In this document: positions 1-40,000 of the stretch, one piece after another
Layout: each line of letters begins with the position of its first letter
How positions within the stretch are numbered: position 1 is the first letter of the stretch
From: an uncultured Acidobacteriota bacterium
GTDB taxonomy: Bacteria > Acidobacteriota > Terriglobia > Terriglobales > Acidobacteriaceae
DNA length: 40,000 nucleotides
Direction: 5' to 3'
Assembly: GCA_963715675.1 (NCBI GenBank)
Contig: OY970265.1
Coordinates: forward strand, 2,822,677 to 2,862,676
Translations under genes and position numbers: made by a program
The notes under the pieces: generated by a model
Told to the model about the DNA's origin: nothing
The model's database searches: none
What the model saw: only the letters and a program-made list of their open reading frames with translations

Positions 1-453
1 GATGGAACCACACACACTCTAAATCCACCATCTTTATTGGAGATGCCGCAGACCTTCGAGATGGTTTTCTCGCAGCATGTCCGCCACCCCGAATACAAGA
101 GCCTCGCGCCCGATGGCACACTTTGCAGGGCCGATACCCAGGGATTGCTTGGGCGATACCCCGCCACCGCCACTGGTTTTCAATTTATCGGCAAGGAAAC
201 AGAGCATGGCTGGGAGCAGGCAGAAGACATCAGCACCTTAACACCGTCGCTCGTTCGTTACCAGCAGAACGCGGGCATGGCGAAACAAGCTCTGCGAGAG
301 CGTTTGCAGCAAATTTCTCTCAATACTTTGGAAAAACAAACCGGCCTGAGCAGGCACACCATCCTGCGAGCGCGACGTGGTGAGCGGGTACACCCGAGAT
401 CGTTGCAACTCCTCCGGGTTGCAAACCGAACGATTCCAACTCGGAAACGATAA
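1..453 (+). CDS. hypothetical protein, 5'-partial (open to window edge), C-terminal HTH-like segment
   Basis: Frame 1 is open from nt 1 (DGTTHTLNPPSLLEMPQ...), so the listed 37..453 ORF is only the tail of a longer gene. The C-terminus LEKQTGLSRHTILRARRGERVHPRSL resembles an XRE-like helix-turn-helix. No family recognised. Confidence 0.45.
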   Translation, partial: DGTTHTLNPPSLLEMPQTFEMVFSQHVRHPEYKSLAPDGTLCRADTQGLLGRYPATATGFQFIGKETEHGWEQAEDISTLTPSLVRYQQNAGMAKQALRERLQQISLNTLEKQTGLSRHTILRARRGERVHPRSLQLLRVANRTIPTRKR

Positions 454-466
454 TGATAGCCTCGGG

Positions 467-1096
467 TTAGGCCTTGGCCCGCCGCTGCTTAAATTTCTCG
501 AACTTGGGCCGGAGTTCGTAGAGAATCTCCAAGATCGCTTGCAGGAAGTCTAGCGCTCCCGTCGCATCAAAGTAATCTACTCGTTCGTTTGTTGCGTGCG
601 CACCAAGATTGCGAAGGACGCGCAGTTCGTTTGCCCAATCAAGGAGCTCTTGACTGATTAAGCCCTTGCTGTGCATGGACTTCAAGCCCTCAAAAACACT
701 TCTTGTCGAAGATTCAAACTCTTTGCCAACGGCTTCTAGCGTGCGCCCCACCATCACGACGCATGCCATCCACGTTTTGGCCGACTCACAGCGAACTGCT
801 TCCTCGTATGACTGGCGGACGATATCCGGCAAGTAATAGCCAATGTGACGCTCTTGAGCCGGATAGACGCGGTAATAACTATCTTTGTCGAAGCCGTCTC
901 CCATGTCTTCTCGAACAAAGACGGCGGGTTTTGCACAACTATCGCAATGCGCGAACGTGTACTCCTGTGGCGGTCCTTCGTCTGGAAGCTTATGTACCAT
1001 ATCCACAATCAAAGTCTGTGGCTGCTCACAGGAATAGCAGATTGCTACAATGTGGGCCGGCGATCTCTTCTCGGATTTTTGCTTGGGCTTCGGCAT
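467..1096 (-). CDS. zinc-ribbon + DUF4145-like (HEPN-type RNxxxH motif) protein
   Basis: 209-aa ORF. The N-terminus has two Cys pairs (CYSC ... CDSC). The C-terminal half follows the DUF4145 pattern, with LRVLRNLGAHATNE matching the Rx4-6H HEPN motif. It is on the same strand as, and 166 nt downstream of, the nucleotidyltransferase gene. Confidence 0.7.
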   Translation of the reverse strand: MPKPKQKSEKRSPAHIVAICYSCEQPQTLIVDMVHKLPDEGPPQEYTFAHCDSCAKPAVFVREDMGDGFDKDSYYRVYPAQERHIGYYLPDIVRQSYEEAVRCESAKTWMACVVMVGRTLEAVGKEFESSTRSVFEGLKSMHSKGLISQELLDWANELRVLRNLGAHATNERVDYFDATGALDFLQAILEILYELRPKFEKFKQRRAKA

Positions 1097-1262
1097 ATTA
1101 TCAAAAAGCGCTTACCTTTGTTCAGTCATCATACGCCGCTCCGTGAGATAATTCCGGGCCGGGAATTACTGCCCAAACCGCGCGGATTCCAAAAGGAGGC
1201 GTTTAAGCCGACATACCGCGCTGAGAGCACGACGCGGGGGAGCGGGCACACCCGAAGTCAAT

Positions 1263-1946
1263 TCAGATCCTTCGGAATGTCGCTGGGACAAACTTCAACT
1301 CCCGATACTGGGAATCCTCGATTCTAGTCGATAGATCGTTGGTGAACCCGCTGCTTGGAGAAGAAGGAATGAGTCGGCGGAGCCGATCATGCACTGCGTA
1401 CGGTGGTATTGAGATGCTGTCCCAGAACCTGTCGAGGATAACTGTAGGGGGGACGGGTTCCCCGCGCTCCATTAGTAGGAGACGCTGAGTTTCACGTCTT
1501 AACTTAATCGAGTACTTGACGCGAAAACATTCCTCCAACGTGAACCATGAGTTCGCCAGGGCCCTGAGAAACGCAACGATCCGGTGATGCTTGCTCGCAA
1601 CTGCCTCATGCCCTAGCTCAACCTTGCCAGACCATTGTGATGCCCCCTTTATCCACGTACCGTACTCCACAACATGAGAAGCTAGTTCACTCCCGAGCCA
1701 GAGCAAGCTATCAGTTGCGTCCGCCCGCATCACGGTCAAATCGAGTTCTTTCGTTTTTAGCCTAAAATTTTGGTCTCCGACACACAGGACGTCGATGTCC
1801 GAGTCAGGCCGCTGCAATCCAACAGACATTGAACCGAAGATTACAATCTCAAGCGACTCCTCGAAGTGCTTCACCCCGAAGGCCGTGGCACCAAGCCTCT
1901 CAACCACAATTTGGGCGAGGGAATCCCTATTTTGCATTCGAGTCAT
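1263..1946 (-). CDS. Pol-beta superfamily nucleotidyltransferase (MNT/KNTase-like) with helical C-terminal extension
   Basis: 227 aa. IVIFGSMSVGLQRPDSDIDVLCVG gives the GS...DxD signature, and a third acidic residue sits in ELDLTVM. About 120 aa of helical tail follow. The start codon overlaps the upstream stop (ATGA at 1943-1946). Confidence 0.75.
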   Translation of the reverse strand: MTRMQNRDSLAQIVVERLGATAFGVKHFEESLEIVIFGSMSVGLQRPDSDIDVLCVGDQNFRLKTKELDLTVMRADATDSLLWLGSELASHVVEYGTWIKGASQWSGKVELGHEAVASKHHRIVAFLRALANSWFTLEECFRVKYSIKLRRETQRLLLMERGEPVPPTVILDRFWDSISIPPYAVHDRLRRLIPSSPSSGFTNDLSTRIEDSQYRELKFVPATFRRI

Positions 1947-2455
1947 CCGTTATCGCTGCTATTCACGATCTCCTGAATTTCCAAGAACGTCTCGTGTGCT
2001 ATGCGCATATCCTCTGGGGCAATCCAGCCAAAATATCCTTTTATGTACTCCTCAAAGCTCTGTGCTTTAGCGGTAATTTCGTGATCCTGACCGAATAATC
2101 TCCTGAAAACATCCGCAAAGGATGGTTCTTTGCCCGACTTGCTTTTGCGAATGATATTTGCGCGGAGCAGGGTCGAAAGAAACTCATCAATTGCAACCTC
2201 AATTTCTTCTCGGTCATAACCATCGGTGTATTCACCCTCATCGAAATCTTCGTCGCCATATTCCTCTTCCGCTTCTACAGGTTCTACGGGTTCCACGGCT
2301 TCCTCGGCAACCACTGCTTTCTCCGTCGTTGGCGCTGCGCTCTTTTGTGCAAATCCTGAGTTTTCAAAATAACCCGTTATCTCTTCCAGTCCCTGGGCGA
2401 TTTCCTCAAGAACCCGCCTGCTTGGACGGCGCAATGCTGTTGATTGTTTAGCCAT
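1943..2455 (-). CDS. hypothetical protein with strongly acidic central tract
   Basis: 170-aa ORF. It contains the acidic run EAEEEYGDEDFDEGEYTDGYDREEIE. There is an 8-nt overlap with the upstream gene (ATGGCTAA, 2448-2455) and a 4-nt overlap with the downstream NTase gene. No family recognised. Confidence 0.55.
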   Translation of the reverse strand: MAKQSTALRRPSRRVLEEIAQGLEEITGYFENSGFAQKSAAPTTEKAVVAEEAVEPVEPVEAEEEYGDEDFDEGEYTDGYDREEIEVAIDEFLSTLLRANIIRKSKSGKEPSFADVFRRLFGQDHEITAKAQSFEEYIKGYFGWIAPEDMRIAHETFLEIQEIVNSSDNG

Positions 2456-3116
2456 TGTTTATTTTGCCCAAAACCTGAATCACTCTGTCCCTGAACTCTC
2501 TCCACTGAGCGCGAATGGCGCGGTGGTGAGGCAACAAGGGGAGAATGGCTAAGAGAATGAGAAGAACATAAAATGCAACGTGTGCCTGCCTAAGAGAGTG
2601 CCATTTGTCTTCCCGTTCCTTTGACGGATCTCTCGGTTCGCGAGCTTCCGGGTTTCGGTCGAAAAATCCTTTGCGATGGCCCGCCAAAACCAGCTCATGC
2701 GCAGTATATGGAACTGGAAACGCTCTGCAGACCTCCTGCCCTTTGCCTCGACTGATTTTCTTGAAAGCATCTTCAAGCCGTCCTGCTCGATTGCCAAACA
2801 GTCTGCTCCACCTCACCTGCTCATGCTCCAGAAGAAAAAAGAAGACCAGCATCAACACAAGCCCCAAACTGATGGTGCAAACAGTAGACAGTCCCTTGCC
2901 GCTGCCTGCTGCCGAAGCCGCAATCACGGCAGTTATTGACCACCCTTTGATGGTGAATCTAAACGCGCCAATTTTGTCTATTTTGTCTTGCAAAAGTTTG
3001 TACTCATCCCACAAACGCGACTTGAAGTCCTCCTCGTCGTATAGAACCTTCGTCGAATCGCGCACCTGCGCGGTCGCACTCTGATTTTGGTCGGGTTTAA
3101 CTGGCTCTATCATCAT
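2448..3116 (-). CDS. predicted 3-TM membrane protein (TM hairpin + distal TM)
   Basis: 222 aa. Hydrophobic segments are WSITAVIAASAAG, LSTVCTISLGLVLMLVFFFLL and VAFYVLLILLAILPLLP. An amphipathic helix lies N-terminal to the TM hairpin. This is the first gene of the overlapping three-gene set. Confidence 0.6.
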   Translation of the reverse strand: MMIEPVKPDQNQSATAQVRDSTKVLYDEEDFKSRLWDEYKLLQDKIDKIGAFRFTIKGWSITAVIAASAAGSGKGLSTVCTISLGLVLMLVFFFLLEHEQVRWSRLFGNRAGRLEDAFKKISRGKGQEVCRAFPVPYTAHELVLAGHRKGFFDRNPEAREPRDPSKEREDKWHSLRQAHVAFYVLLILLAILPLLPHHRAIRAQWREFRDRVIQVLGKINNG

Positions 3117-3190
3117 TAAGGAGTTGAGGGTACTAGAGCTATTCGTTTCATTCGAAGCCAGGCGTTCCTTGTGTCTTGTAAAACTCTCGG

Positions 3191-3835
3191 CTAGTGGTCT
3201 GAACCCTTCCAGCCGGGAGGGAACGTAACCTCATACCTATGCCGGTCATCAAAAAGAGAGAACCCATTCAGCCCAATCAAATCCTTCGTCAAGTACTCCG
3301 CCACAGCTTGCAGATACGTGCTTTGCTCTTCGTCTGTAGGATCATTTTTGAGAACATGTTTCAGATTTGCCTTCAACTTGATAGTGATTTGAGCGGTGTG
3401 TTTTGCGGGAATATAAACTGGGGTATCAAGGTCGGCGAATCTGTCAACGGGTCCGAGGGAGCCTAAATCACCCAGGATGAAGGCTAAATGAACGTCTTTA
3501 GAGCCGTCGATTCGATAATCTTCGTTCGTTGTATTTTCCAGGAAATACATGAACTCAATTGTGTTCTTATCGTGGCTGTTCCCGATTTTATTGTACGTTG
3601 CTTTTAGCTGATCCTTCCTCCATGGCTTGGGCGGTGAGGGGCGACCTTCGTACCACGTGAGAGTGAGCGCACCGATGACTACTGCAAGAATTGCGGCGAC
3701 ACCCACACCAAAACCCGCTGCCCTAAGGAAGATTCTTCTCCACGTAGGCATAATGTTAGCCACCACATAAACAGGTCTGTACGCCAGTGCCCATTGTAAC
3801 TCGCTAGGACGCTTATCTTCGTCAGCACATGACAT
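3191..3835 (-). CDS. single-pass membrane-anchored hypothetical protein
   Basis: The ORF has one TM segment (AAGFGVGVAAILAVVIGALTL) followed by a ~150-aa soluble domain. The ORF-track start (3859) lies inside the 36-bp repeat, so an internal ATG at 3835 or 3751 is more likely. Confidence 0.5.
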   Translation of the reverse strand: MSCADEDKRPSELQWALAYRPVYVVANIMPTWRRIFLRAAGFGVGVAAILAVVIGALTLTWYEGRPSPPKPWRKDQLKATYNKIGNSHDKNTIEFMYFLENTTNEDYRIDGSKDVHLAFILGDLGSLGPVDRFADLDTPVYIPAKHTAQITIKLKANLKHVLKNDPTDEEQSTYLQAVAEYLTKDLIGLNGFSLFDDRHRYEVTFPPGWKGSDH

Positions 3836-3842
3836 TCGCTCA

Positions 3843-3878
3843 GGGGGTGCATATTCCATCCCGTCGTATTCTCACCCC
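3843..3878. repeat. terminal-inverted-repeat copy in right-end orientation, proposed right end of a neighbouring element
   Basis: GGGGGTGCATATTCCATCCCGTCGTATTCTCACCCC is the exact reverse complement (36/36) of 3893-3928. It matches 14464-14498 with 2 mismatches. Confidence 0.75.
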
Positions 3879-3892
3879 GGCAAACCACCGGA
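3879..3892. repeat. 14-bp direct repeat GGCAAACCACCGGA (candidate target-site duplication, copy 1)
   Basis: Identical 14-mer at 14499-14512. In both places it directly abuts the outer end of a TIR. Confidence 0.7.
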
Positions 3893-3928
3893 GGGGTGAG
3901 AATACGACGGGATGGAATATGCACCCCC
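3893..3928. repeat. left terminal inverted repeat of the casposon-like element
   Basis: GGGGTGAGAATACGACGGGATGGAATATGCACCCCC. Its reverse complement matches 14464-14498 (CGTCG vs CATTG, plus one extra terminal G). Confidence 0.75.
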
Positions 3929-3974
3929 GGTACGGCGTTGGTGAACTGGGATCAAAGCAGGTGTGGTGAGACAA

Positions 3975-5690
3975 TTATCCTAAATGAAGCACCTCGACGC
4001 GGTCGGCACGACGTCGACCATCTGGGATGACCCTTCCTTCAAGCTTCACCTCTAGGCCTTCCTTCAGTTTGGACCACGCATTGGAAGGAATCACGCTTGT
4101 CTTATGAAAGAACCAGTCCTGGCCTTCACAATCTCTGATGAAGCCGTATGGCATTGATGGAGGAAGACTCTTGATTGTTCCATAGATCGGCGCGGCAGCC
4201 GCGCCAGGGAGAGCGTGAGGTTCGGCCCACCGCAAATCCAATCGCTTTGCTTGGGAAACAGGAAGAGAATCCTCTCCAAAACACTTTGCGAACATCTCAT
4301 AGCTCAGCATGCGGAACTGGGTACATGTCGCAACGTGCTCAGCATCCGAAAGTGCCTGCAACATCTCGATCGCATACGGCTCGTCTCTACAAGACATCGC
4401 GAACGCAAGCCCATCCTCAATTATATTTGTATATAAGGAACCCATCCTCGAATCAAAATCGTTCGCGCCAAATGCGGCTTCAAGGATATGGCGACCCCTC
4501 TCAAGGTGTTTTTTCAACAGTTCACCATCGTTCATTATCCTGTCCTGCTCCGCCCAGCGTCTGTAACACTCGGCAGCTTGATCCTGAGTTGTGATCCTCC
4601 ATTTCCGGGGTCTGGTGCATATGTTTATCAACATGCGCTCATATATTTCAGCAGCTTCTTTACACCGCCCGAGCCTGGTTAGCGCGAGAGCTCGGAGGGT
4701 CTCCAATGTCTCGTCGCCAGGATCTAAGGTCAACGTTTTATCCAGTTGGTTCAACGCTTGTTGTGAATCTTCCATGTCGTACAACATGAAACACGCTTTT
4801 TGATAGTGCGCGATTGCAGATTTCGAATCGTACTCTATTGCAGAATCTAATTGTTCGGCTGCCTTATATAGATCTCCTTTTTGGCTCTCAATCAGTGCAC
4901 CGACCCGGTATGCTTCTGAATAAACTGGCAGCAAAGCTTTTGCCTTGTCGACCCTGTCACTGGCATCTTCCAATTTGCCTGCTCGCAGCAAATCCAGTGC
5001 TTGTTTCAGGTAACTGGTACAAATGCGCTCATCTCGTGTATTCGCTCGGACTGCATATAAGTCATACTTGTATATTGCTTGCTGAACGGCAGACTTCTCC
5101 ACCATCTCCCGCAGTCGCTTGAGAGCAAGCTGTACTTTCTCGAAAAACTTTCGCTCGGGAGGAGCAAAGCGAGCTATGTATTCAGAAGCGACATCCGTCA
5201 GCGTAATCTGGCTTGTCGCATCGGTGCCTCTTAGGTCGGGCACCGTTCGTTTGAGCATACTGGAGTTGTGCAAAGTACTAAGTGTAGCTTCAAGTGCAAA
5301 CTGATCTGTCTTGCCAATCTGCTGGATGAGAAACATCAGCTCCGTAACGGTAAGTGCACGACGTGTTATAGCCAAGACATGGAGTATTTCCTTTTCTGCA
5401 TCGGTTAATCGCGAAAAAAGGTTTTCAAAACAATATCGGAGCGCTGTTTCAAACGCTTGACCACTCTTCGATATGGTTCGATCAGGATCTGCTCCGGATG
5501 CGACACTTTGCACAAACCACTTTATTAGAAGTGGGTTCTTGTGCAGCAATGTGCAATAGTTCTCCAAACGTGCTGGAGAAGCCGAGCTAAGCATCTCCAC
5601 GTTTAACGATTTTGCAAAGCGTCTAGGAGCTGTGAGACTTCCTGGGTCACATCGCGGACTTTCAATCGTGCTGCGATCAACATAGGCCAC
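3975..5690 (-). CDS. STAND-type protein lacking its NTPase domain: winged-helix + TPR array + C-terminal cold-shock domain
   Basis: The N-terminus has the GxP-like segment LHKNPLLIKWF followed by the WH-like LTDAEKEILHVLAITRRALTVTEL. The middle holds TPR-like repeats (YRVGALIESQKGDLYKAAEQLDSAIEYD...). The C-terminus YGFIRDCEGQDWFFHKTSV fits the cold-shock-domain pattern. There is no P-loop. The listed start is a GTG, and an internal ATG (MLSSASP) lies near 5595. Confidence 0.55.
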   Translation of the reverse strand: MAYVDRSTIESPRCDPGSLTAPRRFAKSLNVEMLSSASPARLENYCTLLHKNPLLIKWFVQSVASGADPDRTISKSGQAFETALRYCFENLFSRLTDAEKEILHVLAITRRALTVTELMFLIQQIGKTDQFALEATLSTLHNSSMLKRTVPDLRGTDATSQITLTDVASEYIARFAPPERKFFEKVQLALKRLREMVEKSAVQQAIYKYDLYAVRANTRDERICTSYLKQALDLLRAGKLEDASDRVDKAKALLPVYSEAYRVGALIESQKGDLYKAAEQLDSAIEYDSKSAIAHYQKACFMLYDMEDSQQALNQLDKTLTLDPGDETLETLRALALTRLGRCKEAAEIYERMLINICTRPRKWRITTQDQAAECYRRWAEQDRIMNDGELLKKHLERGRHILEAAFGANDFDSRMGSLYTNIIEDGLAFAMSCRDEPYAIEMLQALSDAEHVATCTQFRMLSYEMFAKCFGEDSLPVSQAKRLDLRWAEPHALPGAAAAPIYGTIKSLPPSMPYGFIRDCEGQDWFFHKTSVIPSNAWSKLKEGLEVKLEGRVIPDGRRRADRVEVLHLG

Positions 5691-6836
5691 AACTTCAGCA
5701 ATGTGTTGACGGTGGGGTATTGGCTAGTGAAATCGGTGTAGACCACTGGGATGGGTGTGTGCCGGATACGAATCTCGGCCCGGCCTCCATAGTATGCCTG
5801 CATACAAATGCCAAGCGTTTCGTCATCGAGTTTGGAATTTTTGTTCAGGTGGAACCACCCCCATATTGCCGAGAAACGCTTTTGCGATTGAAGCGGCAGA
5901 GTAAGCCCTCTCTGGCGGAAGATTGCCGAGCGGGTAGCGCCGAAACTCGATCAGCAGCGCGTTCAGCAAACCAACGGTTGCACAGACATCCTGGCGGCAA
6001 TAATCGATCTCGTCACGTGTCACCGTTCCGCTTGGGGTGTAACCCCCCTTTTTTCCAGGAACCTTAAACTCGTGGCACGCCGTATCAAGGCTGAGGCTGC
6101 GATTTCGGAGAGCCCAGACCAACGTCTTCAGGTCCAAGAACCTTCCCAAGCGGTACGGCTGATTCATGTCCCCGCTTGCCAACCGGATGAATGCGGCCTT
6201 CGAATCCTTGGGCCTGAGCTGAATGCGGGGGCGGAAACTGTTTGGCCGCCAGTTGCCATTTTTCTTATCGCGGTACCTGAAGACTATGAAGCTCCACCCT
6301 CGCCCGCCCGCTCCGCGCGCAACGCGATATTCGACAGCAATACGCGACAAATCAAAAGGAAGGTTGAAAGCAACGATGATCGCTTCCGCTTGGATGGCCG
6401 TGTACATCACTTTTTCAACGAACGCGGCACGGTTGTAAAGCTTCAGCTTGCGGTCTGGCTTCTTGGCACCCTGTCGATTGGCACTCGTGACATACGCGCG
6501 AAGGAGGTCGAGTTGACTGGCGTCTAGGTCATCGGCGTGAAACAGTCCCTCCTCCTGGCAATGGTAATAGCCGTGTGAATCTTTTTCACAGAACTGGTAA
6601 GCCCCAAAGTTTAGACTCAGCCGCGCATCGGTGGTGGTCTCCGTATCCACCACTAGCACGTGTTTCGCGAACGGTGACTTTCTTCTAGAACTGTGCCCCT
6701 TGTTCGCAGTGTCTTCCACAATTCGAGTGTGGCATCGCAAATAGAGTTCGTGATCCATCCATTTCTCCGTGATTGCTCCGAACCGAATCCCCTCGGGGTG
6801 CCGAGGGGACAATCGATTCGTAGCGACTCGTTGCAC
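5603..6836 (-). pseudogene. family-B DNA polymerase remnant (3'-5' exonuclease domain + motif A only; frameshifted and 3'-truncated)
   Basis: Exo I is VVDTETT, Exo II is VAFNLPFDLSRI and Exo III is DYCRQDV, all in ORF 5823..6836. The next frame (5603..5803, open from 5844) reads KLDDETLGICMQAYYGGRAEIRIRHTPIPVVYTDFTSQYPT, which matches motif A (DxxSLYPS). The two frames can only join within 5826-5844, which contains an A5 run. No KxxxNSxYG or YxDTDS motif occurs in any frame downstream. Confidence 0.7.
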
Positions 6837-6841
6837 ACCGC

Positions 6842-7189
6842 CTATTGCTGTTTGGGGTTGATAGCCAAGCTTGGGACGATCTCTCCAGTTTGCGGATTGC
6901 GAACCGAGATGACCTCCAGCTTGATCTTTTTGCCGATTACCCTCTTTTCATCCTCTCCAAACAGCCGGATCAGCGCTTTCATGTTGGTTTTATTCACCGC
7001 CCAGGCTGATTTGCCCTGGACAGGTTTCTTTAGGTCGACGATGGCGGGAGCACTGAATCCCTCAGGGGATTCGCGAATGTCCGCCACTACTATCGTGAGC
7101 GATTTGGTTCCGGCTGGAATGTCCGAACCGTTGAGCAGCGCTCCGGCTTGGCCGGTGCTGCGGCTATCTAGCATCGTTCTCAGACTCAT
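6842..7189 (-). CDS. hypothetical small protein (115 aa)
   Basis: The ORF is packed between the HNH gene (26-nt overlap) and the polymerase gene (5-nt gap), which suggests an operon. No family recognised. Confidence 0.5.
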   Translation of the reverse strand: MSLRTMLDSRSTGQAGALLNGSDIPAGTKSLTIVVADIRESPEGFSAPAIVDLKKPVQGKSAWAVNKTNMKALIRLFGEDEKRVIGKKIKLEVISVRNPQTGEIVPSLAINPKQQ

Positions 7190-7580
7190 TGTTTTGCTCC
7201 TTTTTATGGGGTGATTCCCCGAAACTCTTTGCCACTGAATTCAGCCGTTCACTTGCCCTTGTTGGTGACTTCAACGATTCCGCCCAACGCCACAGTGCCT
7301 CGGCCAGCATCCACAGAAAAACGGCGGTAGCTTTCAGTGCTCTTCTCACTCGCTCCTCGGAACTTGGTGCGCGTCGCATGTCCACATCCGCCCGCCGCAG
7401 GTTTTCGGTTGCTTGCGCGTGGCAAGCTGGGCAAAGAGGAGCAGTCAACTCCGCGTCGTGATTTCTTCCGGCGACGTGGTGTTGCTCGATCCCTGTCTTG
7501 CGCCCGCATTGAAGGCAGCGATTCTGCTCGGCTCTTCTGGCAACCCTACGGGCTGTCTGGATCGGAGTGTGATCAATCAT
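7164..7580 (-). CDS. HNH-type zinc-finger nuclease-like protein
   Basis: CLQCGRKTGIEQHHVAGRNHDAELTAPLCPACHA fits the CxxC...HH...N...CxxCH HNH layout. The start overlaps the upstream stop (ATGA at 7577-7580). Confidence 0.65.
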   Translation of the reverse strand: MIDHTPIQTARRVARRAEQNRCLQCGRKTGIEQHHVAGRNHDAELTAPLCPACHAQATENLRRADVDMRRAPSSEERVRRALKATAVFLWMLAEALWRWAESLKSPTRASERLNSVAKSFGESPHKKEQNNESENDAR

Positions 7581-8053
7581 GACGACGACTCCGGCAGGGC
7601 ATAGATTTGATCGAGTTGGAGCGCGCCCGCTTGGGCGAGCGAACTCAACTGTTCAGGATCGGTAATGAGGAAATGGCCCGCGATGGACTGTCCTGCAAAT
7701 TCTTCAAGCGCGTCGGTCTCGCCGGTTCGCAGGTACTTGCCGACAGCCGACATATAGCGGCCAAGCTGCGATGCTTCCGTTGATCCGTGGATTACAACCG
7801 GAGTGGCACCGCGCGAAGTGGGAACCAGCATGTCCCGGCGTCGCCGGTCAGCTTTGGTTGGCAGGGTGCGTCCTTGCTTTGCCAATCCCCTAAGTTCCGC
7901 ACCCAGATACTTTCGGACAGTGCGAGGATCGATGTGTTCTTCACGCGCAGCAGCGGTTAGGCTCACGTCTGTTCGGCGCATGCGTGCCAGCACATGCAGA
8001 GCCCGATTGTACGTCTCCGCCTTTTTCCCTCGCTTCCGATTGCCGTTTGACAT
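7577..8053 (-). CDS. HTH DNA-binding protein
   Basis: ATG at 8053 (MSNGNRKRGKK) is preceded by AGGAGA. The HTH-like segment is SLTAAAREEHIDPRTVRKYLG. This is the first gene of the minus-strand HTH-HNH-115aa-PolB operon. Confidence 0.55.
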   Translation of the reverse strand: MSNGNRKRGKKAETYNRALHVLARMRRTDVSLTAAAREEHIDPRTVRKYLGAELRGLAKQGRTLPTKADRRRRDMLVPTSRGATPVVIHGSTEASQLGRYMSAVGKYLRTGETDALEEFAGQSIAGHFLITDPEQLSSLAQAGALQLDQIYALPESSS

Positions 8054-8150
8054 GCAATTATTCTCCTGCACCCTGGTTGATGCTTGATTTAAGCACAAGA
8101 TATAAAACGGTTTAGATGGTACAGCTGAGCACAGTGTCTATTTATATGGC

Positions 8151-8197
8151 AATAGCTTAAAATAGCAGCATACATATGTGGCTATTAGTGGTATAAT
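8151..8197 (+). promoter_or_regulatory. candidate promoter/operator in the divergent AT-rich intergenic region
   Basis: TGGTATAAT at 8189-8197 is an extended -10. The hexamer AATAGC occurs at 8151-8156 and 8161-8166 (10 bp apart), and its inverse GCTATT occurs at 8181-8186. Confidence 0.3.
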
Positions 8198-9203
8198 TGA
8201 ATTGAATAATATGGCGGAAAATATTTCGTTCTTCGCTACTGAAAAACCAAAACTCGGGCGGGGTCGACGAACGGAAATCCAGGACGAGATCCTCTGGGGT
8301 GTTCGAGATTCGTTACTCGGGATTCTTGAAGCCACTTGGATGGACGTGGGTGACAAACTTCCGCAAATAAAAACGCCTGCTGATGTACTCGCCGCCTTGG
8401 GGATATGGGAGAGGGACAATTTTCACAATCGACAGTACGTGACACAGATTTTGCTAAGGCCATCCTCCAGCCCAGCGACAAGCAAGTCGTTGAACGATAA
8501 ACGCCGTCGATGTCGTGCTTTGAATGAGTCCGCTCAAAGTGCACATGAGTCTATGGAGAAATGTTACAGGTCCTTCGAACCCGCGCTACGAATCTCCACC
8601 ACGCAATATTCCGAGAGCGAGCGAGAGGTTATTGACGAGAAAATCAGGGAACGCGCCAGAGCGCTCGCGCACGCGGGGGCAGAGTACATCGCTATCAAAG
8701 CTCGACAAAAAGATATGGACCGGGAATTACAGGATTGCGAAGCTCACTTTGCACGCGCCGAATTCGTAAGATTTTGCAGGAATAATCGCTACCGGTTGAC
8801 TACTCTGCATACAGCAAACGCTCTCGCCGGGTTGCCGTATATGGGCTGGAGACGATCTATCCAGAGATGCAGGACTGAGAAACCTGCAAGTTCAAACGGT
8901 GGTACGATTCAGGTTTTTAACACCATAAAGCGCATTGTCCAGTCCTGTCCTAGAAAATCTGGTTTGATCAAGCACGCCGAAAAGTATCTGAGGAATCCGG
9001 TTCGTGTTGGCTCCAATTCGTACGGGGTCTCCGAACTGCAACAAAAGTGGTTCTACCTGCGATGGTCCATCAAAACTGTGTTGGAAACAGGCATGCGCAC
9101 GCGCGATTTGCCCTTCGCGATTGCAAGGGAGTATGACAAACGCAAGAATCACCCTTCTAACGTGGACTTACTTTTTGAAGGGGAAGAACGCATTGTGAGT
9201 TGA
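8178..9203 (+). CDS. hypothetical protein (about 330-341 aa) immediately upstream of the Cas1-like gene
   Basis: Long ORF. The listed start is a GTG at 8178, and ATG at 8211 (MAENISFF) is an alternative. It ends 45 nt before the likely Cas1 ATG. No recognisable domain. Confidence 0.55.
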   Translation: MAISGIIELNNMAENISFFATEKPKLGRGRRTEIQDEILWGVRDSLLGILEATWMDVGDKLPQIKTPADVLAALGIWERDNFHNRQYVTQILLRPSSSPATSKSLNDKRRRCRALNESAQSAHESMEKCYRSFEPALRISTTQYSESEREVIDEKIRERARALAHAGAEYIAIKARQKDMDRELQDCEAHFARAEFVRFCRNNRYRLTTLHTANALAGLPYMGWRRSIQRCRTEKPASSNGGTIQVFNTIKRIVQSCPRKSGLIKHAEKYLRNPVRVGSNSYGVSELQQKWFYLRWSIKTVLETGMRTRDLPFAIAREYDKRKNHPSNVDLLFEGEERIVS

Positions 9204-9247
9204 AGCCCTCTCCCGAGTTGCTCCAATTGTGGAATACGGAGGAATCA

Positions 9248-10813
9248 ATGAACACGAGCAAAGTGTCGATTTCAGATATCGATCCAGGGCGACAGGGAGT
9301 CGTTACTCTGTCTGGGTACGGGATTCATGTCGGAGTTGACCGGGGTCACCTGCTTTTGGAAGACGGAATCGCTGCCGATCGCCACCGGGCCAGATTCCCG
9401 CGAGTAGGACATGGGCTCAAACGTCTGGTGGTCATCGGCTCGGACGGGATGGTGTCCCTCGCAGCACTCCGCTGGCTCGCCGATCAAGATGTTGCTTTCG
9501 CAATGTTAGAACGCAATGGCAAGACACTGTGTGTCACCGGTCCAGTTGGATCGTCTACTGCAAAATTGAGACGCGCTCAAGGTCTAGCCATCAGTAATGG
9601 TGTGGGGCTTGAAATCTGCCACAAACTGATCGACGCCAAACTACAAGGCCAAGAAAAAGTTCTACGGGAACGTCTGAATTGCCAGCCGACGGCGGACGCA
9701 ATCGCTCGCTTTCGGAACAAGCTAGGTTCGGCAGAGAGTTTTGACGCGATCCGTAATCTCGAAGCGAACGCGGCCTCTGCGTATTTTCGTGAGTGGCGAG
9801 ATCTTCCGGTGACCTGGCCGAAGGGTGATCTGCAACGAATCCCAGCACACTGGCGATCTGCGGGGAGTAGGCAATCTCCTCTTAGTGGCGGACCTCGCCT
9901 CGCCGTGACGCCTGTTCATGCCATCCTAAATTACTGCTTTGCCTTGGTTGAAGCCGAAACTAGACTAGCCCTCTCTGCGTTAGGTCTCGATTCGGGCTTG
10001 GGGGTAGGTCTGCACGCGGACACTGCCGATCGTGACTCTCTCGCTCTCGATGTTCTCGAACCCGTACGCCCCCAGATTGAGACGTGGTTACTTGATTGGG
10101 TTGCGAGGGAACCATTGCGCAGGGCCGATTTCTTCGAAACTGCGACCGGCAATTGTCGCCTCATGTCCCAGATATGCACCAAGCTGGGCGGGACCGCTCC
10201 AGTCTGGGGAAAGCTGGTTGCGCCGTGGGCTGAATACGTGGCCCGAACTCTCTGGACTGGAGCAAAATCTGGACGCACTCACAATTCAGTTCTTCCGACA
10301 CGTCTCACCCAGCAGCGACGTACGGAAGCCAAGGGCAAGGTCTGGATAACCGCCATTGAACCGCCAAAGACGGATCATCTCTGTCGCGGGTGTGGAAAGA
10401 CCGTCCAAACTGAGAGTACGAACTGTGGCGAGTGTGCCATTGGCGGAGCGACGGAACGCCTGATCAGCGCTGCGAAACTTGGCCGCGTGGCTGCACGGAG
10501 CCCGGAAGCTCGTGCCAAACATGTGGCCTCGCGGCGGCGGCACGCAGAGGCATGCTCGGCCTGGGACGCATCGACGCAACCAGCTTGGCTTACCAGCGAA
10601 GTGTTCACGCAACAAATACAGCCGCTGCTCGAAAAAGTCACCACGTCCGCTATTTGCTCACGAATTGGTGTCTCGCGTTGGTACGCAGGCCGAATTCGGC
10701 AAGGCTATCTGCCGCATCCGAGGCATTGGCAGGCGCTGGCGGATTTGGCTGGGAAGACCAATCCCCTCTTCCCACACGCTCCGCTATGCAGTAGCCTTGA
10801 GAGTCCTCTGTAA
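9248..10813 (+). CDS. cas1: Cas1-family integrase (casposase-like) with C-terminal zinc ribbon and HTH; 3' end replaced by IS3 insertion
   Basis: ATG at 9248 follows GGAGGA. Cas1-like blocks are GYGIHVGVDRGHLLLEDG, LKRLVVIGSDGMVSLAALRWLADQDVAFAML, KLRRAQ, IDAKLQGQEKVL, NLEANAASAYF (Glu), PVHAILNYCFALVEAE and GLGVGLHAD..DRDSLALDVLEPVRPQIE (His, Asp/Glu). A zinc ribbon CRGCG...CGEC and an HTH ICSRIGVSRWYAGRIRQG follow. The stop codon TAA (10811-10813) lies inside the IS3 left inverted repeat. Confidence 0.75.
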   Translation: MNTSKVSISDIDPGRQGVVTLSGYGIHVGVDRGHLLLEDGIAADRHRARFPRVGHGLKRLVVIGSDGMVSLAALRWLADQDVAFAMLERNGKTLCVTGPVGSSTAKLRRAQGLAISNGVGLEICHKLIDAKLQGQEKVLRERLNCQPTADAIARFRNKLGSAESFDAIRNLEANAASAYFREWRDLPVTWPKGDLQRIPAHWRSAGSRQSPLSGGPRLAVTPVHAILNYCFALVEAETRLALSALGLDSGLGVGLHADTADRDSLALDVLEPVRPQIETWLLDWVAREPLRRADFFETATGNCRLMSQICTKLGGTAPVWGKLVAPWAEYVARTLWTGAKSGRTHNSVLPTRLTQQRRTEAKGKVWITAIEPPKTDHLCRGCGKTVQTESTNCGECAIGGATERLISAAKLGRVAARSPEARAKHVASRRRHAEACSAWDASTQPAWLTSEVFTQQIQPLLEKVTTSAICSRIGVSRWYAGRIRQGYLPHPRHWQALADLAGKTNPLFPHAPLCSSLESPL

Positions 10814-10876
10814 TGCACCCCTGTGAAACTGGACAGGATCATAAGGTATGATTCAGGGCCTCCGCCAGGAGGCGAG

Positions 10877-11167
10877 ATGCCAAGAAAAGCGCAAGTGCAG
10901 AGAAGTGCCGAAGAGAAGTTTGCCATCGTGATCGAGGGTCTGAAGAGCGGCAACATTGCTGAGACCTGTCGCACCCACCAGATCGCCGCCACGCTCTATT
11001 ACCGCTGGAAAGAGGAAGCCGAAAAAGCGGCGGTAGCCGCGTTGGGCGGGAAAGCCGCTGCGCCCCATGGCGGCGAGGAACAGCGCAAGCGCATCCGCGA
11101 ACTGGAGCGCAGCCTGGGCAAGGCCCACGTGCAGATCGACATACTAAAAAACGTTCTGGGCGAATGA
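10877..11167 (+). CDS. IS3-family transposase OrfA (HTH)
   Basis: ATG at 10877 follows AGGAGG. The protein MPRKAQVQRSAEEKFAIV...YYRWKEE has a leucine-zipper-like tail. It is typical of IS3 OrfA. Confidence 0.85.
   Translation: MPRKAQVQRSAEEKFAIVIEGLKSGNIAETCRTHQIAATLYYRWKEEAEKAAVAALGGKAAAPHGGEEQRKRIRELERSLGKAHVQIDILKNVLGE
11146..11152 (+). other. programmed -1 ribosomal frameshift heptamer A AAA AAC
   Basis: In the orfA frame the sequence reads CT[A AAA AAC] GTT. The -1 frame continues K K R S G R M S C G Q, which is the orfB frame. Confidence 0.6.
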
Positions 11168-12048
11168 GCTGTGGCCAGGTTCATTCGCAAGCCCACCAGT
11201 TGGTGGCCGCAGGACAAACCGCCCAACTGGTGGCGGAGACCTTGGAGATCAGCCGCTCCAGTCTGTATTATCGCCGGCAGGCACGCAGGTCGCGCGCCGA
11301 TCGCCGCTACGACGAACGCATCGTCGAGGTCTGCGGCGAAAAGCCAGTGTATGGCTATCGCCGGGTGCAATGGTGGCTGGAACAGGTGAGTGGGTTGAAG
11401 CTGAACCGCAAGCGGGTATTGCGCGTGATGCGCGAACGCGGCCTGCTGGTACGCAGCCGCCGTCTCCGGGTGACGCGCAGAAAAGACTGGAGCACGGTGA
11501 ACGTCTCGCGACCGGACCAGGTGTGGCAGATGGACATGACCAAGGTGTGGGCCGGTCCTGCGACCGGCTGGGCGTATCTGGTCTCGGCGCTGGACTGCTG
11601 CACCCGCGAAATCGTGGGCTGGGACTTGAGCCTGCGCTGCCGCACCCAGGACGCTCTGGCCGCGCTCCACCGCGCCCTGCGAGAGGTTTTGCCTTGCGAT
11701 CCTAGTAGAAAGGGTTTGACTTTGACGACCGACAACGGCACCCAGTTCACCAGTGCCCGCTTCATCGCTACCCTGGGGCAGCTCGGCATCACTCATCGCC
11801 GAACCGCCTACAACCATCCCGAAGGCAACGGACGTATCGAGCGTTTCCACCGCTCGCTCAAGGAAGAGGAGGTTTGGCTCAACGAATACCAGTCGCTCGA
11901 TCAGGCCCGCGATTCCATCGCCCGCTGGATCCACCAGTACAATCATCAGCGGCCTCATCAGTCACTCAAGAACCGAACGCCCGCCGCGACCCGGCTGGTG
12001 CTCACTCAACCGCAACCCCTAACTTATATCGAGGCCCTTTGTGTCTAG
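11164..12048 (+). CDS. IS3-family transposase OrfB (DDE/rve integrase core)
   Basis: The DDE residues fall in WQMDMTKV (D), LTTDNGTQFTS (D) and PEGNGRIERFHRSLKEE (E). The ATGA overlap with orfA is present. Confidence 0.9.
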   Translation: MSCGQVHSQAHQLVAAGQTAQLVAETLEISRSSLYYRRQARRSRADRRYDERIVEVCGEKPVYGYRRVQWWLEQVSGLKLNRKRVLRVMRERGLLVRSRRLRVTRRKDWSTVNVSRPDQVWQMDMTKVWAGPATGWAYLVSALDCCTREIVGWDLSLRCRTQDALAALHRALREVLPCDPSRKGLTLTTDNGTQFTSARFIATLGQLGITHRRTAYNHPEGNGRIERFHRSLKEEEVWLNEYQSLDQARDSIARWIHQYNHQRPHQSLKNRTPAATRLVLTQPQPLTYIEALCV

Positions 12049-12067
12049 TTTAGGAGGGTGCATTACA

Positions 12068-12647
12068 GATCGTAATCATCGATTTGTCTCAGGGAAACCC
12101 AGAAATTCAAACGCTATATTCAGAGCGCATATGTCGGCATATCTTCACGGATGCGATGGCGCGGTTCATTACGAACAAGCCGAACAACTTCGTGCAATTC
12201 TACTTTGAAGAGGCCCACAATCTGTTCCCCAAAAAGGAAGACAAGGACCTCAGCCAAATTTACAATCGGCTCGCAAAAGAAGGAGCCAAGCTAAATCTCG
12301 GGTTGATATACGCAACCCAAGAGGTCTCCTCAATTAGTTCAAATATCCTGAAGAACACGCAAAACTGGTTCATCGCTCATTTGAACAATGAGGATGAAAC
12401 GAAAGAAATAAAAAAGTGGCCAATCACCCCAGTTCTAGAATTCTTCAGAAGTTTGCCAAGCAAACGGTCGTGGGTACCCCCTGATGATCTCCACAAGAGA
12501 ACGACCGGTGCAACTTTCGTATTCTACAGAGAGCGGTCGGATGTATTGTGGGTTGGCAGAGCGTTTTCTGTCGTCCGAAATTGCAAGCAGGTATCGCGGG
12601 AAGGTTCAACTTCTCTTCACCTCGCCCCCGTTTCCGCTAAATCGTAA
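12068..12647 (+). pseudogene. HerA/FtsK-superfamily (DUF87-like) ATPase, C-terminal fragment truncated by the IS3
   Basis: The reading frame is open from the first base after the IS (QIVIIDLSQGNPE...). It has the Walker-B-like FYFEEAHNLFP, then LAKEGAKLNLGLIYATQEVSSISSNILKNTQNWFIAHLNNEDE. No Walker A is present. The 3' tail overlaps the methyltransferase ORF and may be out of frame. Confidence 0.6.
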
Positions 12648-13425
12648 AAAGAAGTATGGAAATCTGACCGGTCCCGAGTATCAGGAATGGCTTGCCGCCT
12701 TTGGGCCGTCTTTTCGCAAGATGCTAGCTCCTGGTGGTTCCATTGTCTTGGAGCTCGGCAACGCATGGGAACCAGGCAGACCGATAATGTCGACGCTGGC
12801 TCTTGAGGCCTTGCTGGCGTTTAGAGCGAAAGGGAATCTCCGACTGGTCCAACAATTCGTGGCCCACAATCCAGCCCGCCTCCCCAGCCCAGCTCAATGG
12901 GTTAACGTGGAGCGCATACGAGTGAAGGATTCCTTTACGCATCTGTGGTGGCTTGCGCCGTCCGACAGACCCTACGCTGATAATCGGTCTGTGCTCCAAG
13001 CGTATAGCGACTCCATGAAAGAGCTCCTTAGGTCCCGCCACTACAATTCAGGTAAGCGCCCGTCAGGGCACAAGGTTGGCAAAGAATCTTTTCTCCGAGA
13101 CAACGGCGGTTCAATTCCATCAAATGTTCTTAATTTCTCCAACACTTCGTCGGCAGATGTCTATCAGGAGTATTGTCGTCGGAAAGAGCTAAAACCCCAC
13201 CCTGCAAGAATGCAAATCGGTGTGGCAGAGTTTTTCATCAAATTCCTTACTCGAAGGGGCGACGTTGTTTTCGATCCCTTCGCGGGCAGCAACACCACAG
13301 GGGCGGCTGCTGAGGCGTTGGGACGGAAGTGGATTTCAGTGGAAGCGAATCTCGATTACATCAAGAGCTCGCGGGGACGGTTTAGTGGATGCGAGAGCCG
13401 CGTTCAGCCGGGAAAACACACATGA
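12484..13425 (+). CDS. beta-class DNA methyltransferase (motif IV TSPPF; probable N4-cytosine or N6-adenine)
   Basis: Motif IV is LLFTSPPF near the N-terminus and motif I is VVFDPFAGSNTTGAAAEALGRKWISVE near the C-terminus, the beta-group IV-TRD-I order. SPPF/SPPY is typical of m4C enzymes such as M.PvuII. The start could be the internal ATG near 12541 (MYCGLAERF). Confidence 0.8.
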   Translation: MISTRERPVQLSYSTESGRMYCGLAERFLSSEIASRYRGKVQLLFTSPPFPLNRKKKYGNLTGPEYQEWLAAFGPSFRKMLAPGGSIVLELGNAWEPGRPIMSTLALEALLAFRAKGNLRLVQQFVAHNPARLPSPAQWVNVERIRVKDSFTHLWWLAPSDRPYADNRSVLQAYSDSMKELLRSRHYNSGKRPSGHKVGKESFLRDNGGSIPSNVLNFSNTSSADVYQEYCRRKELKPHPARMQIGVAEFFIKFLTRRGDVVFDPFAGSNTTGAAAEALGRKWISVEANLDYIKSSRGRFSGCESRVQPGKHT

Positions 13426-13470
13426 ATCAGATGGGGTTGCGCCAGCTGTGCCTAGGGTAGACCGGGAGCT

Positions 13471-13818
13471 ATGATTGCTCGCATTTACATTGCCGGACCG
13501 TACACAAACGGGGACGTTGCCGTCAACGTTCGAAATGCGTACGAAGCAGCAAACCGGCTTGCAGACTTAGGCTTCGCACCATTCGTGCCGCACGCGACTC
13601 ATTTCTGGCACATGCTTTTTCCCCGTCCATACAAGTTTTGGCTCGAATTAGATAATCAGTTTCTACCATGCTGTGCGGCGGTTCTTCGTCTGCCCGGACC
13701 TTCGAAAGGTGCCGACGCGGAAGTCCAACTTGCGAAGAATCTTGGAATTCCGGTTTTCGAGGACATCGACAAATTAGTTGAGTTTTTCCGAAGCACCACA
13801 GCTAAGGAAAGGACCTGA
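13471..13818 (+). CDS. DUF4406 / nucleoside 2-deoxyribosyltransferase-like small protein
   Basis: 115 aa. The N-terminal IYIAGPYTNGD...N...A and a later SKGADAEVQLA segment fit the DUF4406-like pattern. This is a memory-based assignment. Confidence 0.5.
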   Translation: MIARIYIAGPYTNGDVAVNVRNAYEAANRLADLGFAPFVPHATHFWHMLFPRPYKFWLELDNQFLPCCAAVLRLPGPSKGADAEVQLAKNLGIPVFEDIDKLVEFFRSTTAKERT

Positions 13819-13821
13819 CGT

Positions 13822-14442
13822 ATGAGCATCGAGCCGGACAAGGCGATCGAGCGATCTGTCGACCATGTTCAGAGAATCTATGCTGTAATTATCGCTCTCG
13901 CGATTTCCCAGGCGATTCAGAGCCTTTTGAAGAACCCTAATGACACGATCGGGGAGCTGAATCTCGCGCATATACCTGCTGGACTGCCAGCCTTTATAGC
14001 TTTCTTAGTAACTCTCGTACCCTTCTGGCAAGGGATGAATCGCCACCTTGATCGTTGTTATCTAGAGAAGAAAACAGTCGTTGTGCAGCGCGCTCTCCTG
14101 CTCGACTTCGCGGTTTTCTTTGTGGAGGCCATCTTCCTCTTCGGGGCAGGATGGTCGATCAAATCGGATATCAACACATTTTACTGGCTTGGTGGGTTGC
14201 TTTGCGTTGACATGATTTGGGCCATAGTCTCTCATTACATCCATTTTCCGGGAACAAAATCGCACGCGCTGAAATGGTCCGCTATTAACGTGTGCGCAAT
14301 AGTCATTGCCATCTTGGTGGTCGAGTTTCCCTTTCAGCACAAGCAATTCGTCCTGACGGTAATAGCAGTCGGGAGGACAATAGCGGACTACGTGTTTTCA
14401 GGAGGCTTTTATTTTCCCAGCCCCCCAGTCGTAAGCCGCTAG
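13822..14442 (+). CDS. polytopic membrane protein, unknown function
   Basis: 206 aa with about 5-6 hydrophobic helices (IYAVIIALAISQAI, LPAFIAFLVTLVPFW, LLLDFAVFFVEAIFLFGAGW, WLGGLLCVDMIWAIV, AINVCAIVIAILVV...). It starts 4 nt after the preceding stop. Confidence 0.55.
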   Translation: MSIEPDKAIERSVDHVQRIYAVIIALAISQAIQSLLKNPNDTIGELNLAHIPAGLPAFIAFLVTLVPFWQGMNRHLDRCYLEKKTVVVQRALLLDFAVFFVEAIFLFGAGWSIKSDINTFYWLGGLLCVDMIWAIVSHYIHFPGTKSHALKWSAINVCAIVIAILVVEFPFQHKQFVLTVIAVGRTIADYVFSGGFYFPSPPVVSR

Positions 14443-14463
14443 TCTTGGCGGTGCGGTTGTTCA

Positions 14464-14498
14464 GGGGTGCATATTCCATCCCATTGTATTCTCACCCC
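14464..14498. repeat. right terminal inverted repeat of the casposon-like element
   Basis: GGGGTGCATATTCCATCCCATTGTATTCTCACCCC, compared with 3843-3878 and 3893-3928. Confidence 0.75.
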
Positions 14499-14512
14499 GG
14501 CAAACCACCGGA
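14499..14512. repeat. 14-bp direct repeat GGCAAACCACCGGA (candidate target-site duplication, copy 2)
   Basis: Identical to 3879-3892. The next two bases (GG) also match, so the duplication could be read as 14-16 bp. Confidence 0.7.
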
Positions 14513-14808
14513 GGCGCCGTTCTAAGATGGCCAGGCTCAACCAATATCTGGTCCCAAAATCTTTTCCCAGTGGTGCGAACCTGCCCCAGGCGTATACACT
14601 GGGTGCGTCGTTGGGAGTCAAGGAGATTCGTGTTTAGGGCAGTTTGAGGTGCTGGGGAATAAGTTTTGAAGCAGTTTGGTAGCAACCATGGATTTGCTCT
14701 TTCCACAGTGATCCGGCAAATTGCTCCCACTACGTCGCCAAATTCCTCTTCCAAGTCAACCCGACCCTGAAGGTCAACTCTAGTCATTCCAAAGCGGAGG
14801 ATACACAA

Positions 14809-15465
14809 GTGAAAAAGACTCTGGTAGTTTGCCTGGCCCTGCTGGTGTTCGCTGGCTTGAGTGCGTTGGCCCAAGACAGTGGCTCCAGAACCATCACCAT
14901 CAACGGCGGAACAACTTCGGTATATATGGGGACCACAGAGTCGCCCCACGGCGTAAATCGGGAAGCTTGCATCGGCTTCCATGACAACATCTGCGGCCTC
15001 GGCTATGTGGCAAAAATTGGCTGGACCGTTTCCGACGGCAGCCCACTCAACCTCGAATGGTCACCGGCCAACCAGTTCAAATCTGCGAAGTCCGGCACCA
15101 CCAAAAAGATTAGCGTGGGCCTCGGCTTTATTCAGGGCACCAACACCACCCTCATTGAACTCGTCAAAGATTGCAACAATAAGCCATGCACCAATCCCGA
15201 CGGCCTGCCGAAGAGCGCGCAACTGTGTCATGGAACGGTCAGGAACATGCCCACTTTCGGCACCACTGGGACCACCGTGGTCTCCTTCCCCTGCGTCGCG
15301 AAGCTTACCAAGGGCAAGAACTATTGGGTCCTGATGCAGTCGCCCGCCAACTCCTGGCTGGCGTGGAACACTTCCGACGCGGCCATGGGCCCGGGCTACT
15401 TTGGAGAAAATGACAGTTGGGTCAACGCCGGCACCCAACCGATGGGCGCACTCATAGTCCAGTAG
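14809..15465 (+). CDS. secreted hypothetical protein
   Basis: GTG start is preceded by GGAGGA. The signal peptide is MKKTLVVCLALLVFAGLSALAQ. No family recognised. Confidence 0.6.
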   Translation: MKKTLVVCLALLVFAGLSALAQDSGSRTITINGGTTSVYMGTTESPHGVNREACIGFHDNICGLGYVAKIGWTVSDGSPLNLEWSPANQFKSAKSGTTKKISVGLGFIQGTNTTLIELVKDCNNKPCTNPDGLPKSAQLCHGTVRNMPTFGTTGTTVVSFPCVAKLTKGKNYWVLMQSPANSWLAWNTSDAAMGPGYFGENDSWVNAGTQPMGALIVQ

Positions 15466-15496
15466 TACCGCCTTCCTACCGACGGGTGCGGGTGCC

Positions 15497-15531
15497 CCTA
15501 TAAACCCGCCAAACGATGGCGGGTTTATAGG
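15497..15531. terminator. hairpin between convergent genes (possible bidirectional terminator)
   Basis: CCTATAAACCCGCC-aaacgat-GGCGGGTTTATAGG has a perfect 14-bp stem. It has no clear U-tract on either strand. Confidence 0.35.
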
Positions 15532-15647
15532 AAACGGGGGGAAATGCTATACGCCTGGATGCCCGAAGCGGGATTTTGAGCGTAATGGACATTTTGCATC
15601 AACTATCAAAGTGTGATCTTGAAGACTATGTCGCAGCCCCAATTTGC

Positions 15648-16637
15648 TCAGGGAGCGTACTCCCACACCGTTCCTGCGTTATGGCTGCCGCCTTCATAGG
15701 TAGTGCCGAACAGCGCGCCGTTGGCGGTCAGCAGCAGTTCACCGATCGGAGCGGATCCGTCCGCGCCCGTAAAACTGTGCAACAGCGTAAACTTGCCTTT
15801 CGCGCTCAACTCGTACAAAACCCCAGCGTTGTGTGCACCGCACCCATAGGTGACACCATACAGATTGCCCTTTGCGTCCCGGACCATCCCCGCGAGCGGA
15901 TTGCAGCCGTCCTTCCCACCCCCGGCAAACTTGTGCAGCAGGGTCTCGTTGCCTTTCTTGTTCAGTTTCCATATAGTCCCGAGGTTGTGAGGACCGCAGT
16001 CGCTAGTCGTCCCATAAAGGTTCCCGGACTCGTCCTGCACTAACGTCCCATGAGGATAGCAGCCATCTGTGGGCGCACCAGAAAAGTCGTACAGCACGCT
16101 TTCCACTCGGCGCGGGCTAACTTTGTACACGACTCCGGTCCCATCAACACCACCAAGTGTCGTGACGCCATAGAAGTTGCGACTCTTATCCATGATCAAA
16201 TTCCCGTACTCCGGGGTGTCGCCGTCTAATCCCGAGAAGTCGTACAAAAGCTTGAAGTTCTTCGCGCCCTGCAGCTCAAAAATTGTCCCGTATGACTCTT
16301 CCGTGCCGCACCAACTCGCCGTGCCATAGAGGTTACCGGATTTGTCCAAACTCATGCCTTGGAACGGAAAGCAGCCGTCTGGAGAACGAGGAAAGTTGTA
16401 TAGCACCGTCCCATTCCCCGCGGTGTCGATTTTGAAGATCGTCCCGCAGCCGACCGCATCGCCGAGGCAGTCGCCGTCGGTACCTCCCTCTGCGGTCGTC
16501 CCATAAAGGTTGTCGGCCTTGTCTCGCACGACCGGTGCATAGGGACGCGCGCCGTCGGAGGAGTATCCACTAAAGGCGTGCAGCACAGTTTCGGTGCCAC
16601 CGGTATCCAGCTTGTAAACTACGCCACAACCAGACGG
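15648..16637 (-). pseudogene. GloVer-type tandem-repeat beta-propeller protein, 3' portion (gene split by IS256-family insertion)
   Basis: Repeated units follow the pattern G.LYGTT..GG...G(T/V)(I/V)(F/Y)(K/E)L...G..T(V/L)L(Y/H).F. The reading frame continues across the IS junction into 18079-18279. Confidence 0.8.
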
Positions 16638-18078
16638 GAGGATGCCCGTTAATTCGTAGAAAGTAGCGACTCTCGACCCCGGTCATAATGGCCGAGGGTA
16701 GTTTTTCTGCCAAGAAAAAGGAGAGAGTCGCTATGAAGAGACGATACCAGATCGACCAGCAACGAGCGGTGCAAGAATTCCGACAGTTGGCCCGCGAAGA
16801 AAATCCCAACCTGCAGATGATGTTTCCGATGACCGAGGTCGTCGGTCTGCTGCACGAAGGGGTGGGCCACCTCATGCGCGAAGCCGGGTTGGCGTTGATG
16901 AGCCTGGTGATGGAGGAAGAAGTGCGGCACCTGGCCGGGGAGCGGCATGAGCAGCATCCGGCGCGGCGCGCCCACCGCTGGGGAAAAGAAGCCGGTTACT
17001 GCGTGGTGGACGGGCAGAAGGTGCCGATCCAGAGAACGCGTCTGCGCAACCCGGAAAATCGTGAGCAACGGCTGGGAAGTTACGAGTTGTTCCAGCGCAG
17101 CGGACCGCTGGAGCACGCGGTGTGGGACAAGATGATGCGCGGGCTGTCGACGCGCAACTACGGGGCGGTGGTAAAAGATTTTCGCGAAGCCTACGGGGTG
17201 GAGAAGTCGGCGGTGAGCGACAACTTCATCGCCTCCAGCCGGGAGAAGCTGCAGGAGTTGATGGAGCGTCCGCTGGGCGAGTTACGGTTGTGTGCGGTGC
17301 TGATCGACGGCACGCCGTTCCGCGACCGGCAAATGATCGTGGCCCTGGGCATCAATAGCGACGGGCGCAAAACGGTGTTGGGCCTGCGCGAAGGAGCGAC
17401 CGAGAATGCCGCCGTGGTGAGTGAGTTACTCGGCGATCTGGCGGCGCGCGGGCTGGACTTCAGCGTGCCGCGTCTGTATGTGCTCGACGGAGGCAAGGCG
17501 CTGGCGGCGGCGGTGCGGCGTCATGCCGGCGAGGCGGCGTTCATCCAGCGTTGCCAGGTGCACAAGCGGCGTAATGTGGTGGACCACTTACCCGAAGAAC
17601 ACAAGCCAGCGGTCAAGAAGAAGCTGCAGAACGCCTACGCCATGAGCGAATACACCGACGCCAGGCGCGCTCTGGAGCGGCTGCATCGCGAACTGATGGA
17701 GCTGAATCCGAGCGCCGCCCGCAGCCTGGAGGAAGGCATGGACGAGACGCTCACCGTGCACCGTTTGCGCGTGCCCGCGCAGTTGCGCCGCACCCTGGCG
17801 AGCACCAACGTGATCGAGTCAGCTTTCTCCATCGTGGAAACGGTTTGCCGCAACGTGAAACGCTGGCGGGCGGGAGACCACATCGAGCGTTGGGTCGGCT
17901 CGGGCCTGCTGGTGGCCGAGCGCCAGTTCCGCAAAGTGCAGGGATATCGGGAGATTCCCCAGCTATTGACTGCGCTAGCCAACGCGGTTTCTAAGAAGAC
18001 GGTTGCCGAGCAAGGAAAGGTTGCGTAACCTATGACGGTCGAGAGTCGCTAACTTTCAACGGAGTTCCGGGCAATCTC
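16638..18078 (+). mobile_element. IS256-family insertion sequence (1441 bp) with 9-bp target duplication
   Basis: The left end is GAGGATGCCCGTTAATTCGTAGAAAGTAGCGACTCTCGACC. The reverse complement of the right end is GAGATTGCCCGGAACTCCGTTGAAAGTTAGCGACTCTCGACC. The direct repeat ACCAGACGG occurs at 16629-16637 and 18079-18087. Confidence 0.85.
16688..18028 (+). CDS. IS256-family (Mutator-type) transposase
   Basis: 446 aa. Family blocks are VLIDGTPFRDRQMIVALGINSDGRKTVLGL, YVLDGGKALAAAV and IQRCQVHKRRNVVDHLP. The true start may be the internal MKRRYQ at 16733. Confidence 0.9.
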   Translation: MAEGSFSAKKKERVAMKRRYQIDQQRAVQEFRQLAREENPNLQMMFPMTEVVGLLHEGVGHLMREAGLALMSLVMEEEVRHLAGERHEQHPARRAHRWGKEAGYCVVDGQKVPIQRTRLRNPENREQRLGSYELFQRSGPLEHAVWDKMMRGLSTRNYGAVVKDFREAYGVEKSAVSDNFIASSREKLQELMERPLGELRLCAVLIDGTPFRDRQMIVALGINSDGRKTVLGLREGATENAAVVSELLGDLAARGLDFSVPRLYVLDGGKALAAAVRRHAGEAAFIQRCQVHKRRNVVDHLPEEHKPAVKKKLQNAYAMSEYTDARRALERLHRELMELNPSAARSLEEGMDETLTVHRLRVPAQLRRTLASTNVIESAFSIVETVCRNVKRWRAGDHIERWVGSGLLVAERQFRKVQGYREIPQLLTALANAVSKKTVAEQGKVA

Positions 18079-18279
18079 ACCAGACGGGCCACTGTATGTC
18101 TTGCAGGTCAAGTCGCCGCCCGCCGTCGTAGCGCCATACAGGTTGCCCGATGAATCGTGGATTAACCCTGCATAGGGATAACCTCCGTCCGAGCCGCCGG
18201 TGAAGTTGTAAAGCGTGGTAAATGTCTGAGCTTGAGCGAGGCCTGCAACCACAAGCACAACGATTAGCGCGCGCGACAT
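18079..18279 (-). pseudogene. GloVer-repeat protein, 5' portion with signal peptide (split by the IS)
   Basis: MSRALIVVLVVAGLAQAQTFTTLYNFTGGSDGGYPYAGLIHDSSGNLYGATTAGG... Removing the IS plus one repeat copy restores ...TYSGPSGCGVVYKLDTGGTETVLHAFSGY. Confidence 0.8.
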
Positions 18280-18491
18280 GACTCCCCCCCAAAGTGGCCG
18301 CTCAAAGTATCCTCCCGCACGGCACCGGAGTCAATTCCTGTAATCAGGCGTTTGCACAAGCTTGCGCCGTCTGTTCGCCCTTTTGGGGGCCGGTGGCCCA
18401 CATCTCCACCTCGACTGGACGGCGCCCGGGAGTGCCACTCTCTCGGTATACCCCCGGACAGCCACCCCACTAGCCGCTTTTTGTTTGGTTT

Positions 18492-19464
18492 CATGACATC
18501 CTTTACAAAGCGTCTCGGGACATCCTTTACACTCCTGCGCGAGCGAAGCGAGCGCAGGAGTGTAAAGGATGGCGTGGAAGACGATGGATGTCCAAGAGCA
18601 GAAAGTCAGGTTCGTAGTGGCGGCGACGCGGCAGGAGAAGTCGCTGACCGCCTTGTGCCAGGAGTTCGGCATCTCTCGTCCCACGGGGTGCCTCTGGCGA
18701 AAGCGTTATCAGGAAGCGGGTCTGGCCGGGATCGCAGAGCGCAGCCGGCGTCCGCAGCAGAGTCCCACCCGAACCCCGGCGGAGTGGGAACAGCGGGTGG
18801 CGGAGGTGCGGCAACGCTATCCCGACTGGGGAGCTCGCAAGCTGCAAGTGCTACTGGCGCGGGCGGGAGTGGAGTTGACCCGCAGCACCATTCATCGCAT
18901 TCTGTTGCGCCGCGATCTGGTGCACGATCGCGCCCGGCATTCCCCAGCCACCCGCCGCTTTGAGCGGAGCGCTCCCAACGAGCTATGGCAGATGGACTTT
19001 AAGAGTCCGAAAGGCTGGAACGCAGCCGTCGGTCCGTTGTCGGTGCTGGATGATCACAGCCGTTATTTGCTGGTGTTGCACGCGGTATGGAGTACCCACG
19101 CCGAGTTGGTGCGGGAGCAACTGGAAACGGCATTTGCGACCGCACGAAGCCTTGGGCATGCAAACCCCGGCCAGCGTCTGGCATAAGAGCGAGCGCCGTT
19201 ACGATCCGCATCCCCCGCGCTGGGAATACCCAACCGGATCGAAGGTGCTGAAGGTGGACTGCCAGGGAAAACTCGATTTCCAAGGGAATCGCTGGAAAAT
19301 CAGTCGGGCTTTGCGTGGAGAATGGGTGCAGCTGGAACCCGTGGAACGACGGGTGTTGGTGTATTACTGTCGGACCCTGGTCCGGAAACTGGATCTGAGC
19401 ACCCGGTCCCATCCCGAACCAAAACTGTAAAGGATGTCCCGGGACAAACTGTAAAGCATGTCAT
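18492..19464 (+). mobile_element. IS481-like element with internal deletion (defective)
   Basis: About 40-bp IRs are present. The left is CATGACATCCTTTACAAAGCGTCTCGGGACATCCTTTACAC. The reverse complement of the right is CATGACATGCTTTACAGTTTGTCCCGGGACATCCTTTACAG. It is about 390 bp shorter than the intact relative at 33128-34492. Confidence 0.7.
18569..19430 (+). pseudogene. IS481-family transposase, catalytic core deleted and frameshifted
   Basis: The N-terminal part (HTH, ...NELWQMDFK...LSVLDDHSRY...EQLETAF) is in one frame. The C-terminal part (RPHEALGMQTPASV...) is in another. The TDNG...NG.xER segment seen in the 33148-34416 homologue is missing. Confidence 0.75.
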
Positions 19465-19742
19465 GGGACTGGACACCGCTTTTGGTTTGGGTGGGGAAGT
19501 TCCTGTCCCATTTTGGAACTCACCCCCACTTTTCCCTTGACAACCCTCCCCAACTCTCCCAAACTATAGGTATATCTATAAGGCAGTAAATAACACGTAC
19601 TACATATCCACGAGATATAACTCGAACCAAGCCCTGGGTGCCCCATCCTTCCGCGGGTTTTTCGCGGAGCGTGGGTCTTTTCACCCGAAAACGAAAACCA
19701 ACCAGCGGTCCAAAGCCATAACCCGAACGACCAACGACGTAA

Positions 19743-20007
19743 AGCCTGCCCTGAGTCGAATGGCGAAGGGGCCAGCCACGCCCTTTGTTTTCAATATTTT
19801 GCCTCTAACCCCAATCCCCTCTAGATTTTGCCGACCAAATCTCCGTAACCCCATGATTCCACTAGACCCCTGGGGAGGGGGTATATACCCCAAAAAAAGC
19901 AAAGCGCCAGAAACCGAAAAGTCAGAACAACCCCTTAAAAGGTTGGCTAGAAGCCAGAAGCGAGAAGCGTACGACGAAGAGCCTGCCCTGAGCCGAATGG
20001 CGAAGGG
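19743..20007. repeat. 28-bp direct repeats AGCCTGCCCTGAG(T/C)CGAATGGCGAAGGG bracketing a dispersed-repeat copy
   Basis: Copies at 19743-19770 and 19980-20007 match 27/28. CGACCAACGAC-type motifs lie beside both copies and again at about 20796. Confidence 0.6.
19782..19888 (-). repeat. ~107-bp dispersed repeat, copy 1 (inverted relative to copy at 34510-34614)
   Basis: The reverse complement reads gtatataccccctccccaggggtctagtggaatcatggggttacggagatttggtcggcaaaatctagaggggattggggttagaggcaaaatattgaaaacaaagg. By eye it is about 85% identical to 34510-34614. Confidence 0.7.
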
Positions 20008-20060
20008 ACGAAAAGCCAACGACCAACGACCAAAACCGAAACGAAAAGGAGCCACAAACC

Positions 20061-20768
20061 ATGCCAACCTACCCCAAACACATCCTCCGTTGCCAGCACA
20101 TCAAGGTCAACGGCACCCAGTGCGGATCGCCCGCCCTCACCACCCAGCGCTTCTGTTTCTTTCATCAGGAGAACCGCCCGCGGCGTGTCCGCATCGGCCG
20201 CAAGGCCACGCAGGCCGCTGCCGCCGTCATGTTGCCTGTCCTCGAGGACGCCAACTCCATTCAGGTCGCAGTCATGCAGATCACCCGCCTGCTCCTGGGC
20301 GGTCAGATCGACCACAAGACCGCCGGCTTGACGCTGTACGCGCTGCAAATCGCCTCCAGCAATCTGGCCCGGATCACATTTGAAGCCGACCGCCCGACCC
20401 GCATCGTCATTGATCGCGCCCGCGTCGCCGAAACCCCGCTGGGACGCACTCCCTGGTCCGCCAGCGGAGTCGGCCACGACTCGGAGTGCGACGAGGAAGA
20501 GGAAAAGAGACATCACGGGGGACTCGCCCGGCTTCTGATGCGGAACCTCGGCCTCACCGACGAAGAGATCGACGAGCAAAAGCGCCAACTGGAAGCCGAG
20601 GAAAACGGGGAAGAGGAAGAAGAGGACAAGAACGACGAAGCCGAACCCACCGCCGAAGATTCCCCGGGCGGCCACGATATCCAGGCCTGCGTTGGCCCGG
20701 CCATGGTAGGGGCCAGTCCCGGCTTCTTCCGCTCAAACCGGGGGCCGGCCCGCCGCTATCTTTCCTGA
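20061..20768 (+). CDS. hypothetical protein with N-terminal Cys/His cluster and acidic C-terminal region
   Basis: ATG follows AAGGAG. The N-terminus is CQHIKVNGTQCGSP...FCFFHQ and the C-terminal region contains an EEEEE-rich stretch. No family recognised. Confidence 0.55.
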   Translation: MPTYPKHILRCQHIKVNGTQCGSPALTTQRFCFFHQENRPRRVRIGRKATQAAAAVMLPVLEDANSIQVAVMQITRLLLGGQIDHKTAGLTLYALQIASSNLARITFEADRPTRIVIDRARVAETPLGRTPWSASGVGHDSECDEEEEKRHHGGLARLLMRNLGLTDEEIDEQKRQLEAEENGEEEEEDKNDEAEPTAEDSPGGHDIQACVGPAMVGASPGFFRSNRGPARRYLS

Positions 20769-20817
20769 TTTTGTTTGAGCGAACGACGAAGGACGACGAC
20801 CAACGACCGATCTGCGC

Positions 20818-22722
20818 CTACTTCTTGCGCTTCCCTTTGCCCATCTTCTGTGAAATTTCTTTCATCAGTTTGGGCTTCAGGTCGGCCAAAACGCTGTCCA
20901 CAATACTGGCGATCTCCTCGGCATTTTCTGCGCCTTCTTCGGAGGCCTCGGCCCGGTCAGGTTCTACGGGCTCAGTTGGTTCGTGGCGCAACTCGCGGAA
21001 CCCGCTGGTAGTGGTTTCAACAGCTTGAGAAGTGGATTCCGGACTGGTCACCGATTCCCGTACCTGCTTCCAACTTGCCCAGGCTGCCGCCAGTTCGTTG
21101 TCGTGTGGTTGTGGTACCGGCTCGGGAGCTGCGGGCGCCACCTCGGAGATCTCTTGCACCGGACCGGCATTCGCTTCGAGCACAGACCAAGCCGCGCCGC
21201 CGCTTGCCGACGCGACCGCATAGGCGGCTTTCTCCTCAGGTTCGGCTTCCACGGTCGCAGAGCTTGCCTCAACCACTGGCGGAACCGGTTCGGGTGGCAA
21301 ATCAGCGACCACGATCGTGGGACTGCTGTCTTCCACGGGAATCGCAGGCGCTTCCACCTGGGGCGAAGCCTCGAATGTCGCCGGCGTATCCGACCCCTGC
21401 GACCCTGCTTCCTCAGTCGCAGCAGCCTCCTCATGCGCAGGTGCGTCAAAGTCCTCCACGCCGTGGTCCCCAACGATGCTGCGAGCGGCGTCCGCCGCGG
21501 CAAAGGCAGCGTACGTGCGCTGCATCTCCAACTCCAGAACCAGGGCGGATTCTTCCTGGGAAACCGGTACTTCTTCCGCAATCCATCGCGGGCCGGTAAG
21601 TTCGCCGGATACCCCTGCGGCCGCCATGGTGACAGGAACCGATTCACTGACCTCCGCGGATCGGTATTCGCCAATGGGAAAACCTGGATCGGCGTCCCTC
21701 GCACCTGGCAGCAATGCATCGAGCGCGGCCGCGACTTCTTCGTCGCCGGAGGGCCTGACGGGCTGGGAATCAGAGCTGGCAGCGGTCCCGGATGGCATCC
21801 CCTCCAGCTCAACTTCTGCCATCGCCTCTGGCACGCTTTGCACAGTCGTCTCGACGCGTTCGGCCTCCGCCGGTTCCTGCGGTGCGGGCGCAAAGCTGGA
21901 GCCGGCAAGGTCTTGCTCTGCACTCCACCCAGGCGCACTCGCCGGTTCCGTTTCCCTTGGCTCAGGGGCAGCCTCGCTCGGCTTCTCCGCGGCGGGTTCA
22001 TCGGCGGATCGAGCATGTCCGGCAAGCAACGCGGCCGCAGCGGTGATGGCGGCGATCTCTTCTGGCGTGACGTCATGGGGCAGCGCTGCCACCGCCGGAT
22101 CCGGCAGAATGGACGCCACATTCCCGGTCTGGGGTGGCGCAACTCGCTCTGCCGGCGGCGCCTCGGACACGACCGCACCCGGCTGTGGTTCGGTATGGGA
22201 CGGGTGAGGCTTCGAATAGGGGGCGGGGATCTTCAGCCGGCTCTTCCACCCCGTGTCGGCATCCCCAAACTCGCGGGCCCCGCCGGCCGAGTTCTCAACC
22301 GCCGCAATCGCGCGTGCAAAACGGCCGCCCGAGAAGGGTTGCGCCGAGGGGACGATCTTGTCCTCCAGTTTGGTGAGCGCGGTAAGCAGTTCGCTGGCCT
22401 CGAACGGCTTGATCACGAACGCATCGGCGCGGACTCGCAGCGAATCCTCGGCCTTGAACGGCTCCAGCTTACCCACGGTCAGAAGAACCGGGATGCGCGC
22501 CAGTTCCGGAGTTTCGCGAATGCGCTGGCAGATTTCCAGTCCGCCGTACCCGGGCATGTACACGTCAAGCATGACAATGTCCGGCTTGATCTCGGCGATC
22601 TTCTTGATGGCAGCCGAGCCATTGTTGACGGTAATCACCTCGTAGCCGGAGTCAGTAAGGATCCTCCGGCCCATGTTCTGGGCGGTTACGCTGTCATCGG
22701 CAAGCAGTATTTTCCGCGCCAA
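20818..22722 (-). CDS. response-regulator receiver protein with ~500-aa Pro/Ala/Glu-rich low-complexity extension
   Basis: The N-terminus KILLADDS...DIVMLDVYMPGYGGLEICQRIR...PVLLTVGK...ADAFVIKPF is a REC domain. The rest is a disordered-looking P/A/E/S tract ending in a basic tail. TTG start is preceded by AGAGGA. Confidence 0.8.
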   Translation of the reverse strand: MARKILLADDSVTAQNMGRRILTDSGYEVITVNNGSAAIKKIAEIKPDIVMLDVYMPGYGGLEICQRIRETPELARIPVLLTVGKLEPFKAEDSLRVRADAFVIKPFEASELLTALTKLEDKIVPSAQPFSGGRFARAIAAVENSAGGAREFGDADTGWKSRLKIPAPYSKPHPSHTEPQPGAVVSEAPPAERVAPPQTGNVASILPDPAVAALPHDVTPEEIAAITAAAALLAGHARSADEPAAEKPSEAAPEPRETEPASAPGWSAEQDLAGSSFAPAPQEPAEAERVETTVQSVPEAMAEVELEGMPSGTAASSDSQPVRPSGDEEVAAALDALLPGARDADPGFPIGEYRSAEVSESVPVTMAAAGVSGELTGPRWIAEEVPVSQEESALVLELEMQRTYAAFAAADAARSIVGDHGVEDFDAPAHEEAAATEEAGSQGSDTPATFEASPQVEAPAIPVEDSSPTIVVADLPPEPVPPVVEASSATVEAEPEEKAAYAVASASGGAAWSVLEANAGPVQEISEVAPAAPEPVPQPHDNELAAAWASWKQVRESVTSPESTSQAVETTTSGFRELRHEPTEPVEPDRAEASEEGAENAEEIASIVDSVLADLKPKLMKEISQKMGKGKRKK

Positions 22723-22900
22723 TAGGTCCTCTAAACTTCAGGGGGATATAGCGCGAAGTTAGCCTGTCCCGAAGGCTAAGTCAATGAAAGACGGTGGGTA
22801 ACAGGTTACGAGCGGACAAGCACCAAGCGGAACCGGAGTGCCCCAGGCAAATCCCTGCTTTCCCAGCGGCGTCAGGCAACTATCCGGCTTTGGCGGGAGA

Positions 22901-24427
22901 TCAGAAGGGAATGACCTTATGGATTCCCGTCTTCTTCTTCTTTTGCTTACTGGAGGCCATGTCCTGATCGGTGGCCAACTGATCGGAGGACGATCCCGCA
23001 GCGCTGCTACCGCTGGCTCCATTAGCGGGAGGCGCAGCCACCGATGACCCATCCCCTCCGCCCTGTATCTGGTTGACTTGTTGGGGCGGGGGTAGCGCCT
23101 GGCCGCCGTCATCGCCAACGTTGGGCTTCAGTTCGTTGGCGTCGGAACCGACGTTTGGCTTCAGTTCATTCGCGTCCGGCGGGGCTGCCGCAGGCGCGGA
23201 ATTAGCCGGCGCAGTGCCGGCTGCGGGTGCGCCGTCGGCTGGAGGGTTTACGTCAGAACGCGGGGCGGGTTGATCCGCTGGAGGCGCACCCGTACCCACG
23301 GTTTCGACGGACACCGAATGCGTGCCGGACCCGGTGGAATCCGGGGTGACAGCCTGGGCCGCTTCCTGGACTACCTGACTCGCGCTGACTGGCTTGGGAT
23401 CCACCAGCGTGGGTTCTCCGACTCTTGCCGCTTCCACGGTGTCAGGGTGCTTTTCGACAGTGCGAAGAACCTTGGAGAGCATGGTGGGTGATTTGCGGCT
23501 GTCTTCTTCTGCCCTGTTTTCGGCGACGGCCGCTTTCGTGGGCCGCGGGATGGGCTGGTGCAGTGCCGCCAGGCGCGCCTTGGCATCATCGGCACGATCC
23601 ATCAGCGGATATCGCGTCAGAACCCGGTCATAGGCTTCCGCGGCGCCCTTGGTGAAATGCTCAATGGCATCGGCCTTTTGAGTTTCGAGCACGCATCCCG
23701 CCGGATGAAGAGGCGGCTGATTGCTGGTGCATGTAGGACGAGCCCGCAGCATCGCGACCTCGCCCTCGTAGCATTGGCCCAGCAAATATAGCGTCTCGTC
23801 CGCCTTGCTGTAGAGCGGGTACTTGTCGGCCAGCGACTTCAAGCGGGCAATGGAGGCCGGATACGACTGCCGCATAAAGTAGAAACGTCCCACTCGGAAC
23901 TCGCGCTCGGCGATGACCTCCTGTACTTCCCGCAGCCGCTGCTTGGCTTGCGGTACCAGCTTGCTGTCCGGGAACTGCAGGATCAACTGCCGGTACTCCT
24001 CCTCGGCGCGCATGGCATGGGTGTAATCGCGGTCCGGCTTCTCCATCTGCTGAAAGTGGATGTTCGCGATTTTCATCTGCGCCTCCGCCGCTTCCGGCAT
24101 GTTTGGAAAGAAGGTGATGAAATCCTTGTATTGGCTTTCGGCTTCCGCCAGCGAGGCGGAACCGCCTTCCCCGTACCAGGAATCGGCCACCGCCAGTTTG
24201 GCGCGCGCGATATATTCGGAATCCGGATAGGTGTTGATCATGGTCTGTAGCGTCAGCCGGGCCACATCGAAGTGGTTATGCTTCATGGCCTCCATGGCGC
24301 GGTCGAACAGGACCTTGTCGGGCTGTTTGGAGTCAACATTGGCGATCGGGTTCGAAACCTTCTTGTTGGTGCAGCCTACAAAGCCAAGCACGCCCAAGAG
24401 AACGATGATCGGAATACGACGTGACAT
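22901..24427 (-). CDS. bamD: outer-membrane protein assembly factor BamD (YfiO-like lipoprotein) with low-complexity C-terminal tail
   Basis: MSRRIPIIVLLGVLGFVGC provides the lipobox. The BamD-like TPR pattern is FDRAMEAMKHNHFDVARLTLQTMINTYPDSEYIARAKLAVADSWY...YKDFITFFPN...AEREFRVGRFY. The ORF-track start at 24496 runs into an upstream hairpin repeat, so ATG 24427 is preferred. Confidence 0.8.
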   Translation of the reverse strand: MSRRIPIIVLLGVLGFVGCTNKKVSNPIANVDSKQPDKVLFDRAMEAMKHNHFDVARLTLQTMINTYPDSEYIARAKLAVADSWYGEGGSASLAEAESQYKDFITFFPNMPEAAEAQMKIANIHFQQMEKPDRDYTHAMRAEEEYRQLILQFPDSKLVPQAKQRLREVQEVIAEREFRVGRFYFMRQSYPASIARLKSLADKYPLYSKADETLYLLGQCYEGEVAMLRARPTCTSNQPPLHPAGCVLETQKADAIEHFTKGAAEAYDRVLTRYPLMDRADDAKARLAALHQPIPRPTKAAVAENRAEEDSRKSPTMLSKVLRTVEKHPDTVEAARVGEPTLVDPKPVSASQVVQEAAQAVTPDSTGSGTHSVSVETVGTGAPPADQPAPRSDVNPPADGAPAAGTAPANSAPAAAPPDANELKPNVGSDANELKPNVGDDGGQALPPPQQVNQIQGGGDGSSVAAPPANGASGSSAAGSSSDQLATDQDMASSKQKKKKTGIHKVIPF

Positions 24428-24447
24428 AAGAAGTTCAGTTCCCAGTC

Positions 24448-24494
24448 GCCAGTTCTCAGTTTTCAATTTCCTTGCCGGGCAACTGAGAACTGGC
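24448..24494. repeat. inverted repeat between rpe and bamD
   Basis: GCCAGTTCTCAGTT-(19 nt)-AACTGAGAACTGGC has perfect 14-bp arms. No U-tract follows on the transcribed (minus) strand. Confidence 0.5.
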
Positions 24495-24507
24495 AACTAT
24501 TTCGATA

Positions 24508-25182
24508 CTATACCTTCACCAATACAGCTTCCGCGGCAGCCTTCAACAACTGCCGCGCATTCATGGTTGGATCGCCTTTACCGAACACCGCGTTGCCTCC
24601 CACCAGAATTTCCGCTCCCGCCCGCACGATGTCGCCGACCGTGTCGAGGGCGACTCCTCCATCGATCTCGATCCGATAGCTCAAGCGCCGCTGAAGCCGC
24701 AGTTCGACAAGCTTGCGAACCTTGTGCAGCGTGGCGGGTATAAACTGCTGTGCCCCAAAACCAGGATTCACCGACATGACCAGCACGTAATCCACGATGT
24801 CAACGACCTCGCTGAGCGTTTCCACGGGAGTCGCCGGATTGATCACCACGCCCGCCCGCGCCCCGTGGCTGCGAATCAAGTGGAGGGTGCGGTTCAGGTG
24901 CCGGCAGGCCTCCTGATGAACGGAAATCCAGTCGGCGCCTGCTTCGGCGAAGTCCGGGATATACTGATCCGGGTTTTCGATCATCAGATGGCAATCCAGC
25001 GGCAGATTCGTGGCCTTGCGCAAGGATCGCACCACCGGTGGGCCGATAGTGATGTTGGGAACAAAATGCCCGTCCATGACATCGACGTGAATCAGCGTTC
25101 CGCCGCCCTCGGCTGCGGCGTGAACCTGTTCCGCAAGACGGGCAAAATCAGCCGACAAAATCGACGGTGCTAGTTCGATCAA
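24508..25182 (-). CDS. rpe: ribulose-phosphate 3-epimerase
   Basis: APSILSADFARLAEQV...HVDVMDGHFVPNITIGPPVV...DCHLMIENP...ISVH...VMSVNPGFGAQQF...IEIDGG is the classic Rpe pattern. TTG start is preceded by AGGAG. Confidence 0.92.
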   Translation of the reverse strand: MIELAPSILSADFARLAEQVHAAAEGGGTLIHVDVMDGHFVPNITIGPPVVRSLRKATNLPLDCHLMIENPDQYIPDFAEAGADWISVHQEACRHLNRTLHLIRSHGARAGVVINPATPVETLSEVVDIVDYVLVMSVNPGFGAQQFIPATLHKVRKLVELRLQRRLSYRIEIDGGVALDTVGDIVRAGAEILVGGNAVFGKGDPTMNARQLLKAAAEAVLVKV

Positions 25183-25295
25183 TTAGGCTCCTGGAATATA
25201 GAGATGCTTAACCAAAATTCTAGCACGCTATGGGCGCGGCGAACGCCCTTCTCATCTCATTTTCGTAGGTAGTGCTGTTCTCGTTCAGAATGATT

Positions 25296-26247
25296 GGTGA
25301 CACTGTCAGGTAGAGTGTCAGGATGCAAGCTAAGAGCGGAAAACCACCCCGATCGGCACGGCTGGCGACCACCGGCGTGGAACTGAGCCGGGCGGCCCGC
25401 GTCCGCCTGGCCTGGATGGATTTCTATCGCCAGAATCAGAACGTGGCCCAGACCTGCCGTCACTTTGGCATCGCGCGGCAAACCTTTTACCGCTGGCAAC
25501 GGCGCTACGACCCGCTGGATTTGACCAGCCTGGAAGAGCGCAGTCATTGTCCTCATCACCGGCGGCTACCGACTTGGTCGTTTCCCTTATTAGAAAAGGT
25601 TTTGACTTTGCGGTTGCAGTTTCCTCGCTGGGGCAAAGACAAACTGGTGGTGCTGCTGCGCCAGCACGGTCAGGCGATTTCGACCTCGATGGTGGGACGG
25701 ATTCTGACTCATCTTACACAGCATGGCAGGATTGAGCCACCACCCCGCCGCGTGCCAGGATCGCGCCGGGCGCTGCGGCCCCGTCCCTATGCCGTGCGCA
25801 AACCCAAGCAGTACGCGGTGTCGGCCCCCGGCGATCTGGTTCAGGTCGATACCCTGGACGTGCGTCCGGTGCCCGGCGTGGTCTTCAAGCAGTTCACCGC
25901 TCGCGACGTGATCTCGCGCTGGGACGTGATTCAAGCTCACCCTCGCGCTACCGCTGCCAACGCCACCCAGTTCCTGGAAACTCTGTTGCACCGTATGCCG
26001 TTCCCCATCCGCGCCCTGCAGGTCGACGGCGGCAGCGAGTTCGCCGCCCAGTTCACCAACCGCACCCACACCGAGGAGTTTTATCAGGTCACTCCTTGCT
26101 CCCTGGAAATGAACAAGCTCAACCGCGAGCTGAGCGACTGGGAGCGCATCTACAATACCGTCCGCCCTCACCAGGCTTTGGGCTACTTAACCCCACGCCA
26201 GTTCTTGTCCCAATTCTCATCTCAACGAAAGGAATGAAAGTGTCACC
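25296..26247 (+). mobile_element. IS481-like/rve-type element, probably defective; boundaries uncertain
   Basis: GGTGACACT at 25296-25304 pairs with AGTGTCACC at 26239-26247 as a 9-bp IR. Subterminal TGTCAGG occurs twice at the left end. Confidence 0.4.
25323..26237 (+). CDS. rve-type (IS481-like) transposase, apparently missing the segment carrying the catalytic Glu
   Basis: An HTH (VAQTCRHFGIARQTFYRWQRRY) is followed by LVQVDTLDV (D) and LQVDGGSEFAAQF (D). The sequence then jumps directly to NRTHTEEFYQV, where relatives carry about 30 aa including NG.VER. Confidence 0.6.
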   Translation: MQAKSGKPPRSARLATTGVELSRAARVRLAWMDFYRQNQNVAQTCRHFGIARQTFYRWQRRYDPLDLTSLEERSHCPHHRRLPTWSFPLLEKVLTLRLQFPRWGKDKLVVLLRQHGQAISTSMVGRILTHLTQHGRIEPPPRRVPGSRRALRPRPYAVRKPKQYAVSAPGDLVQVDTLDVRPVPGVVFKQFTARDVISRWDVIQAHPRATAANATQFLETLLHRMPFPIRALQVDGGSEFAAQFTNRTHTEEFYQVTPCSLEMNKLNRELSDWERIYNTVRPHQALGYLTPRQFLSQFSSQRKE

Positions 26248-26426
26248 TATCCACTGGACGAGTACGAGTGCTTGCGCCGCCCGCCGATATTGTCTATGCT
26301 GTTCTCGGCCTGGTGGAAGGCCGCCGGTCCGCGTAAAGGGCGTAGCCCACTCACTAGCAGTTTCAGTCCAACCTGACTTCCAGCCCGAAAACCGCGGACA
26401 GCGGGCGATCGAGGAAGGAAGGTTCT

Positions 26427-27488
26427 ATGAGCGACACACCCAGTCGTTTTGTCCAGCCTGCGGGCAAACTTCCCGCCCGCGCAAATCTCGAACACGTAAG
26501 AAACGAAGCCAAGCAACGCCTCAAGACCATGCGTTCCGACAGTCCTGCCGTCCGGCTTTCCGAGGCGCAACTTCTGGTCGCACGCAGCTATGGGTTTCCA
26601 AGCTGGCGCAAGCTCAAGGCTTATGTCGACGCGCTGAGCGACTTTGGCCAGCAACTCATCAACGCGGTGCACGCCGGCGAACTGGAGACGATGCGGAAAA
26701 TCCTGGACCGGCATCCTGAACTGGTGAATGCGAGTGCGGAGCAGCCTCGGATCGATAGGCCTAGCGATACGCTCAGCATGCGGTTGCTGCACCTGGCAAT
26801 TGCGGAAGGCAAGGTCGACGTGTTGCGGCTCCTCATTGAACGTGGGGCGGACCTCAATGCGCGCAACGCCGATGGCCGATTGCCGTTACACGACTGCTTC
26901 GAGCTGAATCACGACGATTTCGCCAAAATCCTGCTGGACGCCGGGGCAGCGCCCGACGCGTGCACGACGGCAGCCTATGGGATGTACGACCAGCTCGAAC
27001 AGATTCTGAAGGGCGATCCAGGGAATGCCAACGATCTGACGACTGGTAATTCTCCGTTGAGTTGGGCGGCCTATGGCCATCAACCAAAGTCGGCGGCCAT
27101 CCTTTTTCAGCATGGCGCCGTTGCCGATCGCCCGCCGTACGACGCTTGCGCATGGGGGCCGGCGGCAATGGTCGCTTCTACCGATGTCGCACGGGTCCTG
27201 CTGGAACACGGAGCGAACCCGAACTGGCGGAATAAGGAAGGCAATACTCCGATTCATTGCGTCATCACCAGCCGCATCGTCCTGGATCCAGCAAAATTCG
27301 TACAACTTCTGCTCGATTTCGGCGCGGACGCAAGCCTTCGAAACCGCGAAGGTCGAACTCCCCTGGATGAGGCCGTTCTGCAGACGGGGAAAAATGCGGA
27401 GACCTACTTCCCAGTTCGACCGATAGCTCCGAAGCGGCTGGAGCAGACCATAGAGATTCTTCGCTCACGGTTGCGACCATCATGCTGA
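26427..27488 (+). CDS. ankyrin-repeat protein
   Basis: Ankyrin units include LLHLAIAEGKVDVLRLLIERGADLNARNADGRLPLH, SPLSWAAYGHQPKSAAILFQHGA and NTPIHCV...LLLDFGADASLRNREGRTPLD. A GAGGAAGGAAGG RBS is present. Confidence 0.85.
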   Translation: MSDTPSRFVQPAGKLPARANLEHVRNEAKQRLKTMRSDSPAVRLSEAQLLVARSYGFPSWRKLKAYVDALSDFGQQLINAVHAGELETMRKILDRHPELVNASAEQPRIDRPSDTLSMRLLHLAIAEGKVDVLRLLIERGADLNARNADGRLPLHDCFELNHDDFAKILLDAGAAPDACTTAAYGMYDQLEQILKGDPGNANDLTTGNSPLSWAAYGHQPKSAAILFQHGAVADRPPYDACAWGPAAMVASTDVARVLLEHGANPNWRNKEGNTPIHCVITSRIVLDPAKFVQLLLDFGADASLRNREGRTPLDEAVLQTGKNAETYFPVRPIAPKRLEQTIEILRSRLRPSC

Positions 27489-27641
27489 GCGCCTTGAAGC
27501 GGTTGGCTGTGCGCTCCCATGCCAGAGGGGTACTAGGGTTCTTGGCGTTGGCCGGCGAGCGGGAAACGGCCAGGCGCCACAATCCAGTACAATCGTCGTT
27601 CGACCTCCAGGCATCAGAAAGTGGCCGGAGACCATTCTCTT

Positions 27642-28523
27642 ATGACTATGCGCGTTCGCAAAGCCGTGTTCCCCGCCGCCGGACTGGGCACCCGTTTCCT
27701 GCCCGCCACCAAGGCCCAACCCAAGGAGATGCTTCCGCTGGTCGATAAGCCGGTGATTCAGTACGGCGTGGAAGAGGCTATGGCCTCCGGTTGTGATCAG
27801 ATCATCATTATTACTGGCCGCGGTAAGCAGGCGATTGAAGACCACTTCGACGTCAGCTACGAGTTGGAGAAGATGCTTGAGGAGCGCGGGAAGACTGACC
27901 TGCTCCAAATCGTGCGGCAGATCTCTGACATGATTCACGTCGCCTACGTCCGCCAGAAAGAAGCGATGGGGCTGGGGCATGCCGTGCTCATGGCGCGTGA
28001 ATTAGTGGGAAACGAACCGTTCGCCGTGCTGTTGGCGGACGACGTTATTGATGCGCATCCTCCATGTCTGAAGCAGATGGTCGACGTCTTCAACCAGATG
28101 CAATGCTCCGTGATCGCCACCCAGATCGTGGAAGGCGAGGCCATTTCCGCGTACGGCGTGCTCGACGTCAAGCCGGTCCAGGGACGCGGCAACGGCAGGC
28201 TTTTCGAAATCCTGAACATGGTGGAGAAGCCGAAACTCAAGGACGCGCCGTCGAACAAGGCAATCATCGGGCGATACATTCTGACCCCCACCGTGTTTGA
28301 AACCCTGGCCGAAACGAAGCTGGGAACGGGAGGAGAACTACAGCTCACCGACGGCATGAAGCTCCTGCTGAAGCGCGAAAAGATGTACGCCTACGTCTAC
28401 GAAGGCACCCGTCACGATACTGGCGACAAGCTGGGATTCTTGAAGGCAACCGTCGAGTTCGCCCTCAAACGGAAAGACCTGGGCGGACCCTTCCGGGAAT
28501 ATTTGAAGGGGCTCAAGCTGTAG
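27642..28523 (+). CDS. galU: UTP--glucose-1-phosphate uridylyltransferase
   Basis: KAVFPAAGLGTRFLPATKAQPKEMLPLVDKPVIQYGVEEA...GLGHAV...VLLADD...VEKP is typical of GalU. The ATG at 27642 is preferred to the listed GTG at 27621. Confidence 0.92.
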   Translation: MTMRVRKAVFPAAGLGTRFLPATKAQPKEMLPLVDKPVIQYGVEEAMASGCDQIIIITGRGKQAIEDHFDVSYELEKMLEERGKTDLLQIVRQISDMIHVAYVRQKEAMGLGHAVLMARELVGNEPFAVLLADDVIDAHPPCLKQMVDVFNQMQCSVIATQIVEGEAISAYGVLDVKPVQGRGNGRLFEILNMVEKPKLKDAPSNKAIIGRYILTPTVFETLAETKLGTGGELQLTDGMKLLLKREKMYAYVYEGTRHDTGDKLGFLKATVEFALKRKDLGGPFREYLKGLKL

Positions 28524-28550
28524 CCGGTGCCGTAGAGGTTGTTCAGATTT

Positions 28551-29057
28551 CTAACTTCCCAGCGTGATCTTCAGTTTTCTGGACTTTTCTTCGACGCTGT
28601 TCGCTAACTGTTCTTTGTGCGCTTCCAGCTTCTTGGCCACGGCGGCACTGGCAAGGCCCAGAATCTGAGCGGCCAGGATTCCGGCGTTGGTCGCGCCGGG
28701 TTTTCCGATGGCGACAGTAGCAACGGGAATACCGGCCGGCATCTGAACCGTCGCCAGCAGTGAGTCGAGACCATTCAGAGCAGTCGAGGGAATCGGCACT
28801 CCGATCACGGGCACCGTCGTATGGGCGGCGATCACGCCGGCCAAATGCGCGGCGCCACCAGCACCGGCAATGATAACCTTGATGCCGTGGCCGCCCGCTT
28901 TGCGGGCAAACTCCGCAGTGCGCTCCGGGGAACGGTGTGCGGAAGTTACATCGATCTCGTAGGCGATCCCGAAATCCTCAAGCGCCTTTGCCGCCTCGCG
29001 CATGATGTCGAGATCGGAATCGCTGCCCATCACAATCGAAACCTGTGGCTTGCTCAT
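28551..29057 (-). CDS. purE: 5-(carboxyamino)imidazole ribonucleotide mutase
   Basis: VSIVMGSDSDLDIM...VTSAHRSPERT...VIIAGAGGAAHLAGVIAAHTTVPVIGVP is typical of PurE. Confidence 0.93.
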   Translation of the reverse strand: MSKPQVSIVMGSDSDLDIMREAAKALEDFGIAYEIDVTSAHRSPERTAEFARKAGGHGIKVIIAGAGGAAHLAGVIAAHTTVPVIGVPIPSTALNGLDSLLATVQMPAGIPVATVAIGKPGATNAGILAAQILGLASAAVAKKLEAHKEQLANSVEEKSRKLKITLGS

Positions 29058-29095
29058 AAGAGTTCACCTTCCCTGATCTTCAACTAGACCTTATT

Positions 29096-29162
29096 CACCA
29101 CAGAAACACAGAGAAGACAAGAAACAATGAAGAGACTTCTGTGCCTCTGCGTCTCCGTGGTA
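29096..29162 (-). repeat. REP-like hairpin between purD and purE, fully paired only in the minus-strand (transcript) sense
   Basis: CACCACAGAAACACAGAG (29096-29113) pairs with CTCTGCGTCTCCGTGGTA (29145-29162) at 14/18 Watson-Crick positions. All four mismatches become G-U pairs in the minus-strand RNA. Confidence 0.5.
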
Positions 29163-29184
29163 GGGGTTAGCCTTTCTCGCCCGC

Positions 29185-30456
29185 TTACTTCTTCAGCGCC
29201 CGCACCGCAATGTCTTTCCGATAATGCGCGCCTTCGAAACTGATCCGCGCGACTGCCTCGTAGGCCCGATCGACCGCGGCTTTCAGTTCGGGTGCGCGGG
29301 CCGTGACTCCCAGGACGCGTCCGCCAGAAGTGAAATACGCTCCATCGCGCAGGGTTGTGCCGGCGTGAAACACTTTCACGCCCTCCAGGCTGTCCGCCGC
29401 GTCGATCCCCGCAATCTTCTTGCCTGCCTCAAACGTACCCGGATAACCGCCGGACGCCATCACCACGCAAACCGAGGCATCCGGGGACCAGTGGAAATCG
29501 CCCTCGCTGACCCGGCCTTCTACTGCCGCCTGCAGCGCATCCACTAGATCGCTTTCCAAGCGCATCAGGATGGGCTGAGTTTCCGGATCGCCAAAACGGC
29601 AGTTGAATTCCAGAACCATGGGGCCGCGAGCGGTCATCATGAGTCCACAGTAGAGAATGCCCTTGTATTCCGCACCTTCCGCCTTCATGCCGTCGACTAC
29701 CGGGCGCGCAACATGCTGCAGCAGCCAATTCTGCATTTGGGGATCCAGCAGGGTCTCGGTGGAGTACGCTCCCATACCACCGGTGTTCGGCCCCGTGTCG
29801 TCATCGCCCACGCGCTTGTGGTCCTGCGCCGCAACCAGTGGCACCACGCGTTCACCGTCACTCACCACCAGGAATGAAAGCTCTTCGCCCTGCAGGCATT
29901 CCTCCAGCACCACTCGCGCGCCCGCCTCCCCGACCATCCTGCCACTTAGCATCTCACTGGCGATGCCGATCGCGTCATCTTTGGTTTTGCAGAGAACGAC
30001 ACCCTTTCCCGCCGCCAAACCATCCGCCTTCACCACAACCGGCATATGGAAGTGGGTTAGCGCGCGGTGGACTTGATCCATCGAGTCACAAATAGCGTAA
30101 TGCGCGGTCGGAATCTGGTAGCGCTGCATGAACTCCTTGGCGAAGCTCTTGCTGGATTCCAATCGGGCCGCCGCCTGGGTTGGGCCAAAGACCGGCCAAC
30201 CGTGACGACGGAATTCGTCCACCACACCCAGGGTCAAGGGCACCTCCGGGCCGATCACGGCGAGGTCCGGCTGAATCCGCTGGCCCAGTGCAACCAGCGC
30301 ATCGACGTTCTTCAAGTCCACGGGCAGACACTCGGCTTCCGCCGCGATTCCTCCGTTGCCGGAAGCACAATAGAGTTTCGTGACGCGCGGAGACTGCCGC
30401 AGCTTCCAGACCAGCGCGTGTTCACGCCCCCCACTGCCAATGACTAGGACCTTCAT
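29185..30456 (-). CDS. purD: phosphoribosylamine--glycine ligase
   Basis: MKVLVIGSGGREHALVWKL..., an ATP-grasp core and the C-terminal GGRVLGVTA are typical of PurD. Confidence 0.93.
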   Translation of the reverse strand: MKVLVIGSGGREHALVWKLRQSPRVTKLYCASGNGGIAAEAECLPVDLKNVDALVALGQRIQPDLAVIGPEVPLTLGVVDEFRRHGWPVFGPTQAAARLESSKSFAKEFMQRYQIPTAHYAICDSMDQVHRALTHFHMPVVVKADGLAAGKGVVLCKTKDDAIGIASEMLSGRMVGEAGARVVLEECLQGEELSFLVVSDGERVVPLVAAQDHKRVGDDDTGPNTGGMGAYSTETLLDPQMQNWLLQHVARPVVDGMKAEGAEYKGILYCGLMMTARGPMVLEFNCRFGDPETQPILMRLESDLVDALQAAVEGRVSEGDFHWSPDASVCVVMASGGYPGTFEAGKKIAGIDAADSLEGVKVFHAGTTLRDGAYFTSGGRVLGVTARAPELKAAVDRAYEAVARISFEGAHYRKDIAVRALKK

Positions 30457-30525
30457 AGCTCAGGAAAGACTTAAGGGTAGGGGGTCGAAAGAGGGATGTC
30501 AAACGGGGGCGGCGGAATTGACTCA

Positions 30526-30628
30526 TTGAGTGATTGAATCATTGAATCATTGAATCAATGGAACCCGACTGCAAGCTCCACAAGAGCACCGTTCCATGAT
30601 TCAATGATTCAATGATTCAATCCCTCAG
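30526..30628. promoter_or_regulatory. large inverted repeat built from tandem 8-mers (TGAATCAT) in the purD / dtxR-like divergent region
   Basis: The left arm is TGAGTGATTGAATCATTGAATCATTGAATCAATGGAAC. The right arm is GTTCCATGATTCAATGATTCAATGATTCAATCCCTCA. A 27-bp spacer separates them. The right arm ends 4 nt before the predicted -35. Confidence 0.5.
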
Positions 30629-30632
30629 TTCA

Positions 30633-30661
30633 TTAACTACGCTTAACCTCTGACGTATAAT
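30633..30661 (+). promoter_or_regulatory. sigma70-like promoter for the DtxR-family gene (near-leaderless)
   Basis: TTAACT (30633-30638), a 17-nt spacer, then TATAAT (30656-30661). The ATG at 30670 is only 8 nt downstream of the -10. Confidence 0.5.
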
Positions 30662-30669
30662 CTTCCACA

Positions 30670-31350
30670 ATGATCACCGGATCCAAGGAAGACTATCTCA
30701 AGGCAATTCTCGAGGCCGAGAGCGAAGGTGAAACCGTTATCTCGGCTATTTTGGCGCACCGGCTTTCGGTTTCACCGCCGGCGGTGACCATGGCCCTGCG
30801 CCGTCTGAAAAAAGACGGGCTGGTTCGAGTGCAAGCCGGTGGGCACGTGGAGCTCACCTCGGCGGGCCGCAAGATCGCGCGCAAGCTGGCGCTCCGGCAC
30901 CACCTCATCGAGCGCATGCTCTCCGAGATTTTCGGCATGGAATGGTACAAGGTGCACGATGAAGCCGAGCGTCTGGAGCACGCGGTGTCATTTGACTTCG
31001 AGGCCAAATTACTGGCCAAACTGGGCAGTAGCGGCGCTTGTCCGCACGGCAACCTCAGCGAAATGGAGAGCCCGGCGAGCCGCCGTCGCCGAGGCTTGCT
31101 GTTGCTCGCTCAAGCCGAGGCGGGCAAGCACTTCAGGGTAAGCGGAATCTACGAGCGGGACCGGCGATTGCTCGAATTCCTCGAGGAGCGCGGCATACGG
31201 CCGGGGTCCCGGATTCGGGTTTCTGGGCGGAATTACGATCAAACCCTTACCCTTGCCACCGATGCTGGCACCGTCTCTGTTGGTCCAGCCGCAGCGGAGA
31301 AAGTTTGGGTGGTTGCCGACCACGCCAGGAAAGCGGTCAACCGCCCCTGA
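30670..31350 (+). CDS. DtxR/MntR-family metal-dependent transcriptional regulator with C-terminal FeoA/SH3-like domain
   Basis: EDYLKAILEAESEGETV...LAHRLSVSPPAVTMALRRLKKDGLV... is followed by HHLIERMLSEIFGMEW...VHDEAERLEHAVS...CPHGN. The C-terminus FRVSGIYERDRRLLEFLEERGIRPGSRIRV is FeoA-like. Confidence 0.85.
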   Translation: MITGSKEDYLKAILEAESEGETVISAILAHRLSVSPPAVTMALRRLKKDGLVRVQAGGHVELTSAGRKIARKLALRHHLIERMLSEIFGMEWYKVHDEAERLEHAVSFDFEAKLLAKLGSSGACPHGNLSEMESPASRRRRGLLLLAQAEAGKHFRVSGIYERDRRLLEFLEERGIRPGSRIRVSGRNYDQTLTLATDAGTVSVGPAAAEKVWVVADHARKAVNRP

Positions 31351-31457
31351 GTTTACCCTCTCCCACACTTTCCTCAGTTTTCGCTTTCCCCATTGCATTA
31401 ACTATGGTTTACTAATCCATGTGTACTTACGCTAACCTGCAAAGATGATAGCAGCGG

Positions 31458-32849
31458 ATGGCGCATTTCTCCAGGACGCTGAACGGCTTGGCTTCCATAC
31501 CCGGCAACGACGCAGTCGTCATTACCCACGAAGACGTGGATCGGGCGCATGATCGCGTGCGGGTGTCGGCCGCACGGGCCCAACGGGGCTTCTTCTCCAG
31601 GGCGCGGTTGCTGTGGTTGCTGGTGGGGCCGGGGGTACTGGTCATGCTGGGAGAGAATGACGGGCCCAGCATGTTGTCCTACGCGGCCACCGGCGCAAAG
31701 TTTGGCGTCGGATTCTTCCTCCCTTTTGTCGCGCTGACGTTTTGCATGGCGATCGTGGTGCAGGAGATGACCGTCCGCCTGGGAGCCGCTACCCATCGCG
31801 GGCACGCCGAGCTGATCTTCGACCGCTTCGGGCCATTCTGGGGCTGGTTCTCGATGATCGACCTGGCCATCGGAAACTTCCTGACGCTCATCACGGAGTT
31901 CATTGCAATCCGCGCCGGCTTGGGGTTCTTCGGAGTGCGGCCCTGGGTAGCGATCGTGATTGCGCTTGTTATCCTCTACTCGGCCCTGGTGACTCACCGC
32001 TATTGGACATGGGAACGGATCACGCTGGCCGCCGCCGCATTCAACCTGGTGTTCATTCCGGTGGCGCTCATGACCCATCCGAACTGGCACGCGGTGCGCC
32101 ACGCCATGATCACATGGCAACCGCTTCCCGGCTTCAACAAGGACACTCTACTGATCGTGCTGGCCGACATCGGCGCGACGGTCACACCCTGGATGCTGTT
32201 CTTCCAGCAGAGCGCCACCGTCGACAAAGGAATGACCAGGAAAGACATTCGCTTCGGCCGCATTGACACGGTATTGGGGGCGGCACTGGCAACCGCAGCA
32301 GCGGCGGCTACGATCCTGGCGACGGCACCGCTGTTCGTCCATAAGATGACAGCAGATAATTTCCAGGCGGCCGAGTTCGCCCAGGCGCTTCAGCCAATTA
32401 TCGGGCGATTTGGCGCCTCCCTGTTTGCCCTGGGGATGGTCGAGGCTGGAATCGTCGCCATGATCACGATTTCCACCTCTTCGGCATATGCCTTCGGAGA
32501 GGTCACCCACAAACCGCACAGCCTGAATCTGCCCATGGGACAAGGCAAGGCTTTCTATGGAGTGCTGACTCTGTGCGCGGTGGCGGCGGCGGGAATTGTT
32601 CTGATTCCGGGGTTGCCGCTGGTCTATGTGGTGCTGGTGGTGAACGTGGTTGCAGTTCTGGCGATGCCGCCGGCGCTGGTGTTTCTGTTCATGCTGGTGA
32701 ATGACAAGGAAGTCATGGGCGACCTGGTGAATCCGCTTTGGGCAAACATACTGTCCTCGGGTGTCGTATTTCTGTTGACCACAGCAGGCGTGCTTTTCGG
32801 GATCAGCGTAATTGCGCCGAATATTTTTGCGGCTTTGGGCGGGAATTAG
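31458..32849 (+). CDS. mntH: Nramp/SLC11-family divalent-cation transporter with non-canonical metal-site motifs
   Basis: 463 aa and polytopic, with overall Nramp layout (LVGPGVLVMLGENDGPSMLSYAATGAKFG). The canonical DPGN is DGPS here, and the canonical (A)xxMPHN is TVTPWM (GATVTPWMLFFQQS). Confidence 0.75.
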   Translation: MAHFSRTLNGLASIPGNDAVVITHEDVDRAHDRVRVSAARAQRGFFSRARLLWLLVGPGVLVMLGENDGPSMLSYAATGAKFGVGFFLPFVALTFCMAIVVQEMTVRLGAATHRGHAELIFDRFGPFWGWFSMIDLAIGNFLTLITEFIAIRAGLGFFGVRPWVAIVIALVILYSALVTHRYWTWERITLAAAAFNLVFIPVALMTHPNWHAVRHAMITWQPLPGFNKDTLLIVLADIGATVTPWMLFFQQSATVDKGMTRKDIRFGRIDTVLGAALATAAAAATILATAPLFVHKMTADNFQAAEFAQALQPIIGRFGASLFALGMVEAGIVAMITISTSSAYAFGEVTHKPHSLNLPMGQGKAFYGVLTLCAVAAAGIVLIPGLPLVYVVLVVNVVAVLAMPPALVFLFMLVNDKEVMGDLVNPLWANILSSGVVFLLTTAGVLFGISVIAPNIFAALGGN

Positions 32850-32862
32850 GAGGACCGGGCTT

Positions 32863-33081
32863 ATGGTGAAAAAAGAGGAAGCGCCAGTTTTGATCTCCAG
32901 TTCGGATCAGAACCTGGTTTTGTCGCTGCTGGAGCACGATCAGCTGGCGCGGGCAAAGAAGCACCTGATTCCGCGGCGGCACCTCAAGGGACCTGAACTG
33001 GTCGTCCTCTGGGCGCTGCGACTCTACCTTTTGTTCATGATGGCAGTGGTCGGATACCAGGTGTGGATCGCGGCGCGGTAG
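32863..33081 (+). CDS. small membrane protein (72 aa) downstream of the Nramp gene
   Basis: ATG at 32863 lies 9 nt after GGAGGA. There is a single C-terminal TM segment, LVVLWALRLYLLFMMAVVGYQVWI. Confidence 0.5.
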   Translation: MVKKEEAPVLISSSDQNLVLSLLEHDQLARAKKHLIPRRHLKGPELVVLWALRLYLLFMMAVVGYQVWIAAR

Positions 33082-33127
33082 CGTTGCGTCCTTCCCGAAT
33101 TGGGATGAAGTTTACTGTTTTGAACGG

Positions 33128-34492
33128 CCGGGGGCATCCCTGACATTTTAGACCGGGCACATACCTGACACTTTTTCTTCCTCTCTCTCGAGGGGATGGG
33201 GTGCCGGGGAAGGGGATGCATCCCCTTCCCTGGCCGCAGCTTGGTCGAAGCGGGCTGCCTTGGGCAACGGTACCACGCGCCGTTGCCAGCTATCAAAACG
33301 TCCGATGGACAGGTGCGCGAAGTAAATCGTGTACCAGCGCTCATCGACCGGCAACAGCCCCACCCGCTCGCCCCATAGCACCTCGCTCAAGAACACGTCG
33401 TGCCGCTGCTTCCAGCGGAAATGCCCATGCGAGCGCACGCTGCACACCAGCATGGTCGAGGGATACTCCGGCTCCGGCACCCGTACCGGATACTCTCGTC
33501 CCGACGGCACGTAGACACTGGCCGGGGTCTGCATCGCCAGCGCTTCGTGCGGTCGCACTTCGTTGTATTCCCAGCGGAAGCCGTGCAGCGCCCGCTGTTG
33601 CGCTCGCCGGTCCTTTTCTGGCGGCATGGCCACTTCCTGCTTCAGGGTGCGGTGCAGGCGCTCGTGCCGCCCGTTCTGCTCGGGATGTCCCGCCTCGATC
33701 CGCTCCGGCACAATCCCCAGCTTGATCCACCACACCGCCAGCCGCGACAGCCCGCCCAGCGCCAGCGAGGCGAACGGCGTTCCATTGTCGGTGCGGATGG
33801 CCTGCGGCAAGCCATACTCCCGAAACGCCGCCTCGAAGATCGCCCGCACCCGCTCAGTGTCCGTCTTCTCCACCGCCTGGCAGCGCAGCAAGTAGCGGCT
33901 GTACGCATCGGAAATCGTCAAAGGATCGATGCGCTCCCCGTTGCCGGTGCCGAACCAGCCTTTGAAATCTGCGCACCACACCCGGTTCGGCCCGTCGGCG
34001 TGCGCCAACGGTTCGGTGTAGGGCGCCGTCTTCCGCCGTTTCTTCCGCCCCACTACCAGCCCTTCCCGCTTCAGCAGCCCGCCGATGGTGCTGGCCGCCG
34101 GCCATCGCCGTCCCGGTTGGTCTCGTTCCAGCACCCGCTTCAACTTCCGCGGTCCCCACCGCATGTGCGCTTGCCGCAGCTCCAAAACCGCTTGCTCGAT
34201 CGCCGCCGGCGTCTGGTTGGCATGCCGCTCTGCCGACCGCTTTCGTTCCCCCAGCCCTTCCGCTCCCACTTGCCGATACCGCCGCAGCCACACGTACCCG
34301 GTCTCGCGCGCGATCCCGTAGAGCTGGCACAGTTCCGTCATGGTGTGCTCATCCCGTTCATACTCAAAGATGAACCGTAGCTTCTCTTCCATTGCACTGC
34401 TCACTTTCCATGGCATGCGCTCTGTTGTAGCGCGCCGGCCATTGCGCAGTGTCAGGAATGCTCCCGGTCTGTTTTGTCAGGGATGCCCCCGG
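33128..34492 (-). mobile_element. IS481-family insertion sequence, apparently intact (~1365 bp)
   Basis: About 44-bp IRs are present. CCGGGGGCATCCCTGACATTTTAGACCGGGCACATACCTGACAC starts at 33128. The reverse complement of 34449-34492 is CCGGGGGCATCCCTGACAAAACAGACCGGGAGCATTCCTGACAC. No clear target duplication was found. Confidence 0.75.
33148..34416 (-). CDS. IS481-family transposase (HTH + rve DDE core)
   Basis: 422 aa. Family blocks are ELCQLYGIARETGYVWLRRY, VWCADFKG (D), AIRTDNGTPFAS (D), PEQNGRHERLHRTLKQE (E) and RPHEALAMQTPASVY. Confidence 0.9.
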   Translation of the reverse strand: MPWKVSSAMEEKLRFIFEYERDEHTMTELCQLYGIARETGYVWLRRYRQVGAEGLGERKRSAERHANQTPAAIEQAVLELRQAHMRWGPRKLKRVLERDQPGRRWPAASTIGGLLKREGLVVGRKKRRKTAPYTEPLAHADGPNRVWCADFKGWFGTGNGERIDPLTISDAYSRYLLRCQAVEKTDTERVRAIFEAAFREYGLPQAIRTDNGTPFASLALGGLSRLAVWWIKLGIVPERIEAGHPEQNGRHERLHRTLKQEVAMPPEKDRRAQQRALHGFRWEYNEVRPHEALAMQTPASVYVPSGREYPVRVPEPEYPSTMLVCSVRSHGHFRWKQRHDVFLSEVLWGERVGLLPVDERWYTIYFAHLSIGRFDSWQRRVVPLPKAARFDQAAAREGDASPSPAPHPLEREEEKVSGMCPV

Positions 34493-34509
34493 TCCGTACC
34501 TTTTGAGGT

Positions 34510-34614
34510 GATATACCCCCTCCCCACCGGTCTAGTGGAATCATCAGGTTACGGACATTTTCCCGGCAAAATCTAGATTCGATTGGGGTTATAGGCAAAA
34601 TCTAGAAAAGACAG
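34510..34614 (+). repeat. ~107-bp dispersed repeat, copy 2, directly abutting the IS481 right end
   Basis: See 19782-19888. It contains two internal sub-repeats of the form GGTTA..GG(C)AAAATCTAGA. Confidence 0.7.
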
Positions 34615-35000
34615 GAGTTATGGACCGTCTGCGACGGGGCGTAGGTTCCGTTTTGGAACTGGCTGCTCCGCAGTAGCGGTTCAAAGTTGGGTCATCCGGA
34701 AGCCAGAGCGCGGGGGAGATCCACGCGAGATCCCCCTCGACTTCGCTCAGGGCAGGTCTCCCTCGGCTGAAATGCGCCGAGGCTCGGGATGACGCCTCGG
34801 CAGAGAGCCGACAGTTCCGGCATCTCGAGGCGCGGGCGAGGCGTCCCCGCATTGCCCGGAGCAAATTGTCAAAGATCTTTAGTTCTCTTTTGGATAAGTC
34901 TTACAGGTAAAGATTATCTCGTTGGGGACAAGCGGGTCAAGGGGAAAGCGCGCGGCGCACGGACGGACGCTTCGCCCATACTGCCGGGCTTTGTCCGGCC

Positions 35001-35291
35001 GGACAGCCGGGAGCGGCTGTCCCTACACGGACGGATCAAGAGCGGCGGACAGGAATGTCCGCCCTACACAGGCGAGGCTCAGGGGTCGCATTCGCAGAAT
35101 GCATAGATCCTTCGTCGGGAGTCCTTCGTAAGCGAAGGACTCCGCTTCTCAGGATGACAGACAAGGAAAACCAGGCGGGACGGACCCTGGAATCCCACCC
35201 TTGGCACGGAACCGTCGAGAATGGGAAACGAGGAGGCCTCCGCTGCGTGGAACCTCCAAAGCAAAGTCAAAGGCGGATAGGAGTGTCCGCC
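35001..35291. repeat. cluster of REP-like hairpins of two families in a ~775-bp gene-free region
   Basis: Family 1 is GGCGGACA-GGAA-TGTCCGCC followed by C(T/C)ACAC at 35044-35063 and 35272-35291. A stem variant GGACAGCCG-GGAG-CGGCTGTCC+CTACAC lies at 35001-35022. Family 2 is GGAGTCCTTCG-TAAG-CGAAGGACTCC at 35118-35143. Confidence 0.75.
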
Positions 35292-35365
35292 CCACACACA
35301 CCATCTTTCATCCGGAGCGGGATGGAGGAAAAGCTGGGCAGCCCCAGCTCCGTATTTAGGACTCG

Positions 35366-37603
35366 TTATTTCTTTGCCCATTGATCCACCCAGTCGTTCA
35401 CCGTTTTGTACCAGAGCTGGCTGTTCTGCAGTTTGAGCACCCAATGGCCTTCGTCGGGGAAGTAAAGCATCTTCGACGGCACGCCCAGCATTTGCAGGGT
35501 GGTGAAAAGCTGCAAGCCTTCTGAGACATCCAGCCGGTAGTCGAGCTGGCCGTGGATCACCAGCGTTGGCGTTTTGAAATTCTTGGCAGCCAGGTGCGGC
35601 GACCATTTGCGGTAGAGCTCGCGGTTGTCGTATAGCGGGCCTCTAAACTCCCAGTTGTTGAACCAGAGTTCCTCGGTTGTGCCCCAATCAGACTCGTTAT
35701 TGAAAGTGCCGTCGTGGGAGACGATGCACTTGAAGCGGTCGGTGTGGCCGAGAATCCAGTTAGCCATGTAGCCACCGAAACTCGCTCCCAGCGCGCATTC
35801 GCGGTCCTTGTCGATGAACGGATAAGTTTTCTCGGCATAGTCGAGGCCCTTCATCAAGTCTTCAAACGGAGCTCCACCCCAGTCGCCGTTGATCGAATCG
35901 ATGAACTTCTGCCCGTATCCGGTCGAGCCGTGGAAGTTGATCATAATGACAACGTATCCGTTGGCGGCGAAAAGTTCGGGATTCCAGCGGTAGCTCCAGT
36001 CGTCTCCCCAGGCGCCCTGCGGCCCGCCGTGTAGCAGGAATTTCACCGGATATTTCTTGTTGGGATCGAAGTTCGGCGGCTTGACCATGAAGCCTTCGAC
36101 TTTGTCTTTGCTGGCACCCTCAAACCAGAACGATTCAAGGGGAGACATGGAGATATCCCAGAGCACTGACTCGTTTACGTGGGTGAGTTCCTCGGGCGTT
36201 GTTACGATTGAATAGCAACGCCGATCCGTAGGCTTCCCCGGAGCGTCGGTATTGTCTTCCTTGCAGAGGTGAACATGACTGAAGACAATCTCGTTTGGAG
36301 ATTCCAGAGACATGTTGGTAAAAAGAAGGATGTCGTCCGACGTAACTACGAGATTATCGTCAAACCCTTTACTGCGACCTCCCAGAGGCAGAGGCCCGCT
36401 GGGGCCGTAGAAAAGAGGCATGCGGGTATTCATCTCGAGAATTGCTTCCTTCTTTCCAACTCCTTCTCGTAGAGGTTCCCAGGGATGGCCGATGTTGATC
36501 TTGAAGATTGGGGCTTCCCCTTGTAACTCGGCAACGAAGAAGATAAATGCTGATTCTGGGGACCACACAAATGTGTCTACCCAACTGTCGAATCCTTCGG
36601 TAAGATTCTTTTTCTCGCCCGTCTTGCGGTCGTACAGCATCAAGCGGAAGCGGTCGCTCTCGTATCCCGGGCGCTGCTGCGCGCAATAGGCGATGTACTT
36701 TCCATCCGGCGAATAGAGCGGGGACGAATCGCTCGCGGGATTGTCGGCGGTGATGTTCCTGGATGGTCCTCCATTCACCGAGACGATCCACAAATCGTTA
36801 TTGGTGGAAGTGGCTTCGACCTTGTCGTGATTCGAGGTGTAGCAAATCTCCTGGCCATCAGGCGAGAAGGCATAGTCGTCTTGCCCACCTAGCGAGAACG
36901 GCGGCGCATCGTAATCGCCGGGAGTGAGGTCGCGGGCTGCGCCCGCCGGACAGCCGAGGGTGGCTGTCCCCACGCAGTCGGCGGGAATTACGAACAAGTG
37001 GCTGCGCTTGCCTTCTTTGTATGCGTTCCAGTGCCGGTAGAGGAGATGCTCGAAAACGAGGGCCTTGACCTTGGATTTCTCATGCTCTTCAACTTTCTTC
37101 GTGTTACAGGCCGCTTCCGCCTCGGGCGTGCCGTCGCACTCGGGATAGACATTCGAAACGAACAGAATGTTCTTCCCATCGGGCGACCAAAGCTCGCCGT
37201 CCGCTTCCGTGGCGATTGAGGTGAGCTTGTGAGCACCCGTTACCGTGCCCGCAGCGCCGTCAAAATCGGCGATCCAGACCTGCGATCCGCCCTCTTTTCC
37301 CGAAATGAACGCGAAGCGCTTGCCATCAGGCGCCCAGCGCGGCCGGTCGGCATCCTGATCGGCGATGATCTTCCGCTCCTGTCCGCCCGCGGTAGGCACA
37401 ATCCAGATGTGCGGCGTCTTCTTGTTGGCGGCGAGATCGACATCGACAACGCTGAAAATCACCCACTTGCCATTCGGCGAAACCTCGGGCTCGCCGACGC
37501 GCTTGAGCGACATCATGTCTTCGAAAGTGAAGGGATGTTTGCTTTGGCTAAAACCGGAAACAGCCAGCGACATGAGAAAGAAGAGGAAAAAGGAACGGCG
37601 CAT
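35366..37603 (-). CDS. S9-family serine peptidase (prolyl oligopeptidase / acylaminoacyl-peptidase type), secreted
   Basis: ATG at 37603 follows GGAGGG. The signal peptide is MRRSFFLFFLMSLAVSGFS. An N-terminal beta-propeller (WSPDGK repeats) is followed by the C-terminal hydrolase motifs GASFGGYM (Ser) and FPDEGHW (His). The 1125-aa ORF in the track is an upstream read-through artefact. Confidence 0.88.
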   Translation of the reverse strand: MRRSFFLFFLMSLAVSGFSQSKHPFTFEDMMSLKRVGEPEVSPNGKWVIFSVVDVDLAANKKTPHIWIVPTAGGQERKIIADQDADRPRWAPDGKRFAFISGKEGGSQVWIADFDGAAGTVTGAHKLTSIATEADGELWSPDGKNILFVSNVYPECDGTPEAEAACNTKKVEEHEKSKVKALVFEHLLYRHWNAYKEGKRSHLFVIPADCVGTATLGCPAGAARDLTPGDYDAPPFSLGGQDDYAFSPDGQEICYTSNHDKVEATSTNNDLWIVSVNGGPSRNITADNPASDSSPLYSPDGKYIAYCAQQRPGYESDRFRLMLYDRKTGEKKNLTEGFDSWVDTFVWSPESAFIFFVAELQGEAPIFKINIGHPWEPLREGVGKKEAILEMNTRMPLFYGPSGPLPLGGRSKGFDDNLVVTSDDILLFTNMSLESPNEIVFSHVHLCKEDNTDAPGKPTDRRCYSIVTTPEELTHVNESVLWDISMSPLESFWFEGASKDKVEGFMVKPPNFDPNKKYPVKFLLHGGPQGAWGDDWSYRWNPELFAANGYVVIMINFHGSTGYGQKFIDSINGDWGGAPFEDLMKGLDYAEKTYPFIDKDRECALGASFGGYMANWILGHTDRFKCIVSHDGTFNNESDWGTTEELWFNNWEFRGPLYDNRELYRKWSPHLAAKNFKTPTLVIHGQLDYRLDVSEGLQLFTTLQMLGVPSKMLYFPDEGHWVLKLQNSQLWYKTVNDWVDQWAKK

Positions 37604-37855
37604 ACTCGACCCTCCGTGAGAACGGGTAAGTGTAGAGTAAAACTCCTTTGACCGCCACCCCGACCTCTTTTCTTGAATTTCTACCCACTCGTTGGAAACT
37701 GGAGGTTCTGCCTCCGCCTTGCCGAGCGGCGGCTTCCTCGGGCCAGATACTGCTGATCGAGCGCCCCGTGCATGATCTTCGTTCCGATGGACCAACTGAT
37801 CCAGCAGCAACATCCTCCGGAGTTCGGGTGGACGCAGAAGCCCGGACCAAGCGCC

Positions 37856-37875
37856 GGCGGACAGGAGTGTCCCCC
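37856..37875. repeat. REP-like hairpin family 1, degenerate copy
   Basis: GGCGGACAGGAGTGTCCCCC followed by TACAC. Confidence 0.55.
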
Positions 37876-38002
37876 TACACAGGGGGCGTCGCAGGCAAAA
37901 ACTTGTGACGCGGAGAGGGCTATTTTCTGCAGGGGACCGTCTAAGGGAACCAGCGGCGTTTTTGAGCAGCTTATCCGAGGAGCTTTTCGAGGAGGATCGA
38001 AC

Positions 38003-38617
38003 ATGAACAAAATGTTTCTGACAGTATTGTTGCTTCTGGCGGGACTGAGTGCTGGGGTGGTTGGCGCGCGGGCGCAGAATTCCGATTCCGCGGCAACCGC
38101 GGACCACACGGCTCCCAGTTATGACATGAAGGGCCAGTCTCTGTTTGACTTGCAGGCGGTGCAGAAGAAGTTTGTGGACCTGGCCAACGCCCTCCCGGCC
38201 GACAAGTTCACATGGCGACCGTCGGCGGACTCGCGGTCTTTCGCGGAAGTCTTTCTGCACGTGGCAGGCGAGCGTTACGGAATTCTGGGACTGATGGGAG
38301 TTGAGCCTCCCGCGGGATTCGATGGAAAGACCCTTGAGAAGTCCACGACCGATCGTGAACGGATCGTCGAGGAATTGAACAAGTCTTGGGACTTTGCTCA
38401 GAAGGCGATCAACGGCATGAGCAACGCGGATTTCGCGAAGCTGCTGCCGAAGCTTGGACCGCAGGCGAATGCTGGAGACGTGGTGTACATTTTGGCCGCC
38501 GACGCACATGAGCACCTGGGACAGTCGGTGGCTTATGCGCGAGAGAACGGGATCGTCCCGCCGTGGACAGTGGAGGCGCAGAAGAAAGCCGCGGAGAAGA
38601 AAGCGGAGCAGAAGTAG
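38003..38617 (+). CDS. DinB-superfamily protein with signal peptide
   Basis: ATG at 38003 follows GGAGGA. The signal peptide is MNKMFLTVLLLLAGLSAGVVGARA. His-containing helices FLHVAGERY and ADAHEHLGQ fit the DinB pattern. Confidence 0.7.
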   Translation: MNKMFLTVLLLLAGLSAGVVGARAQNSDSAATADHTAPSYDMKGQSLFDLQAVQKKFVDLANALPADKFTWRPSADSRSFAEVFLHVAGERYGILGLMGVEPPAGFDGKTLEKSTTDRERIVEELNKSWDFAQKAINGMSNADFAKLLPKLGPQANAGDVVYILAADAHEHLGQSVAYARENGIVPPWTVEAQKKAAEKKAEQK

Positions 38618-38667
38618 GGCCGGCGTGTCGGCGTGTCGCGTCCGGAGAATGCATAGGTCCTTGGTCG

Positions 38668-38785
38668 GGAGTCCTCCGTGTACGAAGGACTCCATCTCCT
38701 CAGGGTCACAGACCGGGGCATCCGTAGAACTCGCTGCTTCCAATCACAAAAGCAATGTTCAAGGCGGCGGACAAGAATGTCCGCC
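38668..38785. repeat. REP-like hairpins (family 2 at 38668-38693, family 1 at 38766-38785)
   Basis: The family 2 copy is GGAGTCCTCCG-TGTA-CGAAGGACTCC with one mismatch. The family 1 copy is GGCGGACA-AGAA-TGTCCGCC+CCACAC. The flanks GAATGCATAG.TCCTT.GTCGG are also shared with 35095-35117. Confidence 0.7.
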
Positions 38786-38897
38786 CCACACGGGCGCAGG
38801 GACTTTTGGGCCAGGCTGGGAAGGTGATATAGAAGATGAGGATGGTTTGGATGACTGCCAGCAAATCAAGTCCGGGGCCGAACCGCGCGGGGGGAAA

Positions 38898-40000
38898 TTG
38901 AGTCTTTCCGCCGGCAGCAGGCAGACGCTCTTCTGCAGCATTCTTCTGGCGGTGGTCGGGGCAGCCGTTTACACCCCGGTCGTGCGCAACCCGTTTACCG
39001 ATTACGACGACACAATCTATGTCACAAACAACCGCCATGTGCAGGCGGGACTGACCTGGAACACCTTCACCTGGGCATGGACCACGACCGAGGCGGAAAA
39101 CTGGCATCCGGTGACCTGGTTCTCTCACGCGCTGGATTGTCAACTGTTCGGACTGAGCGCCTCCGGACATCATCTAATGAGCGTCCTGCTGCATGTGATC
39201 AACGTCCTGCTCCTCTTCCTATTGCTGGCGCGGGTCACGGGGGCGACGGGGCGGAGCTTGCTGGTCGCGGTATTGTTTGCCGTTCATCCGCTCAACGTCG
39301 AGTCCGTAGTATGGGTAGCAGAGCGCAAGAATGTGTTGAGCACGCTGCTGTTGCTGCTGGCAGTGGGGTCATACGGGTGGTACGCGCGGCGGCCGAGCGT
39401 TCAACGCTATCTGGTGATGGCGGCGCTTTTTGGCTTGGGGCTGGCTGCGAAGCCCATGGTGATCACTCTGCCTTTTGTGCTTCTGCTGCTGGACTTCTGG
39501 CCGCTGCAGAGAATCGAGGGATGGGGCAAGCCGGCGCAGGCACTCCGTTCAACCGCACGCAAGAAACGCAAGGAACGATCCGAAGCACCGCATGCCGAAA
39601 GTGAACCGCGATTCTCTGTGCGCCAGGCTCCCTTCTCACGGCTGGTGCTGGAAAAGCTGCCGCTCCTGGCGTTTTGTGCGGGAAGCGCTGTAATCACCAT
39701 CGTCGCCCAGCAAGCCAACGCGATCCGGACACTGGAGAAGTTTCCGTTGGGAGCGCGACTGGAAAACGCTGTGTATAGCTATGCGATGTATGCATGGAAG
39801 GCAGTCTGGCCGACACAGCTGGCGGTGTTCTATCCCCAAGTCGGAAGAACGCTCGTGGCCTGGCAGCTAGGACTGGCGGCACTGTTTCTGGCAGGGGTGA
39901 GCGTGGTGGTCTGGCAGCAGCGTTTCGCCCGGCGGTATCTGATGACCGGCTGGTTATGGTACCTGGGCACGCTGGTGCCGGTGATTGGACTGGTGCAGGT
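38898..40000 (+). CDS. GT-C fold membrane glycosyltransferase-like protein (PMT/ArnT/TMTC-like), 3'-partial; start uncertain
   Basis: The frame is open to the window end, so it is absent from the ORF track. It reads ...VYTPVVRNPFTDYDDTIYVTNNRHVQAGL...ENWHPVTWFSHALDCQLFG...HHLMSVLLHVINVLLLF...FAVHPLNVESVVWVAERKNVLS with many TM helices. The only in-frame start candidates are TTG codons (38898, 38847). See the poly-G finding. Confidence 0.7.
   Translation, partial: MSLSAGSRQTLFCSILLAVVGAAVYTPVVRNPFTDYDDTIYVTNNRHVQAGLTWNTFTWAWTTTEAENWHPVTWFSHALDCQLFGLSASGHHLMSVLLHVINVLLLFLLLARVTGATGRSLLVAVLFAVHPLNVESVVWVAERKNVLSTLLLLLAVGSYGWYARRPSVQRYLVMAALFGLGLAAKPMVITLPFVLLLLDFWPLQRIEGWGKPAQALRSTARKKRKERSEAPHAESEPRFSVRQAPFSRLVLEKLPLLAFCAGSAVITIVAQQANAIRTLEKFPLGARLENAVYSYAMYAWKAVWPTQLAVFYPQVGRTLVAWQLGLAALFLAGVSVVVWQQRFARRYLMTGWLWYLGTLVPVIGLVQ

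What the first reader, a model, noticed from the sequence alone, without database searches (positions are those of the whole stretch)
3843..14512. Casposon-like element in a bacterial chromosome: 35/36-bp TIRs and a 14-bp duplication around a Cas1 / PolB / HNH / HTH core
Seen in sequence: 3893-3928 (GGGGTGAGAATACGACGGGATGGAATATGCACCCCC) is the reverse complement of 14464-14498, with 2 mismatches and one extra terminal G. Each copy is abutted on its outer side by the same 14-mer GGCAAACCACCGGA (3879-3892 and 14499-14512). Between them lie four core genes. The first is a Cas1-family ORF (9248-10813) with the N-terminal beta-domain blocks and the candidate catalytic Glu (LEANAASAYF), His (VGLHAD) and Asp (LALDVLEP). 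The second is a family-B polymerase remnant with Exo I-III and motif A. The other two are an HNH protein and an HTH protein. No cas2 and no CRISPR array are present anywhere in the window. Established knowledge: Cas1 (casposase) + PolB + HNH/HTH bounded by TIRs and a 14-15-bp target-site duplication defines casposons (Krupovic et al. 2014; Hickman and Dyda 2015). These are mostly archaeal, with few bacterial representatives. Inference: this is a casposon, or a close Cas1-solo relative, in an Acidobacteriota-like genome. The duplication length is what points to Cas1-type integration rather than a tyrosine recombinase or DDE event.
Basis: partly seen in the sequence, partly recalled or inferred. 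Interest (0 to 1): 0.88.

Follow-up and report, generated by a model that had tools for sequence, protein, structure and literature searches.

The report
Decayed bacterial casposon in a tandem pair
This is a genuine but partly broken Cas1-driven transposon (casposon) in a soil acidobacterium; it sits end to end with a second copy, and its relatives elsewhere insert at the -35 box of host gene promoters and pile up there, much as a CRISPR array grows.

Summary
The inverted repeats at 3893-3928 and 14464-14498 and the 14-bp duplication GGCAAACCACCGGA (3879-3892, 14499-14512) are real and far beyond chance.

Window 1-3878 is therefore the end of a second, inverted casposon (e1). It abuts the reported element (e2) across the shared 14-mer.

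e2 has an intact-looking casposase with a C-terminal zinc ribbon and HTH. It is otherwise decayed:
- its family-B polymerase is cut off after motif A;
- an IS3 element abuts the casposase stop codon;
- a HerA fragment follows.

The HNH call rests on a motif only.

The same repeat occurs at 1-2 copies per contig in six Acidobacteriota MAG contigs and in 44 metagenome stretches. The casposase family has hundreds of relatives, so this is a large bacterial casposon lineage.

Across 45 unique repeat ends, the 14-mer always carries GTCAA (reverse complement TTGAC). Where the neighbour is host DNA, it reads TTGAC-N18/19-TAnnnT ahead of varied genes (nuoB, cysS, rplU, a class I tRNA synthetase). Older casposons usually lie on the other side.

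This suggests promoter-targeted integration with arrays that grow at the promoter-proximal end. The window itself cannot show it.

The parts
1..453 (+). e1 (neighbouring casposon): 3' end of its PolB gene, running in from off-window, with a C-terminal HTH (GLSRHTILRARRG)
   Evidence: The translation is 75% identical to the C-terminus of the related PolB in J. Contig L055 is 100% identical to window 1-3872 and extends the ORF to 592 aa, with motifs B and C (CDTDS) and KxY.
467..3859 (-). e1 cargo genes: DUF4145 protein 467-1096, nucleotidyltransferase 1263-1946, and ORFs 1943-2455, 2448-3116 and 3191-3859
   Evidence: Pfam. PADLOC hits are weak only.
3843..3878 (-).
   Evidence: (I1)
3879..3892 (+). 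14-bp target-site copy GGCAAACCACCGGA, shared by e1 and e2
3893..3928 (+). Left terminal inverted repeat of e2
   Evidence: The same repeat is present in 7 MAG loci (6 contigs) and 44 metagenome loci.
3975..5690 (-). Cargo: a TPR protein with a C-terminal cold-shock domain. It occupies the place of the deleted polymerase domain.
   Evidence: Pfam and NCBIfam. Homology to J stops at 5622.
5603..5803 (-). PolB polymerase-part remnant, 66 aa with motif A DFTSQYP, truncated
5823..6836 (-). PolB 3'-5' exonuclease ORF (Exo I-III). It is separated from the polymerase part by one extra base.
   Evidence: The fold of the fused relative P0124 matches family B polymerases.
6842..7189 (-). Conserved small ORF (115 aa), function unknown
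   Evidence: Lies within the stretch that is 82% nt identical to J. No family hit.
7164..7580 (-). Zinc-finger protein with an HNH-like motif (C22, C25, H34/H35, C50 and H54 conserved)
   Evidence: Alignments. Profile and fold searches were negative.
7577..8098 (-). Putative HTH protein (173 aa)
   Evidence: Weak hit to the IS21-type N-terminal HTH, E=0.0023. Conserved in J.
8178..9203 (+). Conserved 341-aa protein upstream of cas1, function unknown
   Evidence: 49% identical to its counterpart in J. No family hit.
9248..10813 (+). Casposase: a Cas1 domain plus a C-terminal CxxC..CxxC zinc ribbon and an HTH
10811..12063 (+). IS3-family insertion sequence (HTH_Tnp_1 and rve ORFs). Its end supplies the cas1 stop codon.
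   Evidence: A 98.5% identical copy sits elsewhere in L054.
12084..12647 (+). C-terminal fragment of a HerA-like ATPase (truncated cargo)
   Evidence: PADLOC HerA models, E=4.6e-12, matching only profile positions ~450-525 of 585
12484..13425 (+). Cargo: N6/N4 DNA methyltransferase
13471..14442 (+). Cargo: DUF4406/DUF7768-like protein (13471-13818) and a predicted membrane protein (13822-14442)
14464..14498 (-). Right terminal inverted repeat of e2 (2 mismatches)
14499..14512 (+). Second copy of the 14-bp target site (target-site duplication)

Best explanation
Window 3893-14498 (e2) is a bacterial casposon, closest in features to the published Family 3. It is flanked by a 14-bp target-site duplication.

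Mechanism. This follows established casposase biochemistry (PMC6977970) and is inferred for this element. A tetramer of the Cas1-family casposase binds the GGGGTGAG... repeat ends. It joins their 3'-OH groups to the two strands of the target, 14 bp apart. Gap repair then duplicates the 14-mer. The element's family-B polymerase would copy the element.

State of e2. It is no longer autonomous. The polymerase domain is deleted after motif A, an IS3 element has inserted at the cas1 stop, and a HerA cargo gene is a stump. The casposase itself looks intact.

The neighbour. e2 abuts a second, inverted casposon (e1, window 1-3878 and beyond) across one shared copy of the 14-mer. The site was therefore used twice. 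e1 has an open polymerase gene and could supply functions in trans.

Target, inferred from relatives. In this lineage the 14-mer ends in the TTGAC of a sigma-70-type -35 box. Integration leaves the promoter intact next to one copy of the 14-mer, so that copy stays targetable. New elements then stack at the promoter-proximal side, in front of older ones. On this model e1 is the newer insertion and e2 the older one, and a third 14-mer copy, a -10 box and a leftward host gene should lie to the left of e1, outside the window.
For: Repeats and duplication.

Casposase. Pfam E=1.6e-31. Catalytic E/H/D/E and the zinc ribbon and HTH are invariant in 18 relatives. The best solved relative is the M. mazei casposase 6OPM, at 108.5 bits with the family profile against 95.9 for a CRISPR Cas1. 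The protein falls below the cut-off of every NCBIfam Cas1 model, subtype-specific or generic.

Polymerase. The Exo I-III residues are near-invariant. Fused relatives reach PF03175 at about the cut-off. The AF2 model of P0124 has family B polymerases as its top Foldseek hits, E~1e-6.

Decay of e2.

e1 is a second casposon.

Same design elsewhere. J (L005:2082 to L006:7203, 13.1 kb) has the same repeat, its own perfect 14-bp duplication CTCCTGGCATTGAC, and 82% nt identity to e2 over 5622-8017.

Not a REP. The repeat occurs 1-2 times per contig in 6 Acidobacteriota MAG contigs.

Target. All 45 unique repeat ends carry GTCAA/TTGAC-like 14-mers. 13 ends pass strict -35/-10 criteria anchored in the 14-mer, against 0.03 expected. 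An independent scan calls the L026 site a promoter. The downstream genes are nuoB, cysS, rplU, a class I aaRS, a kinase and others. The class counts are asymmetric: 18 promoter-side host flanks against 4 distal host flanks, and 12 distal TIR neighbours against 7 proximal.

Known parallels. 14-bp duplication by a casposase tetramer (PMC6977970). Tandem casposons sharing a duplication (PMC4779613).
Against: - No empty site was found, and e1's far end is outside the window. The third 14-mer copy and the promoter are therefore predicted, not seen.
- The window's 14-mer has TTGCC rather than TTGAC.
- No phylogeny against reference casposases could be built, so the family assignment rests on architecture and repeat/duplication dimensions.
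- HNH is unconfirmed.
- The promoter association could reflect survival of harmless insertions rather than active targeting.
- Some promoter flanks are probably the same host locus in related organisms. About 9 appear to be independent sites.
- Metagenome contigs may break preferentially at these palindromes, which would bias the class counts.
Confidence: 0.9

Rival explanations
1. The promoter association is produced by selection, not targeting. On this view the casposase recognises only a short GTCAA-type motif. Insertions survive mainly where they leave genes and promoters intact.
For: Only the TTGAC pentamer is strictly conserved inside the 14-mer. No protein-DNA contact data exist for this family. 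Many of the flanking genes are essential, so disruptive insertions there would be purged.
Against: The -10 hexamer sits at a fixed 17-18 nt spacing in 13-16 of 21 non-TIR flanks, against a background of 0.0007 per end. A bare pentamer would mostly fall inside dispensable genes or at non-promoter sites. The M. mazei casposase needs sequence upstream of the duplication, and its HTH is essential (PMC6977970).
Confidence: 0.25
2. e1 is not a full second casposon. It would be a truncated remnant or a duplicated end, such as a solo repeat with adjacent cargo.
For: Only 3.9 kb (window) plus 1.3 kb (L055) of e1 is visible. Its casposase and far repeat are not seen. Solo TIRs are known in M. mazei (PMC4779613).
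Against: e1 carries an uninterrupted 592-aa polymerase ORF with motifs B, C and KxY. A second casposase, P0092 (69% identical), lies on a contig of the same length as the one holding the exact casposase P0001 (5,249,395 bp). Back-to-back complete neighbours occur elsewhere, for example a Cas1 gene in the neighbour of L002.
Confidence: 0.12
3. The unit is a genomic island integrated by a tyrosine or serine recombinase. The 51-nt direct repeats (3844-3894 and 14464-14514) would be attL and attR.
For: A 96% identical 51-nt direct repeat does flank the region (D1). The relative J carries a large serine recombinase.
Against: No recombinase gene other than the IS3 transposase lies in e2. The direct repeat decomposes exactly into repeat plus 14-mer. 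J has the same repeat-plus-14-mer design with a different 14-mer. The repeat is found next to about 30 different 14-mers, which is not att-site behaviour.
Confidence: 0.02
4. The cas1 gene is a relic of a CRISPR-Cas adaptation module, or a non-mobile Cas1-solo, that happens to lie between unrelated repeats.
For: Public annotation names the homologues 'CRISPR-associated endonuclease Cas1'. The generic TIGR00287 model scores 70.2 against a cut-off of 71.7.
Against: There is no CRISPR array. No cas2 was found among the neighbouring ORFs scanned. All subtype models score far below their cut-offs. cas1 is linked to PolB, the small conserved ORFs and the same repeat in independent loci.
Confidence: 0.02

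Closest known systems
Family 3 (bacterial) casposons: NitAL212-C1 of Nitrosomonas sp. AL212 and AceAut-C1 of Ca. Acetothermum (Krupovic et al. 2014, PMC4046053)
   Same: - Bacterial host.
- Cas1, PolB and small HNH/HTH-type genes between TIRs.
- NitAL212-C1 has a 36-bp TIR starting GGGGT, a 14-bp duplication and an intergenic site.
- The AceAut-C1 Cas1 has the zinc-binding domain and HTH fused at its C-terminus, as here.
   Different: - Different phylum (Acidobacteriota).
- The TIR sequence is unrelated beyond GGGGT.
- The polymerase is very divergent and matches the PF03175 model only at about its cut-off.
- The polymerase is split between its exonuclease and polymerase parts in this sub-lineage.
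- The target is a promoter -35 box.
- Clade membership was not tested by phylogeny.
Methanosarcina casposons (Krupovic et al. 2016, PMC4779613; Hickman et al. 2020, PMC6977970)
   Same: - A 14-bp duplication with only a few conserved bases at one end (CGCA there, GTCAA here).
- Tandem elements separated only by a shared duplication, with one copy often carrying a broken polymerase.
- Both orientations are seen.
- 6OPM is the best solved relative of this casposase.
   Different: - Archaeal.
- Targets are the tRNA-Leu 3' end or intergenic regions.
- Tandem insertion is the exception there. Here 20 of 45 unique ends abut another casposon repeat.
Aciduliprofundum boonei casposon integration (Beguin et al. 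2016 and 2019; PMC5137440, PMC6614799)
   Same: Site preference needs the duplicated segment plus a 'leader-like' stretch upstream of it (abstracts). This is analogous to the spacer and -10 region next to the 14-mer here.
   Different: The target there is the 3' end of a gene (recalled from memory), not a promoter. It was tested biochemically, whereas the case here is only comparative.
CRISPR spacer acquisition at the leader-proximal repeat
   Same: A Cas1-family integrase. The duplicated segment acts as the repeat. New inserts are added next to a promoter-containing leader, and older inserts are pushed away.
   Different: - The inserts are 10-13 kb transposons, not ~30-bp spacers.
- There is no Cas2.
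- The promoter reads away from the array, into a host gene.
- The duplication is 14 bp, against 25-50 bp.
Tn7 at attTn7
   Same: Repeated use of one safe site next to an essential gene builds arrays in which some copies decay. The comparison was drawn by Krupovic et al. 2014.
   Different: Tn7 uses a DDE-type transposase with the TnsD targeting protein, makes a 5-bp duplication, and has a single site downstream of glmS.
Split family B polymerase of Methanothermobacter (recalled from memory, Kelman et al. 1999; not checked here)
   Same: The polymerase is encoded as two ORFs.
   Different: It is a cellular replicative enzyme, and its split point was not compared with this one. Here the split is a one-base offset that is absent in close relatives.

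Membership tests
Casposon (superfamily) | Cas1-family integrase with an intact catalytic Glu/His/Asp | tested here: met
   PF01867 at E=1.6e-31. E172, H256, D268 and E271 align to 6OPM and are invariant in 18 relatives.
Casposon (superfamily) | cas1 not linked to cas2 or a CRISPR array | tested here: met
   No CRISPR-like array in 40 kb. No Cas2 hit among the ORFs scanned in and around the element. An exhaustive six-frame scan was not done.
Casposon (superfamily) | Family B DNA polymerase gene | tested here: met
   Present as a remnant: Exo I-III plus motif A. Fused relatives hit PF03175 at about the cut-off. Their model matches family B polymerases. The polymerase domain of e2 is deleted.
Casposon (superfamily) | Terminal inverted repeats | tested here: met
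   35/36 nt, 94% complementary, with 0 matches in 100 shuffles. Conserved in 51 other loci.
Casposon (superfamily) | Target-site duplication (typically 14-15 bp) | tested here: met
   A perfect 14-bp duplication in e2 and in J. The spacing between back-to-back repeats is 14-15 bp in about 20 loci.
Casposon (superfamily) | Mobility: the same element type at different sites, with empty sites | tested here: inconclusive
   The same repeat lies next to about 30 different 14-mers and at least 8 different host genes. No empty site was recovered.
Family 3 casposons (Krupovic 2014) | Cas1 falls in the Family 3 clade of the Cas1 tree | not testable with these tools
   No usable reference casposase sequences were available. 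The supplementary alignment is held only as faulty machine-read text.
Family 3 casposons (Krupovic 2014) | Bacterial host, with optional zinc-binding and HTH domains fused to Cas1 | tested here: met
   The repeat occurs only in Acidobacteriota MAGs. C379, C382, C393, C396 and the VSRWYAGRIR helix region are conserved. The architecture is as described for AceAut-C1.
Family 2/3 casposon core | HNH endonuclease gene | tested here: inconclusive
   The CxxC..HH..N..CxxC-H motif is conserved. Pfam, NCBIfam, a PDB profile search and AF2 with Foldseek gave no significant HNH match. The L008 homologue has a weak DUF968 hit at E=0.0049.
Family 2/3 casposon core | Conserved HTH protein(s) | tested here: inconclusive
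   The 173-aa ORF has only a weak IS21-type HTH hit, E=0.0023. The 341-aa ORF is conserved but has no family hit.
CRISPR-Cas adaptation module | Cas1 reaches a subtype model cut-off, with cas2 and an array adjacent | tested here: not met
   All eight NCBIfam Cas1 models score below their cut-offs. The best subtype model scores 88 against 560, and the generic model 70.2 against 71.7. There is no array.
REP / high-copy genomic repeat | Many dispersed copies per genome, unrelated to the gene set | tested here: not met
   3 copies in the window, all at element ends. 1-2 per contig in 6 MAG contigs.

The most novel reading that the evidence does not exclude
This acidobacterial casposon lineage is actively targeted to sigma-70-type promoters. 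The casposase, or an accessory HTH protein, would read the -35 TTGAC and the -10 box about 18 nt away. Integration duplicates the 14 bp that end in the -35 box and leaves the promoter-adjacent copy fully targetable. Casposons would then accumulate in polar arrays of the form promoter, 14-mer, newest element, 14-mer, older element, 14-mer. That would be a natural transposon-scale counterpart of leader-proximal CRISPR array growth. It would supply a living model for the step from casposon to CRISPR.
Probability: 0.5. Interest if true: 0.85.

Novelty: new variant of a known kind. Interest (0 to 1): 0.72.

Why it matters
Casposons are the proposed ancestors of the CRISPR adaptation machinery. In the papers consulted, bacterial casposons are represented by four Family 3 elements (PMC4046053). 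No description of acidobacterial casposons turned up in the searchable library.

This window leads to a large, apparently active bacterial lineage in soil Acidobacteriota:
- 565 clusters at 50% identity share the casposase's C-terminal domain at E<=1e-10.
- 51 further loci carry the same repeat.

If targeting to the -35 box and promoter-proximal stacking hold up, they show how a Cas1 integrase can repeatedly use a promoter-adjacent, self-regenerating site. That property is what a proto-CRISPR array would need. It is directly testable with oligonucleotide integration assays.

There is also a practical consequence. Cas1 counts in soil metagenomes may include many casposases that are annotated as CRISPR Cas1.

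Tried and rejected
- Fetching the source genome. Exact-protein look-ups for the casposase (P0001) and for the second casposase P0092 found nothing. The cluster look-up timed out. The source genome is not among the genome contigs representatives. A look-up of e1 cargo proteins gave only 5-7 kb contigs, extending 1.3 kb left of the window. e1's far end was therefore not reached.
- Cas1 phylogeny against reference casposases. This was abandoned. The only reference alignment available is machine-read text with duplicated and corrupted rows.
- tRNA or structured-RNA target. None in the window or in nine loci.
- PolB by sequence. Pfam and PDB sequence searches on the 643-aa and 991-aa polymerases of relatives were negative. 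Only the fused N-terminal halves and the fold search gave support.
- HNH. Four approaches gave nothing significant.
- Other repeat types in the window. None found, so there is no third casposon to the right of e2.
- Second repeat ends in the metagenome loci, to get more both-end duplications. None found beyond back-to-back pairs.
- Programmed frameshift at the exo/pol junction. No known slippery motif fits the sequence CAA-A-CTC-GAT-GA, so the question is left open.
- A hybrid inward promoter formed by TTGAC plus the repeat. No acceptable -10 box at 16-18 nt spacing (by inspection).
- L009 as a 'Cas1-solo'. Rejected: its neighbour ORF is a PolB C-terminal fragment.

Full report
OBSERVATION

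3893-3927/8 and 14464-14498 are 35 nt and 94% complementary. A 35-mer search finds no match in 100 dinucleotide-preserving shuffles. The 14-mer GGCAAACCACCGGA abuts the outer side of each arm, at 3879-3892 and 14499-14512, and has no other exact copy in the window.

It is the perfect reverse complement of 3893-3928 and is separated from it only by the 14-mer (I1). The local layout is therefore:
- TIR (facing left)
- 14-mer
- TIR ... e2 ... TIR
- 14-mer

GENE CONTENT OF e2 (3893-14498)

Casposase. ORF 9248-10813 is a Cas1-family protein (PF01867, E=1.6e-31).
- Its closest solved relative is the Methanosarcina mazei casposase 6OPM (E=3.9e-18 with the single sequence). With a family profile, 6OPM scores 108.5 bits against 95.9 for the best CRISPR Cas1.
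- It falls below the curated cut-off of every NCBIfam Cas1 model, subtype-specific or generic.
- In an alignment of 18 relatives, the catalytic E172, H256, D268 and E271 are invariant. So are a C-terminal CxxC...CxxC zinc ribbon and a helix-turn-helix region.
- That architecture, Cas1 followed by a zinc-binding domain and an HTH, is what Krupovic et al. described for the Family 3 element AceAut-C1.

Polymerase. On the minus strand lie an exonuclease ORF (5823-6836) and, 19 nt after its stop, a 66-aa ORF (5603-5803).
- The exonuclease ORF carries Exo I DTE, Exo II NLPFD and Exo III YCRQD.
- The 66-aa ORF carries motif A, DFTSQYP.
- The exonuclease residues are near-invariant in 51 homologues.
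- Relatives in which the two parts are fused reach the PF03175 family-B model at about its cut-off.
- An AlphaFold model of one fused relative (P0124, pLDDT 74) has family B polymerases as its best Foldseek matches: poxvirus, pol alpha and herpesvirus enzymes, E about 1e-6 and probability 1.0, though TM-scores are low.

The polymerase call is therefore supported, and the word 'remnant' is right. Homology to the intact relative stops at 5622. The rest of the polymerase is replaced by a TPR/cold-shock-domain gene at 3975-5690.

HNH and HTH. The 'HNH' protein (7164-7580) has a conserved CxxC..HH..N..CxxC-H pattern. Pfam, NCBIfam, a PDB profile search and a fold search all failed to confirm it. 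The 'HTH' protein (7577-8098) has only a weak IS21-type HTH hit.

Other features of e2:
- An IS3-family element (10811-12063) abuts cas1 and supplies its stop codon.
- It is followed by a C-terminal stump of a HerA-like ATPase, then a DNA methyltransferase and two small cargo genes.
- No CRISPR-like array occurs in the window.

e2 thus has an intact-looking integrase but cannot replicate itself.

THE NEIGHBOUR e1

Window 1-453 encodes the C-terminal 150 residues of a PolB, 75% identical to that of a related element. It includes a C-terminal HTH motif (GLSRHTILRARRG...HPRS) resembling the one at the casposase C-terminus.

A public contig, L055, is 100% identical to window 1-3872. It starts inside the repeat and extends 1.3 kb further left. 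In it the polymerase ORF stays open for 592 aa, with motif B (KILANAGCYG), motif C (CDTDS) and KRYS.

Region 467-3859 carries cargo genes: a DUF4145 protein, a nucleotidyltransferase and others. So 1-3878 is the end of a second casposon, inverted relative to e2 and sharing the 14-mer with it.

A second casposase, P0092 (69% identical), lies on a contig of the same length as the one holding the exact casposase P0001, 5,249,395 bp. It may belong to e1.

Tandem casposons separated only by a shared duplication, with one copy carrying a broken polymerase, are known from Methanosarcina (PMC4779613).

RELATIVES

Genome scan. A scan of one genome per species for the repeat found seven stretches on six contigs, all from uncultured Acidobacteriota MAGs, at one or two per contig. 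This excludes a REP-type repeat.

The relative J. Two adjacent stretches (L005+L006) give a complete 13.1-kb relative, J.
- It has the same repeat and its own perfect 14-bp duplication, CTCCTGGCATTGAC.
- Its gene order is PolB, three small ORFs, a 362-aa ORF, then casposase.
- It is 82% nt identical to e2 over 5622-8017, yet its casposase is only about 50% identical.

Mosaicism. The e2 casposase is itself a mosaic. Its first ~90 and last ~120 residues are 77-95% identical to P0092. Its catalytic core is only 42-68% identical to P0092, but 72-85% identical to the L008 type. Modules are evidently exchanged between co-resident elements.

Size of the family.
- The casposase has 120 listed relatives at 62% identity or more, named where named as Terriglobales or Ca. 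Sulfotelmatobacter 'CRISPR-associated Cas1'.
- Its C-terminal domain alone finds 565 clusters at 50% identity with E<=1e-10.

THE TARGET SITE

The metagenome scan for the repeat added 44 loci. Together with the window and the MAGs, this gives 54 repeat ends and 45 unique flanks.

The 14 nt next to the repeat always carry GTCAA (rarely GGCAA, CTCAA or GTGAC) at one end, which reads TTGAC on the other strand.

In 21 flanks the DNA beyond the 14-mer is not another repeat and the GTCAA end points away from the element. There the opposite strand reads:
- repeat
- N9-TTGAC
- 18-19 nt
- TA(G/A)(A/G)(A/C)T
- a host start codon 59-237 nt from the repeat

Statistical support:
- Under the strict criteria of the promoter scanner, 13 ends have such a site anchored in the 14-mer. 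The background rate in the same loci predicts 0.03.
- The scanner independently calls the L026 site TTGACC-18-TAGAAT, 10 of 12 matches.

The downstream genes differ from locus to locus: nuoB, cysS, rplU, a class I aminoacyl-tRNA synthetase, a Ser/Thr kinase, a LolA-like lipoprotein, a TPR protein and a BNR protein. Some flanks are probably the same locus in related organisms. I count about nine independent sites.

The spacer sequences are not conserved, so the promoter belongs to the host and not to the element.

The duplicated 14-mer therefore ends in the first five bases of a sigma-70-type -35 hexamer. After insertion, the copy next to the -10 box still forms a complete promoter.

ARRAYS

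20 of the 45 unique ends abut the repeat of another casposon across 14-15 bp. That neighbour often has a different repeat type. In L002 the neighbour carries its own cas1 and PolB.

The classes are asymmetric:

| Side of the element | Host DNA beyond the 14-mer | Another repeat beyond the 14-mer |
|---|---|---|
| Promoter side | 18 | 7 |
| Far side | 4 | 12 |

(Four further ends had ambiguous orientation.)

This is what one expects if each new element enters the promoter-adjacent copy of the 14-mer and pushes older elements away. On that reading e1 is the newer insertion and e2, the decayed one, is the older. The promoter would then lie left of e1, outside the window.

The window's 14-mer reads TTGCC on the relevant strand. 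L045 shows the same GGCAAAC variant in a flank with a -10-like box, where L049 has GTCAAAC.

MECHANISM: WHAT IS SHOWN AND WHAT IS INFERRED

Shown here:
- the anatomy of e2 and e1;
- conservation of catalytic residues;
- the 14-bp duplication in two complete elements;
- the target motif and its promoter context in relatives.

Taken from the literature (PMC6977970):
- a casposase tetramer clamps a 14-bp target and joins two transposon 3' ends 14 bp apart;
- its HTH is essential, and was proposed to read sequence just upstream of the site.

Inferred:
- this casposase works the same way;
- its HTH, or the conserved 173-aa and 341-aa proteins, read the promoter;
- e2 could be mobilised only in trans.

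The main rival for the target finding is selection for harmless insertions rather than active targeting. I give that about 0.25.

COMPARISON AND NOVELTY

The element is a casposon by every structural criterion tested. It is nearest in features to Family 3. NitAL212-C1 has a 36-bp repeat starting GGGGT and a 14-bp duplication. AceAut-C1 has the same casposase domain order. Clade membership could not be tested because no usable reference sequences were available.

Not found in the literature searched:
- casposons in Acidobacteriota;
- the size of this bacterial lineage;
- the -35-box target;
- the frequency and polarity of the arrays.

Already known: the element type, the 14-bp duplication, tandem insertion as such, and decay of one copy.

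I therefore rate it a new variant of a known kind. Interest is moderately high, mainly for what the family offers to the question of how CRISPR arrays arose.

SIDE OBSERVATION ON THE POLYMERASE

In e2, J and at least two more distant relatives (P0122, P0128), the exonuclease ORF ends ...KF(Q/R)(T/A)R-stop. The polymerase ORF starts 19 nt later, in the +1 frame. Other relatives read straight through this point: P0124 and the 991-aa protein of L008.

One extra base (CAA-A-CTC-GAT-GA) accounts for the difference. About 24 of 120 homologues end within a few residues of this junction, with various tails. Both halves stay open in J (335 and 643 aa).

This looks more like a functional two-ORF polymerase, or some form of recoding, than simple decay. 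I found no known slippery motif, and the matter is open.

Noticed in passing
window 5803-5825 (minus strand); L005 7727-7749: The PolB gene is split between its exonuclease and polymerase parts by one extra base at a fixed junction (CAA-A-CTC-GAT-GA). The same break occurs in J, P0122 and P0128, while P0124 and L008 are fused. About 24 of 120 homologues end at this junction. Both halves remain open, which suggests a functional split enzyme or recoding.
   Followed up: partly
window 10811-12063; L054 1-1252: An IS3-family element supplies the stop codon of cas1. A 98.5% identical copy sits at a different position in an e1-like element from another sample, so the IS is active in this population. 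It lacks a clean 3-bp duplication in e2 and is followed by a HerA stump, which suggests an adjacent deletion.
   Followed up: partly
window 9248-10813 compared with P0092 and L008:10001-11539: The e2 casposase is a chimera. Its N-terminal ~90 aa and its C-terminal zinc ribbon and HTH are 77-95% identical to P0092, a second casposase apparently from the same genome. Its catalytic core is closer to a different lineage (72-85% to L008). The PolB-side module of e2 is 82% nt identical to J, while J's casposase is only about 50% identical.
   Followed up: partly
L009 8868-11539: A casposon remnant, consisting of the C-terminal 312 aa of PolB plus a full-length casposase. It sits between a beta-lactamase gene and blaR/blaI-like genes, with no recognisable repeats of the window's type.
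   Followed up: partly
L005 2454-5781 (element J): J carries a large serine recombinase and two ParB/RepB-like genes as cargo, between its repeat and its PolB. This is unusual for casposons, which were described as lacking other recombinases.
   Followed up: no
L008 15590-15955: Two casposon ends of another repeat type lie back to back across the 14-mer CCGCCTCGTTTGAC. Their inverted-repeat similarity extends over about 170 nt. These repeats are much longer than the 36-nt repeat of the window, although the casposase is 75% identical.
   Followed up: partly
window 14513-26237: The flank to the right of e2 is rich in insertion sequences: a Mutator/IS256-type transposase (16688-18028) and IS481-like genes (18569-19186 and 25323-26237). 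Ordinary host genes follow from about 20.8 kb (a response regulator, BamD/YfiO and rpe). In MAG locus L004, a casposon end lies about 0.8 kb from the homologue of window position 20835.
   Followed up: partly
window 30517-30557 and 30592-30621: Two short tandem arrays of an 8-mer (ATTGAATC x5 and TTCAATGA x3.8) lie in mutually inverted orientation about 35 bp apart. They may form a protein-binding site.
   Followed up: no
window 467-3116: e1 cargo includes a DUF4145 protein, a nucleotidyltransferase (MNT-like) and small ORFs with weak hits to candidate defence families (PD-T7-4, PDC-S09, PDC-M50A). These may be defence or toxin-antitoxin cargo.
   Followed up: no

Follow-up and report, generated by a model that had tools for sequence, protein, structure and literature searches.

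The 86-base palindrome at positions 3843–3928 of the studied window (the whole stretch of 40,000 nucleotides analysed here, positions 2822677–2862676 of a genome that forms one closed contig of 5,249,395 bp) is very probably the junction of two different casposons that inserted successively into one target upstream of valS. These elements, here called A and B, lie in the order 14-mer, A (19,097 bp), 14-mer, B (10,606 bp), 14-mer, and the palindrome consists of the right terminal inverted repeat (TIR) of A, the middle copy of the target-site duplication (TSD) and the left TIR of B. With a Cas1-family protein, a family B polymerase (PolB, degenerate in both A and B), TIRs and a 14-bp TSD, the elements combine all four features that define casposons. 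The first-pass annotation, which saw only the letters and open reading frames of the window, had already taken the left arm for the right end of a second element and predicted an inverted TIR with the 14-mer within about 20 kb upstream, together with a second Cas1/PolB gene set. Each of these predictions was borne out by element A, which ends at 3878, has both repeats at its far end, and encodes a 516-aa Cas1 and a PolB split by an insertion sequence (IS).

The palindrome and the elements that meet in it

When recomputed, the two arms, GGGGGTGCATATTCCATCCCGTCGTATTCTCACCCC at 3843–3878 and its partner at 3893–3928, were exact reverse complements (36/36) around the 14-mer GGCAAACCACCGGA at 3879–3892; the complementarity ended exactly at both arm ends, and the sequences flanking the palindrome were unique. 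The left arm together with the 14-mer recurred at 14464–14514 (49/51 identical), in agreement with the similarity first noticed near 14464. With up to 8 mismatches allowed, the 36-bp TIR had four copies in the whole 5.25-Mb genome, each at an element end: exact ones at genome positions 2807458 (minus strand), 2826519 (window 3843, plus strand) and 2826569 (window 3893, minus strand), and one with three mismatches at 2837139 (window 14463, plus strand). Exact copies of GGCAAACCACCGGA numbered three (genome 2807444, 2826555 and 2837175; window -15232, 3879 and 14499), each abutting a TIR, which agrees with the earlier view of the 14-mer as a shared duplication. Since a given exact 14-mer is expected about 0.04 times by chance in this genome, four TIR copies and three 14-mer copies argue that the repeat is neither a chance occurrence nor a dispersed REP. 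Two further flanking bases on each side of the GGCAAACCACCGGA copies also matched at the valS locus, so that the TSD boundary is ambiguous (14–18 bp); the length of 14 bp was adopted from the sister sites.

Casposon A spans genome positions 2807458–2826554 (window -15218 to 3878) and has TIRs and TSDs at its ends. Its right TIR, which is the left arm of the palindrome (3843–3878, plus strand), is identical to its left TIR at genome 2807458–2807493 (36/36), and the upstream inverted TIR and 14-mer were both exact at window -15232 to -15183, 15.2 kb beyond the window's edge. The right-hand 3.9 kb of A (1–3878) falls within the window and contains the C-terminal end of its PolB and cargo genes. 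The PolB portion comprises the last 150 codons of the C-terminal part (1–453, plus strand), which belong to a 554-aa ORF starting 1.2 kb upstream of the window. The cargo, all on the minus strand, includes a DUF4145 protein (467–1096) and an MNT-type nucleotidyltransferase (1263–1946), both recognized with Pfam, and three ORFs without a named function (1943–2455, 2448–3116 and 3191–3859); for this stretch (467–3859) PADLOC returned only weak candidate-family matches.

Casposon B occupies 3893–14498. Its left TIR, the right palindrome arm (3893–3928, minus strand), is followed on the same strand by a cargo gene for a TPR/BTAD/cold-shock-domain protein (3975–5690), which occupies the place of the remaining PolB, and by the N-terminal PolB remnant itself (5576–6836), made up of a 337-aa ORF (5823–6836) plus a shifted piece and identified with blastp and tblastn. 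Three small minus-strand ORFs of 115, 138 and 173 aa (6842–8098) were each also found in A; the 138- and 173-aa ORFs had homologs in elements C, E and G elsewhere in the genome, and the 173-aa ORF also in element D. On the plus strand, a 341-aa protein with no Pfam or NCBIfam match (8178–9203), whose counterparts in A and E are 53% and 24–25% identical, lies directly upstream of the gene for the Cas1-family casposase (PF01867; 9200–10813), the start of which is probably the ATG at 9248. An IS3-family IS sits at the 3' end of cas1 (10806–12070, plus strand, with the outer bounds taken from the first-pass annotation); its orfA (10823–11167) and orfB (11164–12048), both on the plus strand, match HTH_Tnp_1 and rve, and 100% identical copies of it are present in elements D and E. 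Further plus-strand cargo consists of a C-terminal HerA fragment (12084–12647), an N6/N4 DNA methyltransferase (12484–13425), a DUF4406/DUF7768 protein (13471–13818) and a 206-aa ORF (13822–14442). The right TIR of B (14463–14498, plus strand) matches the other three TIR copies at 33 of 36 positions and is followed by the third, promoter-distal TSD copy (14499–14512, plus strand, exact). A separately assembled Logan contig (ERR11594402, possibly derived from the genome's own data) repeats this right TIR, the 14-mer and the flank. Beyond it, a 173-aa ORF at 14461–14982 (minus strand) was considered as the 3' end of a target gene and rejected, the conserved gene at that place being a plus-strand gene for a signal-peptide protein (14809–15465).

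Comparison of the two elements revealed a shared core of 5.2 kb (A 7624–12844 versus B 6917–1717) that is inverted between them, and a HerA/methylase module in direct orientation. The homology stops at B 1717 (window 5609), and the TPR/cold-shock-domain gene follows. One block of 2.4 kb is 95% identical and the remaining shared sequence 70–88%, and within this block the N-terminal part of PolB carries what appears to be the same frameshift in A and B. This high identity and the apparently shared frameshift suggest that A and B have exchanged sequence. With Cas1 proteins 69% identical, other cargo and inverted cores, A and B are distinct elements and not the products of a duplication. The initial description of the junction as head-to-tail thus had to be given up, as the Cas1–PolB cores are mutually inverted, and identical casposon ends give the integrase no intrinsic polarity. 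By manual count, Cas1 pointed away from the downstream gene in seven of nine Cas1-bearing elements and towards it in two.

Other origins of the palindrome were weighed against successive insertion. It is extremely unlikely that the left arm is a solo TIR left by a deleted element beside an intact B, an alternative that had been raised at the outset: within 1–3842 there was indeed no Cas1 match and the PolB remnant at 1–453 has no Pfam match, but 19.1 kb further left there is an inverted exact TIR with an exact 14-mer, and a complete Cas1, the small core ORFs and both PolB parts are found between the two TIRs. An ordinary dispersed palindrome (REP- or MITE-like) or a terminator hairpin would fit the position between convergent or abutting gene ends and the very stable fold of the 86-mer (-47.3 kcal/mol as single-stranded DNA, z = -13.7). 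Yet the arm, far from occurring at many unrelated loci, has only its four copies, each the exact end of a Cas1-bearing, 14-mer-flanked unit; there was no Rfam match, and the equivalent joints in two other arrays are non-palindromic, which leaves this origin a negligible probability. The potential for a hairpin or cruciform, also pointed out at first reading, is therefore real but looks incidental, with no support for it as a function. Since A and B have the same 36-bp end, a perfect inverted repeat arises at their joint, and the palindrome is a by-product. In annotation, TIR–14-mer–TIR joints should be taken for casposon junctions instead of regulatory hairpins. We also regard as very unlikely a tandem that arose by recombination (unequal exchange between chromosomes with A or B at the same site) or from a mis-join at the TIR during assembly. 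Such an origin could draw on the TIR and TSD as a 50-bp repeat present three times, on the past exchange suggested by the 95% identical block, and on the short-read Logan unitig that ends inside the TIR at the palindrome. However, exchange within TIR–TSD–TIR would share only the 14-mer as crossover homology, and an experiment has shown that an element can enter a TSD that is already present (PMC10359463). As for the assembly, the genome is a closed single contig, the flanks of the palindrome are unique with complementarity ending exactly at the TIR ends, and arrays built in this way are also present at a second site of the genome and in another genome that was assembled independently.

The casposase and the polymerase

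A casposase was assigned in both elements: Cas1 of B matched PF01867 with E = 1.6e-31, and Cas1 of A (516 aa; local coordinates L001:12134-13684, minus strand) gave a Pfam match with E = 3.5e-40. Among solved structures, the best relative was casposase 6OPM of Methanosarcina mazei (E = 4.1e-18). The catalytic columns E188, H272, D284 and E287 were invariant in five paralogs, and the Cas1 domain is followed by a CxxC...CxxC segment and a conserved C-terminal domain, with zinc-ribbon and HTH-like character in this C-terminal region. Neither cas2 nor any other cas gene was present among the scanned ORFs of A and B. Besides a small fragment, the genome has six full-length Cas1 genes of this type, of which one is shortened at the C-terminus. 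Cas1 of element D is 68% identical to that of A, yet the TIR of D differs, and the A/B-type TIR found no match in the Cas1 loci of relatives with up to 9 mismatches allowed. End sequences vary among the sister elements.

Identification of the polymerase needed profile and fold searches, as Pfam alone was insufficient. Pfam called no PolB in A or B, PF00136 matched nothing genome-wide, and matches of PolB to PF03175 (protein-primed type) stayed below threshold, so that they serve only as hints of the sequence family. Elements C, D and E encode an intact protein of 965–1010 aa. A profile of this family aligned to Pol alpha over motif B (K..ANSxYG) and motif C (DTDS), and candidate Exo I (FDTET), Exo II (N..FD), Exo III (Y...D) and motif A (DFTSEYP) segments were read from the consensus and not scored by a tool. 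In a Foldseek search the top 50 matches were all family B polymerases (best E = 1e-10); the AlphaFold model was mediocre (pLDDT 57.9), and for this reason only the unanimity of the fold matches was used and not their TM-scores. The profile alignment and the fold search identify the core protein of about 1000 aa as a highly divergent member of the family B polymerases. Its relatives at E <= 1e-10 number more than 1,700; those with a name are all called hypothetical, the organisms given are Terriglobales metagenome-assembled genomes, and most of the others are environmental sequences without a stated organism.

Both A and B carry damaged versions of this gene. In A it is in two pieces parted by an IS630-like element (A 12821–13921, 1.1 kb) that has 8 near-identical copies in the genome: an N-terminal part consisting of a 337-aa ORF and a shifted piece, and a C-terminal part of 554 aa that is 31–40% identical over 552–594 aa to the proteins of C, D and E and to a 785-aa piece in G. 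B keeps about 375 N-terminal residues of about 1000, 97% identical to the N-terminal part of A. As PolB is defective in both elements, their current mobility is doubtful, and any remaining movement would require PolB provided in trans.

Further arrays and the target site

Overall, the genome contains seven elements at three sites, two of which are arrays. In the second array, five exact copies of CCGCCCGGTTTGAC bound four elements (F, G, C and D), of which F (2.8 kb) is without Cas1; the TIR type differs from element to element, and every TIR starts with GGG. The single element E is flanked by the TSD GTCACCGTCGGAGT. A genome from a different genus of the same family (G014) has two elements at the orthologous site upstream of valS, delimited by three exact copies of GTCAAACGGATCAC; the distal one is 5.3 kb long, is without Cas1, and has in common with A and B only the TIR (32–33/36). 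Joints in the second array and in the G014 array bring together unlike TIRs and are thus non-palindromic. Gene conversion behind the perfect arms of the A/B joint was considered and set aside as unneeded, element e2 of G014 showing that the A-type sequence came first and that the changes lie in the right TIR of B.

The TSD was 14 bp at the other complete elements too, and exact except in genome G005 (13/14). A scan of metagenomes with a degenerate TIR pattern added three more sites, with the 14-mers GTCAAGCCGAAAAC, GTCAAACGAACAGG and GTCAAACGAAGGAG, the last again at the valS promoter; the five metagenome contigs with this TIR type contained no tandem joint in that scan. Separate insertions at the valS site were seen in four genomes or contigs, none of which shares its 14-mer with another, and this speaks indirectly for mobility. 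As the 14-mers at this site differ between genomes and are identical within each, the insertions are independent and took place after divergence of the site. When the joined flanks were used as a query on 61 genomes from the taxonomic family, neither an empty nor a singly occupied site turned up; the query matched only the coding start of valS, a dispersed REP-like repeat and the right-flank gene of one congener, in which the intergenic region was too diverged to be read and no empty site was seen. Consequently, we infer the two insertion events and did not observe them.

Across nine distinct sites, all 14-mers, suitably oriented, begin with G(T/G)CA, and when read towards the downstream gene they end in (T)TGAC or TTGCC. 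In the orientation of the downstream gene, a -35-like hexamer was composed of the final five bases of each 14-mer and the flank base next to them. At all six scored sites this hexamer matched TTGACA at four or more of six positions in the same register, compared with 3% of random genome positions, and a -10-like hexamer followed at a spacing of 16–18 in five of the six. The individual combinations were TTGACC-18-TAAGAT at valS in G014, TTGACC-16-TGTAAT at valS in L021, TTGACA-18-TAGACT at the second array (nuoB-like gene), CTGACA-18-TAGACT in G005, GTGACC-16-TTGCAT at element E (rpoD-like gene; the -10 match is poor, 3/6) and TTGCCG-17-TAAGAT at valS in the A/B locus of the study genome (G000). 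A promoter scanner called TTGACA-18-TAGACT at the second array; TTGCCG-17-TAAGAT is a weak match (8/12) and fell below its threshold. The sequence GATCTTACAG, located 15–16 nt from the 14-mer in both the study genome and G014, is conserved and is the reverse complement of the -10 region. The gene downstream of the A/B array is valS (940 aa); the NuoB-like gene lies 96 nt past the second array and the RpoD-like gene downstream of E, both named by eye from their translations. Searches of the window and the upstream locus found no tRNA, tmRNA or Rfam family, and with no RNA gene at the locus the tRNA-type target of archaeal casposons does not apply.

These sequence patterns suggest as target a (T)TGAC motif at the position of the -35 box of the valS promoter, with the promoter-side flank acting as a "leader". 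Because insertion leaves one 14-mer and its flank on the gene-proximal side, the putative promoter would stay intact. The (T)TGAC motif could also be a preference of the casposase itself that merely resembles a -35 box. As a tentative proposal, to which we give somewhat less than even chances, this casposon family of soil Acidobacteriota might home to sigma-70-type promoters, duplicating 14 bp whose end is formed by bases 1–5 of the -35 box and leaving the promoter intact, while entry on the leader side would build polar stacks of up to four elements that resemble CRISPR arrays, the A/B palindrome being one such joint. The CRISPR adaptation machinery is presumed to descend from casposons, which are known mostly from a few dozen, mainly archaeal elements. 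If promoter-box targeting and polar stacking hold, this possibly large family would offer a natural bacterial model of the leader–repeat logic thought to precede CRISPR, that is, a system in which Cas1 chooses and reuses a leader–repeat site, the step that turns a transposon into an array builder.

Order of arrival and relation to known elements

Casposases are known to make staggered joins that duplicate 14–15 bp. For the present elements, the Cas1-family casposase would attach the element's 3' ends at two staggered positions with 14 bp between them, and repair of the gaps would then leave the 14-mer duplicated at either end of the element. As the target is regenerated in every insertion, a copy is available to a further element, and the expected outcome is TSD-A-TSD-B-TSD with the elements parted only by the shared 14-mer.

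Within this scheme, we consider it fairly probable that A, the valS-proximal element, arrived after B. Only the gene-proximal 14-mer retains the original promoter-side flank, and if that flank is required for integration, A entered after B. The target of the Aciduliprofundum boonei casposase consists of the TSD and an adjacent leader, with the flank on one side being essential, and polar tandem insertion was predicted from this arrangement (PMC5137440). B is also the more decayed element: it is shorter than A, its PolB is truncated, its HerA is a fragment, and its right TIR has three changes, which comparison with the relative in G014 shows to be derived. In each of the three arrays the smallest element is the one most distant from the promoter, and in both two-element arrays this distal element also has the poorer TIRs. 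TIR identity in the four-element array, listed from the promoter outwards, is 97% (D), 100% (C), about 86% (G) and 91% (F), and with values this uneven the decay trend is only rough. The reverse order, in which B came later and entered the valS-distal 14-mer of a resident A, seems to us rather unlikely. In its favor, the 14-mer copies are identical, a flank requirement is not evidenced at the valS locus itself, and the Cas1 of B looks as intact as that of A; against it stand the greater decay of B, the small distal elements of all three arrays, with poorer TIRs in the two-element ones, and the one-sided flank requirement in A. boonei. We infer the order of arrival, with A as the later element, from decay and from three arrays.

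As the first-pass annotation had mentioned, tandem casposons sharing one TSD are on record in archaea, namely in Methanosarcina (PMC4779613), and at MetMaz-C1 a mini-casposon entered an existing TSD in vivo to give a tandem (PMC10359463). The joint is thus a known kind of structure, of which this bacterial family is a variant that has a PolB of divergent sequence, forms arrays with as many as four units and apparently targets a -35 box. In the openly accessible literature we found no description of casposons in Acidobacteriota or of this apparently promoter-targeting family. The nearest parallels are the family 2 tandems of Methanosarcina (Met2HT1A3-C1/C2 and Met2HA1B4-C1/C2; Krupovic et al. 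2016, PMC4779613), in which related Cas1/PolB pairs are likewise parted by one TSD, the polymerase is inactivated in one or both elements, and repeated use of one site implies sequence-specific targeting. In contrast to these, the host here is bacterial (Acidobacteriota, Terriglobia) and not a methanogen, the target is a promoter-like intergenic region upstream of valS instead of tRNA-Leu or an archaeal intergenic region, PolB falls below the Pfam threshold, arrays reach four units, and the cores of A and B are mutually inverted. AciBoo-C1 of A. boonei (Béguin et al. 2016, 2019; PMC5137440, PMC6614799) similarly has a two-part target of a duplicated segment and a one-sided leader, and its target model predicts polar stacking of elements parted by TSDs; its TSD, however, is 15 bp and its flank the 3' end of tRNA-Pro, compared with 14 bp and a conserved flank of putative promoter spacer plus -10 region in the present family.

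Among bacterial casposons, family 3 (AceAut-C1, NitAL212-C1 and HenMar-C1; Krupovic et al. 2014, 2016; PMC4046053, PMC4779613) resembles the elements described here in its intergenic location, in the fusion of Cas1 to zinc- or DNA-binding domains, and in cargo that includes HerA-like helicases and methyltransferases. The papers on family 3 report no tandem arrays or promoter targeting (PMC4046053, PMC4779613), and the PolB hints here are of the PF03175 protein-primed type and not of the type reported for family 3. These weak PF03175 matches and the zinc-ribbon and HTH-like C-terminal region of Cas1 do not settle a placement within families 1–4. A more distant likeness, drawn by the casposon papers themselves, is that to Tn7 at attTn7 (glmS), where insertion is also site-specific beside a housekeeping gene that stays undisrupted and where tandem, partly inactivated copies accumulate; TnsABCD is nevertheless unrelated to Cas1, the duplication is 5 bp, and the target lies downstream of glmS and not at a promoter.

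Possible sequence exchange and cargo in the tandem casposons

Comparison of A and B, the two tandem casposons upstream of valS, identified a 2.4-kb block (window 5609-8053 in B; 14855-17301 in A, in the coordinates of L001, the locus upstream of the window) that is inverted between the two elements and 95% identical, vs. 70-88% for the remaining core. This block covers the N-terminal part of the family B polymerase (PolB), with apparently the same frameshift in both copies after ~337 codons, and stops at the position of an IS630-like element in A. This pattern suggests gene conversion between A and B, which lie side by side.

Immediately 5' of cas1, which encodes the casposase, lies a conserved protein of ~340 aa (window 8178-9203 in B; L001:13705-14733 in A) that was found in A, B, and E, a single casposon elsewhere in the genome, at 24-53% identity. 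It matches no family and could be a partner of the casposase. The cargo of A (L001:5454-12053 and window 467-2455) looks defence-related, and includes HerA-NurA adjoining a DNA methyltransferase, a Schlafen-type helicase (AbiO/Nhi-like hits in PADLOC), an MNT-type nucleotidyltransferase, and a DUF4145 protein.

Casposons at other loci and in another genus

The same genome holds a second casposon array (genome positions 2401838-2452526; loci L025, L026, and L027), in which four elements (F, G, C, and D) are delimited by five exact copies of CCGCCCGGTTTGAC, and the terminal inverted repeat (TIR) differs from element to element. Element F is 2.8 kb long and lacks Cas1. Downstream of the array, a NuoB-like gene follows a TTGACA-18-TAGACT promoter. 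Casposon E (15.3 kb; genome positions 2685679-2700961, L028) is bounded by 36-nt TIRs (34/36 matching) and a target-site duplication, GTCACCGTCGGAGT, with an RpoD-like gene downstream; it encodes an intact PolB of 965 aa and a shortened Cas1 that adjoins an IS3 copy.

A tandem pair was also detected in G014, a genome from a different genus of the same family (C27:205634-227454; L038 and L039), at the orthologous valS-upstream site, where GTCAAACGGATCAC is present in three exact copies. The distal unit of this pair (5.3 kb) lacks Cas1, and its TIR type is all that it has in common with A and B.

Insertion sequences and other repeats

Two insertion sequences look active and have entered the casposons repeatedly. 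The IS3 element of B (window 10806-12070) is also found in D and E at 100% identity, and the 1.1-kb IS630-like element (L001:17278-18378), with eight near-identical copies in the genome, interrupts PolB of A and recurs within G.

Further long inverted and direct repeats in the window (34448-34621, 19782-19896, and 33128-33172) point to putative additional mobile elements. One example has 115-nt arms (19782-19896 vs. 34501-34615, 83%). In the valS 5' region, the short repeat GCTGAGTGCTGAATGCTGAGTGCT (L001:4380-4410) appears to be dispersed and REP-like, with no relation to the ends of the casposons. Dozens of matching places were observed across many genomes of this taxonomic family.
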